A stretch of DNA of 64,000 nt, from the IMG/VR virus record IMGVR_UViG_3300020442_000009, positions 32,001 to 96,000 of that record; one strand, 5' to 3'. Position numbers and translations under genes: made by a program. The notes under the pieces were generated by a model. That model had not been told where the DNA came from. It did no database searches and saw only the letters and a program-made list of their open reading frames with translations. This DNA is from a virus. Numbering within the stretch: position 1 is the first letter of the stretch; every line of letters starts with the position of its first letter. Positions 1 through 64,000 of this stretch are shown one piece after another.

Positions 1-241
1 TAGAACTGCTAATTCTATAATGATTGATATTAATTTTTGGAATAAACTCTATGATGTCTTTTGTTAGGCTTAAATTATGTTCTATTCTAATTCCTAGTTC
101 GCCCAATGCCTCATCATCTCCTCGCTCCTTTTTTAAAGAGGAAAAGTTTCGCTGAGTAATTCCCGAAAAAGACCAAGTGCCTTCTGGCTCTCTTTCTTTG
201 AGAAGTTCTGAGGTTCCTATTAATCCGTATGAGACATCCAT
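1..241 (-). CDS. uvsE: UV-damage endonuclease (UvsE/UvdE family), partial, runs off window start
   Basis: Not in ORF track. Manual translation from ATG 241: MDVSYGLIGTSELL...RIEHNLSLTKDIIEFIPKININHYRISSS, matching the UvsE N-terminal NL...YRxSS pattern; GTGTA motif 9 nt upstream. Confidence 0.7.
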   Translation of the reverse strand, partial: MDVSYGLIGTSELLKEREPEGTWSFSGITQRNFSSLKKERGDDEALGELGIRIEHNLSLTKDIIEFIPKININHYRISSS

Positions 242-254
242 GACATTAATTACA

Positions 255-512
255 CTAAATTTCTGGCAATTGCTCTTTCTCTACATTCTCAGTAGGCTTT
301 TTGTCTTCTGATTTATATATAACATAATCTGGGGCTCTATCATTATTCTTATGCCTGTTGGGAAAGACTATTACTTTTACTTTCTTTTTAATTCCAAGTT
401 CGTCAATTTCAATATTGCCTGTAAGATACTTTCCTTTTGGGCCATCTTTTGTCCAAAAAGCTCCCATCTCACGATTACTCCAATCTGACTTTTGTTTATT
501 ATCTTCTAACAT
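255..512 (-). CDS. DUF736-like small protein
   Basis: GAFWTKDG...YLTGNIE...FPN...NDRAPDYVIY pattern resembles DUF736-like phage proteins. Confidence 0.55.
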   Translation of the reverse strand: MLEDNKQKSDWSNREMGAFWTKDGPKGKYLTGNIEIDELGIKKKVKVIVFPNRHKNNDRAPDYVIYKSEDKKPTENVEKEQLPEI

Positions 513-528
513 GTGTATATAATTTTAT

Positions 529-849
529 ATGGTTGTGATTTATGATTGCCAGTTAACTGAGCCACCTAGCTCAATTCATTGCTTTAGGGATGTAACATTA
601 TTTGCTCAAGTATTTTTAAAAGCTGATAATTTAATTAAATGCCCAAAGGGTACAAGAACCGCTTATTGGGAGTGGATAAAAAATTATGGTGCTCACGACT
701 TTGTGAAATACTTAATTAAAGAGGAAGAGCAACAAGTCGGTGTGACAGTTGGCTCTACTAACTCTACAATTACAATTGATCATATTGATGAATTTAATTA
801 TGCAAATTTAATTAATTCTTTAAAAAATTATAATTACTCGGAGTTTTGA
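529..849 (+). CDS. hypothetical protein
   Basis: 106-aa ORF; GTGTA motif at 513-517. Confidence 0.7.
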   Translation: MVVIYDCQLTEPPSSIHCFRDVTLFAQVFLKADNLIKCPKGTRTAYWEWIKNYGAHDFVKYLIKEEEQQVGVTVGSTNSTITIDHIDEFNYANLINSLKNYNYSEF

Positions 850-1181
850 TTTTTGCTTTTAAATTTAGAGACAAGTCTACCATCTTCATATAAATCAGTA
901 GGTTCTCCGGTTGCTTGTGAATTTTGTCCTTGCTCCTCTTCATTCTCCGAATCATCTATTTGAGGATATAGATTCATAATAGTTTGCAAGATTGAATCAT
1001 ATTTATCTATAGCTTCAAGTTTACGCTTTACTTCTTCACCAATATCAGAATGCTCTCCCACTCCAACAGGCGTCTTAATATAGACTTGAAGATCGGCAAT
1101 GGCTATATTTCTAGAGCCAATGTATTCTTTAAAGATAGCATCAATATGCGGGGGAACACCTTGTTGTTGTTGATTTTGCAT
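834..1181 (-). CDS. conserved marine-phage hypothetical protein (VGVGEH motif)
   Basis: PVGVGEHSDI motif recalled from marine T4-like phage hypotheticals; start moved to ATG 1181, directly after the stop of the upstream small ORF. Confidence 0.65.
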   Translation of the reverse strand: MQNQQQQGVPPHIDAIFKEYIGSRNIAIADLQVYIKTPVGVGEHSDIGEEVKRKLEAIDKYDSILQTIMNLYPQIDDSENEEEQGQNSQATGEPTDLYEDGRLVSKFKSKNQNSE

Positions 1182-1182
1182 T

Positions 1183-1278
1183 TTACTTAGATTGATCTTT
1201 TGCATGTAAAACGGTAAACACTAAGAAAGGCATACCTAACAAGCAAATTAATTCATACATAACTAATATTAAGTCCAT
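1183..1278 (-). CDS. 31-aa single-pass membrane peptide
   Basis: Manual translation MDLILVMYELICLLGMPFLVFTVLHAKDQSK*; fills the gap between two co-oriented genes. Confidence 0.5.
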   Translation of the reverse strand: MDLILVMYELICLLGMPFLVFTVLHAKDQSK

Positions 1279-1296
1279 AATCTTTTTTTTCTATAA

Positions 1297-1836
1297 TTAA
1301 CGATATTTTTTTTGAAGCAGCCTCCAGCGATCAGAATCAATCTCTTTATTGCCACTATCTATAGCATACAACATTTCCATAATTTCGTCAAGCGAATTAT
1401 AAATATATTTATGAGGAAACATTCCTAACATCCAGAGAGGAGTTTTAGCTTTACCGCCTTCCATACTCACAAAAACAGGTTTTTTCTCTCTCACTGCAGT
1501 TACTATTTCCTCTGCGCTTCCCCAAGAGGCCACATCTGGTACAAGATGAGCAATAATAAAGTCTGATCTATCTACAAGATTAAGATCATAAGCTCTCACC
1601 ATTTTCATTCTTTCTGTTACCCTGTCATATTGTTTTGTTTTCATCCAAGTTTCCATTTCTTGACGAGAAGCTTCATCTTCTTCTACATCTTTCATAAATG
1701 GCTTTTTATAAGGGTCAAAACAAGTAATACCTAAAGGTTCTAGCTTTTCTGTAACTTCTTCACGCCAATTTCTGCCGCTTAGATATTGCATATGTCCGAC
1801 AAGATAAGTTTTAGTCTTATATAGTAAGTTACTCAT
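1297..1836 (-). CDS. nucleoside 2-deoxyribosyltransferase / dNMP N-glycosidase-like protein
   Basis: YLVGHM...WRE...FDPY...DLNLVDRSDFIIA...GSAEE pattern of the NDT/Rcl superfamily. Confidence 0.7.
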   Translation of the reverse strand: MSNLLYKTKTYLVGHMQYLSGRNWREEVTEKLEPLGITCFDPYKKPFMKDVEEDEASRQEMETWMKTKQYDRVTERMKMVRAYDLNLVDRSDFIIAHLVPDVASWGSAEEIVTAVREKKPVFVSMEGGKAKTPLWMLGMFPHKYIYNSLDEIMEMLYAIDSGNKEIDSDRWRLLQKKYR

Positions 1837-1842
1837 GATATA

Positions 1843-1871
1843 ATCATACCATGAAACTCGTCCACTGTCAA
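1843..1871 (-). promoter_or_regulatory. sigma-70-type promoter TTGACA-17-TATGAT, likely leaderless transcript
   Basis: -35 at 1866-1871, -10 at 1843-1848, 6 nt before ATG 1836. Confidence 0.8.
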
Positions 1872-1888
1872 CAAAAAACTTGTCGAAA
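1858..1888. repeat. bipartite motif TCGTCCACTGT-N11-TTGTCGAAA, copy 1 of 3
   Basis: Same motif and spacing at 12001-12031 and 12048-12078. Confidence 0.8.
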
Positions 1889-1909
1889 TTTTTTTTTGTT
1901 TATTGCGAT

Positions 1910-3175
1910 TTAGGCAATAATATCTAAAATAGGGGGCTTGCCATTAGAAATTTTAAATGGTCTACCACTTGGCGAGTATGTAATTTTTTCAACACTTAAC
2001 CCCATAGCATATGCTATAGTAGCATTAATTGATTCTATATCAACTCCATTTTCCTCAACATAGTGAGCTCCTTTGTCAGATTTACCATGAACATAACCAG
2101 CTTTTATTCCTCCGCCAGCAAATAGAGCACTAAATGCAGATGGGTGATGATCTCTACCAACTCTACCAGCTTTGATTTCTGGGCTTCTGCCAAATTCACT
2201 AGCAACAACAACCATTGTATCGGAAAGCAAGCCTCTGATATTTAAATCTTCTAATAAAGAACTTAATCCGGCATCTAAAACTGCTCCACGAGTTTCCATA
2301 TTGCCAAAAACATCATTATGCATATCCCAGCCCCCATAAGACACTTCAATAAATCTAACTTTATTCTCAACTAATCTCCTAGCAAGCAAGCAACCTTGGC
2401 CGAAATTATCTCTACCATACCTATCTCTAGTCTCTTCGCTTTCTTTAGTTAAATCAAAAGACTCTAGATCTTTACTTTTCATTAAACTAATTGCATTGTC
2501 ATATAAATCAGAATAAGCTCTAACTTTTTTTTGCGGAAAATCTTTGGAAAAATGTTTATTGAGTAAACGTGATGCATCTAAACGTTTATAAAACATGTTT
2601 TCATCGACATATCCAGATTTTTTAACATTTTGTATACCAGCATTTGGGTTTCCTAGCGGCAACGGGCCATGCTTGCTTTCAAAATAACCAGCTCCAATAA
2701 TTCCACTACCGCCATTAATTTTTATATTATCAGGTAATGTTTCATTTAAACTTCCGCTTAACTTACTAACCCAACTACCCATACTAGGATGGACAATTGT
2801 TCCTCTTTTTTGGTAACTTGTGTGAAGTAAATAATTAGCTTGATCGTGAGCTCCTTGATTACTATTAATTGAACGAACTAAAGATGCTAAATGCATTTGT
2901 TTTGCAGTTTTAGGTAACCAATGACCTAACTGAATGCCATCTGCAGAGGTGTCGATAGCTTCAGTTTCACCCATAATCTCTTTGTTTTCTGGTTTAGGGT
3001 CAAATGTATCTACATGAGTCATTCCGCCTGTCATATTCAGAAATATAACATGTCTAGCAGTAGGCACTCTCGTGGTCTTTGCTATAAGGTTTGGTCCATA
3101 AATTAAGGCATTAACGCCTAAATACGTTTTTGCAATTGTTTTTGCAAAATCTCTTCTTGATAGTTCTTCGTTCAT
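1910..3175 (-). CDS. DUF1501 family protein with Tat signal
   Basis: SRRDFAK twin-arginine leader; VIFLNMTGGMTHVDTFDPKP, FGQGCLLARRLVE, GWDMH, SEFGRSP, GRDHHP motifs. Confidence 0.92.
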   Translation of the reverse strand: MNEELSRRDFAKTIAKTYLGVNALIYGPNLIAKTTRVPTARHVIFLNMTGGMTHVDTFDPKPENKEIMGETEAIDTSADGIQLGHWLPKTAKQMHLASLVRSINSNQGAHDQANYLLHTSYQKRGTIVHPSMGSWVSKLSGSLNETLPDNIKINGGSGIIGAGYFESKHGPLPLGNPNAGIQNVKKSGYVDENMFYKRLDASRLLNKHFSKDFPQKKVRAYSDLYDNAISLMKSKDLESFDLTKESEETRDRYGRDNFGQGCLLARRLVENKVRFIEVSYGGWDMHNDVFGNMETRGAVLDAGLSSLLEDLNIRGLLSDTMVVVASEFGRSPEIKAGRVGRDHHPSAFSALFAGGGIKAGYVHGKSDKGAHYVEENGVDIESINATIAYAMGLSVEKITYSPSGRPFKISNGKPPILDIIA

Positions 3176-3180
3176 AGTAA

Positions 3181-5205
3181 TTATTTAATAAATATAAATT
3201 CGTGAGAATTAAGTAAGATCCAAGATATGTGCTTGAACCCATCCTTTTCATCTACAAAGTTTTTTAAAATTTTTAATTCATTGGCTTTGGGTTTTCTTCC
3301 AAGAATCGATAAGAATGCACTCGTTACTTGTTTTTCTTTGTTTTTTTCTGCTCCTATTAATTTTATAAAGTCTGCATCTTTTTTGTTTAAAATATTAGTT
3401 TCAACAAAACCATTTAAAAGATTTAATACTTGTGTGGTGTTTGGTTCTGAGTTGCTATTATCTATTTGTTCTTTATCGCTACCACCAAACTGCCTAATTA
3501 AGTGACCTCCGGGCGCTGGATGTTGCAGATAGCTGCTTCTTACTAAATTTCTATCTTTAATGGTTTTATTTTGATATTTAGAATTAATTATTCCAAGTAA
3601 ATTTCTATTTCCTTTGTTTTCTTCTGCTATTTTTTTAAAATCATCATATATTTCTTCCCCTGTCATATCTTTATATCTTTCATATATAGGAGTATAGTCT
3701 TGCATATTATGTAAGTAAACTCTTTCTTTGGTGTCAATATTATTATATACTAAAGTCACAAGAGAATCCCATAATTGCTCTCCTGTCATTCTCCTTAAGA
3801 TAGGACCTTCAAAATCATAACTTTCGAGAGTTTTGTAATCTTCTTTTTTGCTTTCTCTTTGAAATAGTTTTGTGTTTAATAAAATTCTTTGATATTCTCT
3901 TAAGTCATAATTCACACTAACCATTAATCTTTCTAAATATTTCATTAATTTAGTATTGCTGGCAATTGTGTCATCCATCATTGTATCTATGGGTTCAATA
4001 AGCCCCGCTCCAAAAATTTGCTTCCAAATTCTATTACTAATCATTGTTGTGAATCTAGGATTATCTTTGCTGACAATCCAATCTGCGAAAATTTTTCTAC
4101 TCTCACCTTCTGGGGACTCTGTTGGCTTTGGGGTAAAAATAGCTTTAGCAACAACTGTATCTCCGGGGTTGCCGTCATCTTCAGCAAAATCTCTAGGTAA
4201 TTTAATTGTGCCTGTGCCATTATTATCTATACCAAATTGTATAGAATCTCTGACTTGATTTCTCCAATTATTAAATAATCCAGCATTGGCGTCGCCATCT
4301 GCATTAATCGCTCTACTTAAGGCTCCTATGACTTTGCCACCCTCCTTTGTTCTTACGTTGCCAATTCCAGAAGTGAATGCTGTCATTTCATAAAATTGTT
4401 TTTGACTCCACTTGTCAAATGGGTGATTATGGCACATGGCACATTCTAATCTAGTGCCGAGAAAAATTCTAATAGTGTGAGATAAATTATCTTCTTGCAT
4501 ACCTCTGTCTCTTAGGTAATAGCTTATTGCCTCCCCGCCATCAAAAAGTTTTCCTGTACTTGAAACTAATTCTTTTACTATTGTATCATAATTTTTTTTG
4601 TCTGCAATTGCATCTCTTAACCACTGCCTGTAAGCAGATCCAACATTTATATTTGTTCCATTAACTCTATCTTTTACTCTCAGCATGTCAGTCCACCAGT
4701 TTAGTTGGTGGTTTACATAGCCATTTGAATGTAGAAGTTTTTGTACTAAATTATCTCTTTTATTACTATCCCTGTCATCAATAAAGCTATTGATTTCTTC
4801 TTGAGTGGGGATTCTTCCGACTGTGGTAAGATATAATCTTCTTACATAGGAATAGTCATCTAAAGGCTTAGTCTTTTGTAATTTTTTTGATCTTAAGTTT
4901 TGATCTATTAATTGATCTATATAAGAAACATATTGTTTTAGTGTGCGTTCATCTACGGGAGTTTTGACTGTAGGTATTGTGCTATACCTATTTTTAGAGA
5001 AATATAATTCTATTTGTTTTTGAGTATCTAGTGTCAATAAATCAATTTTAAACCTAAATTGTTGTAAATCTTGAGATCTAGCTATTCTAACATGGGTTTC
5101 ATTTGCCTCTAATATTTCAGCATCAAGAGATTTACCATCTTTAAAATAAAGAGTGGAGCCAAAACAAAAAGTAGTGGCAAAGAAGAGAAATATAATGTTT
5201 TTCAT
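3181..5205 (-). CDS. DUF1549/DUF1553 (PSCyt2/PSD1) protein with signal peptide, SHD1-like N-domain and one CxxCH
   Basis: YVRRLYLTTVGRIPT, FLGTRLECAMCHNHPFDKW, NRIWKQIFGAGLIEPID, ILLNSHEFIF motifs; ATG at 5205. Confidence 0.92.
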   Translation of the reverse strand: MKNIIFLFFATTFCFGSTLYFKDGKSLDAEILEANETHVRIARSQDLQQFRFKIDLLTLDTQKQIELYFSKNRYSTIPTVKTPVDERTLKQYVSYIDQLIDQNLRSKKLQKTKPLDDYSYVRRLYLTTVGRIPTQEEINSFIDDRDSNKRDNLVQKLLHSNGYVNHQLNWWTDMLRVKDRVNGTNINVGSAYRQWLRDAIADKKNYDTIVKELVSSTGKLFDGGEAISYYLRDRGMQEDNLSHTIRIFLGTRLECAMCHNHPFDKWSQKQFYEMTAFTSGIGNVRTKEGGKVIGALSRAINADGDANAGLFNNWRNQVRDSIQFGIDNNGTGTIKLPRDFAEDDGNPGDTVVAKAIFTPKPTESPEGESRKIFADWIVSKDNPRFTTMISNRIWKQIFGAGLIEPIDTMMDDTIASNTKLMKYLERLMVSVNYDLREYQRILLNTKLFQRESKKEDYKTLESYDFEGPILRRMTGEQLWDSLVTLVYNNIDTKERVYLHNMQDYTPIYERYKDMTGEEIYDDFKKIAEENKGNRNLLGIINSKYQNKTIKDRNLVRSSYLQHPAPGGHLIRQFGGSDKEQIDNSNSEPNTTQVLNLLNGFVETNILNKKDADFIKLIGAEKNKEKQVTSAFLSILGRKPKANELKILKNFVDEKDGFKHISWILLNSHEFIFIK

Positions 5206-5254
5206 CAAAAGCTAATAGTTTATTAATAATAAATTACACTATTTTTTAATAAAA

Positions 5255-5621
5255 TGGTGGAGGTGGCGGGACTTGAACCCGCGTCCTGATGGTCTTCAAG
5301 CAGACACATCTACAAGTTTAGTTAATTTTTTTTAAAGTTATGACATTAACATCCAACTACCTATTACAATTATTTACAGTTTATTAACAGGTAAACCTTT
5401 TCTGTTTTGCAGATTGATGACCCCTTATCTGTAATATCTGCGTCTTACAGTAAGAGGTAGCAGGACTAAGCTGCTAAAGCAAGCCCACGGCTCTTTTGGA
5501 AACCGAAAGCTTTAAGACGTGACTTATTGCCATGTACAAGTTTGCACTTTTTTATCGAAGCCAAGTGCGTCTCCGACTTGCAGTGTAAGAATCCAACCTC
5601 AGTCGAATCCAGTACACCCCC
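5255..5621 (-). ncRNA. ssrA: tmRNA (one-piece), predicted tag (A)GNKSRLKAFGFQKSRGLALAA
   Basis: 5' GGGGGTGTACTGGATTCGAC, 3' GCGGGTTCAAGTCCCGCCACCTCCACCA; acceptor stem with G3-U70; PK1 (TCGGAG/CTTCGA, GCACTT/AAGTGC); tag frame 5531-5466 ending GCA GCT TAG. Confidence 0.95.
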
Positions 5622-5645
5622 ATAAAATTTTAAAGAACTAAATAT

Positions 5646-5674
5646 ATATTACAGCAAAAAAAACAAAAAGTCAA
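5646..5674 (-). promoter_or_regulatory. sigma-70-type promoter for tmRNA (TTGACT-17-TAATAT)
   Basis: -35 at 5669-5674, -10 at 5646-5651. Confidence 0.55.
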
Positions 5675-5681
5675 GAAAAAA

Positions 5682-7013
5682 TTACAAGGGTACACCCCAA
5701 GCTAATATATTTGGCTTCTCTGGTATAAAACTTTTTCCTGAAATAAAAACTCCAGAATCTTCGTCATCTTCAGAGCCTAACTGAGCTGTAAATTTTAAAG
5801 TAACCTGTTTGTTGTCTCCTATTGATGATTGAAAATCTTCATTGGTTAGAGTTGCTTTTCTAATTTCAACTGTCATGTTTTGTTGTTTTTGTACAGCTAC
5901 ATTACAACAATCAACTAAACAGCGACAATCGTGCAGCACAATCCTTATATCAAAAGGATTTTTGCAATATTCAGTCGCAAACCCTCCCTTTTTAAGCTCT
6001 CCAACTATAGCGTCTACCTGAAGTTCTACATTAACTGGAAAGTTTACTGATCGAGTCCACTCTAAGTGGGTTCCAACTCTATGCATCCTTGTGTTGCCTA
6101 GGGGAATGTTTAAAGCAAAGCCTTGTATGCTGCCTGCGCCTCGATCATAACTACTTTGGCCCACTTCTCCATGAGTATCACTAAATCCGCTAACTTGTTC
6201 AGTAACCATAGAGCGATTTTGTAAATCAATTCGGATATCTCCGGGCCTTAAAGCAGTGGTTCCCGGCTTAACATAAATATCTTCCATTCCTGAAACTTGT
6301 TCATAAAGTATACCTTGCTCTGGGTCTGGCAAACTAAATCGCAAGTCTTCTGATCCTAGCTCGCTTAATATACAGTCTTTATTTGGATTAACACTTGGTA
6401 ACGGTAAATTGCATACTCCAGTGTTGTAGGAGCGAATATTAAAACCCTCAAAGGTTGCTCTAGCTCTAGGAAGTTTATCTACTTCGGCAACAAGTGCATA
6501 TTGAGATAAGAAAGCATTACCTATTCCTACAATCCTTTTTGTTTCAGGTTTTATACTTAAATCTGTACCAATTGCATCATGTCCATAGTCTGAGGTTAAT
6601 AGAAAAAAGTTTGCTCCAACCTTTCTATTATAGTCATATATATGGTTCCTTAAGGCTTGATGTGTCCCATCAACATGAAAACCCATTAATTTTTCATTAT
6701 AACCATCTGCAAGTAAGTACTCAAAGTCTAAAGTTATGTCTGGGGTAGTTAGCTGCATAAAGTCTAGCCTTGCTCCTTGGCCATATTGATCTACATTAGT
6801 CCAGTTAATTTTGTAATCAAAATTGACTGATTGTATTCTATGTAGTTGCCTTACTAGATTGCCAGAGCAGCCAGTGGGGGATTCATTTCTTAAGAGGCAA
6901 CCAGAAATGTCATGTGCTGTGTTATTGCCAAAATGGTAGCCTGTAGCATCTAAGCTTGTATATAAAGCTTCAGTTTGGTATATAACCCTAGGTCTGTCAT
7001 AATAATGAGTCAC
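5682..7013 (-). CDS. putative virion structural protein (tail-tube-like, apparent internal duplication)
   Basis: Beta-strand-rich; two similar halves (RIQSVNFDYKI...ITLDFEY...NAFLSQYAL vs SIQGFALNIPL...VELQVDA...KATLTNEDF); tail-tube assignment is inference. Confidence 0.45.
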   Translation of the reverse strand: MTHYYDRPRVIYQTEALYTSLDATGYHFGNNTAHDISGCLLRNESPTGCSGNLVRQLHRIQSVNFDYKINWTNVDQYGQGARLDFMQLTTPDITLDFEYLLADGYNEKLMGFHVDGTHQALRNHIYDYNRKVGANFFLLTSDYGHDAIGTDLSIKPETKRIVGIGNAFLSQYALVAEVDKLPRARATFEGFNIRSYNTGVCNLPLPSVNPNKDCILSELGSEDLRFSLPDPEQGILYEQVSGMEDIYVKPGTTALRPGDIRIDLQNRSMVTEQVSGFSDTHGEVGQSSYDRGAGSIQGFALNIPLGNTRMHRVGTHLEWTRSVNFPVNVELQVDAIVGELKKGGFATEYCKNPFDIRIVLHDCRCLVDCCNVAVQKQQNMTVEIRKATLTNEDFQSSIGDNKQVTLKFTAQLGSEDDEDSGVFISGKSFIPEKPNILAWGVPL

Positions 7014-9402
7014 ATACTATATTACAGTAAAATTCACCATCTTTAAAGTTTAAAGAAATTTTTTCCGGATTTTTTTCTAAATTAATTAATTTTTTTGCAA
7101 TGCAAGTTTCAATTTTATTTTGCATAATTCTTCTAACTGGTCTTGCTCCCATGTTGTCGGACAGTGTTTGCTTTAAAATTTCCTCTCTAGCTTTTTTAGA
7201 TAAAATACATTTAATATTTTTATTTTTTAATTTTAATTTTACCTTATTAAATTCTAAAGTTATAATAGATTTTATCTGTTCTTTATTTAAGTCATTAAAT
7301 ATTACAATGTCATCTAGTCTATTTATAAGTTCAGGACTAAAGACTTTTTTAGCTTCATCTAAAACTCTTGAGTTTTGATTTGAAGAAGATGGGTTAAAAC
7401 CAACTGAATCTGACTTATCTACAACAAAAGCTCCAACATTACTAGTTAATATAATGACTGAATGCTTGCATGATACTTCTTCTCCAGAATTATCCGTAAT
7501 TCTACCTTCTTCTAATATCTGCAGTAAAGACTGCATAACTGTTGGGTGAGCCTTCTCAATTTCATCAAAAAGTAAAACTGAGTACGGGTTACGTTTTAAT
7601 TTTTCAGTTAAACCTCCTCCTTCTTCATAACCTACATAACCGGGAGATGATCCAATTAATTTAGAGGTTGATACGGATTCTGAAAATTCACTCATGTCAA
7701 AATAAATTAAATTTTTAGATCCTCCAAAATAATTTTTAGCTAAAGATTTTGCAGTAAGAGTTTTCCCTAAGCCAGTTTTACCCAAGAATAAAAAACTTGC
7801 AGTTGGTCTATTTTCATCCTTTAATCCTATTTGATGTCTGCAAAGTGAATCATATATTTTTGATATTACATTCGATTGGCCGATTATTTCTTTAGACATT
7901 AGCAAGTTTATTTTTGAAAGTCTTGAAGAGTTGCTTTCATTTAAAACTTCAATAGGTATTGAAAATCTCTCCGAAATAATTTCTTTAATGTGAATAGGTA
8001 AAACGACTGGTGGGGATTTTAATGATTTTGAACCCCACACCCTCATTTGTTTTTGATATTTTGTAAAAACTGTTTTTTTTGTATCATCGTCAACTTCTGG
8101 ATCTACAATAATTTTCTCCAAAGCTTTTATGGAATTTGGTTTTTTGTAACCTTTTATTTTTAATCTAGCTCCAGCTTGATCAATCAAATCGATTGCTTTA
8201 TCAGGTAAAGCCCTATCCTTAATGTATCTGTTTGACAGGAAAATAGCCTCTTCTAGGGATGATTCGTCATACTTTACACTATGAAAACTACTATAACTTT
8301 CCGCTAAAGTATTTAAAATATTTAAACATTCTTTAGGGCTAGGCTCACTTACCCTGACGATTGCAAATCTTCTTTTGAGAGCAGAGTCTTTTTCTATACT
8401 TTTTTTGTATTCCTTATTTGTTGTTGCTCCTATGCAAGTAATTTCTCCTCTAGCAAGATAAGGTTTTAAAATATTAGCAGCATCTAAAGTACCTTCTGCA
8501 TTTCCAGCACCAATTAGAGTGTGAATTTCATCTATAAATAGAATTATATTTTTATCTTTTTTAATATATTCTATAAAAGATTTTAAACGTTCTTCAAATT
8601 GCCCACGGTATTTAGTTCCAGCAACCATGCTAAACAAATCAAGAGATATGACTTGTTTGTTAATTAAATAATCATTGCTGTCGAAATTGGATATTTTTTT
8701 TGCTAAATGCTCAACAAGGGCTGTTTTGCCAACCCCTGCTTCACCAACAAGCATGACGCTTGATTTTGTTTTTCTACATAGAGCTTCTGATATTTGAGAA
8801 TAATAGCCATCATGACAGGATATATAGTCATATTTTCCAGTCGAAGCAATTTCCGTTAAATTTGTGCTATAAGATTCTATGGATTTTGGATTAGATAAAG
8901 ATGTTGGGGCAGTAAGATCATTATTGTTTGTTGACGACATTGAACTTAAGTCTAAATCTAGATTATCGAAATCTATAATTTTTTCTAAATATTTTTTTAA
9001 ATCTTCAACATCTATATCTATAACCAAAAAGAACTCAGGCACTACTGAATTTTCTGCAACTATTAAACTGTATAATATATGCTCTACTGAAACAAAACTG
9101 TGAGATTTTTCGTTCGATAATTGTAAAGCAAAATCTAAGCAGTTTTTGTATTCTTTAGAAAATTTCATCTCGCTTGGTTCATTTATGGTTGGAGTTGTTC
9201 TAATTGTATCTTCAACTAAATCAACCAAGGCTTGCCAATCTATAGAGTACCTTGAAATAAGAAAAGGTAGGATTAATGAATCACTTTTTAATATTGCAAG
9301 AAATAAATGATCTAATCTAATTCTTGAATGAGAAAATTTTTCAGCTAACTTTTTTGAAGTAGCTATTATCTCTTGTGTTCTTGGAGTAAAATTTGGTATC
9401 AT
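6997..9402 (-). CDS. clpC: ClpA/ClpC-type Hsp100 AAA+ unfoldase
   Basis: Clp N-repeats, GEAGVGKT/FIDEIH, GKTGLGKT/LFDEIEKAH, SVGF ClpP-docking loop. Confidence 0.88.
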   Translation of the reverse strand: MIPNFTPRTQEIIATSKKLAEKFSHSRIRLDHLFLAILKSDSLILPFLISRYSIDWQALVDLVEDTIRTTPTINEPSEMKFSKEYKNCLDFALQLSNEKSHSFVSVEHILYSLIVAENSVVPEFFLVIDIDVEDLKKYLEKIIDFDNLDLDLSSMSSTNNNDLTAPTSLSNPKSIESYSTNLTEIASTGKYDYISCHDGYYSQISEALCRKTKSSVMLVGEAGVGKTALVEHLAKKISNFDSNDYLINKQVISLDLFSMVAGTKYRGQFEERLKSFIEYIKKDKNIILFIDEIHTLIGAGNAEGTLDAANILKPYLARGEITCIGATTNKEYKKSIEKDSALKRRFAIVRVSEPSPKECLNILNTLAESYSSFHSVKYDESSLEEAIFLSNRYIKDRALPDKAIDLIDQAGARLKIKGYKKPNSIKALEKIIVDPEVDDDTKKTVFTKYQKQMRVWGSKSLKSPPVVLPIHIKEIISERFSIPIEVLNESNSSRLSKINLLMSKEIIGQSNVISKIYDSLCRHQIGLKDENRPTASFLFLGKTGLGKTLTAKSLAKNYFGGSKNLIYFDMSEFSESVSTSKLIGSSPGYVGYEEGGGLTEKLKRNPYSVLLFDEIEKAHPTVMQSLLQILEEGRITDNSGEEVSCKHSVIILTSNVGAFVVDKSDSVGFNPSSSNQNSRVLDEAKKVFSPELINRLDDIVIFNDLNKEQIKSIITLEFNKVKLKLKNKNIKCILSKKAREEILKQTLSDNMGARPVRRIMQNKIETCIAKKLINLEKNPEKISLNFKDGEFYCNIVCDSLL

Positions 9403-9428
9403 ACAGGCTAGATATATAAAATTACACT

Positions 9429-11990
9429 TTATTTTATATCAGCTAACTTCATGTAAATCTTTTCATCCATTATATTCATGTCTTCTATAAATATAATGTC
9501 TTCACCTTTTCTTCCAACAACTATAAGTATATTGCCTTTTTCTGGTATTTTTCCACCAGAAGAAATATAATCTGTGCATGAAGCTTTTCTGCGGTTATCG
9601 ACTATAATTGCGGGTATAGTTCCATGTTCATCGGTTAATATAACTTTTATATATTGATTGCCATTTGCACTAGTTCTCCTAATTGAATCTTCTACAGTTC
9701 CAATAAACTTACCCCTTTGATTTAATTCCATTGAGTTAAAATATACAGAATCTCTAATTGCTCCATCTGAATCTGAGAAAACATCTTTTAGTTTTTTTGA
9801 ATAACTATAGCCTAATAAATGCTTTTCAAAAAACCAATTCGCAAAATCTTCGTAGTTTTTATTCTTATCATAAATTAATTTATACTTATCATATTTCTTT
9901 TTAAAAGTGGTAAATCTAGATTCTTTCATCAAAGGTTTATTATCATCCGCCACTAGGTTTTCTGATTTTGCTGCATGAATTGAATTTAATATATCATAAT
10001 TATATTTAGGCCCAAGAGCTATAAAATTTCTTTTTTCTCTATCTGTTAGCAAATTAAAAGCTTGAGCCTCTAGCACTAATCTAGGTCTACTTGAAGAAGA
10101 CTGCTCTTCTAGCGCTCCAGCTTGAATTAAGGCAGAAACAACCCCAATATTTAACCCAGCCTGTTTTGCAGACATAAAAATGTCATACTTTGTTACATTT
10201 TCAGTATCCCTAAATTCTTCTAGAGATTTTAGTGATTTTTCACTGACGCCCTTGATATTATTTAATCCGAATCTGATATTATCTGCATCAATTTTAAAAT
10301 CAAAATCAGATTTTACTAAATTAGGTTGAAGTAATCTTATATTAAAAAAAGCAAGTTCTCTGCTAATTTTTGAAATTTCATCTTGAGGGCTAGGTTCAAA
10401 CTGAGCCATCTTTAGTAAGCTAAGAAAGAATTGATGAGGATATTTAAATTTTAGATATGTAGTCCATGCAGCTAGAGTTGAATATGCAATAGCATGAGAT
10501 TTATTAAAAGAATAGTTTGCACTATCTTCCGCAACTCCCCAAAGTATATCTCCAACTTCTTCTGGTAAATTGTTTGATTCAATTTTTTTAGAAATTTTCT
10601 TTTTCCATTTTGGCATTTCTTTTACTTTTTTCTTGCCAACAATTCTCCTTAACTGTTCCGCTTCATCTAAAGTAAATCCGACCTTTACGGCCATTTTCAT
10701 TAATTGCTCTTGATACAACGGAATGCCCCCAGTATAGTCTAATACATCATCAAAAACTTCATGAGTGCTTTGGAAATTAGAAGTTGCTACATATTCTGCA
10801 TACTTATCTGTAAATTCTAAAGCTCCCGGTCTTGCTATTGCAACTACCGCGCTTAATTGCTCCATATTTTTAGGTTTTATTTTTTTGCAAACTCTAAAAT
10901 TAGTATCAGCTTCTATTTGAAATAAGCCATGAGGATTTTCTAAACTCTGCAAAGGCTTATACAAATCTTTTGAATCTAAATCTATATCATAGACATCAAT
11001 ACCTATACTATTGCAAACATCATATATAACACTTAATGTCCTGAGACCTAATATATCAAATTTTACCATCAACTCTGAAACCCAATGCATGTCATACCCA
11101 GAAACTATATTTCCATCAGCAGTTTTTTGAGTAGGACAAATTTCTGAAATTTTATGGTGAGAAATAGCTATACCTGAAGGATGCACTCCAGTATTTTTAT
11201 TTAAACCTTCTATTTTTTTAGCGATTTTTAAAACTCTAGAATTTTCTTCAGACCACTTTTTAAACCTTTGGCTTTCTTCTATAGAATCTTCTATTGAGGC
11301 AACTTTACCAAATTTTTTAGGGATAAAGCCACTAACATCATTAACTTCTTGCTCAGAATACTCTCCAACAATTTTGCCACACTCTTTTATGCAAAGTTTA
11401 CTAGTAAGAGTATTTAATGTTAAAATGTTTGCAGTTCTTCCGGGATGTTTATCTTCGATATACTGTATTACTTTTTGTCTATGCTCATATGCTATATCAT
11501 TATCTACATCAGCCAGTAAACTTCCATCTAAATAGGTAACTCCATCTACCTTTGTTTTCTTTGCCCGACTTTTTGATACAAACCTTTCAAAAAACAACTC
11601 ATATTTGACAGGATCGACCTTGGTAACTCCAATAAGGTATAAAACAAGGGAACCCGCAGCAGATCCACGACCCGGACCAGTGGGTATATTATTATCATGA
11701 CAATAATTAAGAATATCCCAATTAAGAAGAATGTAATCGATAAACCCAAGATCTTTAAGAATTGAAAGTTCTTCTTTTGTTCTAGCATAGTACTCTGTTT
11801 TGTTTGGTAATTCATCTATTCCTTTCTCTTTTACGCCTTGAAGACACAATTGTCTAAGAAAATTAAAATTATCAACATTAGAGTCAATGTCTAATTTTTT
11901 GTAAAACTTATCATCTATATTGATTTTTGGTAAAAGCACCCCCGGAGGTACATGGTTTTCATATTTTGTAAATTTTTTTAAAAAGCTCAT
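9429..11990 (-). CDS. dnaE: DNA polymerase III alpha, catalytic part lacking the PHP domain
   Basis: GPGRGSAAGSLVLYLIGVT, FERFVS, DVDND, KFDILGL, YQEQLM, YSFNKSHA; C-terminal OB-like region. Confidence 0.93.
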   Translation of the reverse strand: MSFLKKFTKYENHVPPGVLLPKINIDDKFYKKLDIDSNVDNFNFLRQLCLQGVKEKGIDELPNKTEYYARTKEELSILKDLGFIDYILLNWDILNYCHDNNIPTGPGRGSAAGSLVLYLIGVTKVDPVKYELFFERFVSKSRAKKTKVDGVTYLDGSLLADVDNDIAYEHRQKVIQYIEDKHPGRTANILTLNTLTSKLCIKECGKIVGEYSEQEVNDVSGFIPKKFGKVASIEDSIEESQRFKKWSEENSRVLKIAKKIEGLNKNTGVHPSGIAISHHKISEICPTQKTADGNIVSGYDMHWVSELMVKFDILGLRTLSVIYDVCNSIGIDVYDIDLDSKDLYKPLQSLENPHGLFQIEADTNFRVCKKIKPKNMEQLSAVVAIARPGALEFTDKYAEYVATSNFQSTHEVFDDVLDYTGGIPLYQEQLMKMAVKVGFTLDEAEQLRRIVGKKKVKEMPKWKKKISKKIESNNLPEEVGDILWGVAEDSANYSFNKSHAIAYSTLAAWTTYLKFKYPHQFFLSLLKMAQFEPSPQDEISKISRELAFFNIRLLQPNLVKSDFDFKIDADNIRFGLNNIKGVSEKSLKSLEEFRDTENVTKYDIFMSAKQAGLNIGVVSALIQAGALEEQSSSSRPRLVLEAQAFNLLTDREKRNFIALGPKYNYDILNSIHAAKSENLVADDNKPLMKESRFTTFKKKYDKYKLIYDKNKNYEDFANWFFEKHLLGYSYSKKLKDVFSDSDGAIRDSVYFNSMELNQRGKFIGTVEDSIRRTSANGNQYIKVILTDEHGTIPAIIVDNRRKASCTDYISSGGKIPEKGNILIVVGRKGEDIIFIEDMNIMDEKIYMKLADIK

Positions 11991-11997
11991 TTAATTA

Positions 11998-12086
11998 ATA
12001 TCGTCCACTGTTAAAAATCTTTTTGTCGAAAAAAAATTTTGATTATATCGTCCACTGTAAAAATGTTTTTTGTCGAAAAAATTTTT
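11998..12086. repeat. tandem 47-bp direct repeat (copies 2 and 3 of the bipartite motif) upstream of dnaE
   Basis: TCGTCCACTGT at 12001 and 12048; TTGTCGAAAAA at 12023 and 12070. Confidence 0.85.
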
Positions 12087-12089
12087 TAA

Positions 12090-12740
12090 TCATACATCTA
12101 ATTCCCAAATCATTTTTTTAAAAACTTCATAGTTCTGTTCAATGTCATACATTGCATCATGTAGTCTTGACTCATCAATTTTAATATCATAGTAATGGCA
12201 AAGGTCAATTAATTTTTTCTTAGATTTTTTATCCATCATATTATTTAATTTATATTGCCAGCTATAAAAACTTTCGTCTCTGCAAAATTTTATATCATTT
12301 TTTAGAGCTTTAGCAAGGCAAACTGTGTCTATTGATCTTTTAATGTAAGAATAGTCAGGTTTTTTTCCAAGGCATCTCCTGTAAATTCCATGTATGTAAA
12401 CATCAAACCCCAAAATGTTATGACCAACATTAATATATTCTTCATTGTATAAATACTTTTCAAATAGCTCTAAAGGTTTTTTTGGTTCTACTCCTAGTTT
12501 TTTATATTTTTTTTCAGTCCAGCCTGTCATTTTAGCTGCAGTACTAGACATCTTTAGGTCTTCCCAGTAAAGCCAAAAATCATGCTTCTCTACAATTTTA
12601 CCACTGTCAACAACAATGAAACCTAATTGCCAAGGTTTATTATCAATAGAACCTAAATTTAGGTTGCATGTTTCAAAGTCAAAAAATATATACTTTTGAT
12701 TTCTCTGAAACCTTAGTAAACTATCAATCTTATCAGTCAT
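12090..12740 (-). CDS. DEDDh 3'-5' exonuclease (DnaQ/epsilon-like)
   Basis: FFDFET, GHNILGFD, HDAMYD motifs; next to dnaE. Confidence 0.85.
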   Translation of the reverse strand: MTDKIDSLLRFQRNQKYIFFDFETCNLNLGSIDNKPWQLGFIVVDSGKIVEKHDFWLYWEDLKMSSTAAKMTGWTEKKYKKLGVEPKKPLELFEKYLYNEEYINVGHNILGFDVYIHGIYRRCLGKKPDYSYIKRSIDTVCLAKALKNDIKFCRDESFYSWQYKLNNMMDKKSKKKLIDLCHYYDIKIDESRLHDAMYDIEQNYEVFKKMIWELDV

Positions 12741-12906
12741 CTTTTTTATTAAAAGCTTTTTTAAGATCTTCTAGAAGATTTACTTTAGATCCAGCAGGTA
12801 GCTTTTGGTATTCTTTTTTTAGTCTTTTTAATATCCTCTTATGCTCTGGAACAGAGCCATCATAGCCTATAATTTTTTTAATTTCTTTTAATTTACTTTT
12901 ATTCAT
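12733..12906 (-). CDS. 57-aa basic hypothetical protein
   Basis: Manual translation MNKSKLKEIKKIIGYDGSVPEHKRILKRLKKEYQKLPAGSKVNLLEDLKKAFNKKDD*; overlaps both neighbours at start/stop codons. Confidence 0.7.
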   Translation of the reverse strand: MNKSKLKEIKKIIGYDGSVPEHKRILKRLKKEYQKLPAGSKVNLLEDLKKAFNKKDD

Positions 12907-13871
12907 ACTTCTACATATCTTACATCTTTTAATACATCTAGATTCTCTCCCCCACCGTAGGAAATAGAACTTTGTAAATCTTGTTTTATTTCTAAAAGTT
13001 TATTCTCGTAAGTCATTGAATTTGAAGCGATATGATTTAGCTTTCCCTCTACATGATTAGTATGACCCTTATTTTCTGCACTTGCAGAACCAAAATAAGC
13101 TTTATGAGAAACACCATTTATTACTGTTGGAATTGCAGGGCTGTCAGTGCAAGAGGCAAATATACCGCCAGCCATAACAAGATCAGCTCCCGCCACTATC
13201 GCTTTTGCTATATCTCCATTAGATTTTATTCCGCCATCTGCAATAATTGGAATTGGTGATGTGTCACCCTCAACAAAGTCTCCCGAATGTAAACCCGAAC
13301 ACTCTTTGATACAACTAAACATTGGTAAAGTAAAACCCGTCTTATCTTTTGTTGTGCAAGGAGAACCTTGACCTATTCCTACTTTTACTATATCAGCACC
13401 CCAGTCAGATAGGGCTCTTACTGCTTCTGCAGTAGCAACATTTCCAGCAATAATTTTAGTGTTAGGTAAATGATTTTTAATCCAACGAATCATTACCTTC
13501 ATTCGCTTGCAGTAACCGTGAGCAATATCAATAGTTAAGTAATCTACTCGATGTTCTCGTTTGCTAATTTTTTGAATTGCCATTTTATCTTTAGCCTTAA
13601 CTCCAACACTAAATGAAATGTTATTCCAATCTTGCGCATTAGCAATATCTTCTGCTATGTCACGATTAAACCTATGCATTATATAAAAGTAATTGCAATC
13701 GCTCATCCATTTAGCCAAACTCATATCAATAACAGATTTCATATTGGCAGGAATAATTGGTAGCAAAAACTTTTTTCCATATAAATTTATGGAAGTATCA
13801 CAATCAGACCTACTATGAACTTCGCTATAGTTAGGAACAAGGGAAACATCTGAATATTTTAAGTATTTCAT
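12903..13871 (-). CDS. guaC: GMP reductase
   Basis: IDIAHG, AGNVAT, KVGIGQGSPCTT, IIADGGI, YFGSAS; no CBS domains. Confidence 0.9.
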   Translation of the reverse strand: MKYLKYSDVSLVPNYSEVHSRSDCDTSINLYGKKFLLPIIPANMKSVIDMSLAKWMSDCNYFYIMHRFNRDIAEDIANAQDWNNISFSVGVKAKDKMAIQKISKREHRVDYLTIDIAHGYCKRMKVMIRWIKNHLPNTKIIAGNVATAEAVRALSDWGADIVKVGIGQGSPCTTKDKTGFTLPMFSCIKECSGLHSGDFVEGDTSPIPIIADGGIKSNGDIAKAIVAGADLVMAGGIFASCTDSPAIPTVINGVSHKAYFGSASAENKGHTNHVEGKLNHIASNSMTYENKLLEIKQDLQSSISYGGGENLDVLKDVRYVEV

Positions 13872-14587
13872 TTTTCTAGATAACTTTCAAAAGAAAATTC
13901 TGGACTTGCTAGATGATCAAAATTTGGAACAGATAAAGTTCGCTGTTTAAATCTCCTACTGCATATACATTTATATGTTTGAAATGCTTCGAAATCTTCT
14001 TTTGTTTCATAAAAAATAGACTTTGTTTCTTCTGTAGGATAATTATTTTTTTTGCAATATTCAAAAACCTTTTCTCTTATAATTAAATCAAAAGGTAGAT
14101 GATTATCTTCTAGGAAAAATGTTGGTTTACAAAATGAAAAGTCAGGTATGCAGCTACAGAAATGTAAAGTATTTTTAAAAATAAAAGAGTCATAGAATGG
14201 TATGGCAAGAGTTAAATCTTCTTCGCTCCACATTTTTTTTAAGCTAGGAAAATCAATTACTCCTTCATTTTCACAAAATGCTTTTGAGTATATTTGATTT
14301 ATTAAATTACAACCAGTTCCGTTTTTTGCAAAAATTAAAATCTTATGAAAACATTTTTCGTTTTCTTTTTTATCTTTGGGTATAGTACTACAAGCATTAA
14401 TTCGTAACCCAAAAACTAAATCAATGTCACTTTCTATAGAATGTTTGTTAGCTTCTAGAAAGCCAATTAATGTATCTTCAACTATTACAACTTGTTTAAG
14501 GTTATTATCATTTGCTATTTTAAAAACTTCATCAGTTTTTAGTATGCTTCTGCCTATGCTGTAATGTGTTTTAAATAGTGGAATCAT
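13868..14587 (-). CDS. stand-alone PHP domain of DNA polymerase III alpha (split dnaE, N-terminal part)
   Basis: PLFKTHYSIGRSIL, LVFGLRI, ILIFAKNGTGCNLINQIYS; ATG at 14587 follows a promoter. Confidence 0.8.
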   Translation of the reverse strand: MIPLFKTHYSIGRSILKTDEVFKIANDNNLKQVVIVEDTLIGFLEANKHSIESDIDLVFGLRINACSTIPKDKKENEKCFHKILIFAKNGTGCNLINQIYSKAFCENEGVIDFPSLKKMWSEEDLTLAIPFYDSFIFKNTLHFCSCIPDFSFCKPTFFLEDNHLPFDLIIREKVFEYCKKNNYPTEETKSIFYETKEDFEAFQTYKCICSRRFKQRTLSVPNFDHLASPEFSFESYLEK

Positions 14588-14598
14588 ATTTAAAAACA

Positions 14599-14627
14599 AT
14601 GATACCACAAATAGGTTAAGAAGTCAA
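14599..14627 (-). promoter_or_regulatory. sigma-70-type promoter TTGACT-17-TATCAT
   Basis: -35 at 14622-14627, -10 at 14599-14604; heads the PHP-guaC-exonuclease unit. Confidence 0.7.
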
Positions 14628-14628
14628 G

Positions 14629-15621
14629 CTATATTTTATACTTATCAATAAAAGATTCTGCTGGCTTTCCTTCGCCTAAGTGAAGCTCAAGCTCGTCAAT
14701 TAACTGAGTTCTGTACTGAAGTAAATCTTTGGGGACTCCGCCGTCCATCTGTTTGAAGGTTATGGATGCAGATACAACTAGCAATATAGCTAGAGGATCG
14801 AACACAAAAATTAAGATTAATATAACTATCCTGACTGCTTTAGGGGCATCAACTTCGGGACCGCCAAAATCAGAAACAATTTCTGCTATATATTTTACTG
14901 GACCAATTTCGGCTTCCAGTTTTTTGACTTCGGATTCAATTTTACTTTTGTCTAAATTTAATGAAAGCAATTCTTCTTCTAGTTTTTCTAGATTGGGGAA
15001 TATTTCTTCTTCAATTTTGACTCTGTACTTTTCAACTCTATTTTGTATGTCTCCTTTTTGAGTTGTGATAGATTGCCTTTCCTGTAATTGAGATTCAGAT
15101 AATGCTTTTAGCTTACTACTAACACTGAATCCACCCTTGTTTCTGACTTCTGAAACAGCTTCATCTAGCATTTTCAATCTATCATTTAATCTTGATAGTA
15201 AATTAAAATCCTCTTCTTTTAGTTGATTGTTATTCTTTTTTTGTTCGTTTAAAGAAAGTTTTTTAGATTCTATGGATTCAATTTTATTATTTAATAAATT
15301 TAATTGAGCGACATATTGATAAGAACCTGACTCTTGCTCGATATGGGATTGACTTAAGAAACCAAAGATACCCATGCTTGTAATACCAGATAGAATTAAG
15401 ACTGCAAAAGTTAAATAAAATTTAATTGTTTTAGCTGACTTTTTCCAATTTCTATGTAGCCACACTGCTGTAACAAGTTTGCCTACTTCTAATGCTCCAC
15501 CCATTACTACTATAGACCAAAAAGCTCCCGGAAAAATTGCCGTTAACCCAATTATACTAAAATAAGCAGCAACCGCTGCAAGCGATAATGAAGAAAATAA
15601 GATAAGGTATGCAAAAATCAT
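14629..15621 (-). CDS. membrane protein with long coiled coil
   Basis: Three N-terminal TM segments, central coiled coil, EIGPVKYIAE...IFVFDPLAILL C-terminal TM; type recalled from large aquatic phages. Confidence 0.7.
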   Translation of the reverse strand: MIFAYLILFSSLSLAAVAAYFSIIGLTAIFPGAFWSIVVMGGALEVGKLVTAVWLHRNWKKSAKTIKFYLTFAVLILSGITSMGIFGFLSQSHIEQESGSYQYVAQLNLLNNKIESIESKKLSLNEQKKNNNQLKEEDFNLLSRLNDRLKMLDEAVSEVRNKGGFSVSSKLKALSESQLQERQSITTQKGDIQNRVEKYRVKIEEEIFPNLEKLEEELLSLNLDKSKIESEVKKLEAEIGPVKYIAEIVSDFGGPEVDAPKAVRIVILILIFVFDPLAILLVVSASITFKQMDGGVPKDLLQYRTQLIDELELHLGEGKPAESFIDKYKI

Positions 15622-15636
15622 ACTTTATATTACACA

Positions 15637-16719
15637 TTAATCAAACAAATCCACATGTTCTGGGGTATTCCAATGAGGGCAGCCAGCATATTCCATATGT
15701 TTAATTTCTTGACCGTCTTTTTGAATTTTTATTAAATCTTCTTTGTCTTCTATGAATGCAGTTTTGATAATTTTATCTCCATCAAGTAATGCATAATACT
15801 CCATAGGTTTTCTATGTGGACAAATAAAAGCAACAATAGGTTCTCCATTTTTATCTAACATTGGTTGCCCTCCCCTCATTTTAAAACCATCTTTTCCGCA
15901 TGCAAGAGGCCCACCAAAAGTTCCGTCTTTAGGGTAGCCTTGATTGGCCGCAAAATTAGCAACAGCTTTTTCAGAGTCAAAATTATCGATATAAGATTGA
16001 ATTTCTGTCAATTCATATTCAAGCCCAACAAGCTCAGATTCATCTACTGGTTCCATTTTTAATACCCCATTGCCTGTGCCTCCAAACATGTCTTTCTCTA
16101 AATCAAATTTTAAAAATATAAATTCAGATTGCCTTATGGAATATTCTGGATATAAATGTCTAATGGCGAGAGAGTACATCAAGTTTTGCATGTTATCTGT
16201 GACTTCTTTACCTTTAAAGACTTGCTTGCTGCTTTTAAAATCTCTAATTAATGCGTAAGATGAATCTTTATATAAAAATAATTTATCTATAAATCCTTTT
16301 ATTCTATATGAAATGTTTTCTCCTTCGATTTCTATGTCAAAATACTTTTCAGATATACCCTCAGTTAATCCTTCTTTATCTAAACCAAAAAAATCATAAT
16401 GCAATCCATTGATTGTCATTGTGTCAATTAATTTTAAATTTTCATCGTCATCTACATTTAATTTTTTTGCATGATACAAAACTAATCTTTCAATGGCTTT
16501 ACATGCAAAAATAGATCCACTGTTAATTAAGGTTTCGTAGTTTTTTCTATGCCTATCTTCCCCAAGAAGCTCAAAGATTAAGTGACATATCCAACCTCGA
16601 CTAGCACCTTCGTTAGATTTGTCGGGCAGTTTTAGTTTGTAGTTACACCAGTACTTCCACGAGCATTGCTGTAATGTTTTAATTCTACTCGCTGAAAGAG
16701 CTGATTCATGTTTTTTCAT
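15637..16719 (-). CDS. PD-(D/E)XK nuclease (RecB/AddB-like)
   Basis: LSASRIKT..QC, GFIDKL, IRDFKSSK, QNLMYSLA, C-terminal Cys residues. Confidence 0.85.
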   Translation of the reverse strand: MKKHESALSASRIKTLQQCSWKYWCNYKLKLPDKSNEGASRGWICHLIFELLGEDRHRKNYETLINSGSIFACKAIERLVLYHAKKLNVDDDENLKLIDTMTINGLHYDFFGLDKEGLTEGISEKYFDIEIEGENISYRIKGFIDKLFLYKDSSYALIRDFKSSKQVFKGKEVTDNMQNLMYSLAIRHLYPEYSIRQSEFIFLKFDLEKDMFGGTGNGVLKMEPVDESELVGLEYELTEIQSYIDNFDSEKAVANFAANQGYPKDGTFGGPLACGKDGFKMRGGQPMLDKNGEPIVAFICPHRKPMEYYALLDGDKIIKTAFIEDKEDLIKIQKDGQEIKHMEYAGCPHWNTPEHVDLFD

Positions 16720-16721
16720 AA

Positions 16722-17753
16722 TTAATTTTCTAGTAAAGATATTTTCTTCATTAAATTTTTTGATATTTTATTATTCTTATTCAAGTTTCTGGCTTTAGAT
16801 ATGACAAGTTTTGATTGGTCAGTTTCTGCAACTTGTTTTAATTTTTTATCCCACTGTTCAAAGTCGTCTTCATTCATATCCCCAAAATCATTTTGTGTTG
16901 GTAGGCATATCCTTATTAGGTCTGGAGAAAAGTAATTTAAAAGTTTTAAATAGTTTTTTATGGCTGCATCAAGCCCTCTATTATTAGATTTTTCTTTATC
17001 ATTATTAAAAGATATAAAAATTTTACTAAAACCTTTCTCTATCATCCAGCAAGATAATGTAGACGATATATCTAAACCAAAAGAAACTACAACATTTGTA
17101 TAGCCGTAATTAAATAAATTTAAACAATCTCCTATACTTTCTACTATTATAATAAAATCAGAATCAATTTTGTCTATATTTGGAATGTAATGTGGGTATA
17201 TCCAGTTTGCTTTTTTGCCCATATGTTTCCATTTAGCATCCTTTTTACTCGTCATATCTCTGCCTGAGAAACCATGAATCTGTCCATATCTATTGTATAT
17301 CGGGAAGGTATATCGTTGATACATAGATCCCTTGGTAGCATAACCCCCTTTAAATTTTTTTAATACAGATAAGTCTATTCCTCTGTCTTGATAAAATTGA
17401 TGATGTGGTAGTAACTCTGCAAGCCATTCTTCTGGATAGAGTTTTTCTTCTTCTGTTTTTCTTTTTGTGTTTTTTCCTTTTTCTGAAAGAAATCTTATGT
17501 CGTCTTGATTTAAATACTTGCTTAATTGTTTTGGATCGTTAGTATTTAGTGTTAAAACTAGAAGTTGTTTAAAAGGTTGAAACGGTGTATCTTTAACATA
17601 ATCTTTCCAAGTTCCACTATCTTTGTAGATTTGTAATGCAGTCTCATTGTCTCCGCCTCTATATAAAGCGGCGCATTGCCAATAAGGGCCTTTATCTCTG
17701 AGCTTATAGCCCAAATCTTCCAAAACGGAACGAATAGAGTCTGTGTTAATCAT
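16722..17753 (-). CDS. dnaG: DNA primase (Toprim)
   Basis: RYTFPIYNRYGQIHGFSGR, IIVESIGD, SFNND; adjacent to helicase. Confidence 0.85.
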   Translation of the reverse strand: MINTDSIRSVLEDLGYKLRDKGPYWQCAALYRGGDNETALQIYKDSGTWKDYVKDTPFQPFKQLLVLTLNTNDPKQLSKYLNQDDIRFLSEKGKNTKRKTEEEKLYPEEWLAELLPHHQFYQDRGIDLSVLKKFKGGYATKGSMYQRYTFPIYNRYGQIHGFSGRDMTSKKDAKWKHMGKKANWIYPHYIPNIDKIDSDFIIIVESIGDCLNLFNYGYTNVVVSFGLDISSTLSCWMIEKGFSKIFISFNNDKEKSNNRGLDAAIKNYLKLLNYFSPDLIRICLPTQNDFGDMNEDDFEQWDKKLKQVAETDQSKLVISKARNLNKNNKISKNLMKKISLLEN

Positions 17754-19261
17754 AAGTCAGGAACCTCATTTAATTCATCGTTAGAAACTATATCTAAAGT
17801 AGCTACATTTCTGTCAACTAAATCTTGAAGATCTCCTACTTCAGACATGTGAAAATTATTAAAGTTATAGTACAGTGCATTTGGAGCTAAGCTGCCATCG
17901 TCTAATCTAATTAGATTTGTAGCCCTTTCTGGAGACTCTCCTAGATGTCTATGCTTTAAGCAAAACAGTCTATGGGTTCCAAACTCATTATTGGAAATTA
18001 ATTCTTCCGTACTAAGTTTTCGTAAAAAGTAAAGATGTGTTGCTGCATGAATTATCCTATCTGAAAGAGAAACTACACTTTCATCTTCGACAATATTTTC
18101 AGTTGCTCTATTAGTGCTAATTCCTGATCTATTGCTTTGAACACTAGTTACCATTGATATTACAGGCTCTCCATCAAAAATAAAATCTTGGGTAAATCTT
18201 TTCCATTTGTCACACATGTCTCCAATAATTTGATACTCTTGTTTGTTGCCAAATTTTTCGGAAGTACTCTTAATGTAATCAAAATTAACTATCATTTCAT
18301 TTCCCCTACCAACCTTACTATAATAAAAACGTTTAGCTAAATTAATTTGCTCGTCAACATTCATTCCTCCCACATTAAAATAATGGAAGTTATAATTTTT
18401 TATTGTAGACCAGACTGACCTAACTTTTTTAACTACAGCATCTCCTGCCTGTCTCCACTTTCCTGTTTGAAGCAAATGAAATGGAACTCCTGTCTCTCTT
18501 GCAGCTAGCCTCATTTGAAGCTCTGTCTTGCTCATCTCCCCATTATCTAGATGCAATACAGGTACATGATTATTTAATTTTGATGTCTCTAAGCAAAGAT
18601 CAATAGTAAATTGAGTTTTGCCTACTCCAGAACGAGCGCAAAGCATGAATATGTTACCAGCTTGACAAGGATTTCCATAAAGCTCATTCATTCTTTTGTG
18701 AGGTCCAACTAATCCAAAATATTCAACAGGATTATTTCCCCTTTCCTCAACGACTTCTTCCATGTCTTCAAAAAGAGACTCTGGGTTAGAGCAAGAATTG
18801 TCGTAAGTATTTATATGGTCATTCCAAATTTTGTCGGAATCATTAATTAAAGATTCAAAAGGTGTGTCTATGGAAGTTTTTTCAAAAAACTTAGCCATCT
18901 CTCTGCATTTTGAAATACCTTTTCTTCTTATAGTTAATTGTTTTAAATCTTTTGCTGTTGATAATATAGATTTTTTAGAAACTTTTCTTAAATCTAAAGC
19001 CTGTACATACTGACCAATATGGACATTGGCATCAAAAGTTAAACCTAAGGAATTAATTCTTTCTGTTAGTGCTACATGATCTAGATGTATACCATTTTCT
19101 ATTGCATGTTTAACCACTGTAAAGATAGTCTTATTAACTAAATCTATTCCTTCGTCAAAATCTTCTTCATTTACAAAATGACCTATGTCAACATAAAGGT
19201 CTGGATATTTTATTAATCCAGCAAGAAGTTGCTTTTCTAGCTCAATAGAATTTAAACTCAT
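17750..19261 (-). CDS. dnaB: replicative DNA helicase
   Basis: ELEKQLLAGL N-terminus, ARSGVGKT, EMS, FDYI, QSNR. Confidence 0.88.
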   Translation of the reverse strand: MSLNSIELEKQLLAGLIKYPDLYVDIGHFVNEEDFDEGIDLVNKTIFTVVKHAIENGIHLDHVALTERINSLGLTFDANVHIGQYVQALDLRKVSKKSILSTAKDLKQLTIRRKGISKCREMAKFFEKTSIDTPFESLINDSDKIWNDHINTYDNSCSNPESLFEDMEEVVEERGNNPVEYFGLVGPHKRMNELYGNPCQAGNIFMLCARSGVGKTQFTIDLCLETSKLNNHVPVLHLDNGEMSKTELQMRLAARETGVPFHLLQTGKWRQAGDAVVKKVRSVWSTIKNYNFHYFNVGGMNVDEQINLAKRFYYSKVGRGNEMIVNFDYIKSTSEKFGNKQEYQIIGDMCDKWKRFTQDFIFDGEPVISMVTSVQSNRSGISTNRATENIVEDESVVSLSDRIIHAATHLYFLRKLSTEELISNNEFGTHRLFCLKHRHLGESPERATNLIRLDDGSLAPNALYYNFNNFHMSEVGDLQDLVDRNVATLDIVSNDELNEVPDL

Positions 19262-19268
19262 TGGGCTA

Positions 19269-19297
19269 ATTATAGAATATAATCAAACAAAAGTCAA
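19269..19297 (-). promoter_or_regulatory. sigma-70-type promoter TTGACT-17-TATAAT, likely leaderless
   Basis: -35 at 19292-19297, -10 at 19269-19274, 7 nt before dnaB ATG. Confidence 0.8.
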
Positions 19298-19566
19298 GAA
19301 TTTTCTCGATCTCCGCCAAATTCACTAGGAAAATCGGCTTCTTCTATTTGTATTAGATACTTTTCTGCAGCTTTTCTTAATCCCATTTCTGTAATCTGAG
19401 TTCCAGCTTTAGTTAAAACCATAGGCATTCCATCTTGATCTGCATAACAAAGAAGAAAACCTTTAGAAGCTTCTTCAGTATTTCCTGTAAACTCATACAA
19501 TTTTTCAAGAAAAGAAGAAGGTATTTGAAATTGTGGTAAGTTATCTGGGTCTAGATTTTCATTCAT
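19294..19566 (-). CDS. hypothetical protein
   Basis: 90-aa acidic ORF; GTGTA motif 10 nt upstream. Confidence 0.75.
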   Translation of the reverse strand: MNENLDPDNLPQFQIPSSFLEKLYEFTGNTEEASKGFLLCYADQDGMPMVLTKAGTQITEMGLRKAAEKYLIQIEEADFPSEFGGDRENS

Positions 19567-19584
19567 CAGTATATATTACACTAA

Positions 19585-19995
19585 TTAGAGTAAGATGTCG
19601 AGCTTTTTAAAAAACGACTTAGATAATTTATCTTTTTCAAATATTTCAACAAGTTTTATTTCATTTAATTCACAAAAATCATGTTTATCATTATCTCTTT
19701 TTAGTTGCATGAGATAATTGTTTTTGTAATCTCCATGAAAAAAGGGTACATGCTTTGTATGTTGGGCTCCTTGTACTTCAATTGCTATCTTTTGGTTTGC
19801 ATTATAAAAATCAAAAGTCATCCTGCTGCCAGCTACTGGAAACTCTTCAAATACAATTTGCCTTTGCCAATAATCTTTTAAGAAATCTTTTACTGATTTT
19901 TGAAATTTACTTTTACTTGAACCATCCCAGTTTACTAAATATTTATTTATACCTATAACTTTTCTAGTTCTTCCTGTTAAGGTTTTAAACTTCAA
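19585..19995 (-). CDS. DUF559/Vsr-like endonuclease
   Basis: FEEF...FDFY...IAIEVQGAQH...RDNDK. Confidence 0.75.
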   Translation of the reverse strand: MKFKTLTGRTRKVIGINKYLVNWDGSSKSKFQKSVKDFLKDYWQRQIVFEEFPVAGSRMTFDFYNANQKIAIEVQGAQHTKHVPFFHGDYKNNYLMQLKRDNDKHDFCELNEIKLVEIFEKDKLSKSFFKKLDILL

Positions 19996-21698
19996 CCTTC
20001 AATCCTCTCTTCTGGTTTGTAATATTTAAACCTTTCATGAGTAACTGGAGAGGCTAGTAAAACTGCGGGATTAATTTCTCCTTTTAATGTTTCTTGAAAA
20101 ATGTGAGACATCCATGTCTGCTCGTATGGATGAGCCCATTTTGTATTAATAAACATTTTTTTATTACCTTCTCTGTTTACTATCATCGGCCAGTTTGCAT
20201 AGTAAATTTCTCCAGATATGTAAGCTAGACCATCAAGCATATTAATATTTTTAAATTGAGTTCTGGGGGAGTGTGGGTCAAGTCCGGTCACCGGTAATTT
20301 ATTATAATTTGGCCAAATCTCATCTCTTTTAGATTGTGGGACATTATACCAACTTACTTGAATATGGTTATCCATATATACTTCAGTAAAAGATAGCTTA
20401 AGGTAATCAAACTCTTCTTTAAGCATGATCTGATGAAGTTTTTTATATAAATTTGGAACATATTTTTGAAGTCCATTTCTACATATACCTTCATCTGGAT
20501 TTGATATGGTCATATCGTCCTCGAAAAATAAATAAAAGTCTGCATCGCTCTCATCAAAATGTTCTGCAGCAAACTGTCTGCCTCCGCATATGCCTGTATT
20601 CTTTTCTCTAGGCAAATGTTCGAATCCATACTTTTCACACAATTTTTTATTACCTTCTATAGCTTCAGCTGAAGTTGAGTTGTCGATAATAAATTTTTTA
20701 ACGGGATGAGTTAAGAATCCTTCATGCTTTTGTAAAGATTTAATTGTAAACTCTAATTGCTCTGGATAATTAAAAGTTAAAAAATATAAATGTGTTTTAA
20801 TTTTAGAAATGTCATGAACAATTGTCTTAAACTTTTGCATGGGTGATTCCACCTTAACGAGTTCAGCCTCGTCTTTTTCAATCGCTTGGATAAATTTTAC
20901 CACTAAACCATTGCCATCTAATGCATACCTCCTGTAGTTTTCAGGATGAAGATTCGCCATAATACTGAAAACACTCTCTTCTGTACCCATGAAGCCTTCC
21001 GATAAAGATCTATTTAGTAGGGCATAGTATAAGCTATTAGCTTCAGAAAGAAAATCTTTATGTGAACCAAATAAGCCACCCCTACAAACATAATCAACTT
21101 TTTTTCCTGCATATCTATCCATGGCTCTTGAATCAAATCCGTGAATTTCATCTGTAGCTTCATATGGATACGATAAAAATAAAAATGGATCTATTTTTTC
21201 TCTGATCCTATTTAAAATTTTTACATCATAAAAATAATTTTCATAGCATGTTTGACTAATTCCTGCATCGAGCCACATAAAGTAATCTGTATCAAATGGA
21301 TTCCAAATTTTGGCATCATGCATAAAAAACATCTTGGACATCACAATAGGATTGTACCATTCATTACTTGCTTGAGGGCTATTTGGTAGCCAACCATGCT
21401 CTCCAGTAATATGCAGCCACTCTTTGCTTGTCCTGATCTTTTGAGCATTTTCCCAAAAAGGATTGAACATTATATTTTTAATATCATCAAGTTCGTATAC
21501 CCTGATGTAAGTATTTTTTTCAGACCGCCTTTCTCTTACAAATGCTTCTAAGTCTTTAGGGACAAAAAGAACCATTGGGCAAGGTATTTTTAGAAACTTG
21601 TCAAAATGTTCCCTATATATAGAGAAGTCTCTACCGGCTCTAGCTATATCCCAAAGCCCTGTTACGATTGTTAAATTTTCTGCTTGATTTTCATTCAT
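19992..21698 (-). CDS. HtrL/YibB (WlaTC)-family domain fused to a GT-A glycosyltransferase domain
   Basis: LTIVTGLWDI, YFMWLDAG, RGGLFG, GTEESVF; second domain IIDNS...FFEDD. Confidence 0.75.
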   Translation of the reverse strand: MNENQAENLTIVTGLWDIARAGRDFSIYREHFDKFLKIPCPMVLFVPKDLEAFVRERRSEKNTYIRVYELDDIKNIMFNPFWENAQKIRTSKEWLHITGEHGWLPNSPQASNEWYNPIVMSKMFFMHDAKIWNPFDTDYFMWLDAGISQTCYENYFYDVKILNRIREKIDPFLFLSYPYEATDEIHGFDSRAMDRYAGKKVDYVCRGGLFGSHKDFLSEANSLYYALLNRSLSEGFMGTEESVFSIMANLHPENYRRYALDGNGLVVKFIQAIEKDEAELVKVESPMQKFKTIVHDISKIKTHLYFLTFNYPEQLEFTIKSLQKHEGFLTHPVKKFIIDNSTSAEAIEGNKKLCEKYGFEHLPREKNTGICGGRQFAAEHFDESDADFYLFFEDDMTISNPDEGICRNGLQKYVPNLYKKLHQIMLKEEFDYLKLSFTEVYMDNHIQVSWYNVPQSKRDEIWPNYNKLPVTGLDPHSPRTQFKNINMLDGLAYISGEIYYANWPMIVNREGNKKMFINTKWAHPYEQTWMSHIFQETLKGEINPAVLLASPVTHERFKYYKPEERIEG

Positions 21699-22639
21699 TG
21701 ATCTAAAATGCCAGATTGTTCTATTAGTTTAAAAGAGTTTTCTACAATTTTTTCAGTAGTAAAATATTTTTTATAAAAATTATATCCATTTGCTCCTACT
21801 TTTTTTAATAAATTAGTGTTGTCTTTTATTTCTTGATATTTTTCTATAACACTTTCTTTTAATTTATCTAAATCTTTAGGTATGGGAGTTACTGTCTCAT
21901 AGCTAGGTTCCCATTCTATAGGAAAATAAACATCGTCAGGAATGTCAACAATTAATTTTGAAGTAAATCTAGGTCTTATAAAAGGTATTCCAGCTCTCCA
22001 GTATTCGATGTCTCTGTTGCACATATCTCTAATTCCAGACATGGAGAAGCACAGTTTTGCTTCACACATTTTTGTTTTATAGTCTTTTTCTTTTGACCCT
22101 TTTATATCTATTCCCTTTACTCCGCAATCCTCAAGCCGTTTGACTAAATTTCTAACGGTACTAATGTATAGACCCCTGAAATAAATTGATTCATTTTGAG
22201 GTTTATAACAGTTTTCTGGGTATAATGTCTCCCAGTTCCAAGGTCTAAAGTACCAAGGTTTTACTTTATGTCTAATATCTTCACGAACATCTCTGTCGAT
22301 AATTTTTTGATCATAATGACCTGAGTGAAGTACTACCAATTGTTCTCTTGGTATGTCGGAATAGCCTCCTGTGAGTTGTCTTAGGTCAAAATAGGTGGAA
22401 AAAATTAAACACTTTTCTGTTTTAGGGTTTGAAATGAGGGTGCTATTTGGATTAAAAGATGTTTTGTGTCCATATAAGTTATACTGGGGCCATCCTGATT
22501 GGTTTTTTGAGTTAGCTTTTTCAGCAAGCTCAATATCAAAACCTTTACTTTCTAGTAATTTTAGCAGCCTAATGTTAAAATCCCAAAACCACTCCAGTTT
22601 AGACTTTCCATTTACTCCTCCTATGTAATTAAGTTTCAT
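21695..22639 (-). CDS. putative GT-B glycosyltransferase
   Basis: IYFRG...CFSMSG...CNRDIEY...GANGYNFY; cluster context. Confidence 0.5.
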   Translation of the reverse strand: MKLNYIGGVNGKSKLEWFWDFNIRLLKLLESKGFDIELAEKANSKNQSGWPQYNLYGHKTSFNPNSTLISNPKTEKCLIFSTYFDLRQLTGGYSDIPREQLVVLHSGHYDQKIIDRDVREDIRHKVKPWYFRPWNWETLYPENCYKPQNESIYFRGLYISTVRNLVKRLEDCGVKGIDIKGSKEKDYKTKMCEAKLCFSMSGIRDMCNRDIEYWRAGIPFIRPRFTSKLIVDIPDDVYFPIEWEPSYETVTPIPKDLDKLKESVIEKYQEIKDNTNLLKKVGANGYNFYKKYFTTEKIVENSFKLIEQSGILDQ

Positions 22640-23253
22640 TATTGTTTTTCAGCACATAACCAAACTTTTTTACTAAACTCCTCTTGCATAAAATGCTTTA
22701 AGTTGTTTTCTTCAAATTTATTTTTTATGTGAGAGTATTCAATTTCATGCCAGTTCCAAATTTTATCTTTTATGTAATCATTAAAAAAGTTTTTATCATG
22801 AGCATAATCATGAGCCATAATGAAATCTCCAGACTTTAAGAAAGAACTAAGTAAATTAAATTCTCTGTATTTACATCCACCATCACATAACAATAATGTT
22901 TTTTTTGAATTATTTAAATATTCATGAATGGATGCATCTTCTTTAATTTTATCCATAACATTGTTGAAAATATTCTCATCATATTTAATAATTTCACCTC
23001 TGGATAAGTAGGGCTCCATTCCTCTTGTTCCTGTATTAGGGTCATATGTAATAATTTTGCAAGAATCATTGCCGCATTCATTTAAGGCATCTCTAACTAT
23101 TAATGTAGTTCCAGCCTGAGCAGTTCCTATTTCAATTACTTGATCGAAAGTAATCTGTTGAAAAAGTTTTAAGAAAGTATCATAGATACCTTCTACTTGC
23201 ATTGCTGTAACAGTATGACCTAACTTTGATTTGTATGCAAACCATCCCTTCAT
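22639..23253 (-). CDS. class I SAM methyltransferase (CmcI/Methyltransf_24-like)
   Basis: VIEIGTAQAG, LLCDGG, GDFIMAHD. Confidence 0.7.
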   Translation of the reverse strand: MKGWFAYKSKLGHTVTAMQVEGIYDTFLKLFQQITFDQVIEIGTAQAGTTLIVRDALNECGNDSCKIITYDPNTGTRGMEPYLSRGEIIKYDENIFNNVMDKIKEDASIHEYLNNSKKTLLLCDGGCKYREFNLLSSFLKSGDFIMAHDYAHDKNFFNDYIKDKIWNWHEIEYSHIKNKFEENNLKHFMQEEFSKKVWLCAEKQ

Positions 23254-23254
23254 T

Positions 23255-24502
23255 TTATAATGTACTTTCTACTCTTTCGGCCCAGCCTTTTGATTTACTG
23301 TGAGCCCACATGACCCACTTTGTTGGCTTGCCTTTTGTGTTTTGATTAAATATATTTTCAAAGCTTAACCATTCTCCTGACTGAGAAAATTCTCTTTTAA
23401 TTCTAGCTTCATCCCAATCATCTCTAAATACAGAATTGCCATCTTTATCATCAAATGCAACAATCATACAATCATAATCATTACCTTTAAATTCAGATTT
23501 GTTTACATTAATACAGTGATAAAAAGAATCCACCCAAGGGTTTGTTTCTTCGTCTACTGGAGGATTATGTGGAACCTTATGGTCTAATGTATATTGCTGT
23601 ATTCTGTGATTAGTAAAATCTAAACCTGCAAAATTTTGATAATCTTCTATGGTTCTTTCGTTTCCAATATCAAAATCAGTAAGATCAAAGCCGTTGTCTT
23701 CAACTCGCAATAATTGGCGTATTTTTGCTCTCGCTTTCTCTTGGCCCTTGTTAAAATCTTTCCCAGCTTTATAAAAATCATCCCATACTAATATACCATC
23801 TCTTTCTTCCCTCATTGTAGCATGCCAAATAACTGGTTTAGGTAGGTGATATATATCATAGCCGTGGGTATACCCCCTGATTGTCATGTGCAATTCTTCG
23901 CCGCTAAACACAATATCTGGGTCATGCCTAATTGTTTTTCCCCAATCATTACTTGAAAATAAGAAATGTCCAGAAACGTATCTTCCTGCAATGGGCTCTT
24001 TTGTGTTTGGGTAATGGCCCGGTCTTACAAAACATGTGCCATGAGGGTAGAAACAAACTACATGCGTTTGCCAAGTTTCATTGACTCGATCTTTAGGGTC
24101 ATTAAATGGATTGTAATAGGGTAAGTAACCTCCTATGATTACCTTCTTTGATTTTTTTAAAAGTTTATTATGTAGCCTGATTAGATAATCATCCCAATTC
24201 TTGTCAAACCTGTGGTGAGAATCTAATTGTAATAAATAATCTTCATCAGTTAGAAGTTCATCGTTGATTAAGCCTCTAGCATAAGGTAATCCTTTAGCTT
24301 CGTTGTAAGGTATATCAATAATTTTAAACCTAGGGTCTGATCTAAATTCATCTATGTTATCAAATTTATCTTGTTCGTTAAACTGCCTACAGATACCAAA
24401 GTAAATTCTCTTAGGGTGCTTTGCATTTTCTAAAGCACTTTTAATTGTTGGAAGCAATTCTGGCTCTCTGTATGCAGGAAGATGAACTAAGATTGATTTC
24501 AT
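23255..24502 (-). CDS. GT60-like (Skp1-hydroxyproline GlcNAc-transferase-like) glycosyltransferase, paralog 1
   Basis: AYREPEL, GLPYAR, LQLDSHHRFDKNWD, SGHFLF, FSGEE...THGYD. Confidence 0.8.
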   Translation of the reverse strand: MKSILVHLPAYREPELLPTIKSALENAKHPKRIYFGICRQFNEQDKFDNIDEFRSDPRFKIIDIPYNEAKGLPYARGLINDELLTDEDYLLQLDSHHRFDKNWDDYLIRLHNKLLKKSKKVIIGGYLPYYNPFNDPKDRVNETWQTHVVCFYPHGTCFVRPGHYPNTKEPIAGRYVSGHFLFSSNDWGKTIRHDPDIVFSGEELHMTIRGYTHGYDIYHLPKPVIWHATMREERDGILVWDDFYKAGKDFNKGQEKARAKIRQLLRVEDNGFDLTDFDIGNERTIEDYQNFAGLDFTNHRIQQYTLDHKVPHNPPVDEETNPWVDSFYHCINVNKSEFKGNDYDCMIVAFDDKDGNSVFRDDWDEARIKREFSQSGEWLSFENIFNQNTKGKPTKWVMWAHSKSKGWAERVESTL

Positions 24503-25764
24503 ATGTGAGGTATTTCTCCTTCAATAATTTCCATCCAACCTTTTTCTTTGCTATGAGGCCACACTAGCCATTTTTTTGGAATAACACTAGTATTAAAATC
24601 TCTCCACATTCTAACAAAATCATCACTAGGATCGTTTAACATTAAATTATTTAATTCATTTTCATCTGCATCAAGTCTTACTAATTCTTTTCCATTTTTA
24701 TCTTTAAATGCAACAACCCAAACATCATAATCTTTTTCTGTAAATGCAGGCTTATGTATATCTATACAATATTTAAATTTTGAAACAAACTTTGCATCAT
24801 ATTTCTTTTTATCTTTTATGAATTTTATTGGAGGAACTTTTCTGTCATAAGTGTCTTGATGTACTCTCCTGTCCTTGAATTTAATGCCCGCATACCTTTC
24901 GTAATCTACAAGACTTCTAACTTTTCCTAGACCATACTTTGGAAAATGTTTTCTTCTGATTCCATCCACTCCAAGAAGCTCTTTAAATCTTAAAAAACTT
25001 TTGTTATTTAATTCTTCCCATTTGGCAACATCATCCCAATGTCTTGAGCCTTTTGCTCTTGTATAATGATGCCAAAACCAAGGTCTGTGAAGGTGAAATA
25101 AGTCATACCCATGAGTAAAAGCTCTGACTGCAAGAGAGCTTTCTTCTCCATGAAAATATAGATGGGGATCATATGGAACCTCTTTAACAAAGTTGCCCTG
25201 AGAGAATAAAAAATGACCAGATAAAAATCTAGCTCGCTCTGGTTCAGCTTTTTTATCTTGTATGCTTTCTGGAAAAATAAAAATAGGTCCTTCTGGCATA
25301 AATCTATCTATGTATGTTCTCCAAACATCATTTAGTTTATCTTCATTCTTTGAACCTGTGTCTGGGTCATAAGAAGGCAAGTAAGAAGAGATGATGGGTT
25401 TTTTGTGACCTTTTTTAATTAAAGATCTAAATGTTTTTTTAATTTTAAAATCCCAATCTTTTATAAATCTATGGTGAGAATCTAATTGAAAATAAAACTC
25501 TTCATCATCATATAGTTTTTGAATTTTATGCCTAGCATTGCATACTCCTACGGATTTACTCCATAGTGTTTCAATGATTTTAAATCTTTTATCTTTTTTA
25601 TATTTGGTTAAATCATCGAAGCCATCGTCTGGGTGGTACTGCCTTGATATTGCAAACACTAAATTCTGTGGCATTTTAGCATTTTTAATGCAGTCTTCTA
25701 TTGTTGGTATTAGCTCAGAATCTCTGTAGCTTGCTATAGAAATAAAAATTTTATTTTTCTTCAT
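24499..25764 (-). CDS. GT60-like glycosyltransferase, paralog 2
   Basis: IFISIASYRD, GVCNAR, FQLDSHHRFIKDWD, YFHGEE...THGYD; likely ATG 25764. Confidence 0.82.
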   Translation of the reverse strand: MKKNKIFISIASYRDSELIPTIEDCIKNAKMPQNLVFAISRQYHPDDGFDDLTKYKKDKRFKIIETLWSKSVGVCNARHKIQKLYDDEEFYFQLDSHHRFIKDWDFKIKKTFRSLIKKGHKKPIISSYLPSYDPDTGSKNEDKLNDVWRTYIDRFMPEGPIFIFPESIQDKKAEPERARFLSGHFLFSQGNFVKEVPYDPHLYFHGEESSLAVRAFTHGYDLFHLHRPWFWHHYTRAKGSRHWDDVAKWEELNNKSFLRFKELLGVDGIRRKHFPKYGLGKVRSLVDYERYAGIKFKDRRVHQDTYDRKVPPIKFIKDKKKYDAKFVSKFKYCIDIHKPAFTEKDYDVWVVAFKDKNGKELVRLDADENELNNLMLNDPSDDFVRMWRDFNTSVIPKKWLVWPHSKEKGWMEIIEGEIPHI

Positions 25765-26845
25765 TAAATATTTTCCTAACAATTGTTTCGAAGTGCTTTC
25801 TTATATTAATATTTGACTCTATTAGTTCAAGTAATTTTTGATCTCCTTGTATTTTTTCAGGACAATCAATTTTTGATTTTTTGAGGTCAGATAAAAGGTC
25901 TTCATCGAAGGATATCCAAGCTCCTTTTTTTTCTATAAATCCCCAAAGATACATCATGTCTATAATTTCTTTTTCTTTCCATATGGAATTACCATCGATT
26001 CTCCCATAGCGAATTGGATACCTGACTTGGGCTCCAGTTTTTTCATTAACACTTTTTCTAAATCTAATTTTGCAATAGTGGCCAATTGGATTGCCCTTGT
26101 CTTCTAGTTTTGTTGCCGAAGGATTTTGCCACATGATATCATTGTTGTATCTTTCTTCAAATTCTAAAATAAAATTAGCATAATGCTTTATTGCATTACC
26201 TCCAGCTTGTTTTACTTTTGGACCTCCTCTTGCAGCATATGGATTGGAAGCTACCTCAACTCTAACTTGAGAAGTAAGTAACATCATATGTCCCATTTTG
26301 GTGATAGGTAGTACCATCTTTTTTAAAAAAACTGATGTAACTAATGCTCCCCCGGCAACTTGTTCACTTTCTGCAAAAGGTTTGTCTACATCATTCATTC
26401 TGCAAAGAGCATCTACACTATCAATAATAAACATATATTTTTTACTTTCTTCATTATTGAATACTAGATCCCTTATAAACTCAAAAACTTTTTCAAAAAT
26501 ATTACAGTCTAATACAAAAAACTTTTCAGGGTCTTGGTCTACTCCTGTTCTTTTTAACATTTCTTTGCTTAGCCTACCTTCTGATTTTACTATGACAACC
26601 ATTCCATTTTTACCAAAATGTGATTGAAAATTTTTAGCAACTGTTAGTGCGCAGCTAGTTTTTCCTCCTTCATTAACTCCTGTGAACCGATGAGCTCCTG
26701 CGGGAAATCCTCCACCTAATGCGAGGTCTAAATTTAAACTTCCACTGGATACTTTGTAGTCTTCTTCTTCGAAATTATTGAAATGATATTTTTGATTGTC
26801 CTTGTCTTGTAAGAACTTATTGATTTGATCTAATGTTTTGCTCAT
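25751..26845 (-). CDS. recA: RecA/UvsX recombinase
   Basis: SSGSLNLDLALGGG, GVNEGGKT, IIDSV, SQVR, GGNAIKHYA. Confidence 0.9.
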   Translation of the reverse strand: MSKTLDQINKFLQDKDNQKYHFNNFEEEDYKVSSGSLNLDLALGGGFPAGAHRFTGVNEGGKTSCALTVAKNFQSHFGKNGMVVIVKSEGRLSKEMLKRTGVDQDPEKFFVLDCNIFEKVFEFIRDLVFNNEESKKYMFIIDSVDALCRMNDVDKPFAESEQVAGGALVTSVFLKKMVLPITKMGHMMLLTSQVRVEVASNPYAARGGPKVKQAGGNAIKHYANFILEFEERYNNDIMWQNPSATKLEDKGNPIGHYCKIRFRKSVNEKTGAQVRYPIRYGRIDGNSIWKEKEIIDMMYLWGFIEKKGAWISFDEDLLSDLKKSKIDCPEKIQGDQKLLELIESNINIRKHFETIVRKIFNEEK

Positions 26846-27174
26846 GATAAAAACTCTCTAATTGTTTTTGGTTTTTTGTTTATAATTGCATCCTTGCCAC
26901 TTTTTTCTCCAAGAGTTTGACTTGTTATCTCTGGTAACTTATAATGAAATTCATTATACTTTTTTTCAAGAATTTTTTTTCCGTAGTCTGATTTTAATAT
27001 ACGAAGCGAATCCCATTCTTGGTTAAAATTTACTTTACTCCAAAACTCCATATTTGGATAGTTTTCTAGGAGGTCATTAAATAATTTAAATTCCCTTTTC
27101 CAAAATACAGCTCTCTGATTTGGGGGAATTTGTATAATTCTTTTTAATATTTCTCTCTTATTATACTTTGTCAC
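26842..27174 (-). CDS. hypothetical protein
   Basis: 110-aa ORF coupled to recA; GTG start 6 nt after a -10 box. Confidence 0.7.
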   Translation of the reverse strand: MTKYNKREILKRIIQIPPNQRAVFWKREFKLFNDLLENYPNMEFWSKVNFNQEWDSLRILKSDYGKKILEKKYNEFHYKLPEITSQTLGEKSGKDAIINKKPKTIREFLS

Positions 27175-27180
27175 TAAAGT

Positions 27181-27209
27181 ATAATAGCATATACAAAAAC
27201 AAAAGTCAA
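27181..27209 (-). promoter_or_regulatory. sigma-70-type promoter TTGACT-17-TATTAT, likely leaderless
   Basis: -35 at 27204-27209, -10 at 27181-27186. Confidence 0.72.
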
Positions 27210-27216
27210 CAATATT

Positions 27217-28431
27217 TTATACTAAAGGTTTATTTAGTGGAGTTTTAATCGACTTGCCTTGTGGATGAGTTCCGCAAGAATGATCAATGTCGCTTAGTCT
27301 GCCTCCATCACTTTGGTAATTTCCGTCCCTGCAAGATGCACCTTGTGGGTGACCCTCTCCAAAAGTATTAGTACCTTCATTGCAATCATCAAAACACATT
27401 TCTCGATACCTATCGGTGGCGGCACTAAAACTTTTAGAAGATGTGAAATTACTGTCTGTGTGAATTTCCGATAAACAATTTTCTAATTCTCCGTCTGGGT
27501 CATCATCCCACTCTTCCCCACAGGGAGATTCACTAACTAGGATTGAATCGGAGTCGTAGCAAGTCCATTGGTCCTCAGGTAGACTTTCTTCGCCTTTACA
27601 AGGACGTGGACTTTCGACGACTACATAATATGGAACATTTAAAGTACGCTCATAACAATCAATGCAATGATTGGCTTGGTCATAAATAGTTGCTTTAGCC
27701 CAGTCTGCTCTTGCATTGCAAATATTGCATTCATGACCCCATGTTGTTTTGTCTTTATCTGAACCTTTAGGTGAACAGGGTTGATCTGCAGATGCCACAT
27801 CAGAAGTTATTGCCCATTTATCCCAGTCTAATAATAATTTTCCTTTTGTTACATATATATTAGCTTTTAATGTACCATTACTATCAATTAATTCACCTCC
27901 ATTATTAATGGAAAATTCCCTACTATATCTATCTGCTTCTTGTGTGAGTATGTCGTAGGGTGGATATTTAGGATCATTTGGCAAATTCACTGGTCTGCCT
28001 AGAACTGTATTAGGGATTGTTATATCTTTGCCGTAATCATTAATATAAAAATGTTCATTGCTGGTAGGTGCAGAGTCTTTACCTACAGTAACTCCATATT
28101 CATTGGTATATAATGATCCATCCACTTCAAAGCCATATTCAGCTGGTTCTTCTTCGTATTTTCCTGAACAATCTAAAAGTATAGCTTCGCAGCCTCTAGC
28201 AACCGGAGCATCTACTCTAAACCAATAATCATCAGATTTTAATCCGTGGTAATCTCCAGACATTAAATTACAAGGAACTTTACCGACACTTGGTTCTCTT
28301 ATGCAGTGAGACTCTACTCTATGAACGTCGCCTCCTTGTTTATTAATTAGGTAATAATGGTCGGTTTTATTATTTTCTTCATCCTTTCTGTTTAGGATGT
28401 AATGTACATGTGTGTATGCTTTGTATGACAT
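27217..28431 (-). CDS. Cys-rich acidic hypothetical protein
   Basis: 404 aa, 17 Cys by manual count including CNIC and CIDC; no family recognised. Confidence 0.8.
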   Translation of the reverse strand: MSYKAYTHVHYILNRKDEENNKTDHYYLINKQGGDVHRVESHCIREPSVGKVPCNLMSGDYHGLKSDDYWFRVDAPVARGCEAILLDCSGKYEEEPAEYGFEVDGSLYTNEYGVTVGKDSAPTSNEHFYINDYGKDITIPNTVLGRPVNLPNDPKYPPYDILTQEADRYSREFSINNGGELIDSNGTLKANIYVTKGKLLLDWDKWAITSDVASADQPCSPKGSDKDKTTWGHECNICNARADWAKATIYDQANHCIDCYERTLNVPYYVVVESPRPCKGEESLPEDQWTCYDSDSILVSESPCGEEWDDDPDGELENCLSEIHTDSNFTSSKSFSAATDRYREMCFDDCNEGTNTFGEGHPQGASCRDGNYQSDGGRLSDIDHSCGTHPQGKSIKTPLNKPLV

Positions 28432-28433
28432 AT

Positions 28434-29444
28434 TTATCCCGCAGTAGTAATTAAATGTGAAGTTTCAAAATTTCCACCATGTTTTGCATTGTACCAACTT
28501 GTTAATTGTTCAACACAATCTTGACACCCACCTTCGTCTGCATCTCTAGAAGTTCCAGTAAATTCTAGCGTACCTTCTTGTCTCTCGTGAGTAAGGTCGT
28601 CTGTAGGAGATGTTGAATTTATCATATCTGGGGTGGCATTTTTAGCACAGGTTTTACATGTTCGAATATTAAGCTCATGTTTTTTTCCACCCGGAGATTT
28701 TGAATCTACTTTGATTGTAACTTTAGTTTTTGTGACTGTTATGATTAATTGTTCTTGTGTGTGTGTATGGAAATTACTTGTGTAAAATTTATCAAACTCA
28801 TCAAAAAGAACTTTAGTTTTTAAAGTTTCAATTTTTTTAATGTATGTATGAGCAAAAACTTCATGATTAAAACCATTATAAGTTGAATCTAGCATTTTTA
28901 AGCCTGTATCTTTATGAGTTTTATTTGTGTAAGGCTTTTGGACTCCATAAGGGTGGTTTCCTGCATCAGACATGTCATAACCCACAAAAAGTTGGTTGTA
29001 TTCATAGTCTAAAGATGAATGTCTATGTGACAAACCTACTGCTGCTGGAGTTATATTTCTTCTTTTAAATGAATGATAGTAAGACTGCGCAATTAGGCAG
29101 CATTTTTCCTTGTTTTCGGAAGGGAAAACAGCTGTTGAGCCTTGTAGGTCAAATGTACCCCTACTAGCATCATACATTCCTGCTACTCCGTAGGCTTTAG
29201 CCTGATCAACTTCATCATACAATAATTTAAAACAATAAGAATCAATGCCTTTGCAACCCTTTGAGGTTTTTTTTGTACCAATTATTTTGTATGGAACACA
29301 TAAATCACTACCAACAAATTTTTCATCTGCATCTTTGAAAAATTTCCAAAAGTCTAAACTCCATTTTTTATTTTTGTCAATTCCCATGCTTGATCCCAAT
29401 GGGAACATCATGACTTCTTTTCTAGTTAGAGGAGTGTTTTGCAT
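28434..29444 (-). CDS. Cys-containing hypothetical protein
   Basis: 336 aa; CKTC and CQDC. Confidence 0.8.
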   Translation of the reverse strand: MQNTPLTRKEVMMFPLGSSMGIDKNKKWSLDFWKFFKDADEKFVGSDLCVPYKIIGTKKTSKGCKGIDSYCFKLLYDEVDQAKAYGVAGMYDASRGTFDLQGSTAVFPSENKEKCCLIAQSYYHSFKRRNITPAAVGLSHRHSSLDYEYNQLFVGYDMSDAGNHPYGVQKPYTNKTHKDTGLKMLDSTYNGFNHEVFAHTYIKKIETLKTKVLFDEFDKFYTSNFHTHTQEQLIITVTKTKVTIKVDSKSPGGKKHELNIRTCKTCAKNATPDMINSTSPTDDLTHERQEGTLEFTGTSRDADEGGCQDCVEQLTSWYNAKHGGNFETSHLITTAG

Positions 29445-29450
29445 GGCATT

Positions 29451-29753
29451 TTATCTCCGATAACCTCGACCATCGTGGGGTGGGTGTATGTCCCTATATG
29501 CTCTGTGATCACTTTTAATCGCTCTCCTCGCTTTCGCTGTAGTTATATGAGAGGAGTCAAAAACAAAAACAGGATCTCCTAGTGCAGAAAGTAATTTCGC
29601 TGCATTGCCTTTGCTGTAGGCTATATATGCTAAATCACTTGCACTAGTCTGGTCTATTTCTCTCTTTTTAGCATTCCATATCTCATAATTACCAAAGTAT
29701 CCATTGGCACTCGGATCTTTACATGCATCACACTTTCCGTTTACATCACCCAC
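29451..29753 (-). CDS. hypothetical protein
   Basis: 100 aa; N-terminal CDAC. Confidence 0.65.
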   Translation of the reverse strand: MGDVNGKCDACKDPSANGYFGNYEIWNAKKREIDQTSASDLAYIAYSKGNAAKLLSALGDPVFVFDSSHITTAKARRAIKSDHRAYRDIHPPHDGRGYRR

Positions 29754-30438
29754 AGCTACTTCCCTCGAAATTGTTATTATAATTTTTGTCTACTGATATT
29801 TCAGAGCTGGAAACTCCCTGTCCCTTAATGTATGCAGAGTCAGAGTTTCCTATTATTTCTACATCGACATATGAAACGATATCCATGCCGTTAAATTCTA
29901 CAATTGGCTCGCCGTTCTCGCCAACTATAACATCTCCTCCGTTTCCTAAATTATACTGTTGCATTTCTGAATCTAATTTAATTTTTATTTCTTTTTCTGA
30001 AGCATTTCTTTTATTCATACTTAAGCCTTCAAAGAAAACATTTTTGCCAAAACTTCCACCAAAAAATTCAAACTTTTCTGAGTAAAAGTAATTTCCTTTG
30101 AATGCCCAGCCGTAATCTTTAATGTGTTCTGGCTTAGGATCTGCACAGTTTGTGACTGATTTTTGTTTTGTTTGATAAGGAATGCGCGATTTTACATCAT
30201 CCCATTCACTTAATTCCGGTTTAAGTCTGTATGTTTTACTCGCAACTCCTTCTAGTTCGTCGGCTGAAAAGGAACCTGCTTCTAAATCTATGAACCTGTA
30301 TCCTCTATCATATAGGTCTTGAATTTTATCCTGTTCAGCCTTACCACATTCTGCACCTTCTGCTGCAGGAATTTTTTTGGCTTTTTCATCTCCATATTTT
30401 TCTAGAGCTTGAGCTAATGATGCATATTGTATGGCCAT
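29746..30438 (-). CDS. hypothetical protein, first gene of orphan operon
   Basis: 230 aa; GTGTA motif 9 nt upstream. Confidence 0.8.
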   Translation of the reverse strand: MAIQYASLAQALEKYGDEKAKKIPAAEGAECGKAEQDKIQDLYDRGYRFIDLEAGSFSADELEGVASKTYRLKPELSEWDDVKSRIPYQTKQKSVTNCADPKPEHIKDYGWAFKGNYFYSEKFEFFGGSFGKNVFFEGLSMNKRNASEKEIKIKLDSEMQQYNLGNGGDVIVGENGEPIVEFNGMDIVSYVDVEIIGNSDSAYIKGQGVSSSEISVDKNYNNNFEGSSCG

Positions 30439-30472
30439 ACATATATATACACCAAGACAATCATTTTTCTAT

Positions 30473-31486
30473 TTAAAAATCGTCTTCCAAAGAGCCACTT
30501 TGTTGATATTCTCTAACTCTTCTTTCGAAAAAATTACCCATGGCCTGAACATCAACAACCTCGCCCAGCCAAGGAAAAGGGTTTTTGTCACTAGGAAAGC
30601 GATAGTCTAAACCAATAGATTCTAGTCTTCTGTTACCTATATAATGCATATAGTCAACAAACATTTCTGCATTTAAACCAAGAATCCCTGTAGGTAAGAC
30701 ATCATGAGCATATGCAATTTCAAGTTCAACTGCTTTTTTAATATGCTCAACAAATTCATCTTGTATTTTTTTAGTCCATATAGATGGATTTTGCTCAATT
30801 AAAGTATTAATTAGGTATGCCCCAAAAGCAATATGTGAACTCTCATCTCTTAAAGTATATTTTATTTGATCAGAAATGCCCTGAAGTTTATTTTGTCTGC
30901 CTAATGCAAGCAGCATTGCAAAGCCGCTAAAGAAAAAAGTTCCTTCACATACAATCCAATAAGTTAAAAAGTTTCTAAGTATCTCTTGCTTACCTTCTTT
31001 AGTATGTGGATTGAAATCTTGACGACTAATGTCATTAGTGATACCCATTAAAAAATCATCTTTAGCTTTTATGCTTGGAATTGTCTCATAGGCTGTAAAA
31101 ACCTCATCAATATCTAGGTCAAGACTGTCACAAATATAAACTACCGTAAGATTGTGAAGGCTTTCTTCAAAAGCTTGACGCAAAATATACTGACGGCATT
31201 CAGCGTCCGTAATAAATCTGAAAGCCGAAAGCAAAAGGTTATTACCAACCAAAGACTCGCTTCCAGCAAAAAATCCAAGACAGCGTTTGACGAGTAATTT
31301 TTCATCTTCTGTGATTTCATTATTTTTCCATTGTTTAATATCATTCTGCATGCTAATTTCAGTAGGCATCCAGTTATTTGCACAGCTCTTTAGGAATAAA
31401 TCCCATGCATATTTATGTTTGTGAGGAAGTATTCTGTTTACTCCAGCAATATTTTTAGTTAAAAGTTCTCCTGTTTTTTCGCTCAT
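30473..31486 (-). CDS. nrdB: ribonucleotide reductase beta subunit, class Ic (R2c)-like
   Basis: GFFAGSESLVGNN, EESLHNLTV, EGTFFFSGF, RDESSH, NFFERRVREY. Confidence 0.92.
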   Translation of the reverse strand: MSEKTGELLTKNIAGVNRILPHKHKYAWDLFLKSCANNWMPTEISMQNDIKQWKNNEITEDEKLLVKRCLGFFAGSESLVGNNLLLSAFRFITDAECRQYILRQAFEESLHNLTVVYICDSLDLDIDEVFTAYETIPSIKAKDDFLMGITNDISRQDFNPHTKEGKQEILRNFLTYWIVCEGTFFFSGFAMLLALGRQNKLQGISDQIKYTLRDESSHIAFGAYLINTLIEQNPSIWTKKIQDEFVEHIKKAVELEIAYAHDVLPTGILGLNAEMFVDYMHYIGNRRLESIGLDYRFPSDKNPFPWLGEVVDVQAMGNFFERRVREYQQSGSLEDDF

Positions 31487-31526
31487 TATGTATGGTATAT
31501 CGTATTATTATGTTTTTAGGTTCATA

Positions 31527-31555
31527 ATAATAGCAAAAAAATATTAAAGTGTCAA
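31527..31555 (-). promoter_or_regulatory. sigma-70-type promoter TTGACA-17-TATTAT for nrdB
   Basis: -35 at 31550-31555, -10 at 31527-31532. Confidence 0.7.
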
Positions 31556-31809
31556 GTTTTAATTCCGTCAACCGTTAGGGGTCTAAATCCAGCATCGTGA
31601 TCGTCTCCAATGCTTATAATTTCTGCTCCCATTCCAAAATTACTTAACTTTCTATACAATTCTCTGCCTGTATGGTTCATGTAATACAGTTCGGACTCAC
31701 CAGCAACTAGAGCTGTTTTAATTTGACCTTTTAAGGTGTTAAGTTTTGTTGCCATCTCATTTTGATTTTGAATGGCATGTATCTGGTTGTTTAATTCTTG
31801 AAGAGTCAT
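31552..31809 (-). CDS. hypothetical protein
   Basis: Start moved to ATG 31809 (MTLQELNNQ), 10 nt after GTGTA motif. Confidence 0.7.
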   Translation of the reverse strand: MTLQELNNQIHAIQNQNEMATKLNTLKGQIKTALVAGESELYYMNHTGRELYRKLSNFGMGAEIISIGDDHDAGFRPLTVDGIKT

Positions 31810-31863
31810 ATATAATATGTACACTTTTTTTGGAAAAAAACAAGCAACCTTTTAATATTGAAT

Positions 31864-32922
31864 ATGATTAAATCTATTTTAAAAAACAGAGAAATTCAAG
31901 ATAAAGAAGCATCGTTAAGCGATTTAGCGGATAAGCTTTTAAGTAATATAGATATGTCTTTGTTTGATAAAGATTTTGTAGAGCAAGAATGGGCTAAGTC
32001 AAAGATTAAAAAAATTGCAGCAAAAATAGATATTAAAAATAATATACCTTACTTTGATGCTCCTTATGGTCATCATCATGGTAGGTATCCAGATTTAAAA
32101 TATAGCATGTTGCAAACTTGTAGAAAGTATCAACTGCCTGACTGTAGTTTTTTAGTTTTTTTAAATGATGCATATGCATCTACTTTTCCTGCATTTTCGA
32201 CTATAAGAAGGTTAAAGGAAGACATTTTTAATATACCTATTCCCATGGGAAATATGAGAGGAATGGGTGACGGAAATAATACACCATTAATGGGTTGGGA
32301 TGAGCTTGTTCAGGGTGAATTGTTGAATACTCATAATCAATATCCTTGGGATAAGAAAATAGATATAGCTGTATTTAGGGGTCAATACATGCATCAAACT
32401 TGGAAGCTTGGGAAATACACAGAAGAGAAAGCTGAAAGTTGGACAGAAGTTAATCGTGGAGTATTGTTTAATGTAGGTTCTAGCAATAAAGATTTATTTG
32501 ATATTGGTTTCAATGTTGTTGGAGCTAATCCTTTTGAGGAGGATATTCCGTCTACTGACCTTATACCTTTTGCTGAACAACAAAAATATAAATACATGAT
32601 ATGCATGGGGACAAATGCAAACTGGGCAGAAAGATTGAGGAATCATTTGTTTACTAATTCTGTATTAATTAAACACGAAGCAGAATGTATGGAATGGTTT
32701 TATTATTTACTTGAGCCTTATAAACATTATATACCGTACAATTTAATGGTTACAGATCTGGCTGAAAATATTAAATGGGCAAAAGCGAATGATGAAAAAT
32801 GTAAAGACATTGTAAAAAATGCGAACCAATTTGCTCAAGAATATTTAAAAGAAGAAACTATGTTCTTATTTACTAAAATATTAATTACAAAATATAGTGA
32901 ATCAGTACAAACAAGTAATTGA
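31864..32922 (+). CDS. GT90 (CAP10/KDELC/POGLUT-like) glycosyltransferase 1
   Basis: PWDKKIDIAVFRG, QQKYKY, WAERL, EWFYYLLEPYKHYIP, WAKAND...ANQFA. Confidence 0.85.
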   Translation: MIKSILKNREIQDKEASLSDLADKLLSNIDMSLFDKDFVEQEWAKSKIKKIAAKIDIKNNIPYFDAPYGHHHGRYPDLKYSMLQTCRKYQLPDCSFLVFLNDAYASTFPAFSTIRRLKEDIFNIPIPMGNMRGMGDGNNTPLMGWDELVQGELLNTHNQYPWDKKIDIAVFRGQYMHQTWKLGKYTEEKAESWTEVNRGVLFNVGSSNKDLFDIGFNVVGANPFEEDIPSTDLIPFAEQQKYKYMICMGTNANWAERLRNHLFTNSVLIKHEAECMEWFYYLLEPYKHYIPYNLMVTDLAENIKWAKANDEKCKDIVKNANQFAQEYLKEETMFLFTKILITKYSESVQTSN

Positions 32923-33937
32923 AAATTTTTTTAAAGATTTTCAGCCTAATAGTATCTCAAGAAATGATTTAGATCAATATTATAATCACCCTAGGGAATG
33001 GAAATATTTATCTAGAATAAAAATTATTAATAACAAACCCATCTTTCATGCAAATGAAGGTGAGAAAAGAGGTAGGTATGGTCCTGTTGTTGATTTAATT
33101 AAAAAAGTTACTGAATTATATAATTTTAAAGATACTGAGTTCTTGGTAAACACTGGAGATGGGGTACATTCTGATGTACCTTGTTTTGGTGTTATAAGAA
33201 CCAATCCAGAAAAGCCTAAAGGAATAATTCCATTTCCCGTAGGAAATTCTAACGGAATGAAATATGGTTTTGGTACACCGATAGTTAACTGGGATAAATA
33301 TGTTGATGAGCATATTGTGCAACTTGGGAAAAAATATGATTTTAAATCTAAAATAAATAAAGTAGCATGGCGAGGGTCTTTTAAAATGATTACTTGGGCA
33401 GCTGGACAATATTCAAAAAAAAGAATAGAGTCTTGGAGGGATTGCACTCGATCAAAACTTTATTTTATAACTAAAGATCGAGAGGACATTTTTGATGTTG
33501 GAATTACTGGAATATCAGATAAATACCATAGTCCTAATTCACCAGTGCCAGATGAAGCTTACGATTTAATTAAACTAAAAAATAGAATACCTTTTCCAGA
33601 AATGCAAAAATATGTTGGTATAATGGATGTGGGTAATGTATGCGAGTGGTCAGAAAGAATAAGAAAGCAGCTATATATGAACTCTGTAATGATTATGCAA
33701 GAACAGTCTGCCCAAGAGTTTTTTACACCATTACTAAAACCTTTCATTCACTATGTCCCAACTAAGGGAGATTGGAGTGATCTTGTTCAAATAGGTGAAT
33801 GGGTTGTTAATAGCCCAGAAGAAGTAAAAAAAATTATAGAAAATGCAAATCAATTTGCTTACCAGTACTTATGCGAAAAGTCGATGTACGAATATACTAA
33901 AATGGCAATCGAAAAATATACCACTTTGCTAAAGTAA
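32897..33937 (+). CDS. GT90 glycosyltransferase 2
   Basis: EFLVNTGD, KVAWRG, WSERI, EFFTPLLKPFIHYVP, NANQFA. Confidence 0.85.
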   Translation: MNQYKQVIENFFKDFQPNSISRNDLDQYYNHPREWKYLSRIKIINNKPIFHANEGEKRGRYGPVVDLIKKVTELYNFKDTEFLVNTGDGVHSDVPCFGVIRTNPEKPKGIIPFPVGNSNGMKYGFGTPIVNWDKYVDEHIVQLGKKYDFKSKINKVAWRGSFKMITWAAGQYSKKRIESWRDCTRSKLYFITKDREDIFDVGITGISDKYHSPNSPVPDEAYDLIKLKNRIPFPEMQKYVGIMDVGNVCEWSERIRKQLYMNSVMIMQEQSAQEFFTPLLKPFIHYVPTKGDWSDLVQIGEWVVNSPEEVKKIIENANQFAYQYLCEKSMYEYTKMAIEKYTTLLK

Positions 33938-34885
33938 ATGGAAAAATATGTAATATTAAAAGATATTTTTTATGATGGTGGTAGATTGTTTTGTCCCAAC
34001 ATTAAAAAATCAATATCTGTTCCAGTAGCATTTTCAACTACAATCGACATACACCCTCTTTCATATAAGATCGATCCAGTTAAGGTTTATGAGTCTTGTT
34101 TTTTACATAAAAGGCATGTAGTTGGCGGTTATGTTCATATTCTTATGGATGAATGTTGGGGTATGTTTTATGGAATTAAAAAACACAATTTTAATCCAGA
34201 ATTTATACTAAGTTTGAACAATGATAATAGGTCATTTAATGGAGAATGGAATCTGTGGTTAAATAAGTTTTTAAAATACGATGTAAAAGAGGAGCCGGCT
34301 ATTAAATCTCCAATATTAATTAAAAATGTTTTAACGGGGTGGGCGACTAATAGTATTATATTTAAAGATAATGATTTTAACTATGAATCTTTTCCAAATT
34401 CAATTAAAGATATTCATAATATAAAGCCCAATGCAAACCCTTCTGAAGTTGTGTTTGATGTAAGATCAAAAACCAGAACTATATTAAATATAGAACAATT
34501 AAAAAAAGAATTAAGTTTTTTAAATGTAAATTTTGTTAAATTTGATCAAATGTCAATAAAACGCCAAATTCAAACAATGAATAATGCTAAGCTATTTATA
34601 TCACAGCATGGTGCTGGATTGGCTAATTCTATATTTATGAACCAAGGTTGTAAAGTGATGGAATTAATTCAAGAGGATTATCAGAAGTATGATGCATATC
34701 AAATGATTTGCAAAAGGTTTAATCTTAATTATGTTAAACATGTTGAGCCTCAAAAAAATTCAATTAAAAAAATAACCAAACACGAAAAGAGAGATCAGGA
34801 CTTGATTATTAATACCAGACAAATAATAAATGAAATTTTGCGATCCGAAATTTCTAAACAAGATTTGGCTGATAGGTGGGGATAA
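33938..34885 (+). CDS. GT61 (DUF563) glycosyltransferase
   Basis: RTILNIEQL, QIQTMNNAKLFISQHGAGLANSIFM, VMEL. Confidence 0.85.
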   Translation: MEKYVILKDIFYDGGRLFCPNIKKSISVPVAFSTTIDIHPLSYKIDPVKVYESCFLHKRHVVGGYVHILMDECWGMFYGIKKHNFNPEFILSLNNDNRSFNGEWNLWLNKFLKYDVKEEPAIKSPILIKNVLTGWATNSIIFKDNDFNYESFPNSIKDIHNIKPNANPSEVVFDVRSKTRTILNIEQLKKELSFLNVNFVKFDQMSIKRQIQTMNNAKLFISQHGAGLANSIFMNQGCKVMELIQEDYQKYDAYQMICKRFNLNYVKHVEPQKNSIKKITKHEKRDQDLIINTRQIINEILRSEISKQDLADRWG

Positions 34886-34915
34886 ATGAAATTATTAATA
34901 TAAACAAAATAAAAA

Positions 34916-35503
34916 ATGAAATTATTCGATAAAAATTCAAAATTCTTTAAAGAAAAAGGGCAAATAAGAAAACTTTCTTATGTAGCAGAGTATTGCTGTC
35001 AAAACTTTGAAGGCGACTTGATTGAAATAGGTTGCTTGAGGGGAGTTATGACATGCAAGTATGCTGAAGTGGCAAAAAAATATGGAAGAAAAGTTTGGGC
35101 GGTAGACCCTTGGTATGAAGACAACCCAAAATATTGTGCTAATTTGCAAGGATTTTATGATGAATTTATAAAAAATACAGAGGATTATAAAAATCATATA
35201 GAAATCATTAGAGCCAGCTCCTTGGATGTGGATGTAATTAAAAAAATTAAAGGTATCAATCTATGTTTCGCTTCCGTTGATGGTTTGCATACTAAGGAAG
35301 CATGCTATTCAGATATAATGTCGGTATCTCATTGTTCTGGAGTCATTGCTGTAGATGATGTAATAAACTATAAAGGAGAAATTAATTGGGAACAAAAAAT
35401 GAGAGATGCTATAAGTGAAGCAATGATTAACCTTAAAGATTATTCAGTAATTTGGCCTACTGCAGAAAATAAAATAGAAAAAAATGCATACCTATATAGA
35501 TGA
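34916..35503 (+). CDS. class I SAM methyltransferase (Methyltransf_24-like)
   Basis: LIEIGCLRG, AVDPW, VDGLH, IAVDD. Confidence 0.8.
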   Translation: MKLFDKNSKFFKEKGQIRKLSYVAEYCCQNFEGDLIEIGCLRGVMTCKYAEVAKKYGRKVWAVDPWYEDNPKYCANLQGFYDEFIKNTEDYKNHIEIIRASSLDVDVIKKIKGINLCFASVDGLHTKEACYSDIMSVSHCSGVIAVDDVINYKGEINWEQKMRDAISEAMINLKDYSVIWPTAENKIEKNAYLYR

Positions 35504-36294
35504 AATTATTAATTAATTTTTTACCAACAGGACTTGGAGATAGGTTACAATATAACATAAAGAAAATACCTTATCTAAAATCAAAATTTAAACAGCTAGA
35601 TATTTATGCAAGCTGGAAAATAAATAATCAATGTTTGGCAAATTTTGAGGACTTATTTAAAAATGTGTATAATATAAATTTTGTTGACGAGCTTTTTAGT
35701 GAAGAAGATTTACTTAAAAATGAAGAAGAAATTTGTAGTAAATTAAATATAAAACCAATAGATTTGACACACAAAGCGTTACCAAAAGAAAATACCCACA
35801 AAGTATTACAAATAAAAGATGAAATTTTAAATGAAATTTTAAGTTTGCAAAAAAAATATCAAATTGACAAATCAGTTATTGGTATTCATTTAAGGGTTCC
35901 TGAGAATTTTGATTTTAAAAATCCAGAAAAAATATTGGATAAAGATCCCAGTTATGCTAATTGGAAAGCTAAGCATTTGATGGATAACTTAAGTGTTTTA
36001 GAAAAAAACTATGATTTTCTAAAAAATAAAAGAGTGCTTGTTTTTTCAGATAGCAAAGAATTAATAGAAGAAATGCTTTTAAAATATGATAATTTTTTTA
36101 CAATTGATGAATGTGAAAAGCTTCCCATAGATAATAAAAAGGGAATCAGTCACGTTCGTAGAAGTAAGGAATCTGTAATTGCAGGTTTGAAAGCGGCTGG
36201 GCTACTGTCTTTGTGTAATTATAACAATAAAATCAAACTAAGGTTAACCAGCAATTTTTCAAAAATCCCAACGTGGATTAAAATTGGTAATTAA
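35500..36294 (+). CDS. fucosyltransferase-like GT-B protein (NodZ/O-FucT-like)
   Basis: GLGDRL, IGIHLR, VFSDS, SNFS resemble fucosyltransferase motifs I-III. Confidence 0.6.
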   Translation: MKLLINFLPTGLGDRLQYNIKKIPYLKSKFKQLDIYASWKINNQCLANFEDLFKNVYNINFVDELFSEEDLLKNEEEICSKLNIKPIDLTHKALPKENTHKVLQIKDEILNEILSLQKKYQIDKSVIGIHLRVPENFDFKNPEKILDKDPSYANWKAKHLMDNLSVLEKNYDFLKNKRVLVFSDSKELIEEMLLKYDNFFTIDECEKLPIDNKKGISHVRRSKESVIAGLKAAGLLSLCNYNNKIKLRLTSNFSKIPTWIKIGN

Positions 36295-36916
36295 AATTTA
36301 TAATATCTCGATTATATTTTTCCAGAGTTATTGCTTTGGTTGATTCGTTATAATATTCTCTATAATTAATAGACCGATTGGATTTATTTCTGTGAGGTAG
36401 ATTGAGTTTTTCGAGGCCAATTGCTTTACAAACATGGTTGAAACCTGATTGTAAATTTTCATATTTAATAATAAAATCTAAATTGCTGGCTCCATCTTTA
36501 ACTTCAGTAAAGCAAGTTTGATCTGCAAGGTGACCATTCTTGATTTCTCGTTTAGGATACCAAGTTTGTGATGTTTCTCTCCAAGTTAATTGGTGATCAT
36601 TTGGTTGGTCTCTAACCATATTTACAAAATTTTCAAAAGAAACTTCTTTATTTCCCCAAGGTGTAGATATTTGACCTTTGCCCGTTCCGCTTTGCCAGCT
36701 GTATTCAGAGACCAATCTATCCCAAGGATTTCTAACTACAGTAAATTTGTAATAATTGTTCCAAGTTTCTAAACCAAAACGGTCAATTAGTTGCGAAGAT
36801 GTGTGATGCCACAACCCTTCATCCACTAAACCTCTTCCAGAAAAAAGAGTGTCAATACTATTACCTGCAGTTTTAGGTATGTGAATGAAAATAAATTTAT
36901 GCTTATGGTTTATCAT
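36278..36916 (-). CDS. sulfotransferase family 2
   Basis: FIFIHIPKTAGNSI, FTVVRNPWDRLVSEY, FIIKYENL; likely ATG 36916. Confidence 0.9.
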   Translation of the reverse strand: MINHKHKFIFIHIPKTAGNSIDTLFSGRGLVDEGLWHHTSSQLIDRFGLETWNNYYKFTVVRNPWDRLVSEYSWQSGTGKGQISTPWGNKEVSFENFVNMVRDQPNDHQLTWRETSQTWYPKREIKNGHLADQTCFTEVKDGASNLDFIIKYENLQSGFNHVCKAIGLEKLNLPHRNKSNRSINYREYYNESTKAITLEKYNRDIINFNYQF

Positions 36917-37934
36917 TGAAAGCTGCATTTAAAATTGGCCAAACTCGATCATCAATCATGTGGCAATTTTTTGGGTGGTGACAATGCATATCTATGTAAT
37001 AACCATTTTTTAATAAATTTAAATCTAAATTTTTATTAGATAGATTTCTAATGCCAGATTCAAGTTCACTCTCAGTTAGATTTAAGGTTAGAAGTTCTTT
37101 ATGCTGCCTGCTATCTTCATTCCTTAATTGTTCTTCATAGGGAAATGAATGAGGGAGAATTGTTTTATCGTCAAATCCATATTTTTTTAAAAAATCTTCT
37201 TTAAGCTCTTCATGTAATCGTGCTTTTGGTTGCAATTTTCTGTATTGAGGTGCAATAAATCCAGTAAACTTATCAAAATGATTAAACCAATGATGACTTT
37301 CCATACTAGAGGCATTAAGGGATGGAATATTTTTTTTAATTAAATCAGTAGTATAGTATTCTTCATATGTCCAAACAGAGCCTCCATGTGCGGGTTGAGT
37401 ATTAAGTGATTCCCAGTCTGTTTTTGTTAATTCTTGAGCTCCCGCTAATTGAGCAAAAGAATGTTCTACTAAACTTCTTTGTAATTCTAAAATGGCAGAA
37501 AATGTTTTGCCTTTGGCTACATGATAATGTCCAGTAAGTCTGCGAGGAAGCCTGTTAGAGCATAGGTGTACATAGTAATCGTCTGGAATTTCTGATATAT
37601 TTTTAATGAAATGATTTTTTTGCAAGGGCAATAAGTCTATATCTCCAACAAGCCATGTTGTTTCTGGTTCATTTTGAGTATAGTACCATTTATTAAAAAT
37701 TAATTGACGCATATTGAAAGATCTTAAATCACCGAAAATAGAACTTGTTGGAGGTTCTTCGTATTTACATTCGATAATTTGACCATATTCTTCACTTAAA
37801 TTATGCTTTTTTTTAGAACCGTACAACAATAAAACTGGATCAATATTTAAAAAGGTTTTCCATACCTTGGATTGCACATTCCACCAGCAGGAATATTCTT
37901 CGGAACTACTAAAAATAACTTTATCAATTTTCAT
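36903..37934 (-). CDS. putative GT-A glycosyltransferase-like protein
   Basis: LVGDIDLLPL (DxD), YHVAKG, YIDMH; cluster context. Confidence 0.5.
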   Translation of the reverse strand: MKIDKVIFSSSEEYSCWWNVQSKVWKTFLNIDPVLLLYGSKKKHNLSEEYGQIIECKYEEPPTSSIFGDLRSFNMRQLIFNKWYYTQNEPETTWLVGDIDLLPLQKNHFIKNISEIPDDYYVHLCSNRLPRRLTGHYHVAKGKTFSAILELQRSLVEHSFAQLAGAQELTKTDWESLNTQPAHGGSVWTYEEYYTTDLIKKNIPSLNASSMESHHWFNHFDKFTGFIAPQYRKLQPKARLHEELKEDFLKKYGFDDKTILPHSFPYEEQLRNEDSRQHKELLTLNLTESELESGIRNLSNKNLDLNLLKNGYYIDMHCHHPKNCHMIDDRVWPILNAAFNDKP

Positions 37935-38373
37935 TAATTAATGATACGAAATCTGAGCAAACTGCATGAACTTTAGGGAGGTGTTTCAAAAGAAGCAAGT
38001 CATTTTTGCTTAAAAGGGGAATGACTGAGTTGTTATCACAGATATTTAAATCGTGGCACCATATATTTTTTTCATTTCTAATTGCTGTGCAAATTTCAGA
38101 ACTATGATAGAAAGTTTTTAGAGGTGTGTTTGTCAGGAAAGACAATGATTGATAATCTTTACAGTGAATCCATAAATTTTCAGCTCTGTCCAGTAACCAT
38201 GACTTTTCTACTTTATATTGAGCTACATCATGACCTAAAAAAAGACTTCCATTAATTAATCTAACATCAATCTCTGCATCATAATTAATAAGAGCTTGAT
38301 CTATATAATCAGCGGTATTTTCTAACTCTTTGTTAGGTCCAGAAATGTTTCCTCTGTGAGCAATCAATCTCAT
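37924..38373 (-). CDS. GDPD/PLC-like phosphodiesterase-fold protein
   Basis: IAHRGN...EN...EIDV...LGHD...WIHCK...VCSD. Confidence 0.75.
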   Translation of the reverse strand: MRLIAHRGNISGPNKELENTADYIDQALINYDAEIDVRLINGSLFLGHDVAQYKVEKSWLLDRAENLWIHCKDYQSLSFLTNTPLKTFYHSSEICTAIRNEKNIWCHDLNICDNNSVIPLLSKNDLLLLKHLPKVHAVCSDFVSLINEN

Positions 38374-39179
38374 TTGAACCAATTTTGCCAAAAAATATAA
38401 TCTTCAACATCTTCAGGTATACCAAAAGATACATAAGGACATTCATATAGTTTGACTTTTAAGCCGTCTGCGATCATCTCTTGGTAAAGTTGTGTAACGT
38501 AATATTCTCCGTTTACAGTTTTATTTTGACTCATTAAGGAATTTGAATAATCTTTGAATATTTTTCCAGTTTTAAAATAGTAAGATCCATTTGAACCTCC
38601 ACAGTTAGAGAGATCTGGTTTAGAAAAATACGATTTGCTTAAACCTAGTAAATCAAAATTTTGATTTAAGTCTAAAAATATGTTTTCAAAATTATATTTT
38701 TCTATAACTTCTTGACAGTTAAATTCTCCGTCATGCCTTACGAAGCAATAATATTTATTATTTCTCCAATGAGGATTGTGGAGATTATGAGATGTTAGTC
38801 CACCGTCTACATCGCTAAATGTACTCAGCATATTGGTTATATTGAGTTTCTGGGGAGCATCAATATAGGTAATTAACAAATCTTCATCATCTAGCAAATT
38901 GTCGTGTATATTAGTGAGACTATAAAGCGGTCCTAATTGGTTTGATTCTATGCCGATTGCTTTGCCGTTTGAGTGTTTTTTGATTTCTTTTTCTAAATCA
39001 GTGCTTTCTAGGTCTTCGTTGCGGCATAAAAATATTGTTTCATAATCATGAAAGTCGGGAATTAAATCAATAAAAACCTCTATTGAGGTTTTTCCATTTA
39101 TGTTTAACAGTGATTTGTGCGGATATCCTTTTGCAGTAAATCGTTTACTGTTTCCTGATAGGGTTATTACATGTTTCAT
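38370..39179 (-). CDS. sugar-phosphate nucleotidyltransferase-like protein
   Basis: LSGNSKRF...PHKSLL, GSYYFKTG, NGEYYV, FGIPED. Confidence 0.75.
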   Translation of the reverse strand: MKHVITLSGNSKRFTAKGYPHKSLLNINGKTSIEVFIDLIPDFHDYETIFLCRNEDLESTDLEKEIKKHSNGKAIGIESNQLGPLYSLTNIHDNLLDDEDLLITYIDAPQKLNITNMLSTFSDVDGGLTSHNLHNPHWRNNKYYCFVRHDGEFNCQEVIEKYNFENIFLDLNQNFDLLGLSKSYFSKPDLSNCGGSNGSYYFKTGKIFKDYSNSLMSQNKTVNGEYYVTQLYQEMIADGLKVKLYECPYVSFGIPEDVEDYIFWQNWFK

Positions 39180-39916
39180 GGGTTAAAATTATTTATAAAT
39201 GCTTGTACGTTTTTGTTTTTATTTGTATCTGGGTGACCTGTAAAAATATTGCAATTTCTTTTTTTGCAAAGCAAAGAGAGAATACTTTGGTCTTCTCTAT
39301 GAGACCTGTGTTCTTTAAATTTTGAATAAATTTCTGTAGATCCTCCACATATATTTTGTTTGATGCAGCAATTATGTAACCACTCTTTAACAAAACTTAT
39401 ATTCTGTTCATTATTTTTTAGAAAAAACCAAGTTGCTTGAACTTGTTCGCTGTCAAAATACTTTTCGTGGTTGCAGTCCATTGTTACAAATAAATCTCTT
39501 TTTGTCCATAATCGCTCAGCTCCCCACCTAGTTTCATGAAAAAGATTGCCTTGTTTTTTTACATAATCAACCAATACAGAAATATTTGTCTTTGAAAAAT
39601 CATTATGATTACAATCATAATAAAAAATAATATCATCTGGGTCAGATTGTTGTAGTGCATCAAGAACTATAAAAGGTTTCCATAACCACATGCCTGCTCC
39701 TCTTGGCATTTTTAGAATTTCTTTATTCCTTCCATAAAAATTATTTTTTTTTAAAGATTCTTTATTGTAAGTTATTACTTCATCTATTCCGCAGTTATTT
39801 TTTGGGATATTGTTTTTTCTTCTTTCAGCGACATTTGCGAAATGAAGCTGTCTTGGTTGATTATCCAAGTCTTCCGGGTTCGGGTTGTCAAAGTATTGAA
39901 CTAATTTTACTTTCAT
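39176..39916 (-). CDS. putative glycosyltransferase (WxWKP family)
   Basis: RGAGMWLWKPFIV, FYYDC, WTKRD, HREDQSILSLL. Confidence 0.6.
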   Translation of the reverse strand: MKVKLVQYFDNPNPEDLDNQPRQLHFANVAERRKNNIPKNNCGIDEVITYNKESLKKNNFYGRNKEILKMPRGAGMWLWKPFIVLDALQQSDPDDIIFYYDCNHNDFSKTNISVLVDYVKKQGNLFHETRWGAERLWTKRDLFVTMDCNHEKYFDSEQVQATWFFLKNNEQNISFVKEWLHNCCIKQNICGGSTEIYSKFKEHRSHREDQSILSLLCKKRNCNIFTGHPDTNKNKNVQAFINNFNP

Positions 39917-40968
39917 AATAATTTTTTAAATTCTTCTAAATTAATTTTTATATTTTGATTCTTTCCTTTTTCTTTTCCTAGATTATCCCCCTCCCCTATA
40001 ATATAATAGTAATCAAGGTCTAATATGTTACACATATTCCAATATAATGCTAAGAAATAGCTTGGATTGAATAGTTCAATCAATTTAGTATTAGGTTGGC
40101 AAAAAACTAAATTAGTAAGACCAGCCCCATGAGCCGAAACTATTTCTTTAGATGAATTAAATAAAGTTGCCTGTTCGTAAACGGAATAATCTTCTAGATA
40201 TACTTTCTCATAACCTTCTTGAGATAGAGCCCTCCATAATTCGTCTTCGTTTTCTATACATCTACCTGTCTCTGATCTACGTGAAATAAAAATTTTCTTT
40301 TCTTGTTTTTCATTTTCTTTTAAAAAATTATCACATAAAAAATCTATACTCCAAGGTGTTAGATGTATGTGTCGATTTGGCTTGCATGGAATTATTAGGC
40401 TATCAAATGTGTATGTAGTATTTTTATCTGTTTCAATTATTTTATGTACAGGAATATCCAATATTGAAAGAGTTTGATCTACAAAATTACCTCTATTTTC
40501 TGGCAATATAATCTTATTGATTTCACTCCAATCTATTCCATACTCTTGTAGTAGTTTTATTCTTGGTAATACATGGCACATCCAATGGAAATAATTTGAG
40601 CCAGAATCTATCGAAAGTAATGCAGATTTTGAATCAACATGTTCGTTTTTTTCTGAAGAAAAATCTGGAAAGTCGTACTTTGTGGAAACATCTTCAAAGA
40701 TATAATCATTATGAGCTATAGAAACTGAACCTACTTGGTTAAAGCAATGCACTTTGACATCATTAGCTTTTGCCACATAATACGGTTTGAGATTTTGCTC
40801 TCTGATATTAGAAATGTAGTTAACTATATCTGGATGTATTTCTATGCTTGGAGTCTTTGGGACTTTTTTAAACAAAACATTGTTTTCATTTTCAAAAAAA
40901 TAATCTATAGACCAGTTTTTAGGTGAAAAACCTTTGATATATTTTTCTATAGACTGTATTTTTTTCAT
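39913..40968 (-). CDS. GT61 (DUF563) glycosyltransferase
   Basis: NYFHW, IFISRR...RCIENEDEL, IVSAHGAGLTNLVFC, LIELF. Confidence 0.9.
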   Translation of the reverse strand: MKKIQSIEKYIKGFSPKNWSIDYFFENENNVLFKKVPKTPSIEIHPDIVNYISNIREQNLKPYYVAKANDVKVHCFNQVGSVSIAHNDYIFEDVSTKYDFPDFSSEKNEHVDSKSALLSIDSGSNYFHWMCHVLPRIKLLQEYGIDWSEINKIILPENRGNFVDQTLSILDIPVHKIIETDKNTTYTFDSLIIPCKPNRHIHLTPWSIDFLCDNFLKENEKQEKKIFISRRSETGRCIENEDELWRALSQEGYEKVYLEDYSVYEQATLFNSSKEIVSAHGAGLTNLVFCQPNTKLIELFNPSYFLALYWNMCNILDLDYYYIIGEGDNLGKEKGKNQNIKINLEEFKKLL

Positions 40969-42710
40969 GGCTGCTGAAGAGATTTTTCGTCAAGGCTTTT
41001 TAGAATTTTTTGAAGAAAACCTTTTGGTGCTTCACTTTTTTCTAAATAAAGTTTTGATTCTATTGGATCTTTTCCATAAACACCTTCTAGTCTATGTGGG
41101 TGATCCCATAATACAGAGTCTTCGAGAACATTAACTGCATGCCAAGGGCTTTCTTGGAAAACTTGGTATGGAGTAAAATGCTTTAACCTGCTTAAAACAT
41201 CATGGTTTACGATATCATCTTCACATTTATAACCAGTTCTTTCTGTACCATAAATTGAATACCAAAAAGGCACTCTAGCAAAAAATCTTTCCCTAAGTTT
41301 TCCAGAACAAATATCTATTTTTTTATTTTTAAATTTTAATTCTTTCTTTATGTAATGTTTAAGGCATAGCTCTGGATTCCAAACATGAGATTTTCTATAA
41401 TTATTCCATGTTAAAAGTTTTTTATTATTATGGGTTTCGTTGTACCATTTTTTTGTAAAGTAATTGTAAATATTCATTCTTTCTAGCATATGATCAGAAT
41501 TTCCCATACAAAATCTATCATATAGACCTTGTAGGTGATTGTCGTGTGCTGGAAAGTAGATAAACTTATTGTCTAAATTTAGAATGTTGTCAAGTGAATT
41601 AAAAAAATGTAAATCAGGTCTACTCCAAATAACCCAATCATAGCGTACTCCATTTTTCTTTTCTAGCTTTTCTACCATCTGGGAGCAGCTTTTCATGGAT
41701 AACCACTGATATAAATTACCTATTGCTCCATGTCTTTGTATTGACATGTTGACCGTCATTTCTTTATACTCTTCTTCTATCTCTGGATCTTTTTCAAACT
41801 TAGTATAAAAATTATCACAAAAAGGCTCAATAGTCTTTAAGGTATTTACATTGGATCTGGTTTTTGATTGAGTAGGAAAATGACCTATGAAGTCTGGCTT
41901 GCATGGTAGAGTTTTTAATACTCTGCTTATTATTGAGTAGCTAGCAACATCAAAATCTCTTAATAACGAAGAAGTACAAAAAGCTATTTTAGGTATAGAA
42001 TTTTTATTTTTTGGTAATTTTAGATTAGAAATTGTAGTTCTTTTCCAAGGAGAATTTCTTTGAACAACAATAGATTTTACATACTCTAGCTGCTCAAGTT
42101 TATTATTTAAACCTTCCGTCCAGTTTGAGTGGTGAATCATAATTTCTTCTGGTACGAATATCTCGTTTAACTCTTCGTAGTTTGCTCCGGGATTCCAGAT
42201 TCTATCATGTGATAACTTTAAGACACTTAGGTGGTTTTCATACCACTTTTCAGATAACAATTTTTGCATCTGATATTGCTCGCCACCTCCCGGTTCGTGC
42301 ATTATTTTTTTAAGACGCTTTGATACTATGTCAAAAAAGTTATGTGTCTTTAAAGAACACCTGCAAACGAAAAAACCAGAACAAATTGGTCCTCCTTTTT
42401 TGTTTTGTTGAAAAGCTATATCATGGTCTCCCAGAGCTGATGAAAGGAATTTTTTACAGTTGCGTAAAAATTGTATATCTACATCTGCACAAACAATAAT
42501 GTCTCCCATGTTATCTTCTACAGCTTTTTTCCAATGTAAAACTTTATTGTATTGAGTTTCTCTCCAGCCATCTTTTGCATACTCAGAAGACTTGGATATT
42601 TGTTCGGGGTATTCATATGGAATCACCTCAAATTCTTGCGAAGCCGTGGGCTTAAACCAGTTTTTGTAAAAAACTGCATGAGAAGGGGTGTAGAAACAAT
42701 ATAATTTCAC
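40965..42710 (-). CDS. two-domain glycosyltransferase (GT77-like nucleotide-diphospho-sugar transferase plus second GT-like domain)
   Basis: ADVDIQF, CSGFF, HHSNW...K; second domain YDWVIWSRPD...DRFCMG. Confidence 0.7.
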   Translation of the reverse strand: MKLYCFYTPSHAVFYKNWFKPTASQEFEVIPYEYPEQISKSSEYAKDGWRETQYNKVLHWKKAVEDNMGDIIVCADVDIQFLRNCKKFLSSALGDHDIAFQQNKKGGPICSGFFVCRCSLKTHNFFDIVSKRLKKIMHEPGGGEQYQMQKLLSEKWYENHLSVLKLSHDRIWNPGANYEELNEIFVPEEIMIHHSNWTEGLNNKLEQLEYVKSIVVQRNSPWKRTTISNLKLPKNKNSIPKIAFCTSSLLRDFDVASYSIISRVLKTLPCKPDFIGHFPTQSKTRSNVNTLKTIEPFCDNFYTKFEKDPEIEEEYKEMTVNMSIQRHGAIGNLYQWLSMKSCSQMVEKLEKKNGVRYDWVIWSRPDLHFFNSLDNILNLDNKFIYFPAHDNHLQGLYDRFCMGNSDHMLERMNIYNYFTKKWYNETHNNKKLLTWNNYRKSHVWNPELCLKHYIKKELKFKNKKIDICSGKLRERFFARVPFWYSIYGTERTGYKCEDDIVNHDVLSRLKHFTPYQVFQESPWHAVNVLEDSVLWDHPHRLEGVYGKDPIESKLYLEKSEAPKGFLQKILKSLDEKSLQQP

Positions 42711-42766
42711 TATATAATACTATAATAAAGAGACTTATTTTCCAGATAAGTGTAATAATATTTGAT

Positions 42767-43150
42767 ATGGCGTCTATAATTTATCCAGCAGCACATTTTT
42801 TAGTAAAAAACATTTATGCAGCAGTTGCTTTTTCTGTATCTAGACAGCTGTTTAAAGTGCTACACAGTTTGTTTAAAGCTGGTGCTGGATTATTAAAGAT
42901 AGGCAAGGTTTATGTTTTAGGAACTCCTTCTTCGGAGTGTATATATTGATATGGAAAACAAGGTTAAAGGGTTATGGTTATTGCTATTGAAAGTTACGTA
43001 TCTCATAACTTAAGTATATTAATAAGATCCTGTATTATAGCCAATTCTATTGTTCGGGGCATATTCAGGTTGTGTTTTACAGCTAAAGGTCCCTTTACTA
43101 TAAGAGGAAGCACTCAAGCTTTGGAAAAAAACTATCCCTCTATATATTAG
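42767..43150 (+). other. interrupted reading frame or two tandem small ORFs (42767-42949, 42974-43150)
   Basis: One frame from ATG 42767 to TAG 43150 with in-frame TGA 42947 and TAA 42965; GTGTA motifs at 42750 and 42937. Confidence 0.35.
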
Positions 43151-44145
43151 AACCCTTTTTCAAAGTTTTTTTGTCTAGCTTTAATTTCTTGTTTTTTTAA
43201 GGATTTGTCAATAAATTTGTTTAGTCTTCCAAGCCAATGAGTTTCGTCTTCATTAATTTCATTGAAATAATTTTTAATTAATTTTTCTAAATTTTTATTT
43301 TTTATATTAATAAGTTTGTTTTCATAATATATATCTAATTTTGGATTGTATTCTTCGTCTTTTAGTATTTGATATCTAGATATGTATTTTTTATTTTTTG
43401 TTTGTCCGTGGGCTAAAGATTTAATTTGGCTATATAGGCATGAAACTTTTGATTGTATAACACTAGACCACTTTTCGGCCCAATCAAAATAATCCATTAG
43501 GTAACTATTAAGTTCTAGTTTTCCCAGTGGATGTTGTGTCATTAATTCAAAGAGGCTTTTATTGTTGCTTAAGGATGCTAGCCAAATAAGGCTATCTGCG
43601 CCACCTATTATTGATTTGTCGTAAAGTTGGCATTGTTTTAAGCATGATGCTGTAGATGCCCAAGCATAGCCTGTATGGTAAAATCTGTTAATTGGTAGAA
43701 TATTCCCAGAATCTTGCCAGTATCTGGCGCAACCGGGATGAAAGGTTTCATGGCCGTCAATATGTTGCTTAATTGATCTAGAAAAGAGCTGGCATAGATT
43801 GTAGTTTTGGAGTTGATATAATGCTTCCTCAACCCAAAAGCTATCTTGAAAAATTATATCTGCATCAAGCCATGCTATGTATTCATAACCTTCTTCTATT
43901 AATTGATTGATGCCTAGGTTTAATAAATTTTCTTTATGCCAAAGTTTTGCATTGGAATGATACTTTATTGAATTAACTTCTTTTGGTAAAGTATAAATAG
44001 AATCATCAGAAACTAATTCTATTGTTAGAACTTTATCTATATATGAAGATACATGGCTATAATAATTTATAAAATTATCTAATTTAGTTTTGTAGTTGCC
44101 ATGATTAAAATAACAGCAAACTACAGCTAGATCTTTATTCTTCAA
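43147..44145 (-). CDS. putative GT-A glycosyltransferase
   Basis: LWHKENLLNLG, YIAWLDADIIF, GYAWA, IIGGAD, HG. Confidence 0.7.
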   Translation of the reverse strand: MKNKDLAVVCCYFNHGNYKTKLDNFINYYSHVSSYIDKVLTIELVSDDSIYTLPKEVNSIKYHSNAKLWHKENLLNLGINQLIEEGYEYIAWLDADIIFQDSFWVEEALYQLQNYNLCQLFSRSIKQHIDGHETFHPGCARYWQDSGNILPINRFYHTGYAWASTASCLKQCQLYDKSIIGGADSLIWLASLSNNKSLFELMTQHPLGKLELNSYLMDYFDWAEKWSSVIQSKVSCLYSQIKSLAHGQTKNKKYISRYQILKDEEYNPKLDIYYENKLINIKNKNLEKLIKNYFNEINEDETHWLGRLNKFIDKSLKKQEIKARQKNFEKGF

Positions 44146-44147
44146 AA

Positions 44148-44390
44148 CTACTTATTGTTAAATTTATTATACCAATAAGTTCCGTTTTTTCTAAGAGAAT
44201 CGTTAGAATCTCTTATGTATTCTAATATTTCATTTGCTAATGATATTTTTTTGTGAATAAACTCTTCAGTAGTTTCGTCTTTAACTTCTTCAAGAATTGA
44301 CTGTAGAAAATCTATATACGGGCAAGTTATGTTTGGTATTTCAGGAGCATTGTCCTTGATTTTTTGCCAGTTGTTAGGTCTTCTTGACAT
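44148..44390 (-). CDS. hypothetical protein
   Basis: 80 aa; PNITCPYID...LEYIRDSNDSLR. Confidence 0.7.
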   Translation of the reverse strand: MSRRPNNWQKIKDNAPEIPNITCPYIDFLQSILEEVKDETTEEFIHKKISLANEILEYIRDSNDSLRKNGTYWYNKFNNK

Positions 44391-44391
44391 T

Positions 44392-44631
44392 TTATTTTCT
44401 GCTTTGTACTAAGTCGTATAGTTTTATAACATCTTGACGTCTGTCTTCCAACCCTTTTTCAATTTGATGCCATCTTTGGGAATCAATAGCTTCATTTTGT
44501 GCAAGTTTAATATTAATTTTATTAATTAAGTCTTCCATTTCTTCTAATCGTTTATTTTCTCTTTTTAAAAAATAACCAATGATTGAGATACATGCCCCAA
44601 TCCCGATAAATAAATATTCATTAATCTCCAT
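44392..44631 (-). CDS. small membrane-anchored coiled-coil protein
   Basis: N-terminal TM then heptad region; GTGTA motif 9 nt upstream. Confidence 0.7.
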   Translation of the reverse strand: MEINEYLFIGIGACISIIGYFLKRENKRLEEMEDLINKINIKLAQNEAIDSQRWHQIEKGLEDRRQDVIKLYDLVQSRK

Positions 44632-44645
44632 ACTTATATATACAC

Positions 44646-44686
44646 AAAAAAGGGAGAGAGCCCGATCAAATGAAGGCTCTCTCCCT
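44646..44686 (-). terminator. intrinsic terminator after hsp20
   Basis: 12-bp perfect stem AGGGAGAGAGCC/GGCTCTCTCCCT followed by a T-run on the minus strand. Confidence 0.85.
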
Positions 44687-44708
44687 GTGGGTGGGCGGGT
44701 TCGAAATA

Positions 44709-45167
44709 TTACAAAATTTTAATTTTTTGTGGTTTTTCTGGCTCTAGTTTATTAATTTTTACATTTAATAACCCATTCTCAAATTCAGCTTTAATTCCTT
44801 TTAAATCAAGTTTACCATTTAATTTAAAAGACCTTTTGAAAGAAGATCTCTTAAGTTCTCTTCTGATATACTTAATTTCATTTGTGTCAATATTTTGCCT
44901 GTTACCTATAATAGAAAGGACGTCTCCGTCCAAATCAACAGAAACATCATCTTTAGATAGGCCCGGTATTTCTGCCTCAATAGTAATGCAATCAGGGTTA
45001 TCTAGAACATCAACTTTCGGGTAACTATTGTTACCAAAAAATTGAACACCAAATTCCTGACCAAATTCAGGGAATGCCTTTTGAATTACATTATCAAAGA
45101 AAGAATCAAAAGGTGTTAAAAATTCTTCTCTGCTTACTGGTACTGTTTTTAGACTTAACTGTGTCAT
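44709..45167 (-). CDS. small heat shock protein (Hsp20/alpha-crystallin)
   Basis: YPKVDV, EAEIPG, LSIIG, SFKRSF, AEFENGLL; SD AAGGAG. Confidence 0.92.
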   Translation of the reverse strand: MTQLSLKTVPVSREEFLTPFDSFFDNVIQKAFPEFGQEFGVQFFGNNSYPKVDVLDNPDCITIEAEIPGLSKDDVSVDLDGDVLSIIGNRQNIDTNEIKYIRRELKRSSFKRSFKLNGKLDLKGIKAEFENGLLNVKINKLEPEKPQKIKIL

Positions 45168-45245
45168 GTTTACTCCTTGGTTAGATGTTAATGAGACCTT
45201 TCGGCTCTCAGAAGACCTCTTTTGAGTATCTTCACCTATATTATA
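45168..45245 (-). promoter_or_regulatory. structured hsp20 5' UTR (two hairpins, TATAAT, strong SD)
   Basis: Hairpins 45211-45233 and 45192-45210 (GAAA loop on the minus strand); -10 at 45240-45245; AAGGAG at 45173-45178. Confidence 0.6.
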
Positions 45246-45272
45246 GAATAAACTGCGCCAGATTCTAGAAAA

Positions 45273-46169
45273 TTATTCTTTAGAGTCTTTTTTGTCTTCC
45301 TTATCTTTTCCGCCATCTTTCCCTTCTTTATTCATTTTTTGCAAGATAGCTTTTTGGATAGGAGCTGGAAGCTTTTTTTGAGCTGGGGTTAGTCCCGCAC
45401 CAGAGTATTTCATCATGGCAGCCATTTTTTTGTACTGCATGGCACAAGTTTTGGCTGTCATTTTGGTATCCATACCTTTGGTGTTAACTAATGCTTTGTC
45501 GTCCATGGCACAAACTGCCATAAACTTTTTATATACAGCATCGTTTTTCATATAAGCTTCACTAGTTTCTGCTTTACTCATTTCTTTTTCTTCTTTCATA
45601 GATTTAGATTCCTTTTTCTTTTTTGGGCCTTGAGCTTTTTTCCAAGATTTTGGATCTGGCCTGTCTTTGTCGCCCGGTTTTGCAGGTTTATAGTTTTTAC
45701 CTTCTCTTTTTTTCTTTTCTCTGATGTTATGCCAAAGACCTTTTCTTTCAGCTTCAGACAGTTCTTGTCTTTCTCCTTCGGATTCGTCTAAGTACCAAAG
45801 CAACTCTTCTTCTCCTTCATCTCCAGACCCTTGGACTTTTGTACTTGAACGCCACTGTTTGCATGACCAATAACGAGCTTTTGTTTTTGGTCCGGGATTA
45901 GCACAGTTATGCCTAGCCCTAAAACTTTTTCTTCTTGCAGGATCGTCGCGTTTAATCTCCATATTGGGGTCTCCAAAATTAACTTTTACAACATTTCCCT
46001 TTTCATTTTTTACATAAACGGAAAACTTTTTAGGACCTTTGGAGGTTCTAAATGGCTTGTTAAGTTTTTTACCTGTCTTCTTTTCTTCAGCCCAAGCTTC
46101 GTGAGAAACATCTTCTTCAGATCCAAAAGACTCGTTGATTTGATTAGTGAGATCGATATTTACTTCCAT
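45273..46169 (-). CDS. basic mosaic phage protein (DUF6321-like module)
   Basis: KLNKPFRT...KVNFGDPNM...RRKSFRARHNC...YWSC; GLWHNI and LTPAQKKLP modules. Confidence 0.7.
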   Translation of the reverse strand: MEVNIDLTNQINESFGSEEDVSHEAWAEEKKTGKKLNKPFRTSKGPKKFSVYVKNEKGNVVKVNFGDPNMEIKRDDPARRKSFRARHNCANPGPKTKARYWSCKQWRSSTKVQGSGDEGEEELLWYLDESEGERQELSEAERKGLWHNIREKKKREGKNYKPAKPGDKDRPDPKSWKKAQGPKKKKESKSMKEEKEMSKAETSEAYMKNDAVYKKFMAVCAMDDKALVNTKGMDTKMTAKTCAMQYKKMAAMMKYSGAGLTPAQKKLPAPIQKAILQKMNKEGKDGGKDKEDKKDSKE

Positions 46170-46180
46170 AACATATTATG

Positions 46181-46597
46181 TTACACATTTTTTGTATAAA
46201 TTTCTACGCATTCTATTATTTTTTGATCTATTTTTTCTGTAAAAGTGTTTAAGGAATTTATTAAGTACCATCCAGACTCAGTATGTTCTTCATTTAACTT
46301 TGGTAAAAGAAGTTCGTCTACCTCTAAAATATGAAAATGAAACCTATTTCCATTTTCTACAAAAGATTTAATAAAAACAAGGTCTTCTGGGTTACATTTT
46401 ATCTGAGCTTCTTCTTCTAGCTCCCTAGAGGCACATACTTTGGGTGTCTCTCCATCTTCTATGCGTCCACCAAAAATTGACCAATAACCTCCATAAGGTA
46501 TGGGTTTTCCCTCCCACTCTTCAGCTCTTTTTGCTAGCAGTATATTGCCATTGAAAATAATTGCTACACCAGAAGACTCTCTATTGACAAGACTCAC
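46181..46597 (-). CDS. NUDIX hydrolase
   Basis: GGRIEDGETPKVCASRELEEEA Nudix box. Confidence 0.9.
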   Translation of the reverse strand: MSLVNRESSGVAIIFNGNILLAKRAEEWEGKPIPYGGYWSIFGGRIEDGETPKVCASRELEEEAQIKCNPEDLVFIKSFVENGNRFHFHILEVDELLLPKLNEEHTESGWYLINSLNTFTEKIDQKIIECVEIYTKNV

Positions 46598-49037
46598 AAA
46601 TTTCTCCGTTTTTCATAGCCTCAATACTGCATGCACTTGGTTCCTCTGTGCTTTTTGTTTCAGATTGACCAGCTTTTTCAACCTTGCTTGCAGCCCTATT
46701 TCTTAAATAATATGTTGTCTTGAGACCATGTTCCCAACAGCTCATATAAATATCATTTAAATACTTTAAAGATGTTCCACTATTATAAAGATTAAAACTA
46801 ATAGATTGATCCATCCATTTTTGTCTGCCAGCATTGCTTTCAATTAATTTTAGCATATCCCTATCAAATGCAGTCTTATATTTACTTTTGATATGTTCTG
46901 GTATGTCTCCATTTAACATAGAAAGATCTCCGTCAACATTTTTTACTAAAGAGGAAATTTCTGAAGTCCACAATCCTAGCTCTTTCATGTCATTTACAAA
47001 ATGCTCATTCATGATATAAGAATTTCCGGATTTATTTTCATAAACAAACAGAACTGAAAAGTTAGGCTCAATACTTTGTTCGCAGCCATTTATATATCCA
47101 ATAGTAGCTGTAGGTGCAATTGCCATAACATTAGAATTTCTCATGCCAAACTCTGCAACATTCTGGCGAACTTTACCCCAATCTTCAAGACTTTGGCCTT
47201 GGCCTGTTTTTGGATCTTTTTGTTTTCCCCTGTAAGTCATTAGATTATTATAAGAATCTATTGGAAAAATATTTTCACTCCATAATGAGCCTTCATAAGT
47301 TTTATACTTACCCCTTTCGCTTGCTAATATAGAACTTGCATATATTGCATGCATGGAATAAAATTCAAAAAGTTTATCACTAAATTCAACTGCCTCGTCA
47401 CTATCAATATGTATATCTAATTTATGTAATACATCATGTAAAGCCATCATTCCCAATCCTACAGGTCTATTTTTAAGATTAGAATTTTCTGCTTCTTTTG
47501 TAGGATAAAAATTTAAATCAATTACATTATCAAGCATTCTAACTGCTATATGTATAGTTTCTTCTAGTTTTTTATAATTGATTGTATATCTTGATTTGCC
47601 GTGAGTCTGTTTTTCCTCTAAGTGATTAAGCAAATTAACAGACCCAAGATTGCAAACAGCAGTTTCTCCATGTTCTACTTTTTCTCCCTGACTATACTTT
47701 GATGCTTTTGTATGTAAGGTAATTTCTGTGCAAAGATTTGAACTATGTACTATTCCTTCTTGTTGATTTGTATATCTAATATTACAAGGGTCTTTAAAAG
47801 TATTCCAAGGATGCGATGTTTCAAATAAAACTTTCAGCATTTTTTTCCAAAGATCTTTAGCTGGAGTTGTTCTATAATTTTTAATTAATCCTTCTTCTGC
47901 TTTATTGCACAATTCATTATATTTTTTATCAAACTCTGCCCCAAAACAATCATGTAGATCAGCTTCATTTGGATCAAAGAAATACCAGACATCTTCATTT
48001 TGTACCCTCCTCATAAATTCATCAGGAATCCAAGATGCAGTATTCATATCATGACAGCGAAGTCTGTCATCCCCAGTATTTCTTCTTAAATTAAGAAAAT
48101 CTTCAAAGTCTAAATGCCAAGGCTCTAAATATGCACAGCCAGCTCCCGGCCTCTTGCCTCCTTGATTTACTGCAATTAATAGATCATTATATATTTTTAG
48201 CCAAGGGACGAGACCACTAGAAATACCATTAGTGCCTTGAATATGAGAACCTGTAGATCTAAATGGAGTTACATCTAATCCAAGTCCACCTGCAAATTTA
48301 GATTTTCTAGCCTCTTGCCAAGCTCCATCAAAAATACCGTCAATGCTATCATCAAAGGTATTTAGATAGCAGGAACTTAATTGAGAATGAACTGTCCCGC
48401 TATTAAATAAAGTTGGAGTAGAAGGAGTATACCTAAACTCACTCATTAGATTATAAAATTCTATGGCTTTTTTGTTTTTATTTTTTTCATTAATAGCTAG
48501 CCCCATTGCAACTCTCATCCAGAAAGATTGAGGGGCTTCCATAATTTTATCATCCTGCCTAATGAAATATCTATCATGTAAAGTTTGTATCCCAAGATAT
48601 TTAAAAGATTTATCTCTTCTTATTTTAATTGCATCAGCTAAACGCTTAAGATCAAAGTCTAAAAGTTTAGGATTAAGCCTTTCTAATTTAACTAACTTTT
48701 TAATATTTTGTATAAAACTTTTTCTATATTGAAGGCTAAATGCATCAGAGTCTACTCCCTCTCGAAAGACCTCTTTATAGATACAATTAGTAAGCAGACT
48801 TGCTGCGGCATAGCTATAGTTAGGTTCTTTCTCTATTTTTTCTCTTGCCGAAAGCACTAAGGCTTTATCAATTTCTGTTGTAGGAATCTTATCATAAAGT
48901 TGTAATTGAGCATCTAGAACAATTTCGCTTGCAGATACATCCTCTACTCCTTCACAAGCTCTTTGGGCTCTCGCATTTATCTTATCAACAATAAAGTCTA
49001 CTAGTCTTCCGTTTCTTTTCTTAACTTTGATATCCAT
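46581..49037 (-). CDS. nrdA: ribonucleotide reductase class I alpha subunit with ATP cone
   Basis: VKKRNG, TPTLFNSG, SSCY, SNLCTEI, VCNLGS, APTATI, KTTYY, C-terminal CESCQ. Confidence 0.96.
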   Translation of the reverse strand: MDIKVKKRNGRLVDFIVDKINARAQRACEGVEDVSASEIVLDAQLQLYDKIPTTEIDKALVLSAREKIEKEPNYSYAAASLLTNCIYKEVFREGVDSDAFSLQYRKSFIQNIKKLVKLERLNPKLLDFDLKRLADAIKIRRDKSFKYLGIQTLHDRYFIRQDDKIMEAPQSFWMRVAMGLAINEKNKNKKAIEFYNLMSEFRYTPSTPTLFNSGTVHSQLSSCYLNTFDDSIDGIFDGAWQEARKSKFAGGLGLDVTPFRSTGSHIQGTNGISSGLVPWLKIYNDLLIAVNQGGKRPGAGCAYLEPWHLDFEDFLNLRRNTGDDRLRCHDMNTASWIPDEFMRRVQNEDVWYFFDPNEADLHDCFGAEFDKKYNELCNKAEEGLIKNYRTTPAKDLWKKMLKVLFETSHPWNTFKDPCNIRYTNQQEGIVHSSNLCTEITLHTKASKYSQGEKVEHGETAVCNLGSVNLLNHLEEKQTHGKSRYTINYKKLEETIHIAVRMLDNVIDLNFYPTKEAENSNLKNRPVGLGMMALHDVLHKLDIHIDSDEAVEFSDKLFEFYSMHAIYASSILASERGKYKTYEGSLWSENIFPIDSYNNLMTYRGKQKDPKTGQGQSLEDWGKVRQNVAEFGMRNSNVMAIAPTATIGYINGCEQSIEPNFSVLFVYENKSGNSYIMNEHFVNDMKELGLWTSEISSLVKNVDGDLSMLNGDIPEHIKSKYKTAFDRDMLKLIESNAGRQKWMDQSISFNLYNSGTSLKYLNDIYMSCWEHGLKTTYYLRNRAASKVEKAGQSETKSTEEPSACSIEAMKNGEICESCQ

Positions 49038-49174
49038 ATTGAAAAATTACACTGTGATTATAAGGGGATTTTAAAAAAAATCAATATTTGATTAAGAATA
49101 TATCTTAACATAAAAAAGAGTGTACGTCGATAAAAAAAATTGAATTTTTTATTAACACTAATATTATAACTTAT

Positions 49175-50155
49175 ATGAAAATACTTATTGCAGGAGCTGG
49201 CGGTTTTATAGCAGGACATTTAACGAGAGCATTAGCAGCTGAAGAAGAGCATCAAATTACTGCTGTTGATATTAAAAAGAAAGAAAATTGGTTTCAAGTT
49301 AGTAAATCTGAAAAGGTGGATAGTATTGGTAAGATAGATTTAAAAGATAGGCATCTTGTTAAGAAGTTGTTATCTGAAAATAGATATGATAGAATTTATA
49401 ATTTAGCATGTAACATGGGGGGTATGGGCTTTATACAAAATAACCATGTAGATTGCTTAGAGAGTGTTTATATACAAACTAATTTTATTACGGTTATGAG
49501 AGAAATGGATAACCCTCCTTCCATTTTTTACAGCTCTTCTGCCTGTGCTTATCCAGAGCATATACAGCAAGAAGTAAGTTCTCCAGCCATTAAGGAAAGT
49601 GATGCATATCCTGCAGCACCTCAAGATGGTTACGGTTGGGAAAAATTATTTAGTGAAATCATTACACAACATGCAGCTAAAGATCACTCTTTGGATACAA
49701 GAATAGCTAGATTTCATAATTGCTATGGGCCATTTGGTACTTGGCAGGGAGGTAGAGAGAAAGCTCCAGCGGCATTGTGTAGGAAGGTTATTGAAGCTCA
49801 ACAAAGTAAAAATCTTAAAATTGATGTTTGGGGAGACGGAGAGCAAACTAGATCTTTTATGTATGTTGATGATTGTATAGAGGGAATGGATAGATTGTGG
49901 GATAGTGATTATTCAGATCCAGTTAATTTAGGTAGCTCAGAGTTAGTTAGTATTAATCAAATGATTGATATGATAGAAGACATAGCTGGCGTGAAAGTTG
50001 AAAGAAATTATCAACTAGATAAACCTCAGGGTGTTAGAGGTAGAAATAGTGATAACTCCCTAATTAAAAAAATAACTAGTGGTTGGGAGCCTTCAATTAA
50101 ATTATTTAATGGATTAGAAAAAACTTATTCTTGGATCTGGGATCAAATCATTTAA
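49175..50155 (+). CDS. GDP-mannose 3,5-epimerase
   Basis: GAGGFIA, NMGGMGFIQ, SSSACAYP, YGWEKL, GGREKAPAA, GVRGRNSDN. Confidence 0.88.
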   Translation: MKILIAGAGGFIAGHLTRALAAEEEHQITAVDIKKKENWFQVSKSEKVDSIGKIDLKDRHLVKKLLSENRYDRIYNLACNMGGMGFIQNNHVDCLESVYIQTNFITVMREMDNPPSIFYSSSACAYPEHIQQEVSSPAIKESDAYPAAPQDGYGWEKLFSEIITQHAAKDHSLDTRIARFHNCYGPFGTWQGGREKAPAALCRKVIEAQQSKNLKIDVWGDGEQTRSFMYVDDCIEGMDRLWDSDYSDPVNLGSSELVSINQMIDMIEDIAGVKVERNYQLDKPQGVRGRNSDNSLIKKITSGWEPSIKLFNGLEKTYSWIWDQII

Positions 50156-50952
50156 TAATTTTTTTTAAAAGGTAGCATTTTGCTATTATTAACTGGGTTG
50201 TGATGGGCTGGACAACCCCATTTGTTTTGAAAAAAACCATGAGCCATAGCTTCTTTTCTTGAACTTTCATGGCTTTCTTCTGGAGTTTTTCTCGTTGCAG
50301 CTCCAGCAAAATGATAAAAGTTGCAAGCATATGTTCTCTCCATTTTTAAACCCCAATATTCACACTTAAGAAAGAAATCCCAATCAACTACATGTGGAGA
50401 TGGATAAAGCTCATCCCAGCCACCTAAAGCTAAATAGTCATATTTGTTTATTGCAAAGGGCAGGGTAGAGCCCTCTTCTGTTGTTTCATTTTTTCTTAAC
50501 AAAACTTCTTCTTTTTGAAAATTAGAGATATCAAATGTGTTGGGATTTTTGCCAAAATCTTTTATTATAAATTGAGGAAACATTGATGGGTTAGGCTCAA
50601 TTTGGTTTGGAGTTAATACTGATTTTGGTTTTAAGTTTTCGGCAATAATTGTATCCCAATTTGACGGGAAAATATTATCATCATTGACCACTAAAATAGT
50701 GTCATTGCTTGAGTTATAAACACCTAGATTTGTAGCTACAGATAAACCTTGGTTAGTTGGTAGATTTAAAACTTTTATATTATCTTCCAGTGCTTTATAT
50801 TTTTCAATAACGGTTTTATTTAAATCATAAAATCCATCAACCACTATAACTACCTCGAAATTCTTCCTTGAGGAGGGTTCCATGAATATAGATTTAAGAC
50901 ATACGTCTAAATAATCTGGCTCTTTGTATGTTGGTATAATTACTGATATCAT
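50152..50952 (-). CDS. GT2 glycosyltransferase
   Basis: ISVIIPTY, VVDG, VNDD, GGWDE. Confidence 0.88.
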   Translation of the reverse strand: MISVIIPTYKEPDYLDVCLKSIFMEPSSRKNFEVVIVVDGFYDLNKTVIEKYKALEDNIKVLNLPTNQGLSVATNLGVYNSSNDTILVVNDDNIFPSNWDTIIAENLKPKSVLTPNQIEPNPSMFPQFIIKDFGKNPNTFDISNFQKEEVLLRKNETTEEGSTLPFAINKYDYLALGGWDELYPSPHVVDWDFFLKCEYWGLKMERTYACNFYHFAGAATRKTPEESHESSRKEAMAHGFFQNKWGCPAHHNPVNNSKMLPFKKNY

Positions 50953-50953
50953 A

Positions 50954-51652
50954 TTAAAATAATCTGGCTGTTACTTTGTCCCACTCTATTAGTGGGGTTA
51001 AAAATTTTGTTTCTCCATGTGTGGATAGTCCGGGAATCGATGATACTAGTTTTCTTCCTTTTTCATTTAAGTTGAGAAACATTTTAAAGTCGTCTGGGTG
51101 AGTGGACGATGTCCACTTTCTTAAAATTTCTTCATCTTTCTTTAATGTTTTTACTTTTGCTGCAAAAGTCATTGTTGTTGAGTTAGTTATTTTCCAATGG
51201 CTGTATTTACCACAATAAACTCTAGTATCTTCAGCACCTCCTTTGCAAAATGGGTTTCCCCCAAACATGGGCTCCCAGTATTTATCAGGGTGATCATAAA
51301 GCGTTACATAGTCTCCGAAGCCTAGTCCCTCTGGTATGGCAAATGGAGATAATTCTAAATGTAAATAGTCATTTTCTAAAAAATATACAATATCTTCATC
51401 ATCAAAAGTTAATGCTTTATCTAAAGCTAGATTAAAAGTTCCTGCTCCATGACCAACTGAAACATCTTCTATATTAGACTGAAAGCCTAAAATCATACGT
51501 TTAGTATCGCTTGAAATATTATCAGCAATTACAGTCCAGTCACAGTCTCTATAGAAGACATCTGTTGCATTTTTGAGACACTCTTTATTGTTTACATAAG
51601 GTGGTTTTTCTTTTTCGTAACCAGAGTCTGATATTCTATATAAAATTTTCAT
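50954..51652 (-). CDS. putative GT-A glycosyltransferase
   Basis: VYFLENDYLH, LYDHPDKY, STTMTF, PGLSTH. Confidence 0.65.
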   Translation of the reverse strand: MKILYRISDSGYEKEKPPYVNNKECLKNATDVFYRDCDWTVIADNISSDTKRMILGFQSNIEDVSVGHGAGTFNLALDKALTFDDEDIVYFLENDYLHLELSPFAIPEGLGFGDYVTLYDHPDKYWEPMFGGNPFCKGGAEDTRVYCGKYSHWKITNSTTMTFAAKVKTLKKDEEILRKWTSSTHPDDFKMFLNLNEKGRKLVSSIPGLSTHGETKFLTPLIEWDKVTARLF

Positions 51653-52305
51653 AAGTCTTTATCTTTTCTGTTGCCCAGATGAGGCACATGTTGTATACCT
51701 GTCAGTTTTTTATTGATATATACTTTGTGTTTTATTATATTCCATAATGCATGACTAACCCTGAAGTCTCCTGAGCCCCAAGGTTCAAATTGTGCATCTT
51801 TTATGTATTTAGAATGAAACATAAAACCTATCATACTTATGTTGGCTGGAATTGGGGGAGATGTTTCTAGGTTTGGGCTGCCTTGTCTAGGAATAGTAAA
51901 CCCCGGAAATTCCACATCCCAAAAAAGTAAAGTATCATCATTTTTTATGTGACTAACTATTTCTGAAAGAGACTCGTTTGAAATGAAATGATCGTCATCG
52001 TCTAGAAACATTATCCAACCCTCTTCAACCAAATCATACATATCATTTAAATAAGAGTTCCACCAAGCAGGACTGTCAGAGCCTCCGTACCAAAAACTTT
52101 TATGTTGCTCGTGTCTGTATTTTAAAGGATCTATGTATAAAAAGCTTTCTCTATGTTTTTCAATATATGTGCTTGCAGAGTGTTCGTCTGTACCTATTAT
52201 ATGTTTAATATTTTCGTAAGTTTGAGAGTCAACACTTTTGCAGCAATCCCTAAAATAGTTTGGCCTATTTGATGTTCTCGTTAAAATGTTTACTTTTTCC
52301 GACAT
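51649..52305 (-). CDS. GT2 glycosyltransferase
   Basis: ILTRTSNRP, SVDSQTY, MFLDDDD. Confidence 0.8.
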   Translation of the reverse strand: MSEKVNILTRTSNRPNYFRDCCKSVDSQTYENIKHIIGTDEHSASTYIEKHRESFLYIDPLKYRHEQHKSFWYGGSDSPAWWNSYLNDMYDLVEEGWIMFLDDDDHFISNESLSEIVSHIKNDDTLLFWDVEFPGFTIPRQGSPNLETSPPIPANISMIGFMFHSKYIKDAQFEPWGSGDFRVSHALWNIIKHKVYINKKLTGIQHVPHLGNRKDKDL

Positions 52306-53021
52306 ACTTTATAAACTTTTTGTAAATTTTTGCCAATCAAGCAAAGCTGTTTTAATTCTTCTGGGGTAATACTACATTTATGATCGGACCCCTCCATTGT
52401 TTTGGAAAGGGTAAAGTGTCTTTCTACAAAACTAGCGCCTCTAGCTATAGCCAAAAGAGACATTTCAATTCCATGTGTATGATCAGATATTCCGTAATAT
52501 TCAGAGTTTACATAGTCTGTTGGTTGATCTGCATAATCCTTGTACTGAGATGGATAAAGGGATTTGCAAAATAAATATTTCACATTACTATAATCACCCA
52601 TAATATCTTTGGCTTTTTCTAAAGATTCCATGCCTAGTGCAACATAGGTTGGCTTGCCTAGTTTGCAGATAGTTTTGCAAAAATCTGGAGTTTTTTTGAC
52701 AGACCTAGATGCAATCTTATAAATCTTGCAATCATGTTTTTCTGTCCACTCTAGTCTGGTTTCGTCAAACACACTAAAAAATGGCTCTATAGATTCTTCG
52801 TGACACCAATCTAAAACTCTTTTAAATTGATCATAATTAAACTGGCATCTTTGTCCTTCTGCTATTAAGTGTGGTTCATCTGCAAAAAGGATTTTAGGTT
52901 CATATAGTTGAAATTTTACTAAGTCTGCCCCATTGATGGAGGCTTGTCTAATTAACTCATGACACAAGTCCATGTCACCATTGTGGTTAATTCCTATTTC
53001 TGCTGCTATGGTTAGGTTCAT
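52290..53021 (-). CDS. neuB: nonulosonic acid (NeuB-family) synthase, lacking the C-terminal AFL domain
   Basis: AEIGINHNGD, VKFQ, KIAS, GISDHT, ERHFTL, SDH. Confidence 0.9.
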   Translation of the reverse strand: MNLTIAAEIGINHNGDMDLCHELIRQASINGADLVKFQLYEPKILFADEPHLIAEGQRCQFNYDQFKRVLDWCHEESIEPFFSVFDETRLEWTEKHDCKIYKIASRSVKKTPDFCKTICKLGKPTYVALGMESLEKAKDIMGDYSNVKYLFCKSLYPSQYKDYADQPTDYVNSEYYGISDHTHGIEMSLLAIARGASFVERHFTLSKTMEGSDHKCSITPEELKQLCLIGKNLQKVYKVCRKK

Positions 53022-53563
53022 AATAGTTTTGATACTTCTATTATATCATTTTTTGTATGAATGTCTAGCCAATTTGTTATAACAAAACCGTTATAGCTTA
53101 TTTTACCTTTATGAGAACTTACAAAATTTCTGTAAACATGAACTGCTCCATTGTGAATTAGATCTTCTCCAGTAGTATGCACTTGCCATAATTTATTATC
53201 AATAAGTTTATCTATGCATTCGTCTATTATTGAGCTTGTAATTTGTGGGGAATTTGCTTGCAATAAAACTATAATGTCATCATCTTTAGCCTTAATGGAT
53301 TGTGAAAAGTGATCAACTACTGGTTGAGTCCACACATTATCTCCAGCTAGTTCGGGTGGACGGTTAATAATATTGAAACCAGTGCATGCATCTTTAATTT
53401 TTTGATCTTCGGTAGATATATAAAGATTATTTTTATTAATGTATTTTGATTTTAAAGCAGCATCTATCGTCCAATGAATTAAAGGTTTGCCTTTTAGGGG
53501 ATAAATATTTTTACCTTTTAGTCTTTTAGAGCCACCCCTAGCTGGTATTAAGCAGTGAATCAT
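53018..53563 (-). CDS. neuA: acylneuraminate cytidylyltransferase (short form)
   Basis: IPARGGSKRLKGKN, KPLIHW, RPPELAGD, LLQANSP, LDI. Confidence 0.88.
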   Translation of the reverse strand: MIHCLIPARGGSKRLKGKNIYPLKGKPLIHWTIDAALKSKYINKNNLYISTEDQKIKDACTGFNIINRPPELAGDNVWTQPVVDHFSQSIKAKDDDIIVLLQANSPQITSSIIDECIDKLIDNKLWQVHTTGEDLIHNGAVHVYRNFVSSHKGKISYNGFVITNWLDIHTKNDIIEVSKLL

Positions 53564-54573
53564 ATATCAGAAAAATCTTTTATTTGTTTTGGCCCGTCTG
53601 ATATTTTAGTTTTAAATAATTTAGATTGCAATTTATCTTCATAGAAATCTGCAACCGGCAAATATTTGTCTAATAAGATTTGTCGATTTGGTGTGTGCCA
53701 GTTATATTTGTGTTTTTCTAAAAACCTTTCATGAGGATTAAGTCCTGATCTTTTGTTTCTTATAAAAAGATTGTCTGTATTATGTTTTATTCCGCTTTTT
53801 AATCCATGATCAGTGCTTGCCATTAAATGAGGGAAAGTGATATTAAAAATATTTTTAGATAAAAATTGATGAGCTATGTCATCAGCCCAAAGATCTTGTT
53901 TCATGATTGGGTCTGGGATGATATGATCTCTATACAGTTTCCTGTTAAAAAAACAAAAGTTCCAGTTGGGGACTTCAACCACAAAATGATCTACTTCGTA
54001 ATAAGAGTTTGGTAATTGCCTGTACCAATTTCCGTATGGGTGTGCTTGTATATCTTCTGGGAATATACCTCTTCCTAAATGTGTTCCAGTTTTTGATCTT
54101 TGTATTTTATTTTTACTTCTTGCTAGTTCTTTTGCTCTTGAATAAGAGACAGTTGACCAAACGTATGTTGATCCACTAAACATTCCCACTTTTTCTTTTA
54201 ACCAATTATTGTTTTTGTTGATTGTGTCGTTTACTTGATCCCAGAAATCTTCTTCTAGGAAAACACAATCATGTTGAATATACAAAATCCAGTCAACATC
54301 TATATTATTTTCTTTTAAATAATTGTCAGCAAGCTCTATTGATTGTTGGTGTGAATGTAGTTTTAAGCTTGAATGTATGTAGTTTATATTTAAATCTTTG
54401 CATATTTTTTCTCCATATTCCATGGCAGAAGGTTCTGAATCAACGTCAACATTTAATACAACTAAATCATCAAAGCTGGGTACATTAAACTTATATATTA
54501 AATCTTTTAGTAAGTTATGATAACATCCTGTAGATTTTGTGGAAAATAAAATACAAAATTTTTTGTTATTCAT
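53560..54573 (-). CDS. putative GT-A glycosyltransferase
   Basis: VDVDS, YIQHDC, LWADD. Confidence 0.55.
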   Translation of the reverse strand: MNNKKFCILFSTKSTGCYHNLLKDLIYKFNVPSFDDLVVLNVDVDSEPSAMEYGEKICKDLNINYIHSSLKLHSHQQSIELADNYLKENNIDVDWILYIQHDCVFLEEDFWDQVNDTINKNNNWLKEKVGMFSGSTYVWSTVSYSRAKELARSKNKIQRSKTGTHLGRGIFPEDIQAHPYGNWYRQLPNSYYEVDHFVVEVPNWNFCFFNRKLYRDHIIPDPIMKQDLWADDIAHQFLSKNIFNITFPHLMASTDHGLKSGIKHNTDNLFIRNKRSGLNPHERFLEKHKYNWHTPNRQILLDKYLPVADFYEDKLQSKLFKTKISDGPKQIKDFSDI

Positions 54574-54574
54574 T

Positions 54575-55150
54575 TTAAAATAATTTTATTGCATCTATTA
54601 GGGTTATGTTTGTATCTACATCTAGTTCACTATGCCTTTTTATATCCTGCATTGTGTAGCTTCTAGTTATAACTTCGTAACCTAGATCTAAAAATTCTTG
54701 AGAATCCCATCCAGATCTGTGTGTTTGGTATTCATCTCCGCCGTGGCCCCATATGTCAATATCTTGTGGTATAAAACCTTCTGGAGTTTCTATGATGCAA
54801 GCTTTTTTCGCTATTTTCTCACAATCTTTGATTAGCTTTAGTGCATCTTCTTTTGTTAGATGTTCTACTACATCTAAAGCCATAACGATATCAAAAGAAT
54901 TTTCTAGGAAAAGGTTTGAAATGTTTTTTACATTTTCGCAGACAGGAATAAACGGAACTTTGCTTTCTATTTTTTCTAAATAAGGTTTGTAAACATCTAT
55001 CCCTACCCTTATGTCGCAATCAAGATATTGAGACTTGAGGGATAGGCCGCATGCCACATCTAATACTGACACAATTTTGCCTTTTGGGTATAAGCCTTTC
55101 TCGTTAAATATATTATATATAGTATTTTTTTTCCAATCTTCTTTAGGCAT
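54575..55150 (-). CDS. class I SAM methyltransferase
   Basis: VLDVACG, GID, FDIVMALDVVEHL, ETP, HRSGW. Confidence 0.85.
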   Translation of the reverse strand: MPKEDWKKNTIYNIFNEKGLYPKGKIVSVLDVACGLSLKSQYLDCDIRVGIDVYKPYLEKIESKVPFIPVCENVKNISNLFLENSFDIVMALDVVEHLTKEDALKLIKDCEKIAKKACIIETPEGFIPQDIDIWGHGGDEYQTHRSGWDSQEFLDLGYEVITRSYTMQDIKRHSELDVDTNITLIDAIKLF

Positions 55151-56225
55151 AATATTTTTCCTTAATAATTTTAGTTATTCTTGAGCTTGATAATCCATCC
55201 CAATATTTTATTTTACTAGTTTTATTATAATCAAGTTTATTTATATGATTTCTAATATTTTTAGGATCGGAGCCAATTAAATGATTTGTTCCATCTGAAA
55301 TTGTTATAGGTCTTTCTGTGTTATCTCTTAAGGTTAAGCAAGGTATGTTAAAAAACGAGGACTCTTCTTGGACTCCGCCAGAATCTGTAATAATAAATTT
55401 AGAATTTTTTTGTAGATTCATAAAATCTAAATAACCTAATGAATCTACGAATAATAAAGAATTGTTTTTAGGGTTATATAGTTCGCAATTCTCTAGTAGT
55501 TTTTTTGTTCTTGGATGCACAGGAAAAATGCAGTCTATTGATTTAGATAAAGAGTATAATTCTTTTATTATTGCATTTAAATTCTTTTTATTGTCAACAT
55601 TTGAAGGTCTGTGTAGTGTAATTAGGCTATAATTTTTTGTAGTTAAATTTAAATCTTTTAAAATTGTAGATTGGCAGATCTTTTTAGAAAAAGAAACTAA
55701 AGAATCAATCATTGTGTTACCAACAAAGTAGCATTTTTTAGAATTAACACTTTCTTTTTTTAGATTGTTTAGAGCATCTTTGCATGTTAAGAACAGAATG
55801 TCTGAGATTGAATCAACTAGAGTTCTATTAATTTCCTCTGGCATGCTTCTGTCAAAACTTCTGAGCCCGGATTCTACATGTGCTATTTTTATGCCCATTT
55901 TGTTTGCACATATAGCAGCAGCTAAAGAGCTAGTTACATCTCCATATACAAAAACTAAATCAGGTTTTTCTTTACTAAAATATTTTTCACAACCAACTAT
56001 GATTTCTGATATTTGTTGACACTGAGACTTGTGACCAATGTTTAGGTTTAAATTTGGTTGGGGCATTTCTAGATCTTCAAAGAAAACTTTTGACATATTT
56101 TTATCAAAATGTTGACCTGTATGTAAAACTAAATTTAAAAAACCTGCATCAGATAAATTTTTAACTACGGGAAATGCTTTTATGAAGTTTGGTCTCGCCC
56201 CAATGATGTGAATGATTTTAAACAT
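55143..56225 (-). CDS. wecB: UDP-GlcNAc 2-epimerase (non-hydrolysing)
   Basis: GARPNFIK, HTGQH, HVESGLRSFD..MPEEINR, TDSGGVQEE, TERP. Confidence 0.92.
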   Translation of the reverse strand: MFKIIHIIGARPNFIKAFPVVKNLSDAGFLNLVLHTGQHFDKNMSKVFFEDLEMPQPNLNLNIGHKSQCQQISEIIVGCEKYFSKEKPDLVFVYGDVTSSLAAAICANKMGIKIAHVESGLRSFDRSMPEEINRTLVDSISDILFLTCKDALNNLKKESVNSKKCYFVGNTMIDSLVSFSKKICQSTILKDLNLTTKNYSLITLHRPSNVDNKKNLNAIIKELYSLSKSIDCIFPVHPRTKKLLENCELYNPKNNSLLFVDSLGYLDFMNLQKNSKFIITDSGGVQEESSFFNIPCLTLRDNTERPITISDGTNHLIGSDPKNIRNHINKLDYNKTSKIKYWDGLSSSRITKIIKEKYYA

Positions 56226-57165
56226 TATAGTAGGATTTCATCCAATCAATTGTCTTCTGTACTCCACTGTCTAAATCAATAGTATTTTGATGGTCTAAGT
56301 CTCTAATGGCTTTATCCACATTAACAAATTTATGTTTTGTTGTTAAGATTTCAGATTCTTCAATGTATTCAACTAATTTAGGATTTGCATTAGTATGTTT
56401 TAAAACTAACTTAGCTAGTTCTTCTATCGTATGAGTTGTGTTGCTAGCTATATTATAGGATTCACCAGAAATAAAATTATTGGAAATGTTAGCTAGTGTT
56501 GTAGCTGTATCGTATATGTAGGTACTTGTTCTGCTATGTCCCTTATATACTTTAATTGGTTTGGAGTGTAACAAATTGTAGCAAAAAACACAATTAACAC
56601 TCCTAAATGGGTGAAACCATTCTCCGTCTCCATAAGTATTAAATATACGCACAAAAACACTTTCTGTATCATGCATAATTTGAGAGTTTTTTATTTGCAT
56701 TTCATTAACTCTTTTACTCATTGCATAATCATTCATTTGATGAATTGAAACTTTATCAATTACATCTTCATACATAATATCGCTATAGTCTCCATAAACT
56801 TCCGATGAAGAGATATGCACTAGTTTGAAATTTTTTTGTTCTTGTAGTCGAATAATGTTTTTTAAGCCTATCGCATTACTTTTCCAGACTTGTTCGTAGA
56901 AGTGTTCTCCGTTCCACCTACCAAATTCTGCGGCGCAATTATATACTAAATCTGGATTAACATAGTTTATAACTGTTTCGATCTGCCTATATTCACTGAT
57001 ATCGCATCTAAAGAAATCATCATTGGCGACAGAGCCTAAACCATGACCGTAATTTTTATCAGAATGAATTTTGTCTATTCCGAAAACTGAGTGACCTCTG
57101 CTTTTTAATATTTCTGAGAGTTTGCTACCTACAACTCCAAGTGATCCTGTTACTAATATTTTCAT
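56218..57165 (-). CDS. NAD-dependent sugar epimerase/dehydratase
   Basis: VTGSLGVVG, SSSEVYG, YAMSK, RIFNTYG. Confidence 0.88.
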   Translation of the reverse strand: MKILVTGSLGVVGSKLSEILKSRGHSVFGIDKIHSDKNYGHGLGSVANDDFFRCDISEYRQIETVINYVNPDLVYNCAAEFGRWNGEHFYEQVWKSNAIGLKNIIRLQEQKNFKLVHISSSEVYGDYSDIMYEDVIDKVSIHQMNDYAMSKRVNEMQIKNSQIMHDTESVFVRIFNTYGDGEWFHPFRSVNCVFCYNLLHSKPIKVYKGHSRTSTYIYDTATTLANISNNFISGESYNIASNTTHTIEELAKLVLKHTNANPKLVEYIEESEILTTKHKFVNVDKAIRDLDHQNTIDLDSGVQKTIDWMKSYYNV

Positions 57166-57794
57166 TATTGTGTGCCGTTTATTTCAGCGGTATCAAAACC
57201 TCCGCTAGTTAAAGATTTTTCGTGTTTTAAATATTTATAAAGAGGTAGGTTTAAATATTCAACATCAAAATGTTTGTCAAACCTATCTCGAAGCTCAACT
57301 TCTTCGCCAACTCTTTGGGTTGAGTATCCGCCAACAAACTCCAAGCAATCTAGCCTGAATAATATTCCGCATGCTATTGGGTGTTGTTTTGCATTTTTTC
57401 TAGCAATAATTTCTTCATTAAAATTGACTTCAATGTAATCACAAGCAATTGCATGAGACTTATTATAATGAGCATGACTGTAAAGGAATAATAAAAAGTT
57501 TTCATTAATGTAGTCATCTGCATCAACTCTTACGACATATGGAGATCTGCACTCAGATAAGCCCCTATTACAGCTATGACCTAAACCTAAGTTTTCTTCA
57601 TTAAAAATTACTCTAATATTTTCTTTATTGTTCCAATAATTTAATTGAGAACAACTATTATCACTACTCTTGTCGTCAATTATTATAATCTCATACTCAT
57701 CTTTTTTGAAGTTTTGATCTAAGCAGGATCTTATACAACGATTGATGTATCTAGCGTAGTTGTAATTAGTGATTAATATTGAAACTTTTTTCAT
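57165..57794 (-). CDS. GT2 glycosyltransferase
   Basis: VSILITNYNY, IDDKSSD, VDADD. Confidence 0.9.
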   Translation of the reverse strand: MKKVSILITNYNYARYINRCIRSCLDQNFKKDEYEIIIIDDKSSDNSCSQLNYWNNKENIRVIFNEENLGLGHSCNRGLSECRSPYVVRVDADDYINENFLLFLYSHAHYNKSHAIACDYIEVNFNEEIIARKNAKQHPIACGILFRLDCLEFVGGYSTQRVGEEVELRDRFDKHFDVEYLNLPLYKYLKHEKSLTSGGFDTAEINGTQ

Positions 57795-58731
57795 TTAATA
57801 TATAGTCAATTATATTATCTGTTCCGTTAGGTGTGAGATTATCGTTGAGGAAAATATTACTATCTTCTTTATTAGGATTCTCGCTGGAAGAGTATGGTAA
57901 GATGTGACTTTTGTGTTGATTAAAATAATTTAATGTATAATTACAGTGAGAGTCTGAATAAAGTGCATATGTTTTGCAGCCCATAACTTTAGCTATAGTA
58001 ATTAAGCTAGAAGGGAACCAGAAGTATGCATGGCTTATACTGTTAAATAAATCGTAAAAATTATCAGATGAAAAATCTTTATCTATTGATTCTAAGTTTC
58101 CTAGCTTCATTGGACCTAGAACCTTTCCTTTAAACTTTACATGGTCATGTTTATCGCAAATAGTTTTTAATTTTTCCTCTATGCTAACAGACCAAGGTTT
58201 TGTTCCTTCTGCTTTGGTTCCAAAAATTACAGCACTGTTGGTTTTATTTGATTTAATTTCTCTACTAGCAAAATAATGGTCAATTCTTGGGCTACCAAGT
58301 GCCGGAACAGTTTCTGGTTTACAGCCAAATTTAATCATTAAATCTTTGCCCACATTACCCCAAGTTGGGTGAGAGATTGATCCCTGTAGGTTACCTCTGT
58401 AATGGCCAACTCCATAGTAAAGCATGGGTGAGCCATGCTCTGTTGTAATGACGGGGATACCTTTTGATGAAAATTCTTTTGATAAATTTAATCCAGTACC
58501 CCACCAACATTGATTTAATATTACTAATTTTGGTTGAGGTAAATCCCCTTTTCTTATCTTACTTAAGTTGTGTAGTCCTTGATGTCTCTTTGCCTCTTCT
58601 GATATACCGGGTCCTTGGTGGCTAAATTCAGCATCAAGATAGCAATTAATATTTTTTTCTTTTAGTTTAAGATATAGTGGATATAAATTCTCGAAAGAAT
58701 AAATGTATGGATCTGAAAATAAATATATCAT
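57766..58731 (-). CDS. putative GT-B transferase (candidate nonulosonate transferase)
   Basis: TEHG, WG, LGSPRID, SS motifs; lies in the neu cluster. Confidence 0.45.
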   Translation of the reverse strand: MIYLFSDPYIYSFENLYPLYLKLKEKNINCYLDAEFSHQGPGISEEAKRHQGLHNLSKIRKGDLPQPKLVILNQCWWGTGLNLSKEFSSKGIPVITTEHGSPMLYYGVGHYRGNLQGSISHPTWGNVGKDLMIKFGCKPETVPALGSPRIDHYFASREIKSNKTNSAVIFGTKAEGTKPWSVSIEEKLKTICDKHDHVKFKGKVLGPMKLGNLESIDKDFSSDNFYDLFNSISHAYFWFPSSLITIAKVMGCKTYALYSDSHCNYTLNYFNQHKSHILPYSSSENPNKEDSNIFLNDNLTPNGTDNIIDYILNEKSFNINH

Positions 58732-59636
58732 GTATGGTCATGCCCGCATCCAGTTGTATCAAATCCAGATTCTTTTGTAAAGAAATCTTTTTTAGATACA
58801 GCTGAACTAAAATTTTCCCAATCTTTTTCAGGTCTAACTTTTAAGTTTAAATTCCAAGCGGACTTAAGTATTTCTGCGTCGACTCCAACACTATTCATTT
58901 TTACTATTAATGAGTTGATATCTTTGGGGAAGCATGTGCCTCCGAAGCCGGGTTTTCCATCATGGCCCGGAACTTGATAATGGCTTACTCCAATGCGGCC
59001 ATCAGATAAAGTTCCTTCAATAATTTTATCCCAATTTAAATCAAGTTTATCGCAGAGCAATTTGATTTGATTAAAATAACTAATTTTTACAGCAAAAAAA
59101 CAATTAGCTGCATATTTTACAGTTTCTGATTCATCAGAGGACATTAATATGCAGGCAACTCCGGGGAACCTTTCTTTGTAAAGATCTACTAAAAAACTTG
59201 GTCTGCCGTCTAGGTTGGTAAACTTTGATGAATGGCCTACTATATTTCTAGATGGTGTTATAAAGTCTAATTTGGCTGTCCTAGCTGTTAAAAATTCAGG
59301 TGAATGTACAATATTAAGTTCTGGATATTTTTCTTGAATTTTATTTGTAGTTCCAATTTCTACTGTAGATTTTATTACTAGTAAACTCTGCGTTTGTAGC
59401 TTAGATGCTTGAGTGAAAACATCTTCTATAATAGAAAGATCACATTTGCCTCCTTCGTTGATTAACATTGGTGTCGGAACACAAATGAAAACTATGTCTT
59501 GCTGTAAGACGTGTTCAATTAAGTCTATTGACTTTGATTCATCTTTGTCGTAAATTTTAACATCCGTATAGTGTTTAAACCCTTCGGCTATTGCTGAGCC
59601 AACAAATCCATTACCTATTATGCCTACGGTTTTCAT
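58728..59636 (-). CDS. ugd: UDP-glucose/GDP-mannose 6-dehydrogenase (short form)
   Basis: GIIGNGFVG, CVPTP, KSTV, SPEFL, GFGGTCFPKD. Confidence 0.88.
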   Translation of the reverse strand: MKTVGIIGNGFVGSAIAEGFKHYTDVKIYDKDESKSIDLIEHVLQQDIVFICVPTPMLINEGGKCDLSIIEDVFTQASKLQTQSLLVIKSTVEIGTTNKIQEKYPELNIVHSPEFLTARTAKLDFITPSRNIVGHSSKFTNLDGRPSFLVDLYKERFPGVACILMSSDESETVKYAANCFFAVKISYFNQIKLLCDKLDLNWDKIIEGTLSDGRIGVSHYQVPGHDGKPGFGGTCFPKDINSLIVKMNSVGVDAEILKSAWNLNLKVRPEKDWENFSSAVSKKDFFTKESGFDTTGCGHDHT

Positions 59637-60253
59637 TGTATTTCTTCGTAGAGTTTATTTTGTTTTATTTGTTTTTTAAGTGTTTTCTCGTGAGTTAGTG
59701 CATACTCAGGAGTAGCTGGTAGTTGAGTTCCAGTATTTGCACCAATAATGCTTTCGTGGACTGGGTTTATCCACTTGATGTTGAAGTTGTTTTTAAAAAT
59801 TCTGTACTGATAGTCTGGCCAATTAATCCAACCCTGAGAATTTAAATTCCAGTTCCATTTTTCTACATGCTCATAATCTATGTCTTCTACAGTATTAATT
59901 CTTGGTACTAAAAATAATTCTATATCTAAATTAGATTCTATAATTTTATGTAAATTTTTAACAGTCTCTAGCGAAGGTACTTCATCTGCATCTATTTGAA
60001 ATATATAATCTCCACCACATAGCGATTTAAGGTTGTTTTTAAAAGATGCGAAATCATTATTTAAATTAAATTCATTTTTAGTTAAATTAAATTTTTCTAT
60101 TACTTTTGTTACTTTTTTAGTATGATTTTCTTTATCTACTTGTACAACTATTTCATCTTGCTTTCTTTTATGTTCGCTTAGGAAGGTTAGGAGTTTATCT
60201 AATTCCTCGTGTTCGTTGCAGGCTGTGACAGCAAAAGAGATTTTGAAATTCAT
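59633..60253 (-). CDS. GT2 glycosyltransferase
   Basis: ACNE, FASFKN, FQIDADE, WPDYQYR, VHE. Confidence 0.85.
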   Translation of the reverse strand: MNFKISFAVTACNEHEELDKLLTFLSEHKRKQDEIVVQVDKENHTKKVTKVIEKFNLTKNEFNLNNDFASFKNNLKSLCGGDYIFQIDADEVPSLETVKNLHKIIESNLDIELFLVPRINTVEDIDYEHVEKWNWNLNSQGWINWPDYQYRIFKNNFNIKWINPVHESIIGANTGTQLPATPEYALTHEKTLKKQIKQNKLYEEIQ

Positions 60254-60259
60254 AATTAA

Positions 60260-61099
60260 CTATACTAAATTAAAGTTTCCTGTTTTCCATAGAAATCTAT
60301 TCCAAGGATTTGATAAAAGTTTTTTTTGTTTTTCTACAACTAAATTCTCATAATCCCATTGTGATTGATTTACTGTAACCGATGGTTGGATGCTTGGTAT
60401 TAAGAATATTTTTCCATATTTTACAAGTGAGTCACATAACGAAAAATGTTCAGACTCCCCCTTTGAGTTCCACTTACAATTAAAAAGATGTTTGGATTTT
60501 AAAAATGCGAATCCACCAAACGCTCTAGAAACTTCTATTGGTTGTTGTGATTCAAATTTTTCCCTATCTTCTTCTTCGTAAAACGGATTATCACTCCAAG
60601 TCATACAGTTAATTCCGTTTGTGTCAAATAATATTGAGCTATCGTAGTAGGAAGTGTCGCAACCACTACCCATTTTGCAGGGAACATTCTGCCTTATATT
60701 TGGAGTAAGCATTGAGAAATCTAGATCTTTGAATTTTAAAAAATCATTTACTATCTCAGGGTAAAAAACTACATCACTATCGAGTATAATTGAAAAATCT
60801 GAGTCTGAATTTGAACCTAAGTCTAACATCTTGTTTCTGATGTTGGACATATGTATCATTCTTTCTGTATGTAATGTAGATCCAAACTTCTCAGCATTGA
60901 GCATTTCAGATTGTATTTTAATTTTTCTACCCTTAGACCATTGATTTAAAATTTCTACAGTTTTATCTTTTGAATCGTTTTCATAAAAAAAATATTCAAA
61001 CTCAGATTTAGTACATTTCTCAACTGAATCCAGCATGGATAGTGTGTCTTTTATTGTTTTTTCTGAATCCCTAAATAAACTAAATATGGATATTTTCAT
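60260..61099 (-). CDS. GT-A glycosyltransferase (Anp1/CAP59-like)
   Basis: FYENDSKDKT, MSNIRN, LDSD, YYD, RAFGG, EH. Confidence 0.65.
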   Translation of the reverse strand: MKISIFSLFRDSEKTIKDTLSMLDSVEKCTKSEFEYFFYENDSKDKTVEILNQWSKGRKIKIQSEMLNAEKFGSTLHTERMIHMSNIRNKMLDLGSNSDSDFSIILDSDVVFYPEIVNDFLKFKDLDFSMLTPNIRQNVPCKMGSGCDTSYYDSSILFDTNGINCMTWSDNPFYEEEDREKFESQQPIEVSRAFGGFAFLKSKHLFNCKWNSKGESEHFSLCDSLVKYGKIFLIPSIQPSVTVNQSQWDYENLVVEKQKKLLSNPWNRFLWKTGNFNLV

Positions 61100-61235
61100 T
61101 TTTTTCTTGATTTTTTTTTAACTAATGTTATAATAATATTTCAATTGACTATATATAGACAAATTATAATTAAATTATATAAATATATAACCAATATAAA
61201 ATACGAAGTATTTTGTTTTCACAATAAAAACATTC

Positions 61236-61264
61236 TTGACATTTAAACCGAAATGTGGCATAAT
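61236..61264 (+). promoter_or_regulatory. sigma-70-type promoter TTGACA-17-CATAAT, likely leaderless
   Basis: -35 at 61236-61241, -10 at 61259-61264, 6 nt before ATG 61271. Confidence 0.78.
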
Positions 61265-61270
61265 GGACGG

Positions 61271-61585
61271 ATGAATAAAAAATCGCAAATTAAAAATTTC
61301 AAAGTTTCTTGCTCTGGTTGGGAGATAGATGTTGATTCAGACTCTTTTGAGTCTGCAGCCTTATCTGGTTTAATCATTGCTTTTAAAAAATTTAATTCTA
61401 ATTTACTACTTTCAACTACAATAATGGTATCAGATGTAAAATTTTCAACAAAAAATCTAATAGATAGTTCCGAGTTTTTCTCTACTGAAAAAATGCTTAG
61501 AAAACTAGGTCTTGATTACCTGTCTGAAGGTTTATCTATTATATCAAGGGCTAAACTAGAAAAGGAGCTTTCAGTTGCATCTTAA
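61271..61585 (+). CDS. hypothetical protein
   Basis: Start moved to ATG 61271 because the upstream GTG lies inside the promoter. Confidence 0.7.
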   Translation: MNKKSQIKNFKVSCSGWEIDVDSDSFESAALSGLIIAFKKFNSNLLLSTTIMVSDVKFSTKNLIDSSEFFSTEKMLRKLGLDYLSEGLSIISRAKLEKELSVAS

Positions 61586-62102
61586 AGTTTTAGATAATCA
61601 AGGCATTATTCATCAGCCAGCTAATGGCTCTGATGACGTTGGTTACGATATAGTTGCTCAGGATTACCCTGAAATAGTTGGTAATATATATCAAGGACCT
61701 TATTATTCTTTTATATCTCACTTAGTTTACAAAACTGAAATATATTTAGAACCTGATAGTGATTACTACATGCTTCTTTATCCTAGATCTAGCATAATTA
61801 AAACAAATTTAGTTTTAGCAAATTCTGTAGGAGTAATTGATCCCGGATACAGGGGAGAAATTAAGGTATGCTTTAAATATATATCCCAACCTGAAGATCA
61901 AAAAATAGTAGAAGGTAAAACTGTAGCAGGGGTGAAGGCAAAAGGCATAGTTACATCTATAAATCCACAAAGAATATATCACGAAGGAGATAAGATAGCT
62001 CAATTAGTACCTACTAAAATAAACCCTTTAACAATAAAAAAAGTAAATCAACTTTCGGAAACTAAAAGGTCTGATGGAGGATTTGGTAGCACTGGAAAAT
62101 AA
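61575..62102 (+). CDS. dut: trimeric dUTPase
   Basis: GYD, PRSS, NSVGVIDPGYRGEI, KIAQLV, RSDGGFGSTG. Confidence 0.93.
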   Translation: MHLKVLDNQGIIHQPANGSDDVGYDIVAQDYPEIVGNIYQGPYYSFISHLVYKTEIYLEPDSDYYMLLYPRSSIIKTNLVLANSVGVIDPGYRGEIKVCFKYISQPEDQKIVEGKTVAGVKAKGIVTSINPQRIYHEGDKIAQLVPTKINPLTIKKVNQLSETKRSDGGFGSTGK

Positions 62103-62707
62103 TGGAATACTCAAAATTAACAGATGAAGAATTAGTAAAAAATATTCAGCAATCTATAAATGCTCAAGATTCTCTCAGAGAACTAGTCAATAGACACTCA
62201 GGGATATATCTAGATATGATTAATGGATATGTATCTACATTCAATAATAAATCAACTAAAGATGAAATGATAAAAGAAAAAGAATATCAAATATATTCTT
62301 CTGCACTTAAATTTAATCCAGACAAAGGAGCTAAGTTTAGTACATACCTAGGAAATGAAACTAAGTGGAAATGTTTAAATATGTATAATAAAAACAAAAG
62401 ACATCCATCTGTTCCTATTCAAGAAGAATTGATAGATTTTTTTAATTATAAATTCATAGAAGAACATCAAGCTGGCTCTCCGGCAGAGTTTAAAAATGAA
62501 ATTTTTGTAAATATAATGAAGCAAGCAAACAGTCACCCCGACTCAAGAGTTGGTAAGATTTTTAATCTTAGATATGTCGAGGGTAAAGATAATGGTGTCA
62601 TGCCTTGGAAAAATGTAAGCTCTAAATTAAAATTAAGTATTCAAGGATGTATCAATATACATAACTCAGCAATAAAACAATTTAAACAATCATTTAATAA
62701 AGAATAA
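62102..62707 (+). CDS. RNA polymerase sigma-70 family factor (phage sigma)
   Basis: TDEELV, KFNPDKGAKFSTY (region 2), IFNLRY and HTH-like region 4. Confidence 0.82.
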   Translation: MEYSKLTDEELVKNIQQSINAQDSLRELVNRHSGIYLDMINGYVSTFNNKSTKDEMIKEKEYQIYSSALKFNPDKGAKFSTYLGNETKWKCLNMYNKNKRHPSVPIQEELIDFFNYKFIEEHQAGSPAEFKNEIFVNIMKQANSHPDSRVGKIFNLRYVEGKDNGVMPWKNVSSKLKLSIQGCINIHNSAIKQFKQSFNKE

Positions 62708-62714
62708 ATAAATT

Positions 62715-63131
62715 ATGAATAAGTATATAGCATTAGGAAATCTTACAAAAGATCCAGAAACTAAAGAAGTTGGTGAATATAAAGTCACTACATTTGGCCT
62801 TGCGGTCAATGATATTGTTTACAAGAATAAGGAGAAGCAACAGCTTGTTACTTATATTGATATTGAAACTTGGGGGAAACAGGCAGAAAATTGTGCCAAA
62901 TACCTTGCAAAAGGCAAAAAGGTTTTGATTGAAGGTAAGTTAAGGTTGAATAGTTGGGAGAAAAATGGAGAAAAAAGAAGTAAAGTTTATTGCATTGGTG
63001 ATAAGGTTACTTTCTTAAACCAAGAACAGGGCTCTGATTCTCCAAAGTCTGCACCAAAAAAAGTAGAGTCACCAAAAGAAAATGTTGAAAATTCTGAAGA
63101 TGATGATATCATTGATGATATACCATTTTAA
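62715..63131 (+). CDS. ssb: single-stranded DNA-binding protein
   Basis: GNLTKDPE, WGKQAE, KGKKVLIEGKL, acidic tail DDIPF. Confidence 0.95.
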   Translation: MNKYIALGNLTKDPETKEVGEYKVTTFGLAVNDIVYKNKEKQQLVTYIDIETWGKQAENCAKYLAKGKKVLIEGKLRLNSWEKNGEKRSKVYCIGDKVTFLNQEQGSDSPKSAPKKVESPKENVENSEDDDIIDDIPF

Positions 63132-63133
63132 TT

Positions 63134-64000
63134 ATGCAAGATATTGTTTTCAAAGGTCCACTAAATTCTCTAAGTTTCGGTAATGTCACCTATAATTTCC
63201 TAAGGGAAATGTATAGGAAGCAAATGAATGTAGCAATATTCCCTATAGGGGATGACATAAAGCTAGATGCATTTGATAAAATTGATGAAAACTTTAAGAA
63301 GTGGATGGTGGAAAGAGTTCAAAATAGATTTCACCTAGTTAAAAAAGATATACCTACACTAACCATGTGGCATTTAAATGGATCTGAGCAAAGAATTACC
63401 CCAGATCAATATCTTTATACTTTCTATGAAACGAATGAACCAACTCTAGTTGAAAAATCCATCTGCGATCTTCAAAACAAAACTATTTTTAGCACAAATC
63501 ATGCATCTGATGCATTTAAAAAAGCTGGCTGCAATAACACTACCTCAATTCCAATTGGTTTTGATGAAGATTTTGAGCAAACAGGCAAAACATATCTTCC
63601 AAACAAAATCCACTTTGGTCTCATGGGTAAATTTGAGAAGAGAAAAAATACCGCAAACATTATAAAAGCTTGGATCAAGAAATACGGTAATGATTATAAT
63701 TATCAATTATCTTGCTGCATTACTAATCCTTTCTTCAAGCCCGAACAGATGAATCAAGTTATATCTCAAATTTTTGAGGGTAAAACTTACGGTAATGTAA
63801 ATTTCATTCCATATTTAAAAACTAATTCAGAAGTCAATGAATTTATGAATGCGGTTGACATAGACCTTACTGGTTTAAGTGGAGCAGAGGGGTGGAACTT
63901 GCCAGCATTTAATGCAACCTGTTTGGGCAAATGGAGTATTGTTATGAATCACACTTCCCATAAAGAGTGGGCAACTAAAGATAACTGTATATTAATTGAG
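63134..64000 (+). CDS. GT4-like glycosyltransferase, partial (runs off window end)
   Basis: Manual translation MQDIVFKGPLNSLSFGNV...MGKFEKRKN...SGAEGWNLPAFNATCLGKW. Confidence 0.8.
   Translation, partial: MQDIVFKGPLNSLSFGNVTYNFLREMYRKQMNVAIFPIGDDIKLDAFDKIDENFKKWMVERVQNRFHLVKKDIPTLTMWHLNGSEQRITPDQYLYTFYETNEPTLVEKSICDLQNKTIFSTNHASDAFKKAGCNNTTSIPIGFDEDFEQTGKTYLPNKIHFGLMGKFEKRKNTANIIKAWIKKYGNDYNYQLSCCITNPFFKPEQMNQVISQIFEGKTYGNVNFIPYLKTNSEVNEFMNAVDIDLTGLSGAEGWNLPAFNATCLGKWSIVMNHTSHKEWATKDNCILIE

Follow-up and report, generated by a model that had tools for sequence, protein, structure and literature searches.

Planctomycetes, Verrucomicrobia and Lentisphaerae carry a 'conserved genetic module' made up of genes for DUF1501 proteins and for proteins with PSCyt1, PSCyt2 and PSD1 domains (Kamneva et al. 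2012, PMC3542564; He et al. 2017, PMC5615132), and in their passages on the module both papers give its function as unknown. In Planctomycetes and Verrucomicrobia few gene families have expanded as much as the PSCyt/PSD1 plus DUF1501 pairs. Pairs of DUF1800 and DUF1501 genes occur across bacteria. Phages are known to carry auxiliary genes for nutrient scavenging, e.g. cyanophage pstS and phoA; PhoX and PhoD are Tat-exported phosphatases. The literature we searched contained no description of a DUF1501–PSCyt2/PSD1 pair in a phage, in agreement with the preliminary description of this DNA, which knew of none; the only cultured phage of Verrucomicrobia found in that search was a 2015 isolate, described as the first lytic one (PMC4642752).

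The window analysed here (64,000 nucleotides, positions 32,001 to 96,000 of IMG/VR record IMGVR_UViG_3300020442_000009) contains such a pair. The two genes are probably a working auxiliary module that a large, uncultured marine tailed phage acquired from a host. The features of the locus are as follows.

1910..3175, minus strand: DUF1501 gene, 421 aa, predicted Tat-signal protein of the alkaline-phosphatase superfamily (PF07394, E 2.8e-104)
3146..3160, minus strand: SRRDF twin-arginine motif, DUF1501 residues 6–10, read from the translation (R7 in 65/65 and R8 in 64/65 family members, alignment A2)
3176..3180, minus strand: 5-nt spacer TTACT between the partner gene and the DUF1501 gene, read from the sequence
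3181..5205, minus strand: partner gene, 674 aa, with predicted signal peptide, SH3-like barrel, PSCyt2 and PSD1 (the last two by Pfam)
4996..5166, minus strand: N-terminal SH3-like (SHD1-like) beta-barrel of the partner, residues 14–70 (fold match to 2hbp)
4369..4920, minus strand: PSCyt2 (DUF1549) domain of the partner (PF07583, E 2.5e-40)
4429..4443, minus strand: CAMCH, a CxxCH haem-c-type motif of the partner, read from the translation
3256..4098, minus strand: PSD1 (DUF1553) domain of the partner (PF07587, E 7.9e-32)
5235..5239, minus strand: GTGTA followed by an AT-rich run, a candidate phage promoter-like motif before the pair, read from the sequence

The preliminary description had noted two full-length, co-oriented genes 5 nt apart, with an SRRDF Tat leader in one product, a Sec-type signal and a CAMCH motif in the other, and GTGTA upstream; all of these were found again at the coordinates above. 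The partner stop codon TAA (3181–3183) is followed by the five bases TTACT and then by the DUF1501 ATG at 3175; no Shine-Dalgarno-like purine run is visible in the spacer. The partner ORF also opens one codon earlier, with TTG at 5208 (3181–5208, 675 aa); the matching M begins 20/20 viral orthologues, which makes the ATG at 5205 the probable true start. Pfam scores were far above the gathering thresholds: 349.8 bits against 27 for DUF1501 (model positions 1–389 of 390), and, in the partner, 139.1 against 29.8 for PSCyt2 (residues 97–280), followed by 111 against 28.5 for PSD1 (residues 371–651). Of the 24 closest cellular loci, 21 have the same families in the same order, with a complete partner gene lying immediately before DUF1501, which bears out the earlier reading of the pair as a PVC signature. 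Genes for RNR, GMP reductase, NDT and NUDIX proteins and replication genes surround the pair; the NDT gene adjoins DUF1501 and a tmRNA adjoins the partner.

The assignment of this DNA to a phage, made earlier from its appearance, stands through its replication genes and its relatives; the record itself is a 126-kb fragment of an incomplete genome and has no terminase. Structural and packaging hallmarks were not recognised among its genes, so that the viral reading rests on the replication genes and the relatives. The neighbours include phage-family matches to DnaB helicase, primase, UvsX-like recombinase, exonuclease and RNR, as well as DNA polymerase III alpha (DnaE) domains identified by Pfam. 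Ten large right-arm ORFs of the record matched a glycosyltransferase, unknown PHROGs and Calx-beta and nothing else; the record is rich in glycosyltransferases. DUF1501 proteins 99% identical to that of the record were found on contigs of ∼209 kb, and in a 184-kb relative 62 of the 230 ORFs match the record. A Terminase_6N large terminase was present in all eight larger relatives tested (3/3, then 5/5), two of which have direct terminal repeats; one of the terminases matches phrog_2 (E 1.5e-26). In the 184-kb relative, the portal and capsid candidates that neighbour the terminase gave no PHROG match. Compared with cultured phages, the terminase is 22–26% and DnaE 31–33% identical.

Assembly of the locus was corroborated by other data sets. 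At least 79% of the sampled words were present in eight marine runs from four studies, and contigs from three studies other than the possible source span positions 1–12000 with 0–1 differences. Independent contigs bridge the three boundaries NDT/DUF1501, DUF1501/partner and partner/tmRNA. Even read depth had been proposed earlier as a check; depth over the pair resembles that of most flanking bins, the tmRNA and Clp bins being the exceptions. Together with the replication genes and the relatives, these observations show that the DNA is viral and that the locus is not chimeric.

The pair is intact in related phages and is under strong purifying selection. Both genes were kept, co-oriented and with the partner gene upstream, in 19 of 20 close viral relatives, a clade of viral records of 100–225 kb. 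For pairs with dS < 1.5 (four pairs for each gene) dN/dS was 0.042–0.055 for the partner and 0.014–0.055 for DUF1501; the decay named beforehand as a refuting sign was not seen. A DUF1501 relative was encoded in 499 of 514 pattern-matched IMG/VR stretches (at least 499 in IMG/VR). Some viral relatives hold two DUF1501 genes; this record has a single copy. In a viral group of 51–54% identity, 13 of 20 loci have DUF1501 without the partner gene, and one locus there has a shortened DUF1501 match.

In composition the two genes are phage-adapted, and their codon usage is that of the phage: GC is 0.358 and 0.318, the neighbours averaging 0.327 (sd 0.033), as AT-rich as previously remarked, GC3 z-scores are −0.64 and +0.19, and the RSCU correlation is 0.947. 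The pentamer GTGTA is below chance frequency in the whole window (52 observed versus 72 expected); in the whole record 17 coding-strand copies lie 5–20 nt before ORF starts versus 1.06 expected. The copy that precedes the pair is more distant: 26 nt separate it from the TTG and 29 nt from the ATG.

Phylogeny places the origin of the genes close to Verrucomicrobiota. Twenty viral copies form one clade (SH-aLRT 100), whose sister group is another viral copy together with a gene of an Opitutia MAG, the whole being nested among Verrucomicrobiota. The viral copy of this sister group is 85.2% identical to the marine Opitutia gene over 432 aa; no viral protein matches were found among other ORFs of ≥100 aa on the Opitutia contig. 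A second viral paralogue groups in the tree beside Verrucomicrobiales and Opitutales genes, and the nearest cellular relative of a third viral group is a Planctomycetota gene. The trees thus show at least three acquisitions of DUF1501 genes by phages; in the cellular sample, which was chosen by likeness to the viral genes, the nearest kin of the record's clade, of its sister group and of the second paralogue are Verrucomicrobiota (Opitutia, Verrucomicrobiales). A PVC affinity of the nearest cellular relatives had been anticipated, and Verrucomicrobiota and Planctomycetota were what the phylogeny returned. The host is probably a marine, Opitutia-like member of Verrucomicrobiota, judging from these gene trees. 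Counting against an Opitutia-like host, the GC of the phage is 0.32 versus 0.44 for the Opitutia contig, and the phage RNR small subunit is only 37–51% identical to that of Opitutia.

The phosphatase/sulfatase-type fold suggested earlier as a possibility for the complex is supported for the DUF1501 protein by its AF2 model (mean pLDDT 91.6), which matches PafA, NPP and sulfatases at Z 18–21 (5too: Z 20.9, rmsd 4.1 Å, 278 residues aligned; ENPP6: Z 20.3; sulfatases: Z 18–19), with identities to these matches of 9–15%. All 27 weak profile matches were to sulfatases or LtaS (sulfatases at E 0.03–2.1). We characterize the protein, from the model, as having an alkaline-phosphatase-superfamily fold. 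Residues H110, D284, D301, E327, R330, R341 and H343 are invariant and H286 and D342 nearly so; the conserved Asp, His and Glu fall at positions typical of metal ligands, as far as the alignment can tell. The candidate nucleophile position 53 is S/T in 55 of 65 sequences and A/P in 10; with this position variable, a Ser/Thr-phosphatase mechanism is unsure. The protein was also considered as a type I sulfatase (PF00884) and this was rejected: it has no C/S-x-P/A-x-R formylglycine motif and no Pfam Sulfatase match at E ≤ 10. No Pfam Phosphodiest match was found at E ≤ 10 either. Tat export is predicted from the twin-arginine leader.

The partner was modelled with a mean pLDDT of 88.7; a Sec-type signal peptide is suggested by the hydrophobic N-terminus and by pLDDT < 50 at residues 1–15. 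An SHD1-like domain had been proposed, and it holds at the level of fold (residues 14–70 versus Sla1 SHD1, 2hbp: Z 7.1, rmsd 1.9 Å, 55 residues) with 2hbp the top row of a wide structure search at Foldseek probability 1.00; in Pfam there was no SHD1 match even at E ≤ 10. The barrel region is also alignable in some homologues from Opitutia and Verrucomicrobiales. CAMCH is invariant in 20/20 viral orthologues, and in alignment A3 C255, C258 and H259 are kept in 50/50 sequences and the next His in 47/50. Haem binding at CAMCH is putative, as read from the motif. The helical body matched no solved fold, cytochromes included (best Z 5.9), and no DUF1800 (PF08811) Pfam match to the partner was found at E ≤ 10.

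Co-prediction of the pair gave ipSAE values of 0.88, 0.87 and 0.88, while the best control reached 0.00; of 80 solved complexes 58 reached this mark, as did 2 of 110 mismatched pairs, counts that are approximate because our own alignments were used. At least 65% of contacts are shared between the runs, with partner-chain pLDDT of at least 87. DUF1501 and its partner are thus predicted to bind as a two-protein complex, as the preliminary description had supposed; since no sequence relative of either protein was found in the PDB, a remembered complex is unlikely. In the models the partner would contribute residues 452–472, 566–607 and 643–674, in the region from PSD1 to the C-terminus, and the DUF1501 helical insert 166–232 is the predicted docking site; the CAMCH residues lie outside the interface. 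Interface conservation was not above average (partner, 0.50 versus 0.46; DUF1501, 0.45 versus 0.54). In profile–profile comparison PSD1 matched the C-terminal half of DUF1800 (hhalign probability 93.9%, E 1.6e-7, 235 columns), with no match reported between DUF1800 and the PSCyt2 region; a single-sequence comparison was not significant. DUF1800 followed by DUF1501 was seen in at least 7 of 31 loci, in Planctomycetota only and within 1.5-kb flanks. The predicted complex and the resemblance of PSD1 to DUF1800 suggest that DUF1501 may work with a docking subunit in both PSD1 and DUF1800 pairs.

As is typical for auxiliary genes, the pair is host-derived, lies within a viral genome and is under purifying selection; its metabolic role is putative. 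We propose that after infection the phage's own GTGTA-type motif would drive transcription of the pair. Export of the partner would be via Sec, with haem possibly added at CAMCH by host machinery; DUF1501 would be folded and metal-loaded in the cytoplasm and exported via Tat. A 1:1 complex could then form in the periplasm, the PSD1 C-terminal helices docking on insert 166–232. DUF1501, as an alkaline-phosphatase-superfamily metalloenzyme, would be the catalytic subunit, with the partner serving in targeting or electron transfer. Tentatively, and with somewhat less than even confidence, we suggest that the complex acts on a phospho- or sulfo-ester nutrient in the periplasm, by hydrolysis or another transformation, and thereby raises the supply for nucleotide synthesis during replication of a ∼200-kb genome. 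Bacterial gene neighbours of the pair are heterogeneous and gave no clue to the substrate.

The module could instead act on the envelope, altering or removing a glycan or lipid head group at the surface or in the periplasm, as a block to superinfection, an aid to release or a service to the phage's own large glycosylation programme. The superfamily does include lipoteichoic-acid synthases, which were seen among the fold matches, the record is rich in glycosyltransferases, and the SH3-like barrel of the partner could act as a tether. Still, we regard an envelope function as unlikely: soluble enzymes, phosphatases and phosphodiesterases such as PafA and NPP, give the best fold matches (Z ∼20–21, sulfatases at ∼18–19), in relatives the pair accompanies nucleotide-metabolism and replication genes rather than glycosyltransferase islands, and 18–58 host copies fit a substrate-diverse catabolic family better than a single envelope function. 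It is possible, though doubtful, that the partner has no haem or redox role, CxxCH being metal-binding or structural and the protein merely an adaptor or escort for DUF1501. One could argue so from the lack of a cytochrome fold match, from the location of CAMCH outside the predicted interface, and from the match of the docking PSD1 region to DUF1800 with none reported for the PSCyt2 region; however, the invariance of C, C and H (50/50, next His 47/50) and an export by signal peptide that fits periplasmic haem attachment speak for haem.

The phage might also infect a host outside PVC, if the pair was gained by rare lateral transfer from PVC bacteria and is now used in another Gram-negative host. 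The link to a host is indirect, the phage GC of 0.32 is well under that of the Opitutia contig, DUF1501 occurs in Caulobacter among 14 control genomes, and the DUF1501 tree has Acidobacteriota, Bacteroidota and Armatimonadota rows; yet each of at least three separate acquisitions groups with genes of Verrucomicrobiota or Planctomycetota, identity between one viral copy and an Opitutia gene reaches 85%, and some Opitutia/Verrucomicrobiales homologues can be aligned over the barrel region, which leaves a non-PVC host quite unlikely. Least credible is a cellular or mis-assembled locus, or one of decaying passenger genes: such a reading could appeal to the missing terminase and to the one shortened DUF1501 match, but it is extremely improbable given the bridging of three gene boundaries by independent assemblies, the retention of both genes in 19/20 relatives at dN/dS ≤0.055, the phage codon usage, and relatives with terminases and terminal repeats.

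One could speculate further that a periplasmic haem-coupled metalloenzyme complex, DUF1501 docked on a subunit of PSD1/DUF1800 type, is needed by the large phages of Verrucomicrobia and Planctomycetes, and that it carries out a new kind of redox-assisted cleavage, of some ester or polymer abundant in the sea, as the step that limits phage yield. We would not expect this to hold; if it did, the phage version would mark, among the tens of paralogues of the host, the substrate most important during infection, and would reveal the chemistry of a whole orphan family. In any case, with one or two copies kept by the phage under strong selection and in a defined context, a small conserved version is available to express, assay and solve, and the gene trees suggest Verrucomicrobiota as hosts of an abundant clade of ∼200-kb marine phages that is still uncultured.

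Set against the PVC module as outlined by Kamneva et al. (2012), the phage pair has the same Pfam families, gene order, Tat and signal-peptide leaders and invariant CxxCH. It differs in being virus-borne and single copy (five Verrucomicrobiota genomes searched had 18–58 DUF1501 matches each), in its phage-like composition and phage-type upstream motif, and in having neither PSCyt1 nor a carbohydrate-binding module; whereas the module resides in PVC organisms, the carrier here is a virus record with a proposed PVC host. With the alkaline-phosphatase superfamily (PafA, NPP/ENPP, type I sulfatases, LtaS) DUF1501 would share the core fold, while its position-53 Ser/Thr is not invariant and its insert 166–232 appears in the models to be used for docking. 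Like cyanophage pstS/phoA and like PhoX/PhoD, the pair would represent a host-derived exported protein in a marine phage beside nucleotide-metabolism genes, and a putative metalloenzyme with predicted Tat export; unlike them, it is unrelated in sequence and consists of two subunits, one of them a partner with a haem motif.

The gene pair is real, selected and phage-adapted; it is derived from a host, and its products are predicted to be exported. The features of the pair and of its upstream region were as follows.

Features of the gene pair and of the region upstream (window coordinates)
1910-3175, minus strand: DUF1501 gene, ORF of 421 aa (Pfam DUF1501, E 2.8e-104)
3146-3160: SRRDF, the twin-arginine motif of DUF1501
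3181-5208, minus strand: partner gene, ORF of 675 aa read from TTG
Within the partner: PSCyt2/DUF1549 (Pfam, E 2.5e-40)
Within the partner: PSD1/DUF1553 (Pfam, E 7.9e-32)
4429-4443: CAMCH, the CxxCH motif of the partner
5235-5239: GTGTA ahead of the pair, 26-29 nt from the partner start
5255-5621, minus strand: tmRNA gene, directly upstream of the pair
251-255, 513-517, 9423-9427, 15631-15635, 19577-19581, 30448-30452, 44641-44645, 46182-46186, 49048-49052: further examples of GTGTA

The preliminary description had reported two co-oriented genes 5 nt apart, a CAMCH motif and an SRRDF leader, composition similar to that of the neighbours and a GTGTA motif upstream; all of these were found in place. 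The TAA stop of the partner is followed by the five bases TTACT and then by the ATG of DUF1501. For the partner, the ATG at 5205 is the most likely start, since a Met at the matching position begins all 20 viral orthologues. In the 50-row partner alignment CxxCH keeps both Cys and the His in every row, and CAMCH itself is unchanged in 20/20 viral orthologues; of the 65 rows of the DUF1501 alignment, all have R7 and 64 have R8. At relaxed cut-offs, Pfam and NCBIfam added no family to DUF1501, PSCyt2 and PSD1. The GC3 z-scores of the pair against its neighbours were -0.64 and +0.19; codon usage of the pair correlated with the rest of the record at 0.947 (median 0.931 for 21 other long genes), the median correlation of Opitutia homologues with the record being 0.475.

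The CCA end of the tmRNA gene, whose tag is ANLYMAISHVLKLSVSKRAVGLL according to ARAGORN, lies 15 nt ahead of the GTGTA motif. Within the window GTGTA is not over-represented (52 observed, 72 expected); in the whole record, 17 copies occur on the coding strand 5-20 nt ahead of ORF starts (1.06 expected). We observed GTGTA with an AT-rich run 9-12 nt ahead of many start codons, in replication genes and large right-arm genes alike. This combination, with no Shine-Dalgarno sequence, may act as a phage promoter or mark translation starts.

The IMG/VR virus record (125,909 bp, classed as linear; the window comprises its bases 32001-96000) has a CheckV completeness estimate of 93%, but this figure looks too high. 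Two contigs of 209,020 and 208,921 bp encode DUF1501 proteins 99% identical to that of the record; therefore, the record is probably partial, about 60% of a genome. Genes around the pair match phage families (DnaB-like helicase, primase, exonuclease, UvsX-like recombinase and both RNR subunits), and Pfam detected in the surroundings a split DnaE with a separate PHP protein, Clp/Hsp100 ATPase, Hsp20, NUDIX, a GMP-reductase-like protein and a nucleoside deoxyribosyltransferase-like protein. The ClpA/ClpB-type double-AAA ATPase, the PHP-less DnaE with its separate PHP protein, and Hsp20 are located at 6997-9402, 9429-11990, 13868-14608 and 44709-45167.

No packaging or virion genes were recognised in the record; in particular, neither Pfam nor tblastn with terminases of relatives found a terminase there. 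The larger relatives, on the other hand, do carry one: Terminase_6N matched in 3/3 related records (184, 222 and 205 kb), one of these terminases matching phrog_2 with E 1.5e-26, and a terminase was present in 5/5 further large records with the DUF1501 gene or the pair, two of which, 224.7 and 184.5 kb long, are bounded by direct terminal repeats. The 184-kb relative has 62 of its 230 ORFs in common with the record; portal and capsid candidates beside its terminase had no PHROG match. Since identity to proteins of cultured phages is only 22-26% for the terminase and 31-33% for DnaE, the lineage is an uncultured one. Several right-end ORFs of 500-950 aa and a 2423-aa ORF (L005, 2243-9514, minus strand; record bases 108242-115513) had no Pfam or PHROG match, save Calx-beta in two; presumably they encode virion or fibre proteins. 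Many glycosyltransferase-like genes were also seen (window 19992-25782 and 40965-42710; L004, 4008-5933); they include an HtrL/GT2 fusion and a tandem pair of phrog_24687 paralogues (E 4.9e-91 and 3.8e-127).

At least 79% of sampled words of 1200-9500 were present in eight marine metagenome runs from four studies. Positions 1-12000 were covered with 0-1 differences by contigs of three studies besides the possible source; the same contigs bridge the NDT/DUF1501, DUF1501/partner and partner/tmRNA boundaries, and no single contig among those listed spans the whole 12 kb. Read depth over the pair was similar to that of most flanking bins, the exceptions being spikes at 5201-5600 (tmRNA) and 8001-8800 (conserved Clp AAA domain), which are probably sums including other organisms. 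A cellular or chimeric origin of the locus is thus unsupported, given the terminases and repeats of the relatives and the independent bridging contigs.

A pattern scan of IMG/VR with DUF1501 gave 20 loci of 54-86% identity. In 19 of them both genes were present and co-oriented, with the partner upstream; one had DUF1501 alone. Spacing among the 19 was of several kinds: (i) genes abutting as here (9); (ii) a gap of 0.7-1.1 kb (2); (iii) a Lys-rich gene in between (5); (iv) a distance of 7.5 kb (1); (v) a second DUF1501 between the pair genes (2, identical sequences). The place of the pair varies within the replication and nucleotide-metabolism module across relatives. As estimated by the Nei-Gojobori method, dN/dS is low in related phages: in the four least-saturated pairs per gene (dS 0.7-1.3) the partner gave 0.042-0.055 and DUF1501 0.014-0.055. 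At greater divergence, where dS is saturated, the pairs among the 25 listed per gene did not exceed 0.115 (partner) and 0.144 (DUF1501).

A wider scan of IMG/VR with the 65-row alignment matched 514 stretches; 499 code for a relative of DUF1501, and the top 80 were retained, 60 of them new loci. Twenty of these are 51-54% identical to the DUF1501 protein of the record, with the partner directly upstream in 7 and none within the flank in 13; the other 40 are 40-45% identical, with the partner adjacent in 39 and a contig edge in one. Two or more DUF1501 matches were seen in 12 of the 60 (L146, L169, L172, L175, L179, L184, L186, L188, L189, L192 and L193 have a second DUF1501; in L160 the matches are split parts of one gene). 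In L160 (IMG/VR, 8001-8951), matches of DUF1501, RNR, exonuclease and DnaE are shortened or split, which suggests frameshifts or poor assembly. The second DUF1501 is a distant paralogue (29-35% identical) beside one partner gene, in these loci and in L013/L022 (8709-9986). In 50,697 GenBank phage records tblastn of DUF1501 gave no match; the gene is thus absent from the cultured phages of that collection.

The Lys-rich gene mentioned above is modular and lies between or beside the pair genes in 8 of the 20 relatives (between in 5, right after in 3). Its product in the window (45273-46169, minus strand) has homologues in L006-L025, with conserved modules in shuffled order. The protein, which has 192-593 aa in relatives, lacks a signal peptide and belongs to phrog_7595 (function unknown). 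We considered this gene as a third component of the pair and rejected it; without a signal peptide the protein has a basic cytoplasmic or virion look.

For the origin of the pair, 185,579 species genomes were scanned with two DUF1501 patterns and the best 80 among the matches listed were used. The closest cellular DUF1501 proteins among them, at 44-51% identity, belong to Planctomycetaceae and to Verrucomicrobiota MAGs (Opitutia, Verrucomicrobiales, Prosthecobacter and Akkermansiaceae). A complete partner was directly upstream in 21 of the 24 closest cellular loci among these matches; one of the remaining three had a partial partner at a contig edge and two started at the edge. The pair was therefore acquired as a unit. 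An ML tree of 105 rows groups the 20 main viral copies in a single clade (SH-aLRT 100); sister to it stand viral copy L025 and Opitutia MAG gene L027, and the whole set is nested among Verrucomicrobiota. Over 432 aa, L025 and L027 share 85.2% identity; the contig of L027 looks cellular, because none of its other ORFs of at least 100 aa matches a viral protein and its GC is 0.44. The second viral paralogue falls into another DUF1501 subfamily in this tree, adjoining Verrucomicrobiales and Opitutales genes. On a FastTree of 165 rows the viral label needs four changes; the nearest cellular row there, in a cellular sample biased toward relatives of the record's clade, was Opitutia for 41 viral rows, Fuerstiella (Planctomycetota) for 40 and Verrucomicrobiales for 2. 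Five Verrucomicrobiota genomes have 18-58 DUF1501 matches each; a phage has one or two. The RNR small subunit (37-51% identity, matches in 11 of 31 Opitutia genomes) was uninformative for host. Judging from sequence relationships, the host is probably a member of Verrucomicrobiota, similar to Opitutia.

The DUF1501 model (mean pLDDT 91.6) best matched alkaline phosphatase PafA (Z 20.9, rmsd 4.1 A, 278 residues), followed by ENPP6 and bacterial NPP (Z ~20) and sulfatases (Z 18-19); Foldseek found sulfatases, LtaS and alkaline phosphatase at E ~1e-6. Among solved structures, sequence search turned up no meaningful match to the two proteins. When PDB sequences were searched with a DUF1501 profile, 27 weak matches came up (E 0.03-2.1), all to sulfatases or LtaS; they place the invariant SEFGR segment on the sulfatase metal-ligand segment. 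Invariant residues are H110, Y253, D284, D301, E327, F328, R330, R341, H343 and R405, with H286 and D342 nearly so. Taken together, fold, weak profile matches and invariant residues make DUF1501 a predicted metalloenzyme of the alkaline-phosphatase superfamily. Position 53 is S/T in 55 of 65 rows, and the nucleophile is uncertain. The formylglycine motif is absent from DUF1501, and a type I sulfatase was rejected on this ground.

The partner model (mean pLDDT 88.7) is mostly helical, with the 55-60 residues after the signal peptide forming a small SH3-like barrel. The SHD1-like domain proposed earlier holds at the level of fold (Sla1 SHD1 heads the solved matches, with Z 7.1 and rmsd 1.9 A over 55 residues), but not by Pfam, which gave no SHD1 match. 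The helical body had no PDB match (best Foldseek E 0.024; best Z 5.9 in a wide VIA-align search); as the whole 674-residue model was used, novelty of the fold does not follow.

In Planctomycetota, a DUF1501 gene comes after the DUF1800 gene in at least 7 of 31 loci (1.5 kb flanks). A 21-row DUF1800 profile matched columns 374-664 of the partner profile with probability 93.9% (E 1.6e-7, 235 columns); a single-sequence comparison was not significant (probability 0.55%). The match joins the region from PSD1 to the partner C-terminus with the C-terminal half of DUF1800 (alignments A3, the 50-row partner alignment, and A4; loci L198-L228), which points to a docking domain seemingly common to both kinds of DUF1501 partner. 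It stops short of the PSCyt2 region and the barrel, and this suggests that both were added at the N-terminus.

Partner residues 85-674 and DUF1501 residues 38-421, each with its own alignment, were co-folded with ipSAE of 0.88, 0.87 and 0.88, against 0.00 in all three controls. Among solved complexes 58 of 80 attain the mark used, among mismatched pairs 2 of 110; this calibration is rough here as own alignments were used. At least 65% of contacts are shared between the runs, and the partner-chain pLDDT is at least 87; a remembered complex is unlikely, because neither protein has a sequence relative in PDB. In the predicted interface, partner segments 452-472, 566-607 and 643-674 lie on the DUF1501 helical insert 166-232. 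Residues conserved family-wide in it are R472, Q592, L594, N598, E643 and N666 of the partner and R198 and F209 of DUF1501; the average conservation of the interface, however, does not exceed that of the remaining positions. These models support binding of DUF1501 by the partner.

The most likely course of events is that the pair would be transcribed from the phage GTGTA motif, the partner would be exported by Sec and acquire haem, and DUF1501 would be metal-loaded and exported by Tat, a route also used by phosphatases PhoX and PhoD. The two would then form a periplasmic 1:1 complex with DUF1501 as the catalyst. Our tentative guess, based on the fold, the Tat route and the nucleotide-metabolism genes that constantly accompany the pair, is that the complex cleaves a phospho- or sulfo-ester nutrient feeding nucleotide synthesis. 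With regard to the substrate, 10 proteins scanned among bacterial neighbours of the pair (one sulfatase, lectin, esterase, PQQ propeller, radical-SAM/SPASM and regulators) were heterogeneous and gave no consistent clue. One could also speculate that the partner is a non-redox adaptor, which we find somewhat unlikely; that the pair modifies the envelope seems unlikely.

The preliminary description knew of no such pair in a phage, and this stands for the main texts searched, none of which was found to describe the pair for a virus; one phage paper names DUF1501, for a weak match of a 61-aa protein. In bacteria a module of DUF1501 with PSCyt/PSD1 is known and its function is not (PMC3542564, PMC5615132; further, PMC2754498, PMC4960237). 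The pair is a known bacterial one, and the phage is its new carrier.
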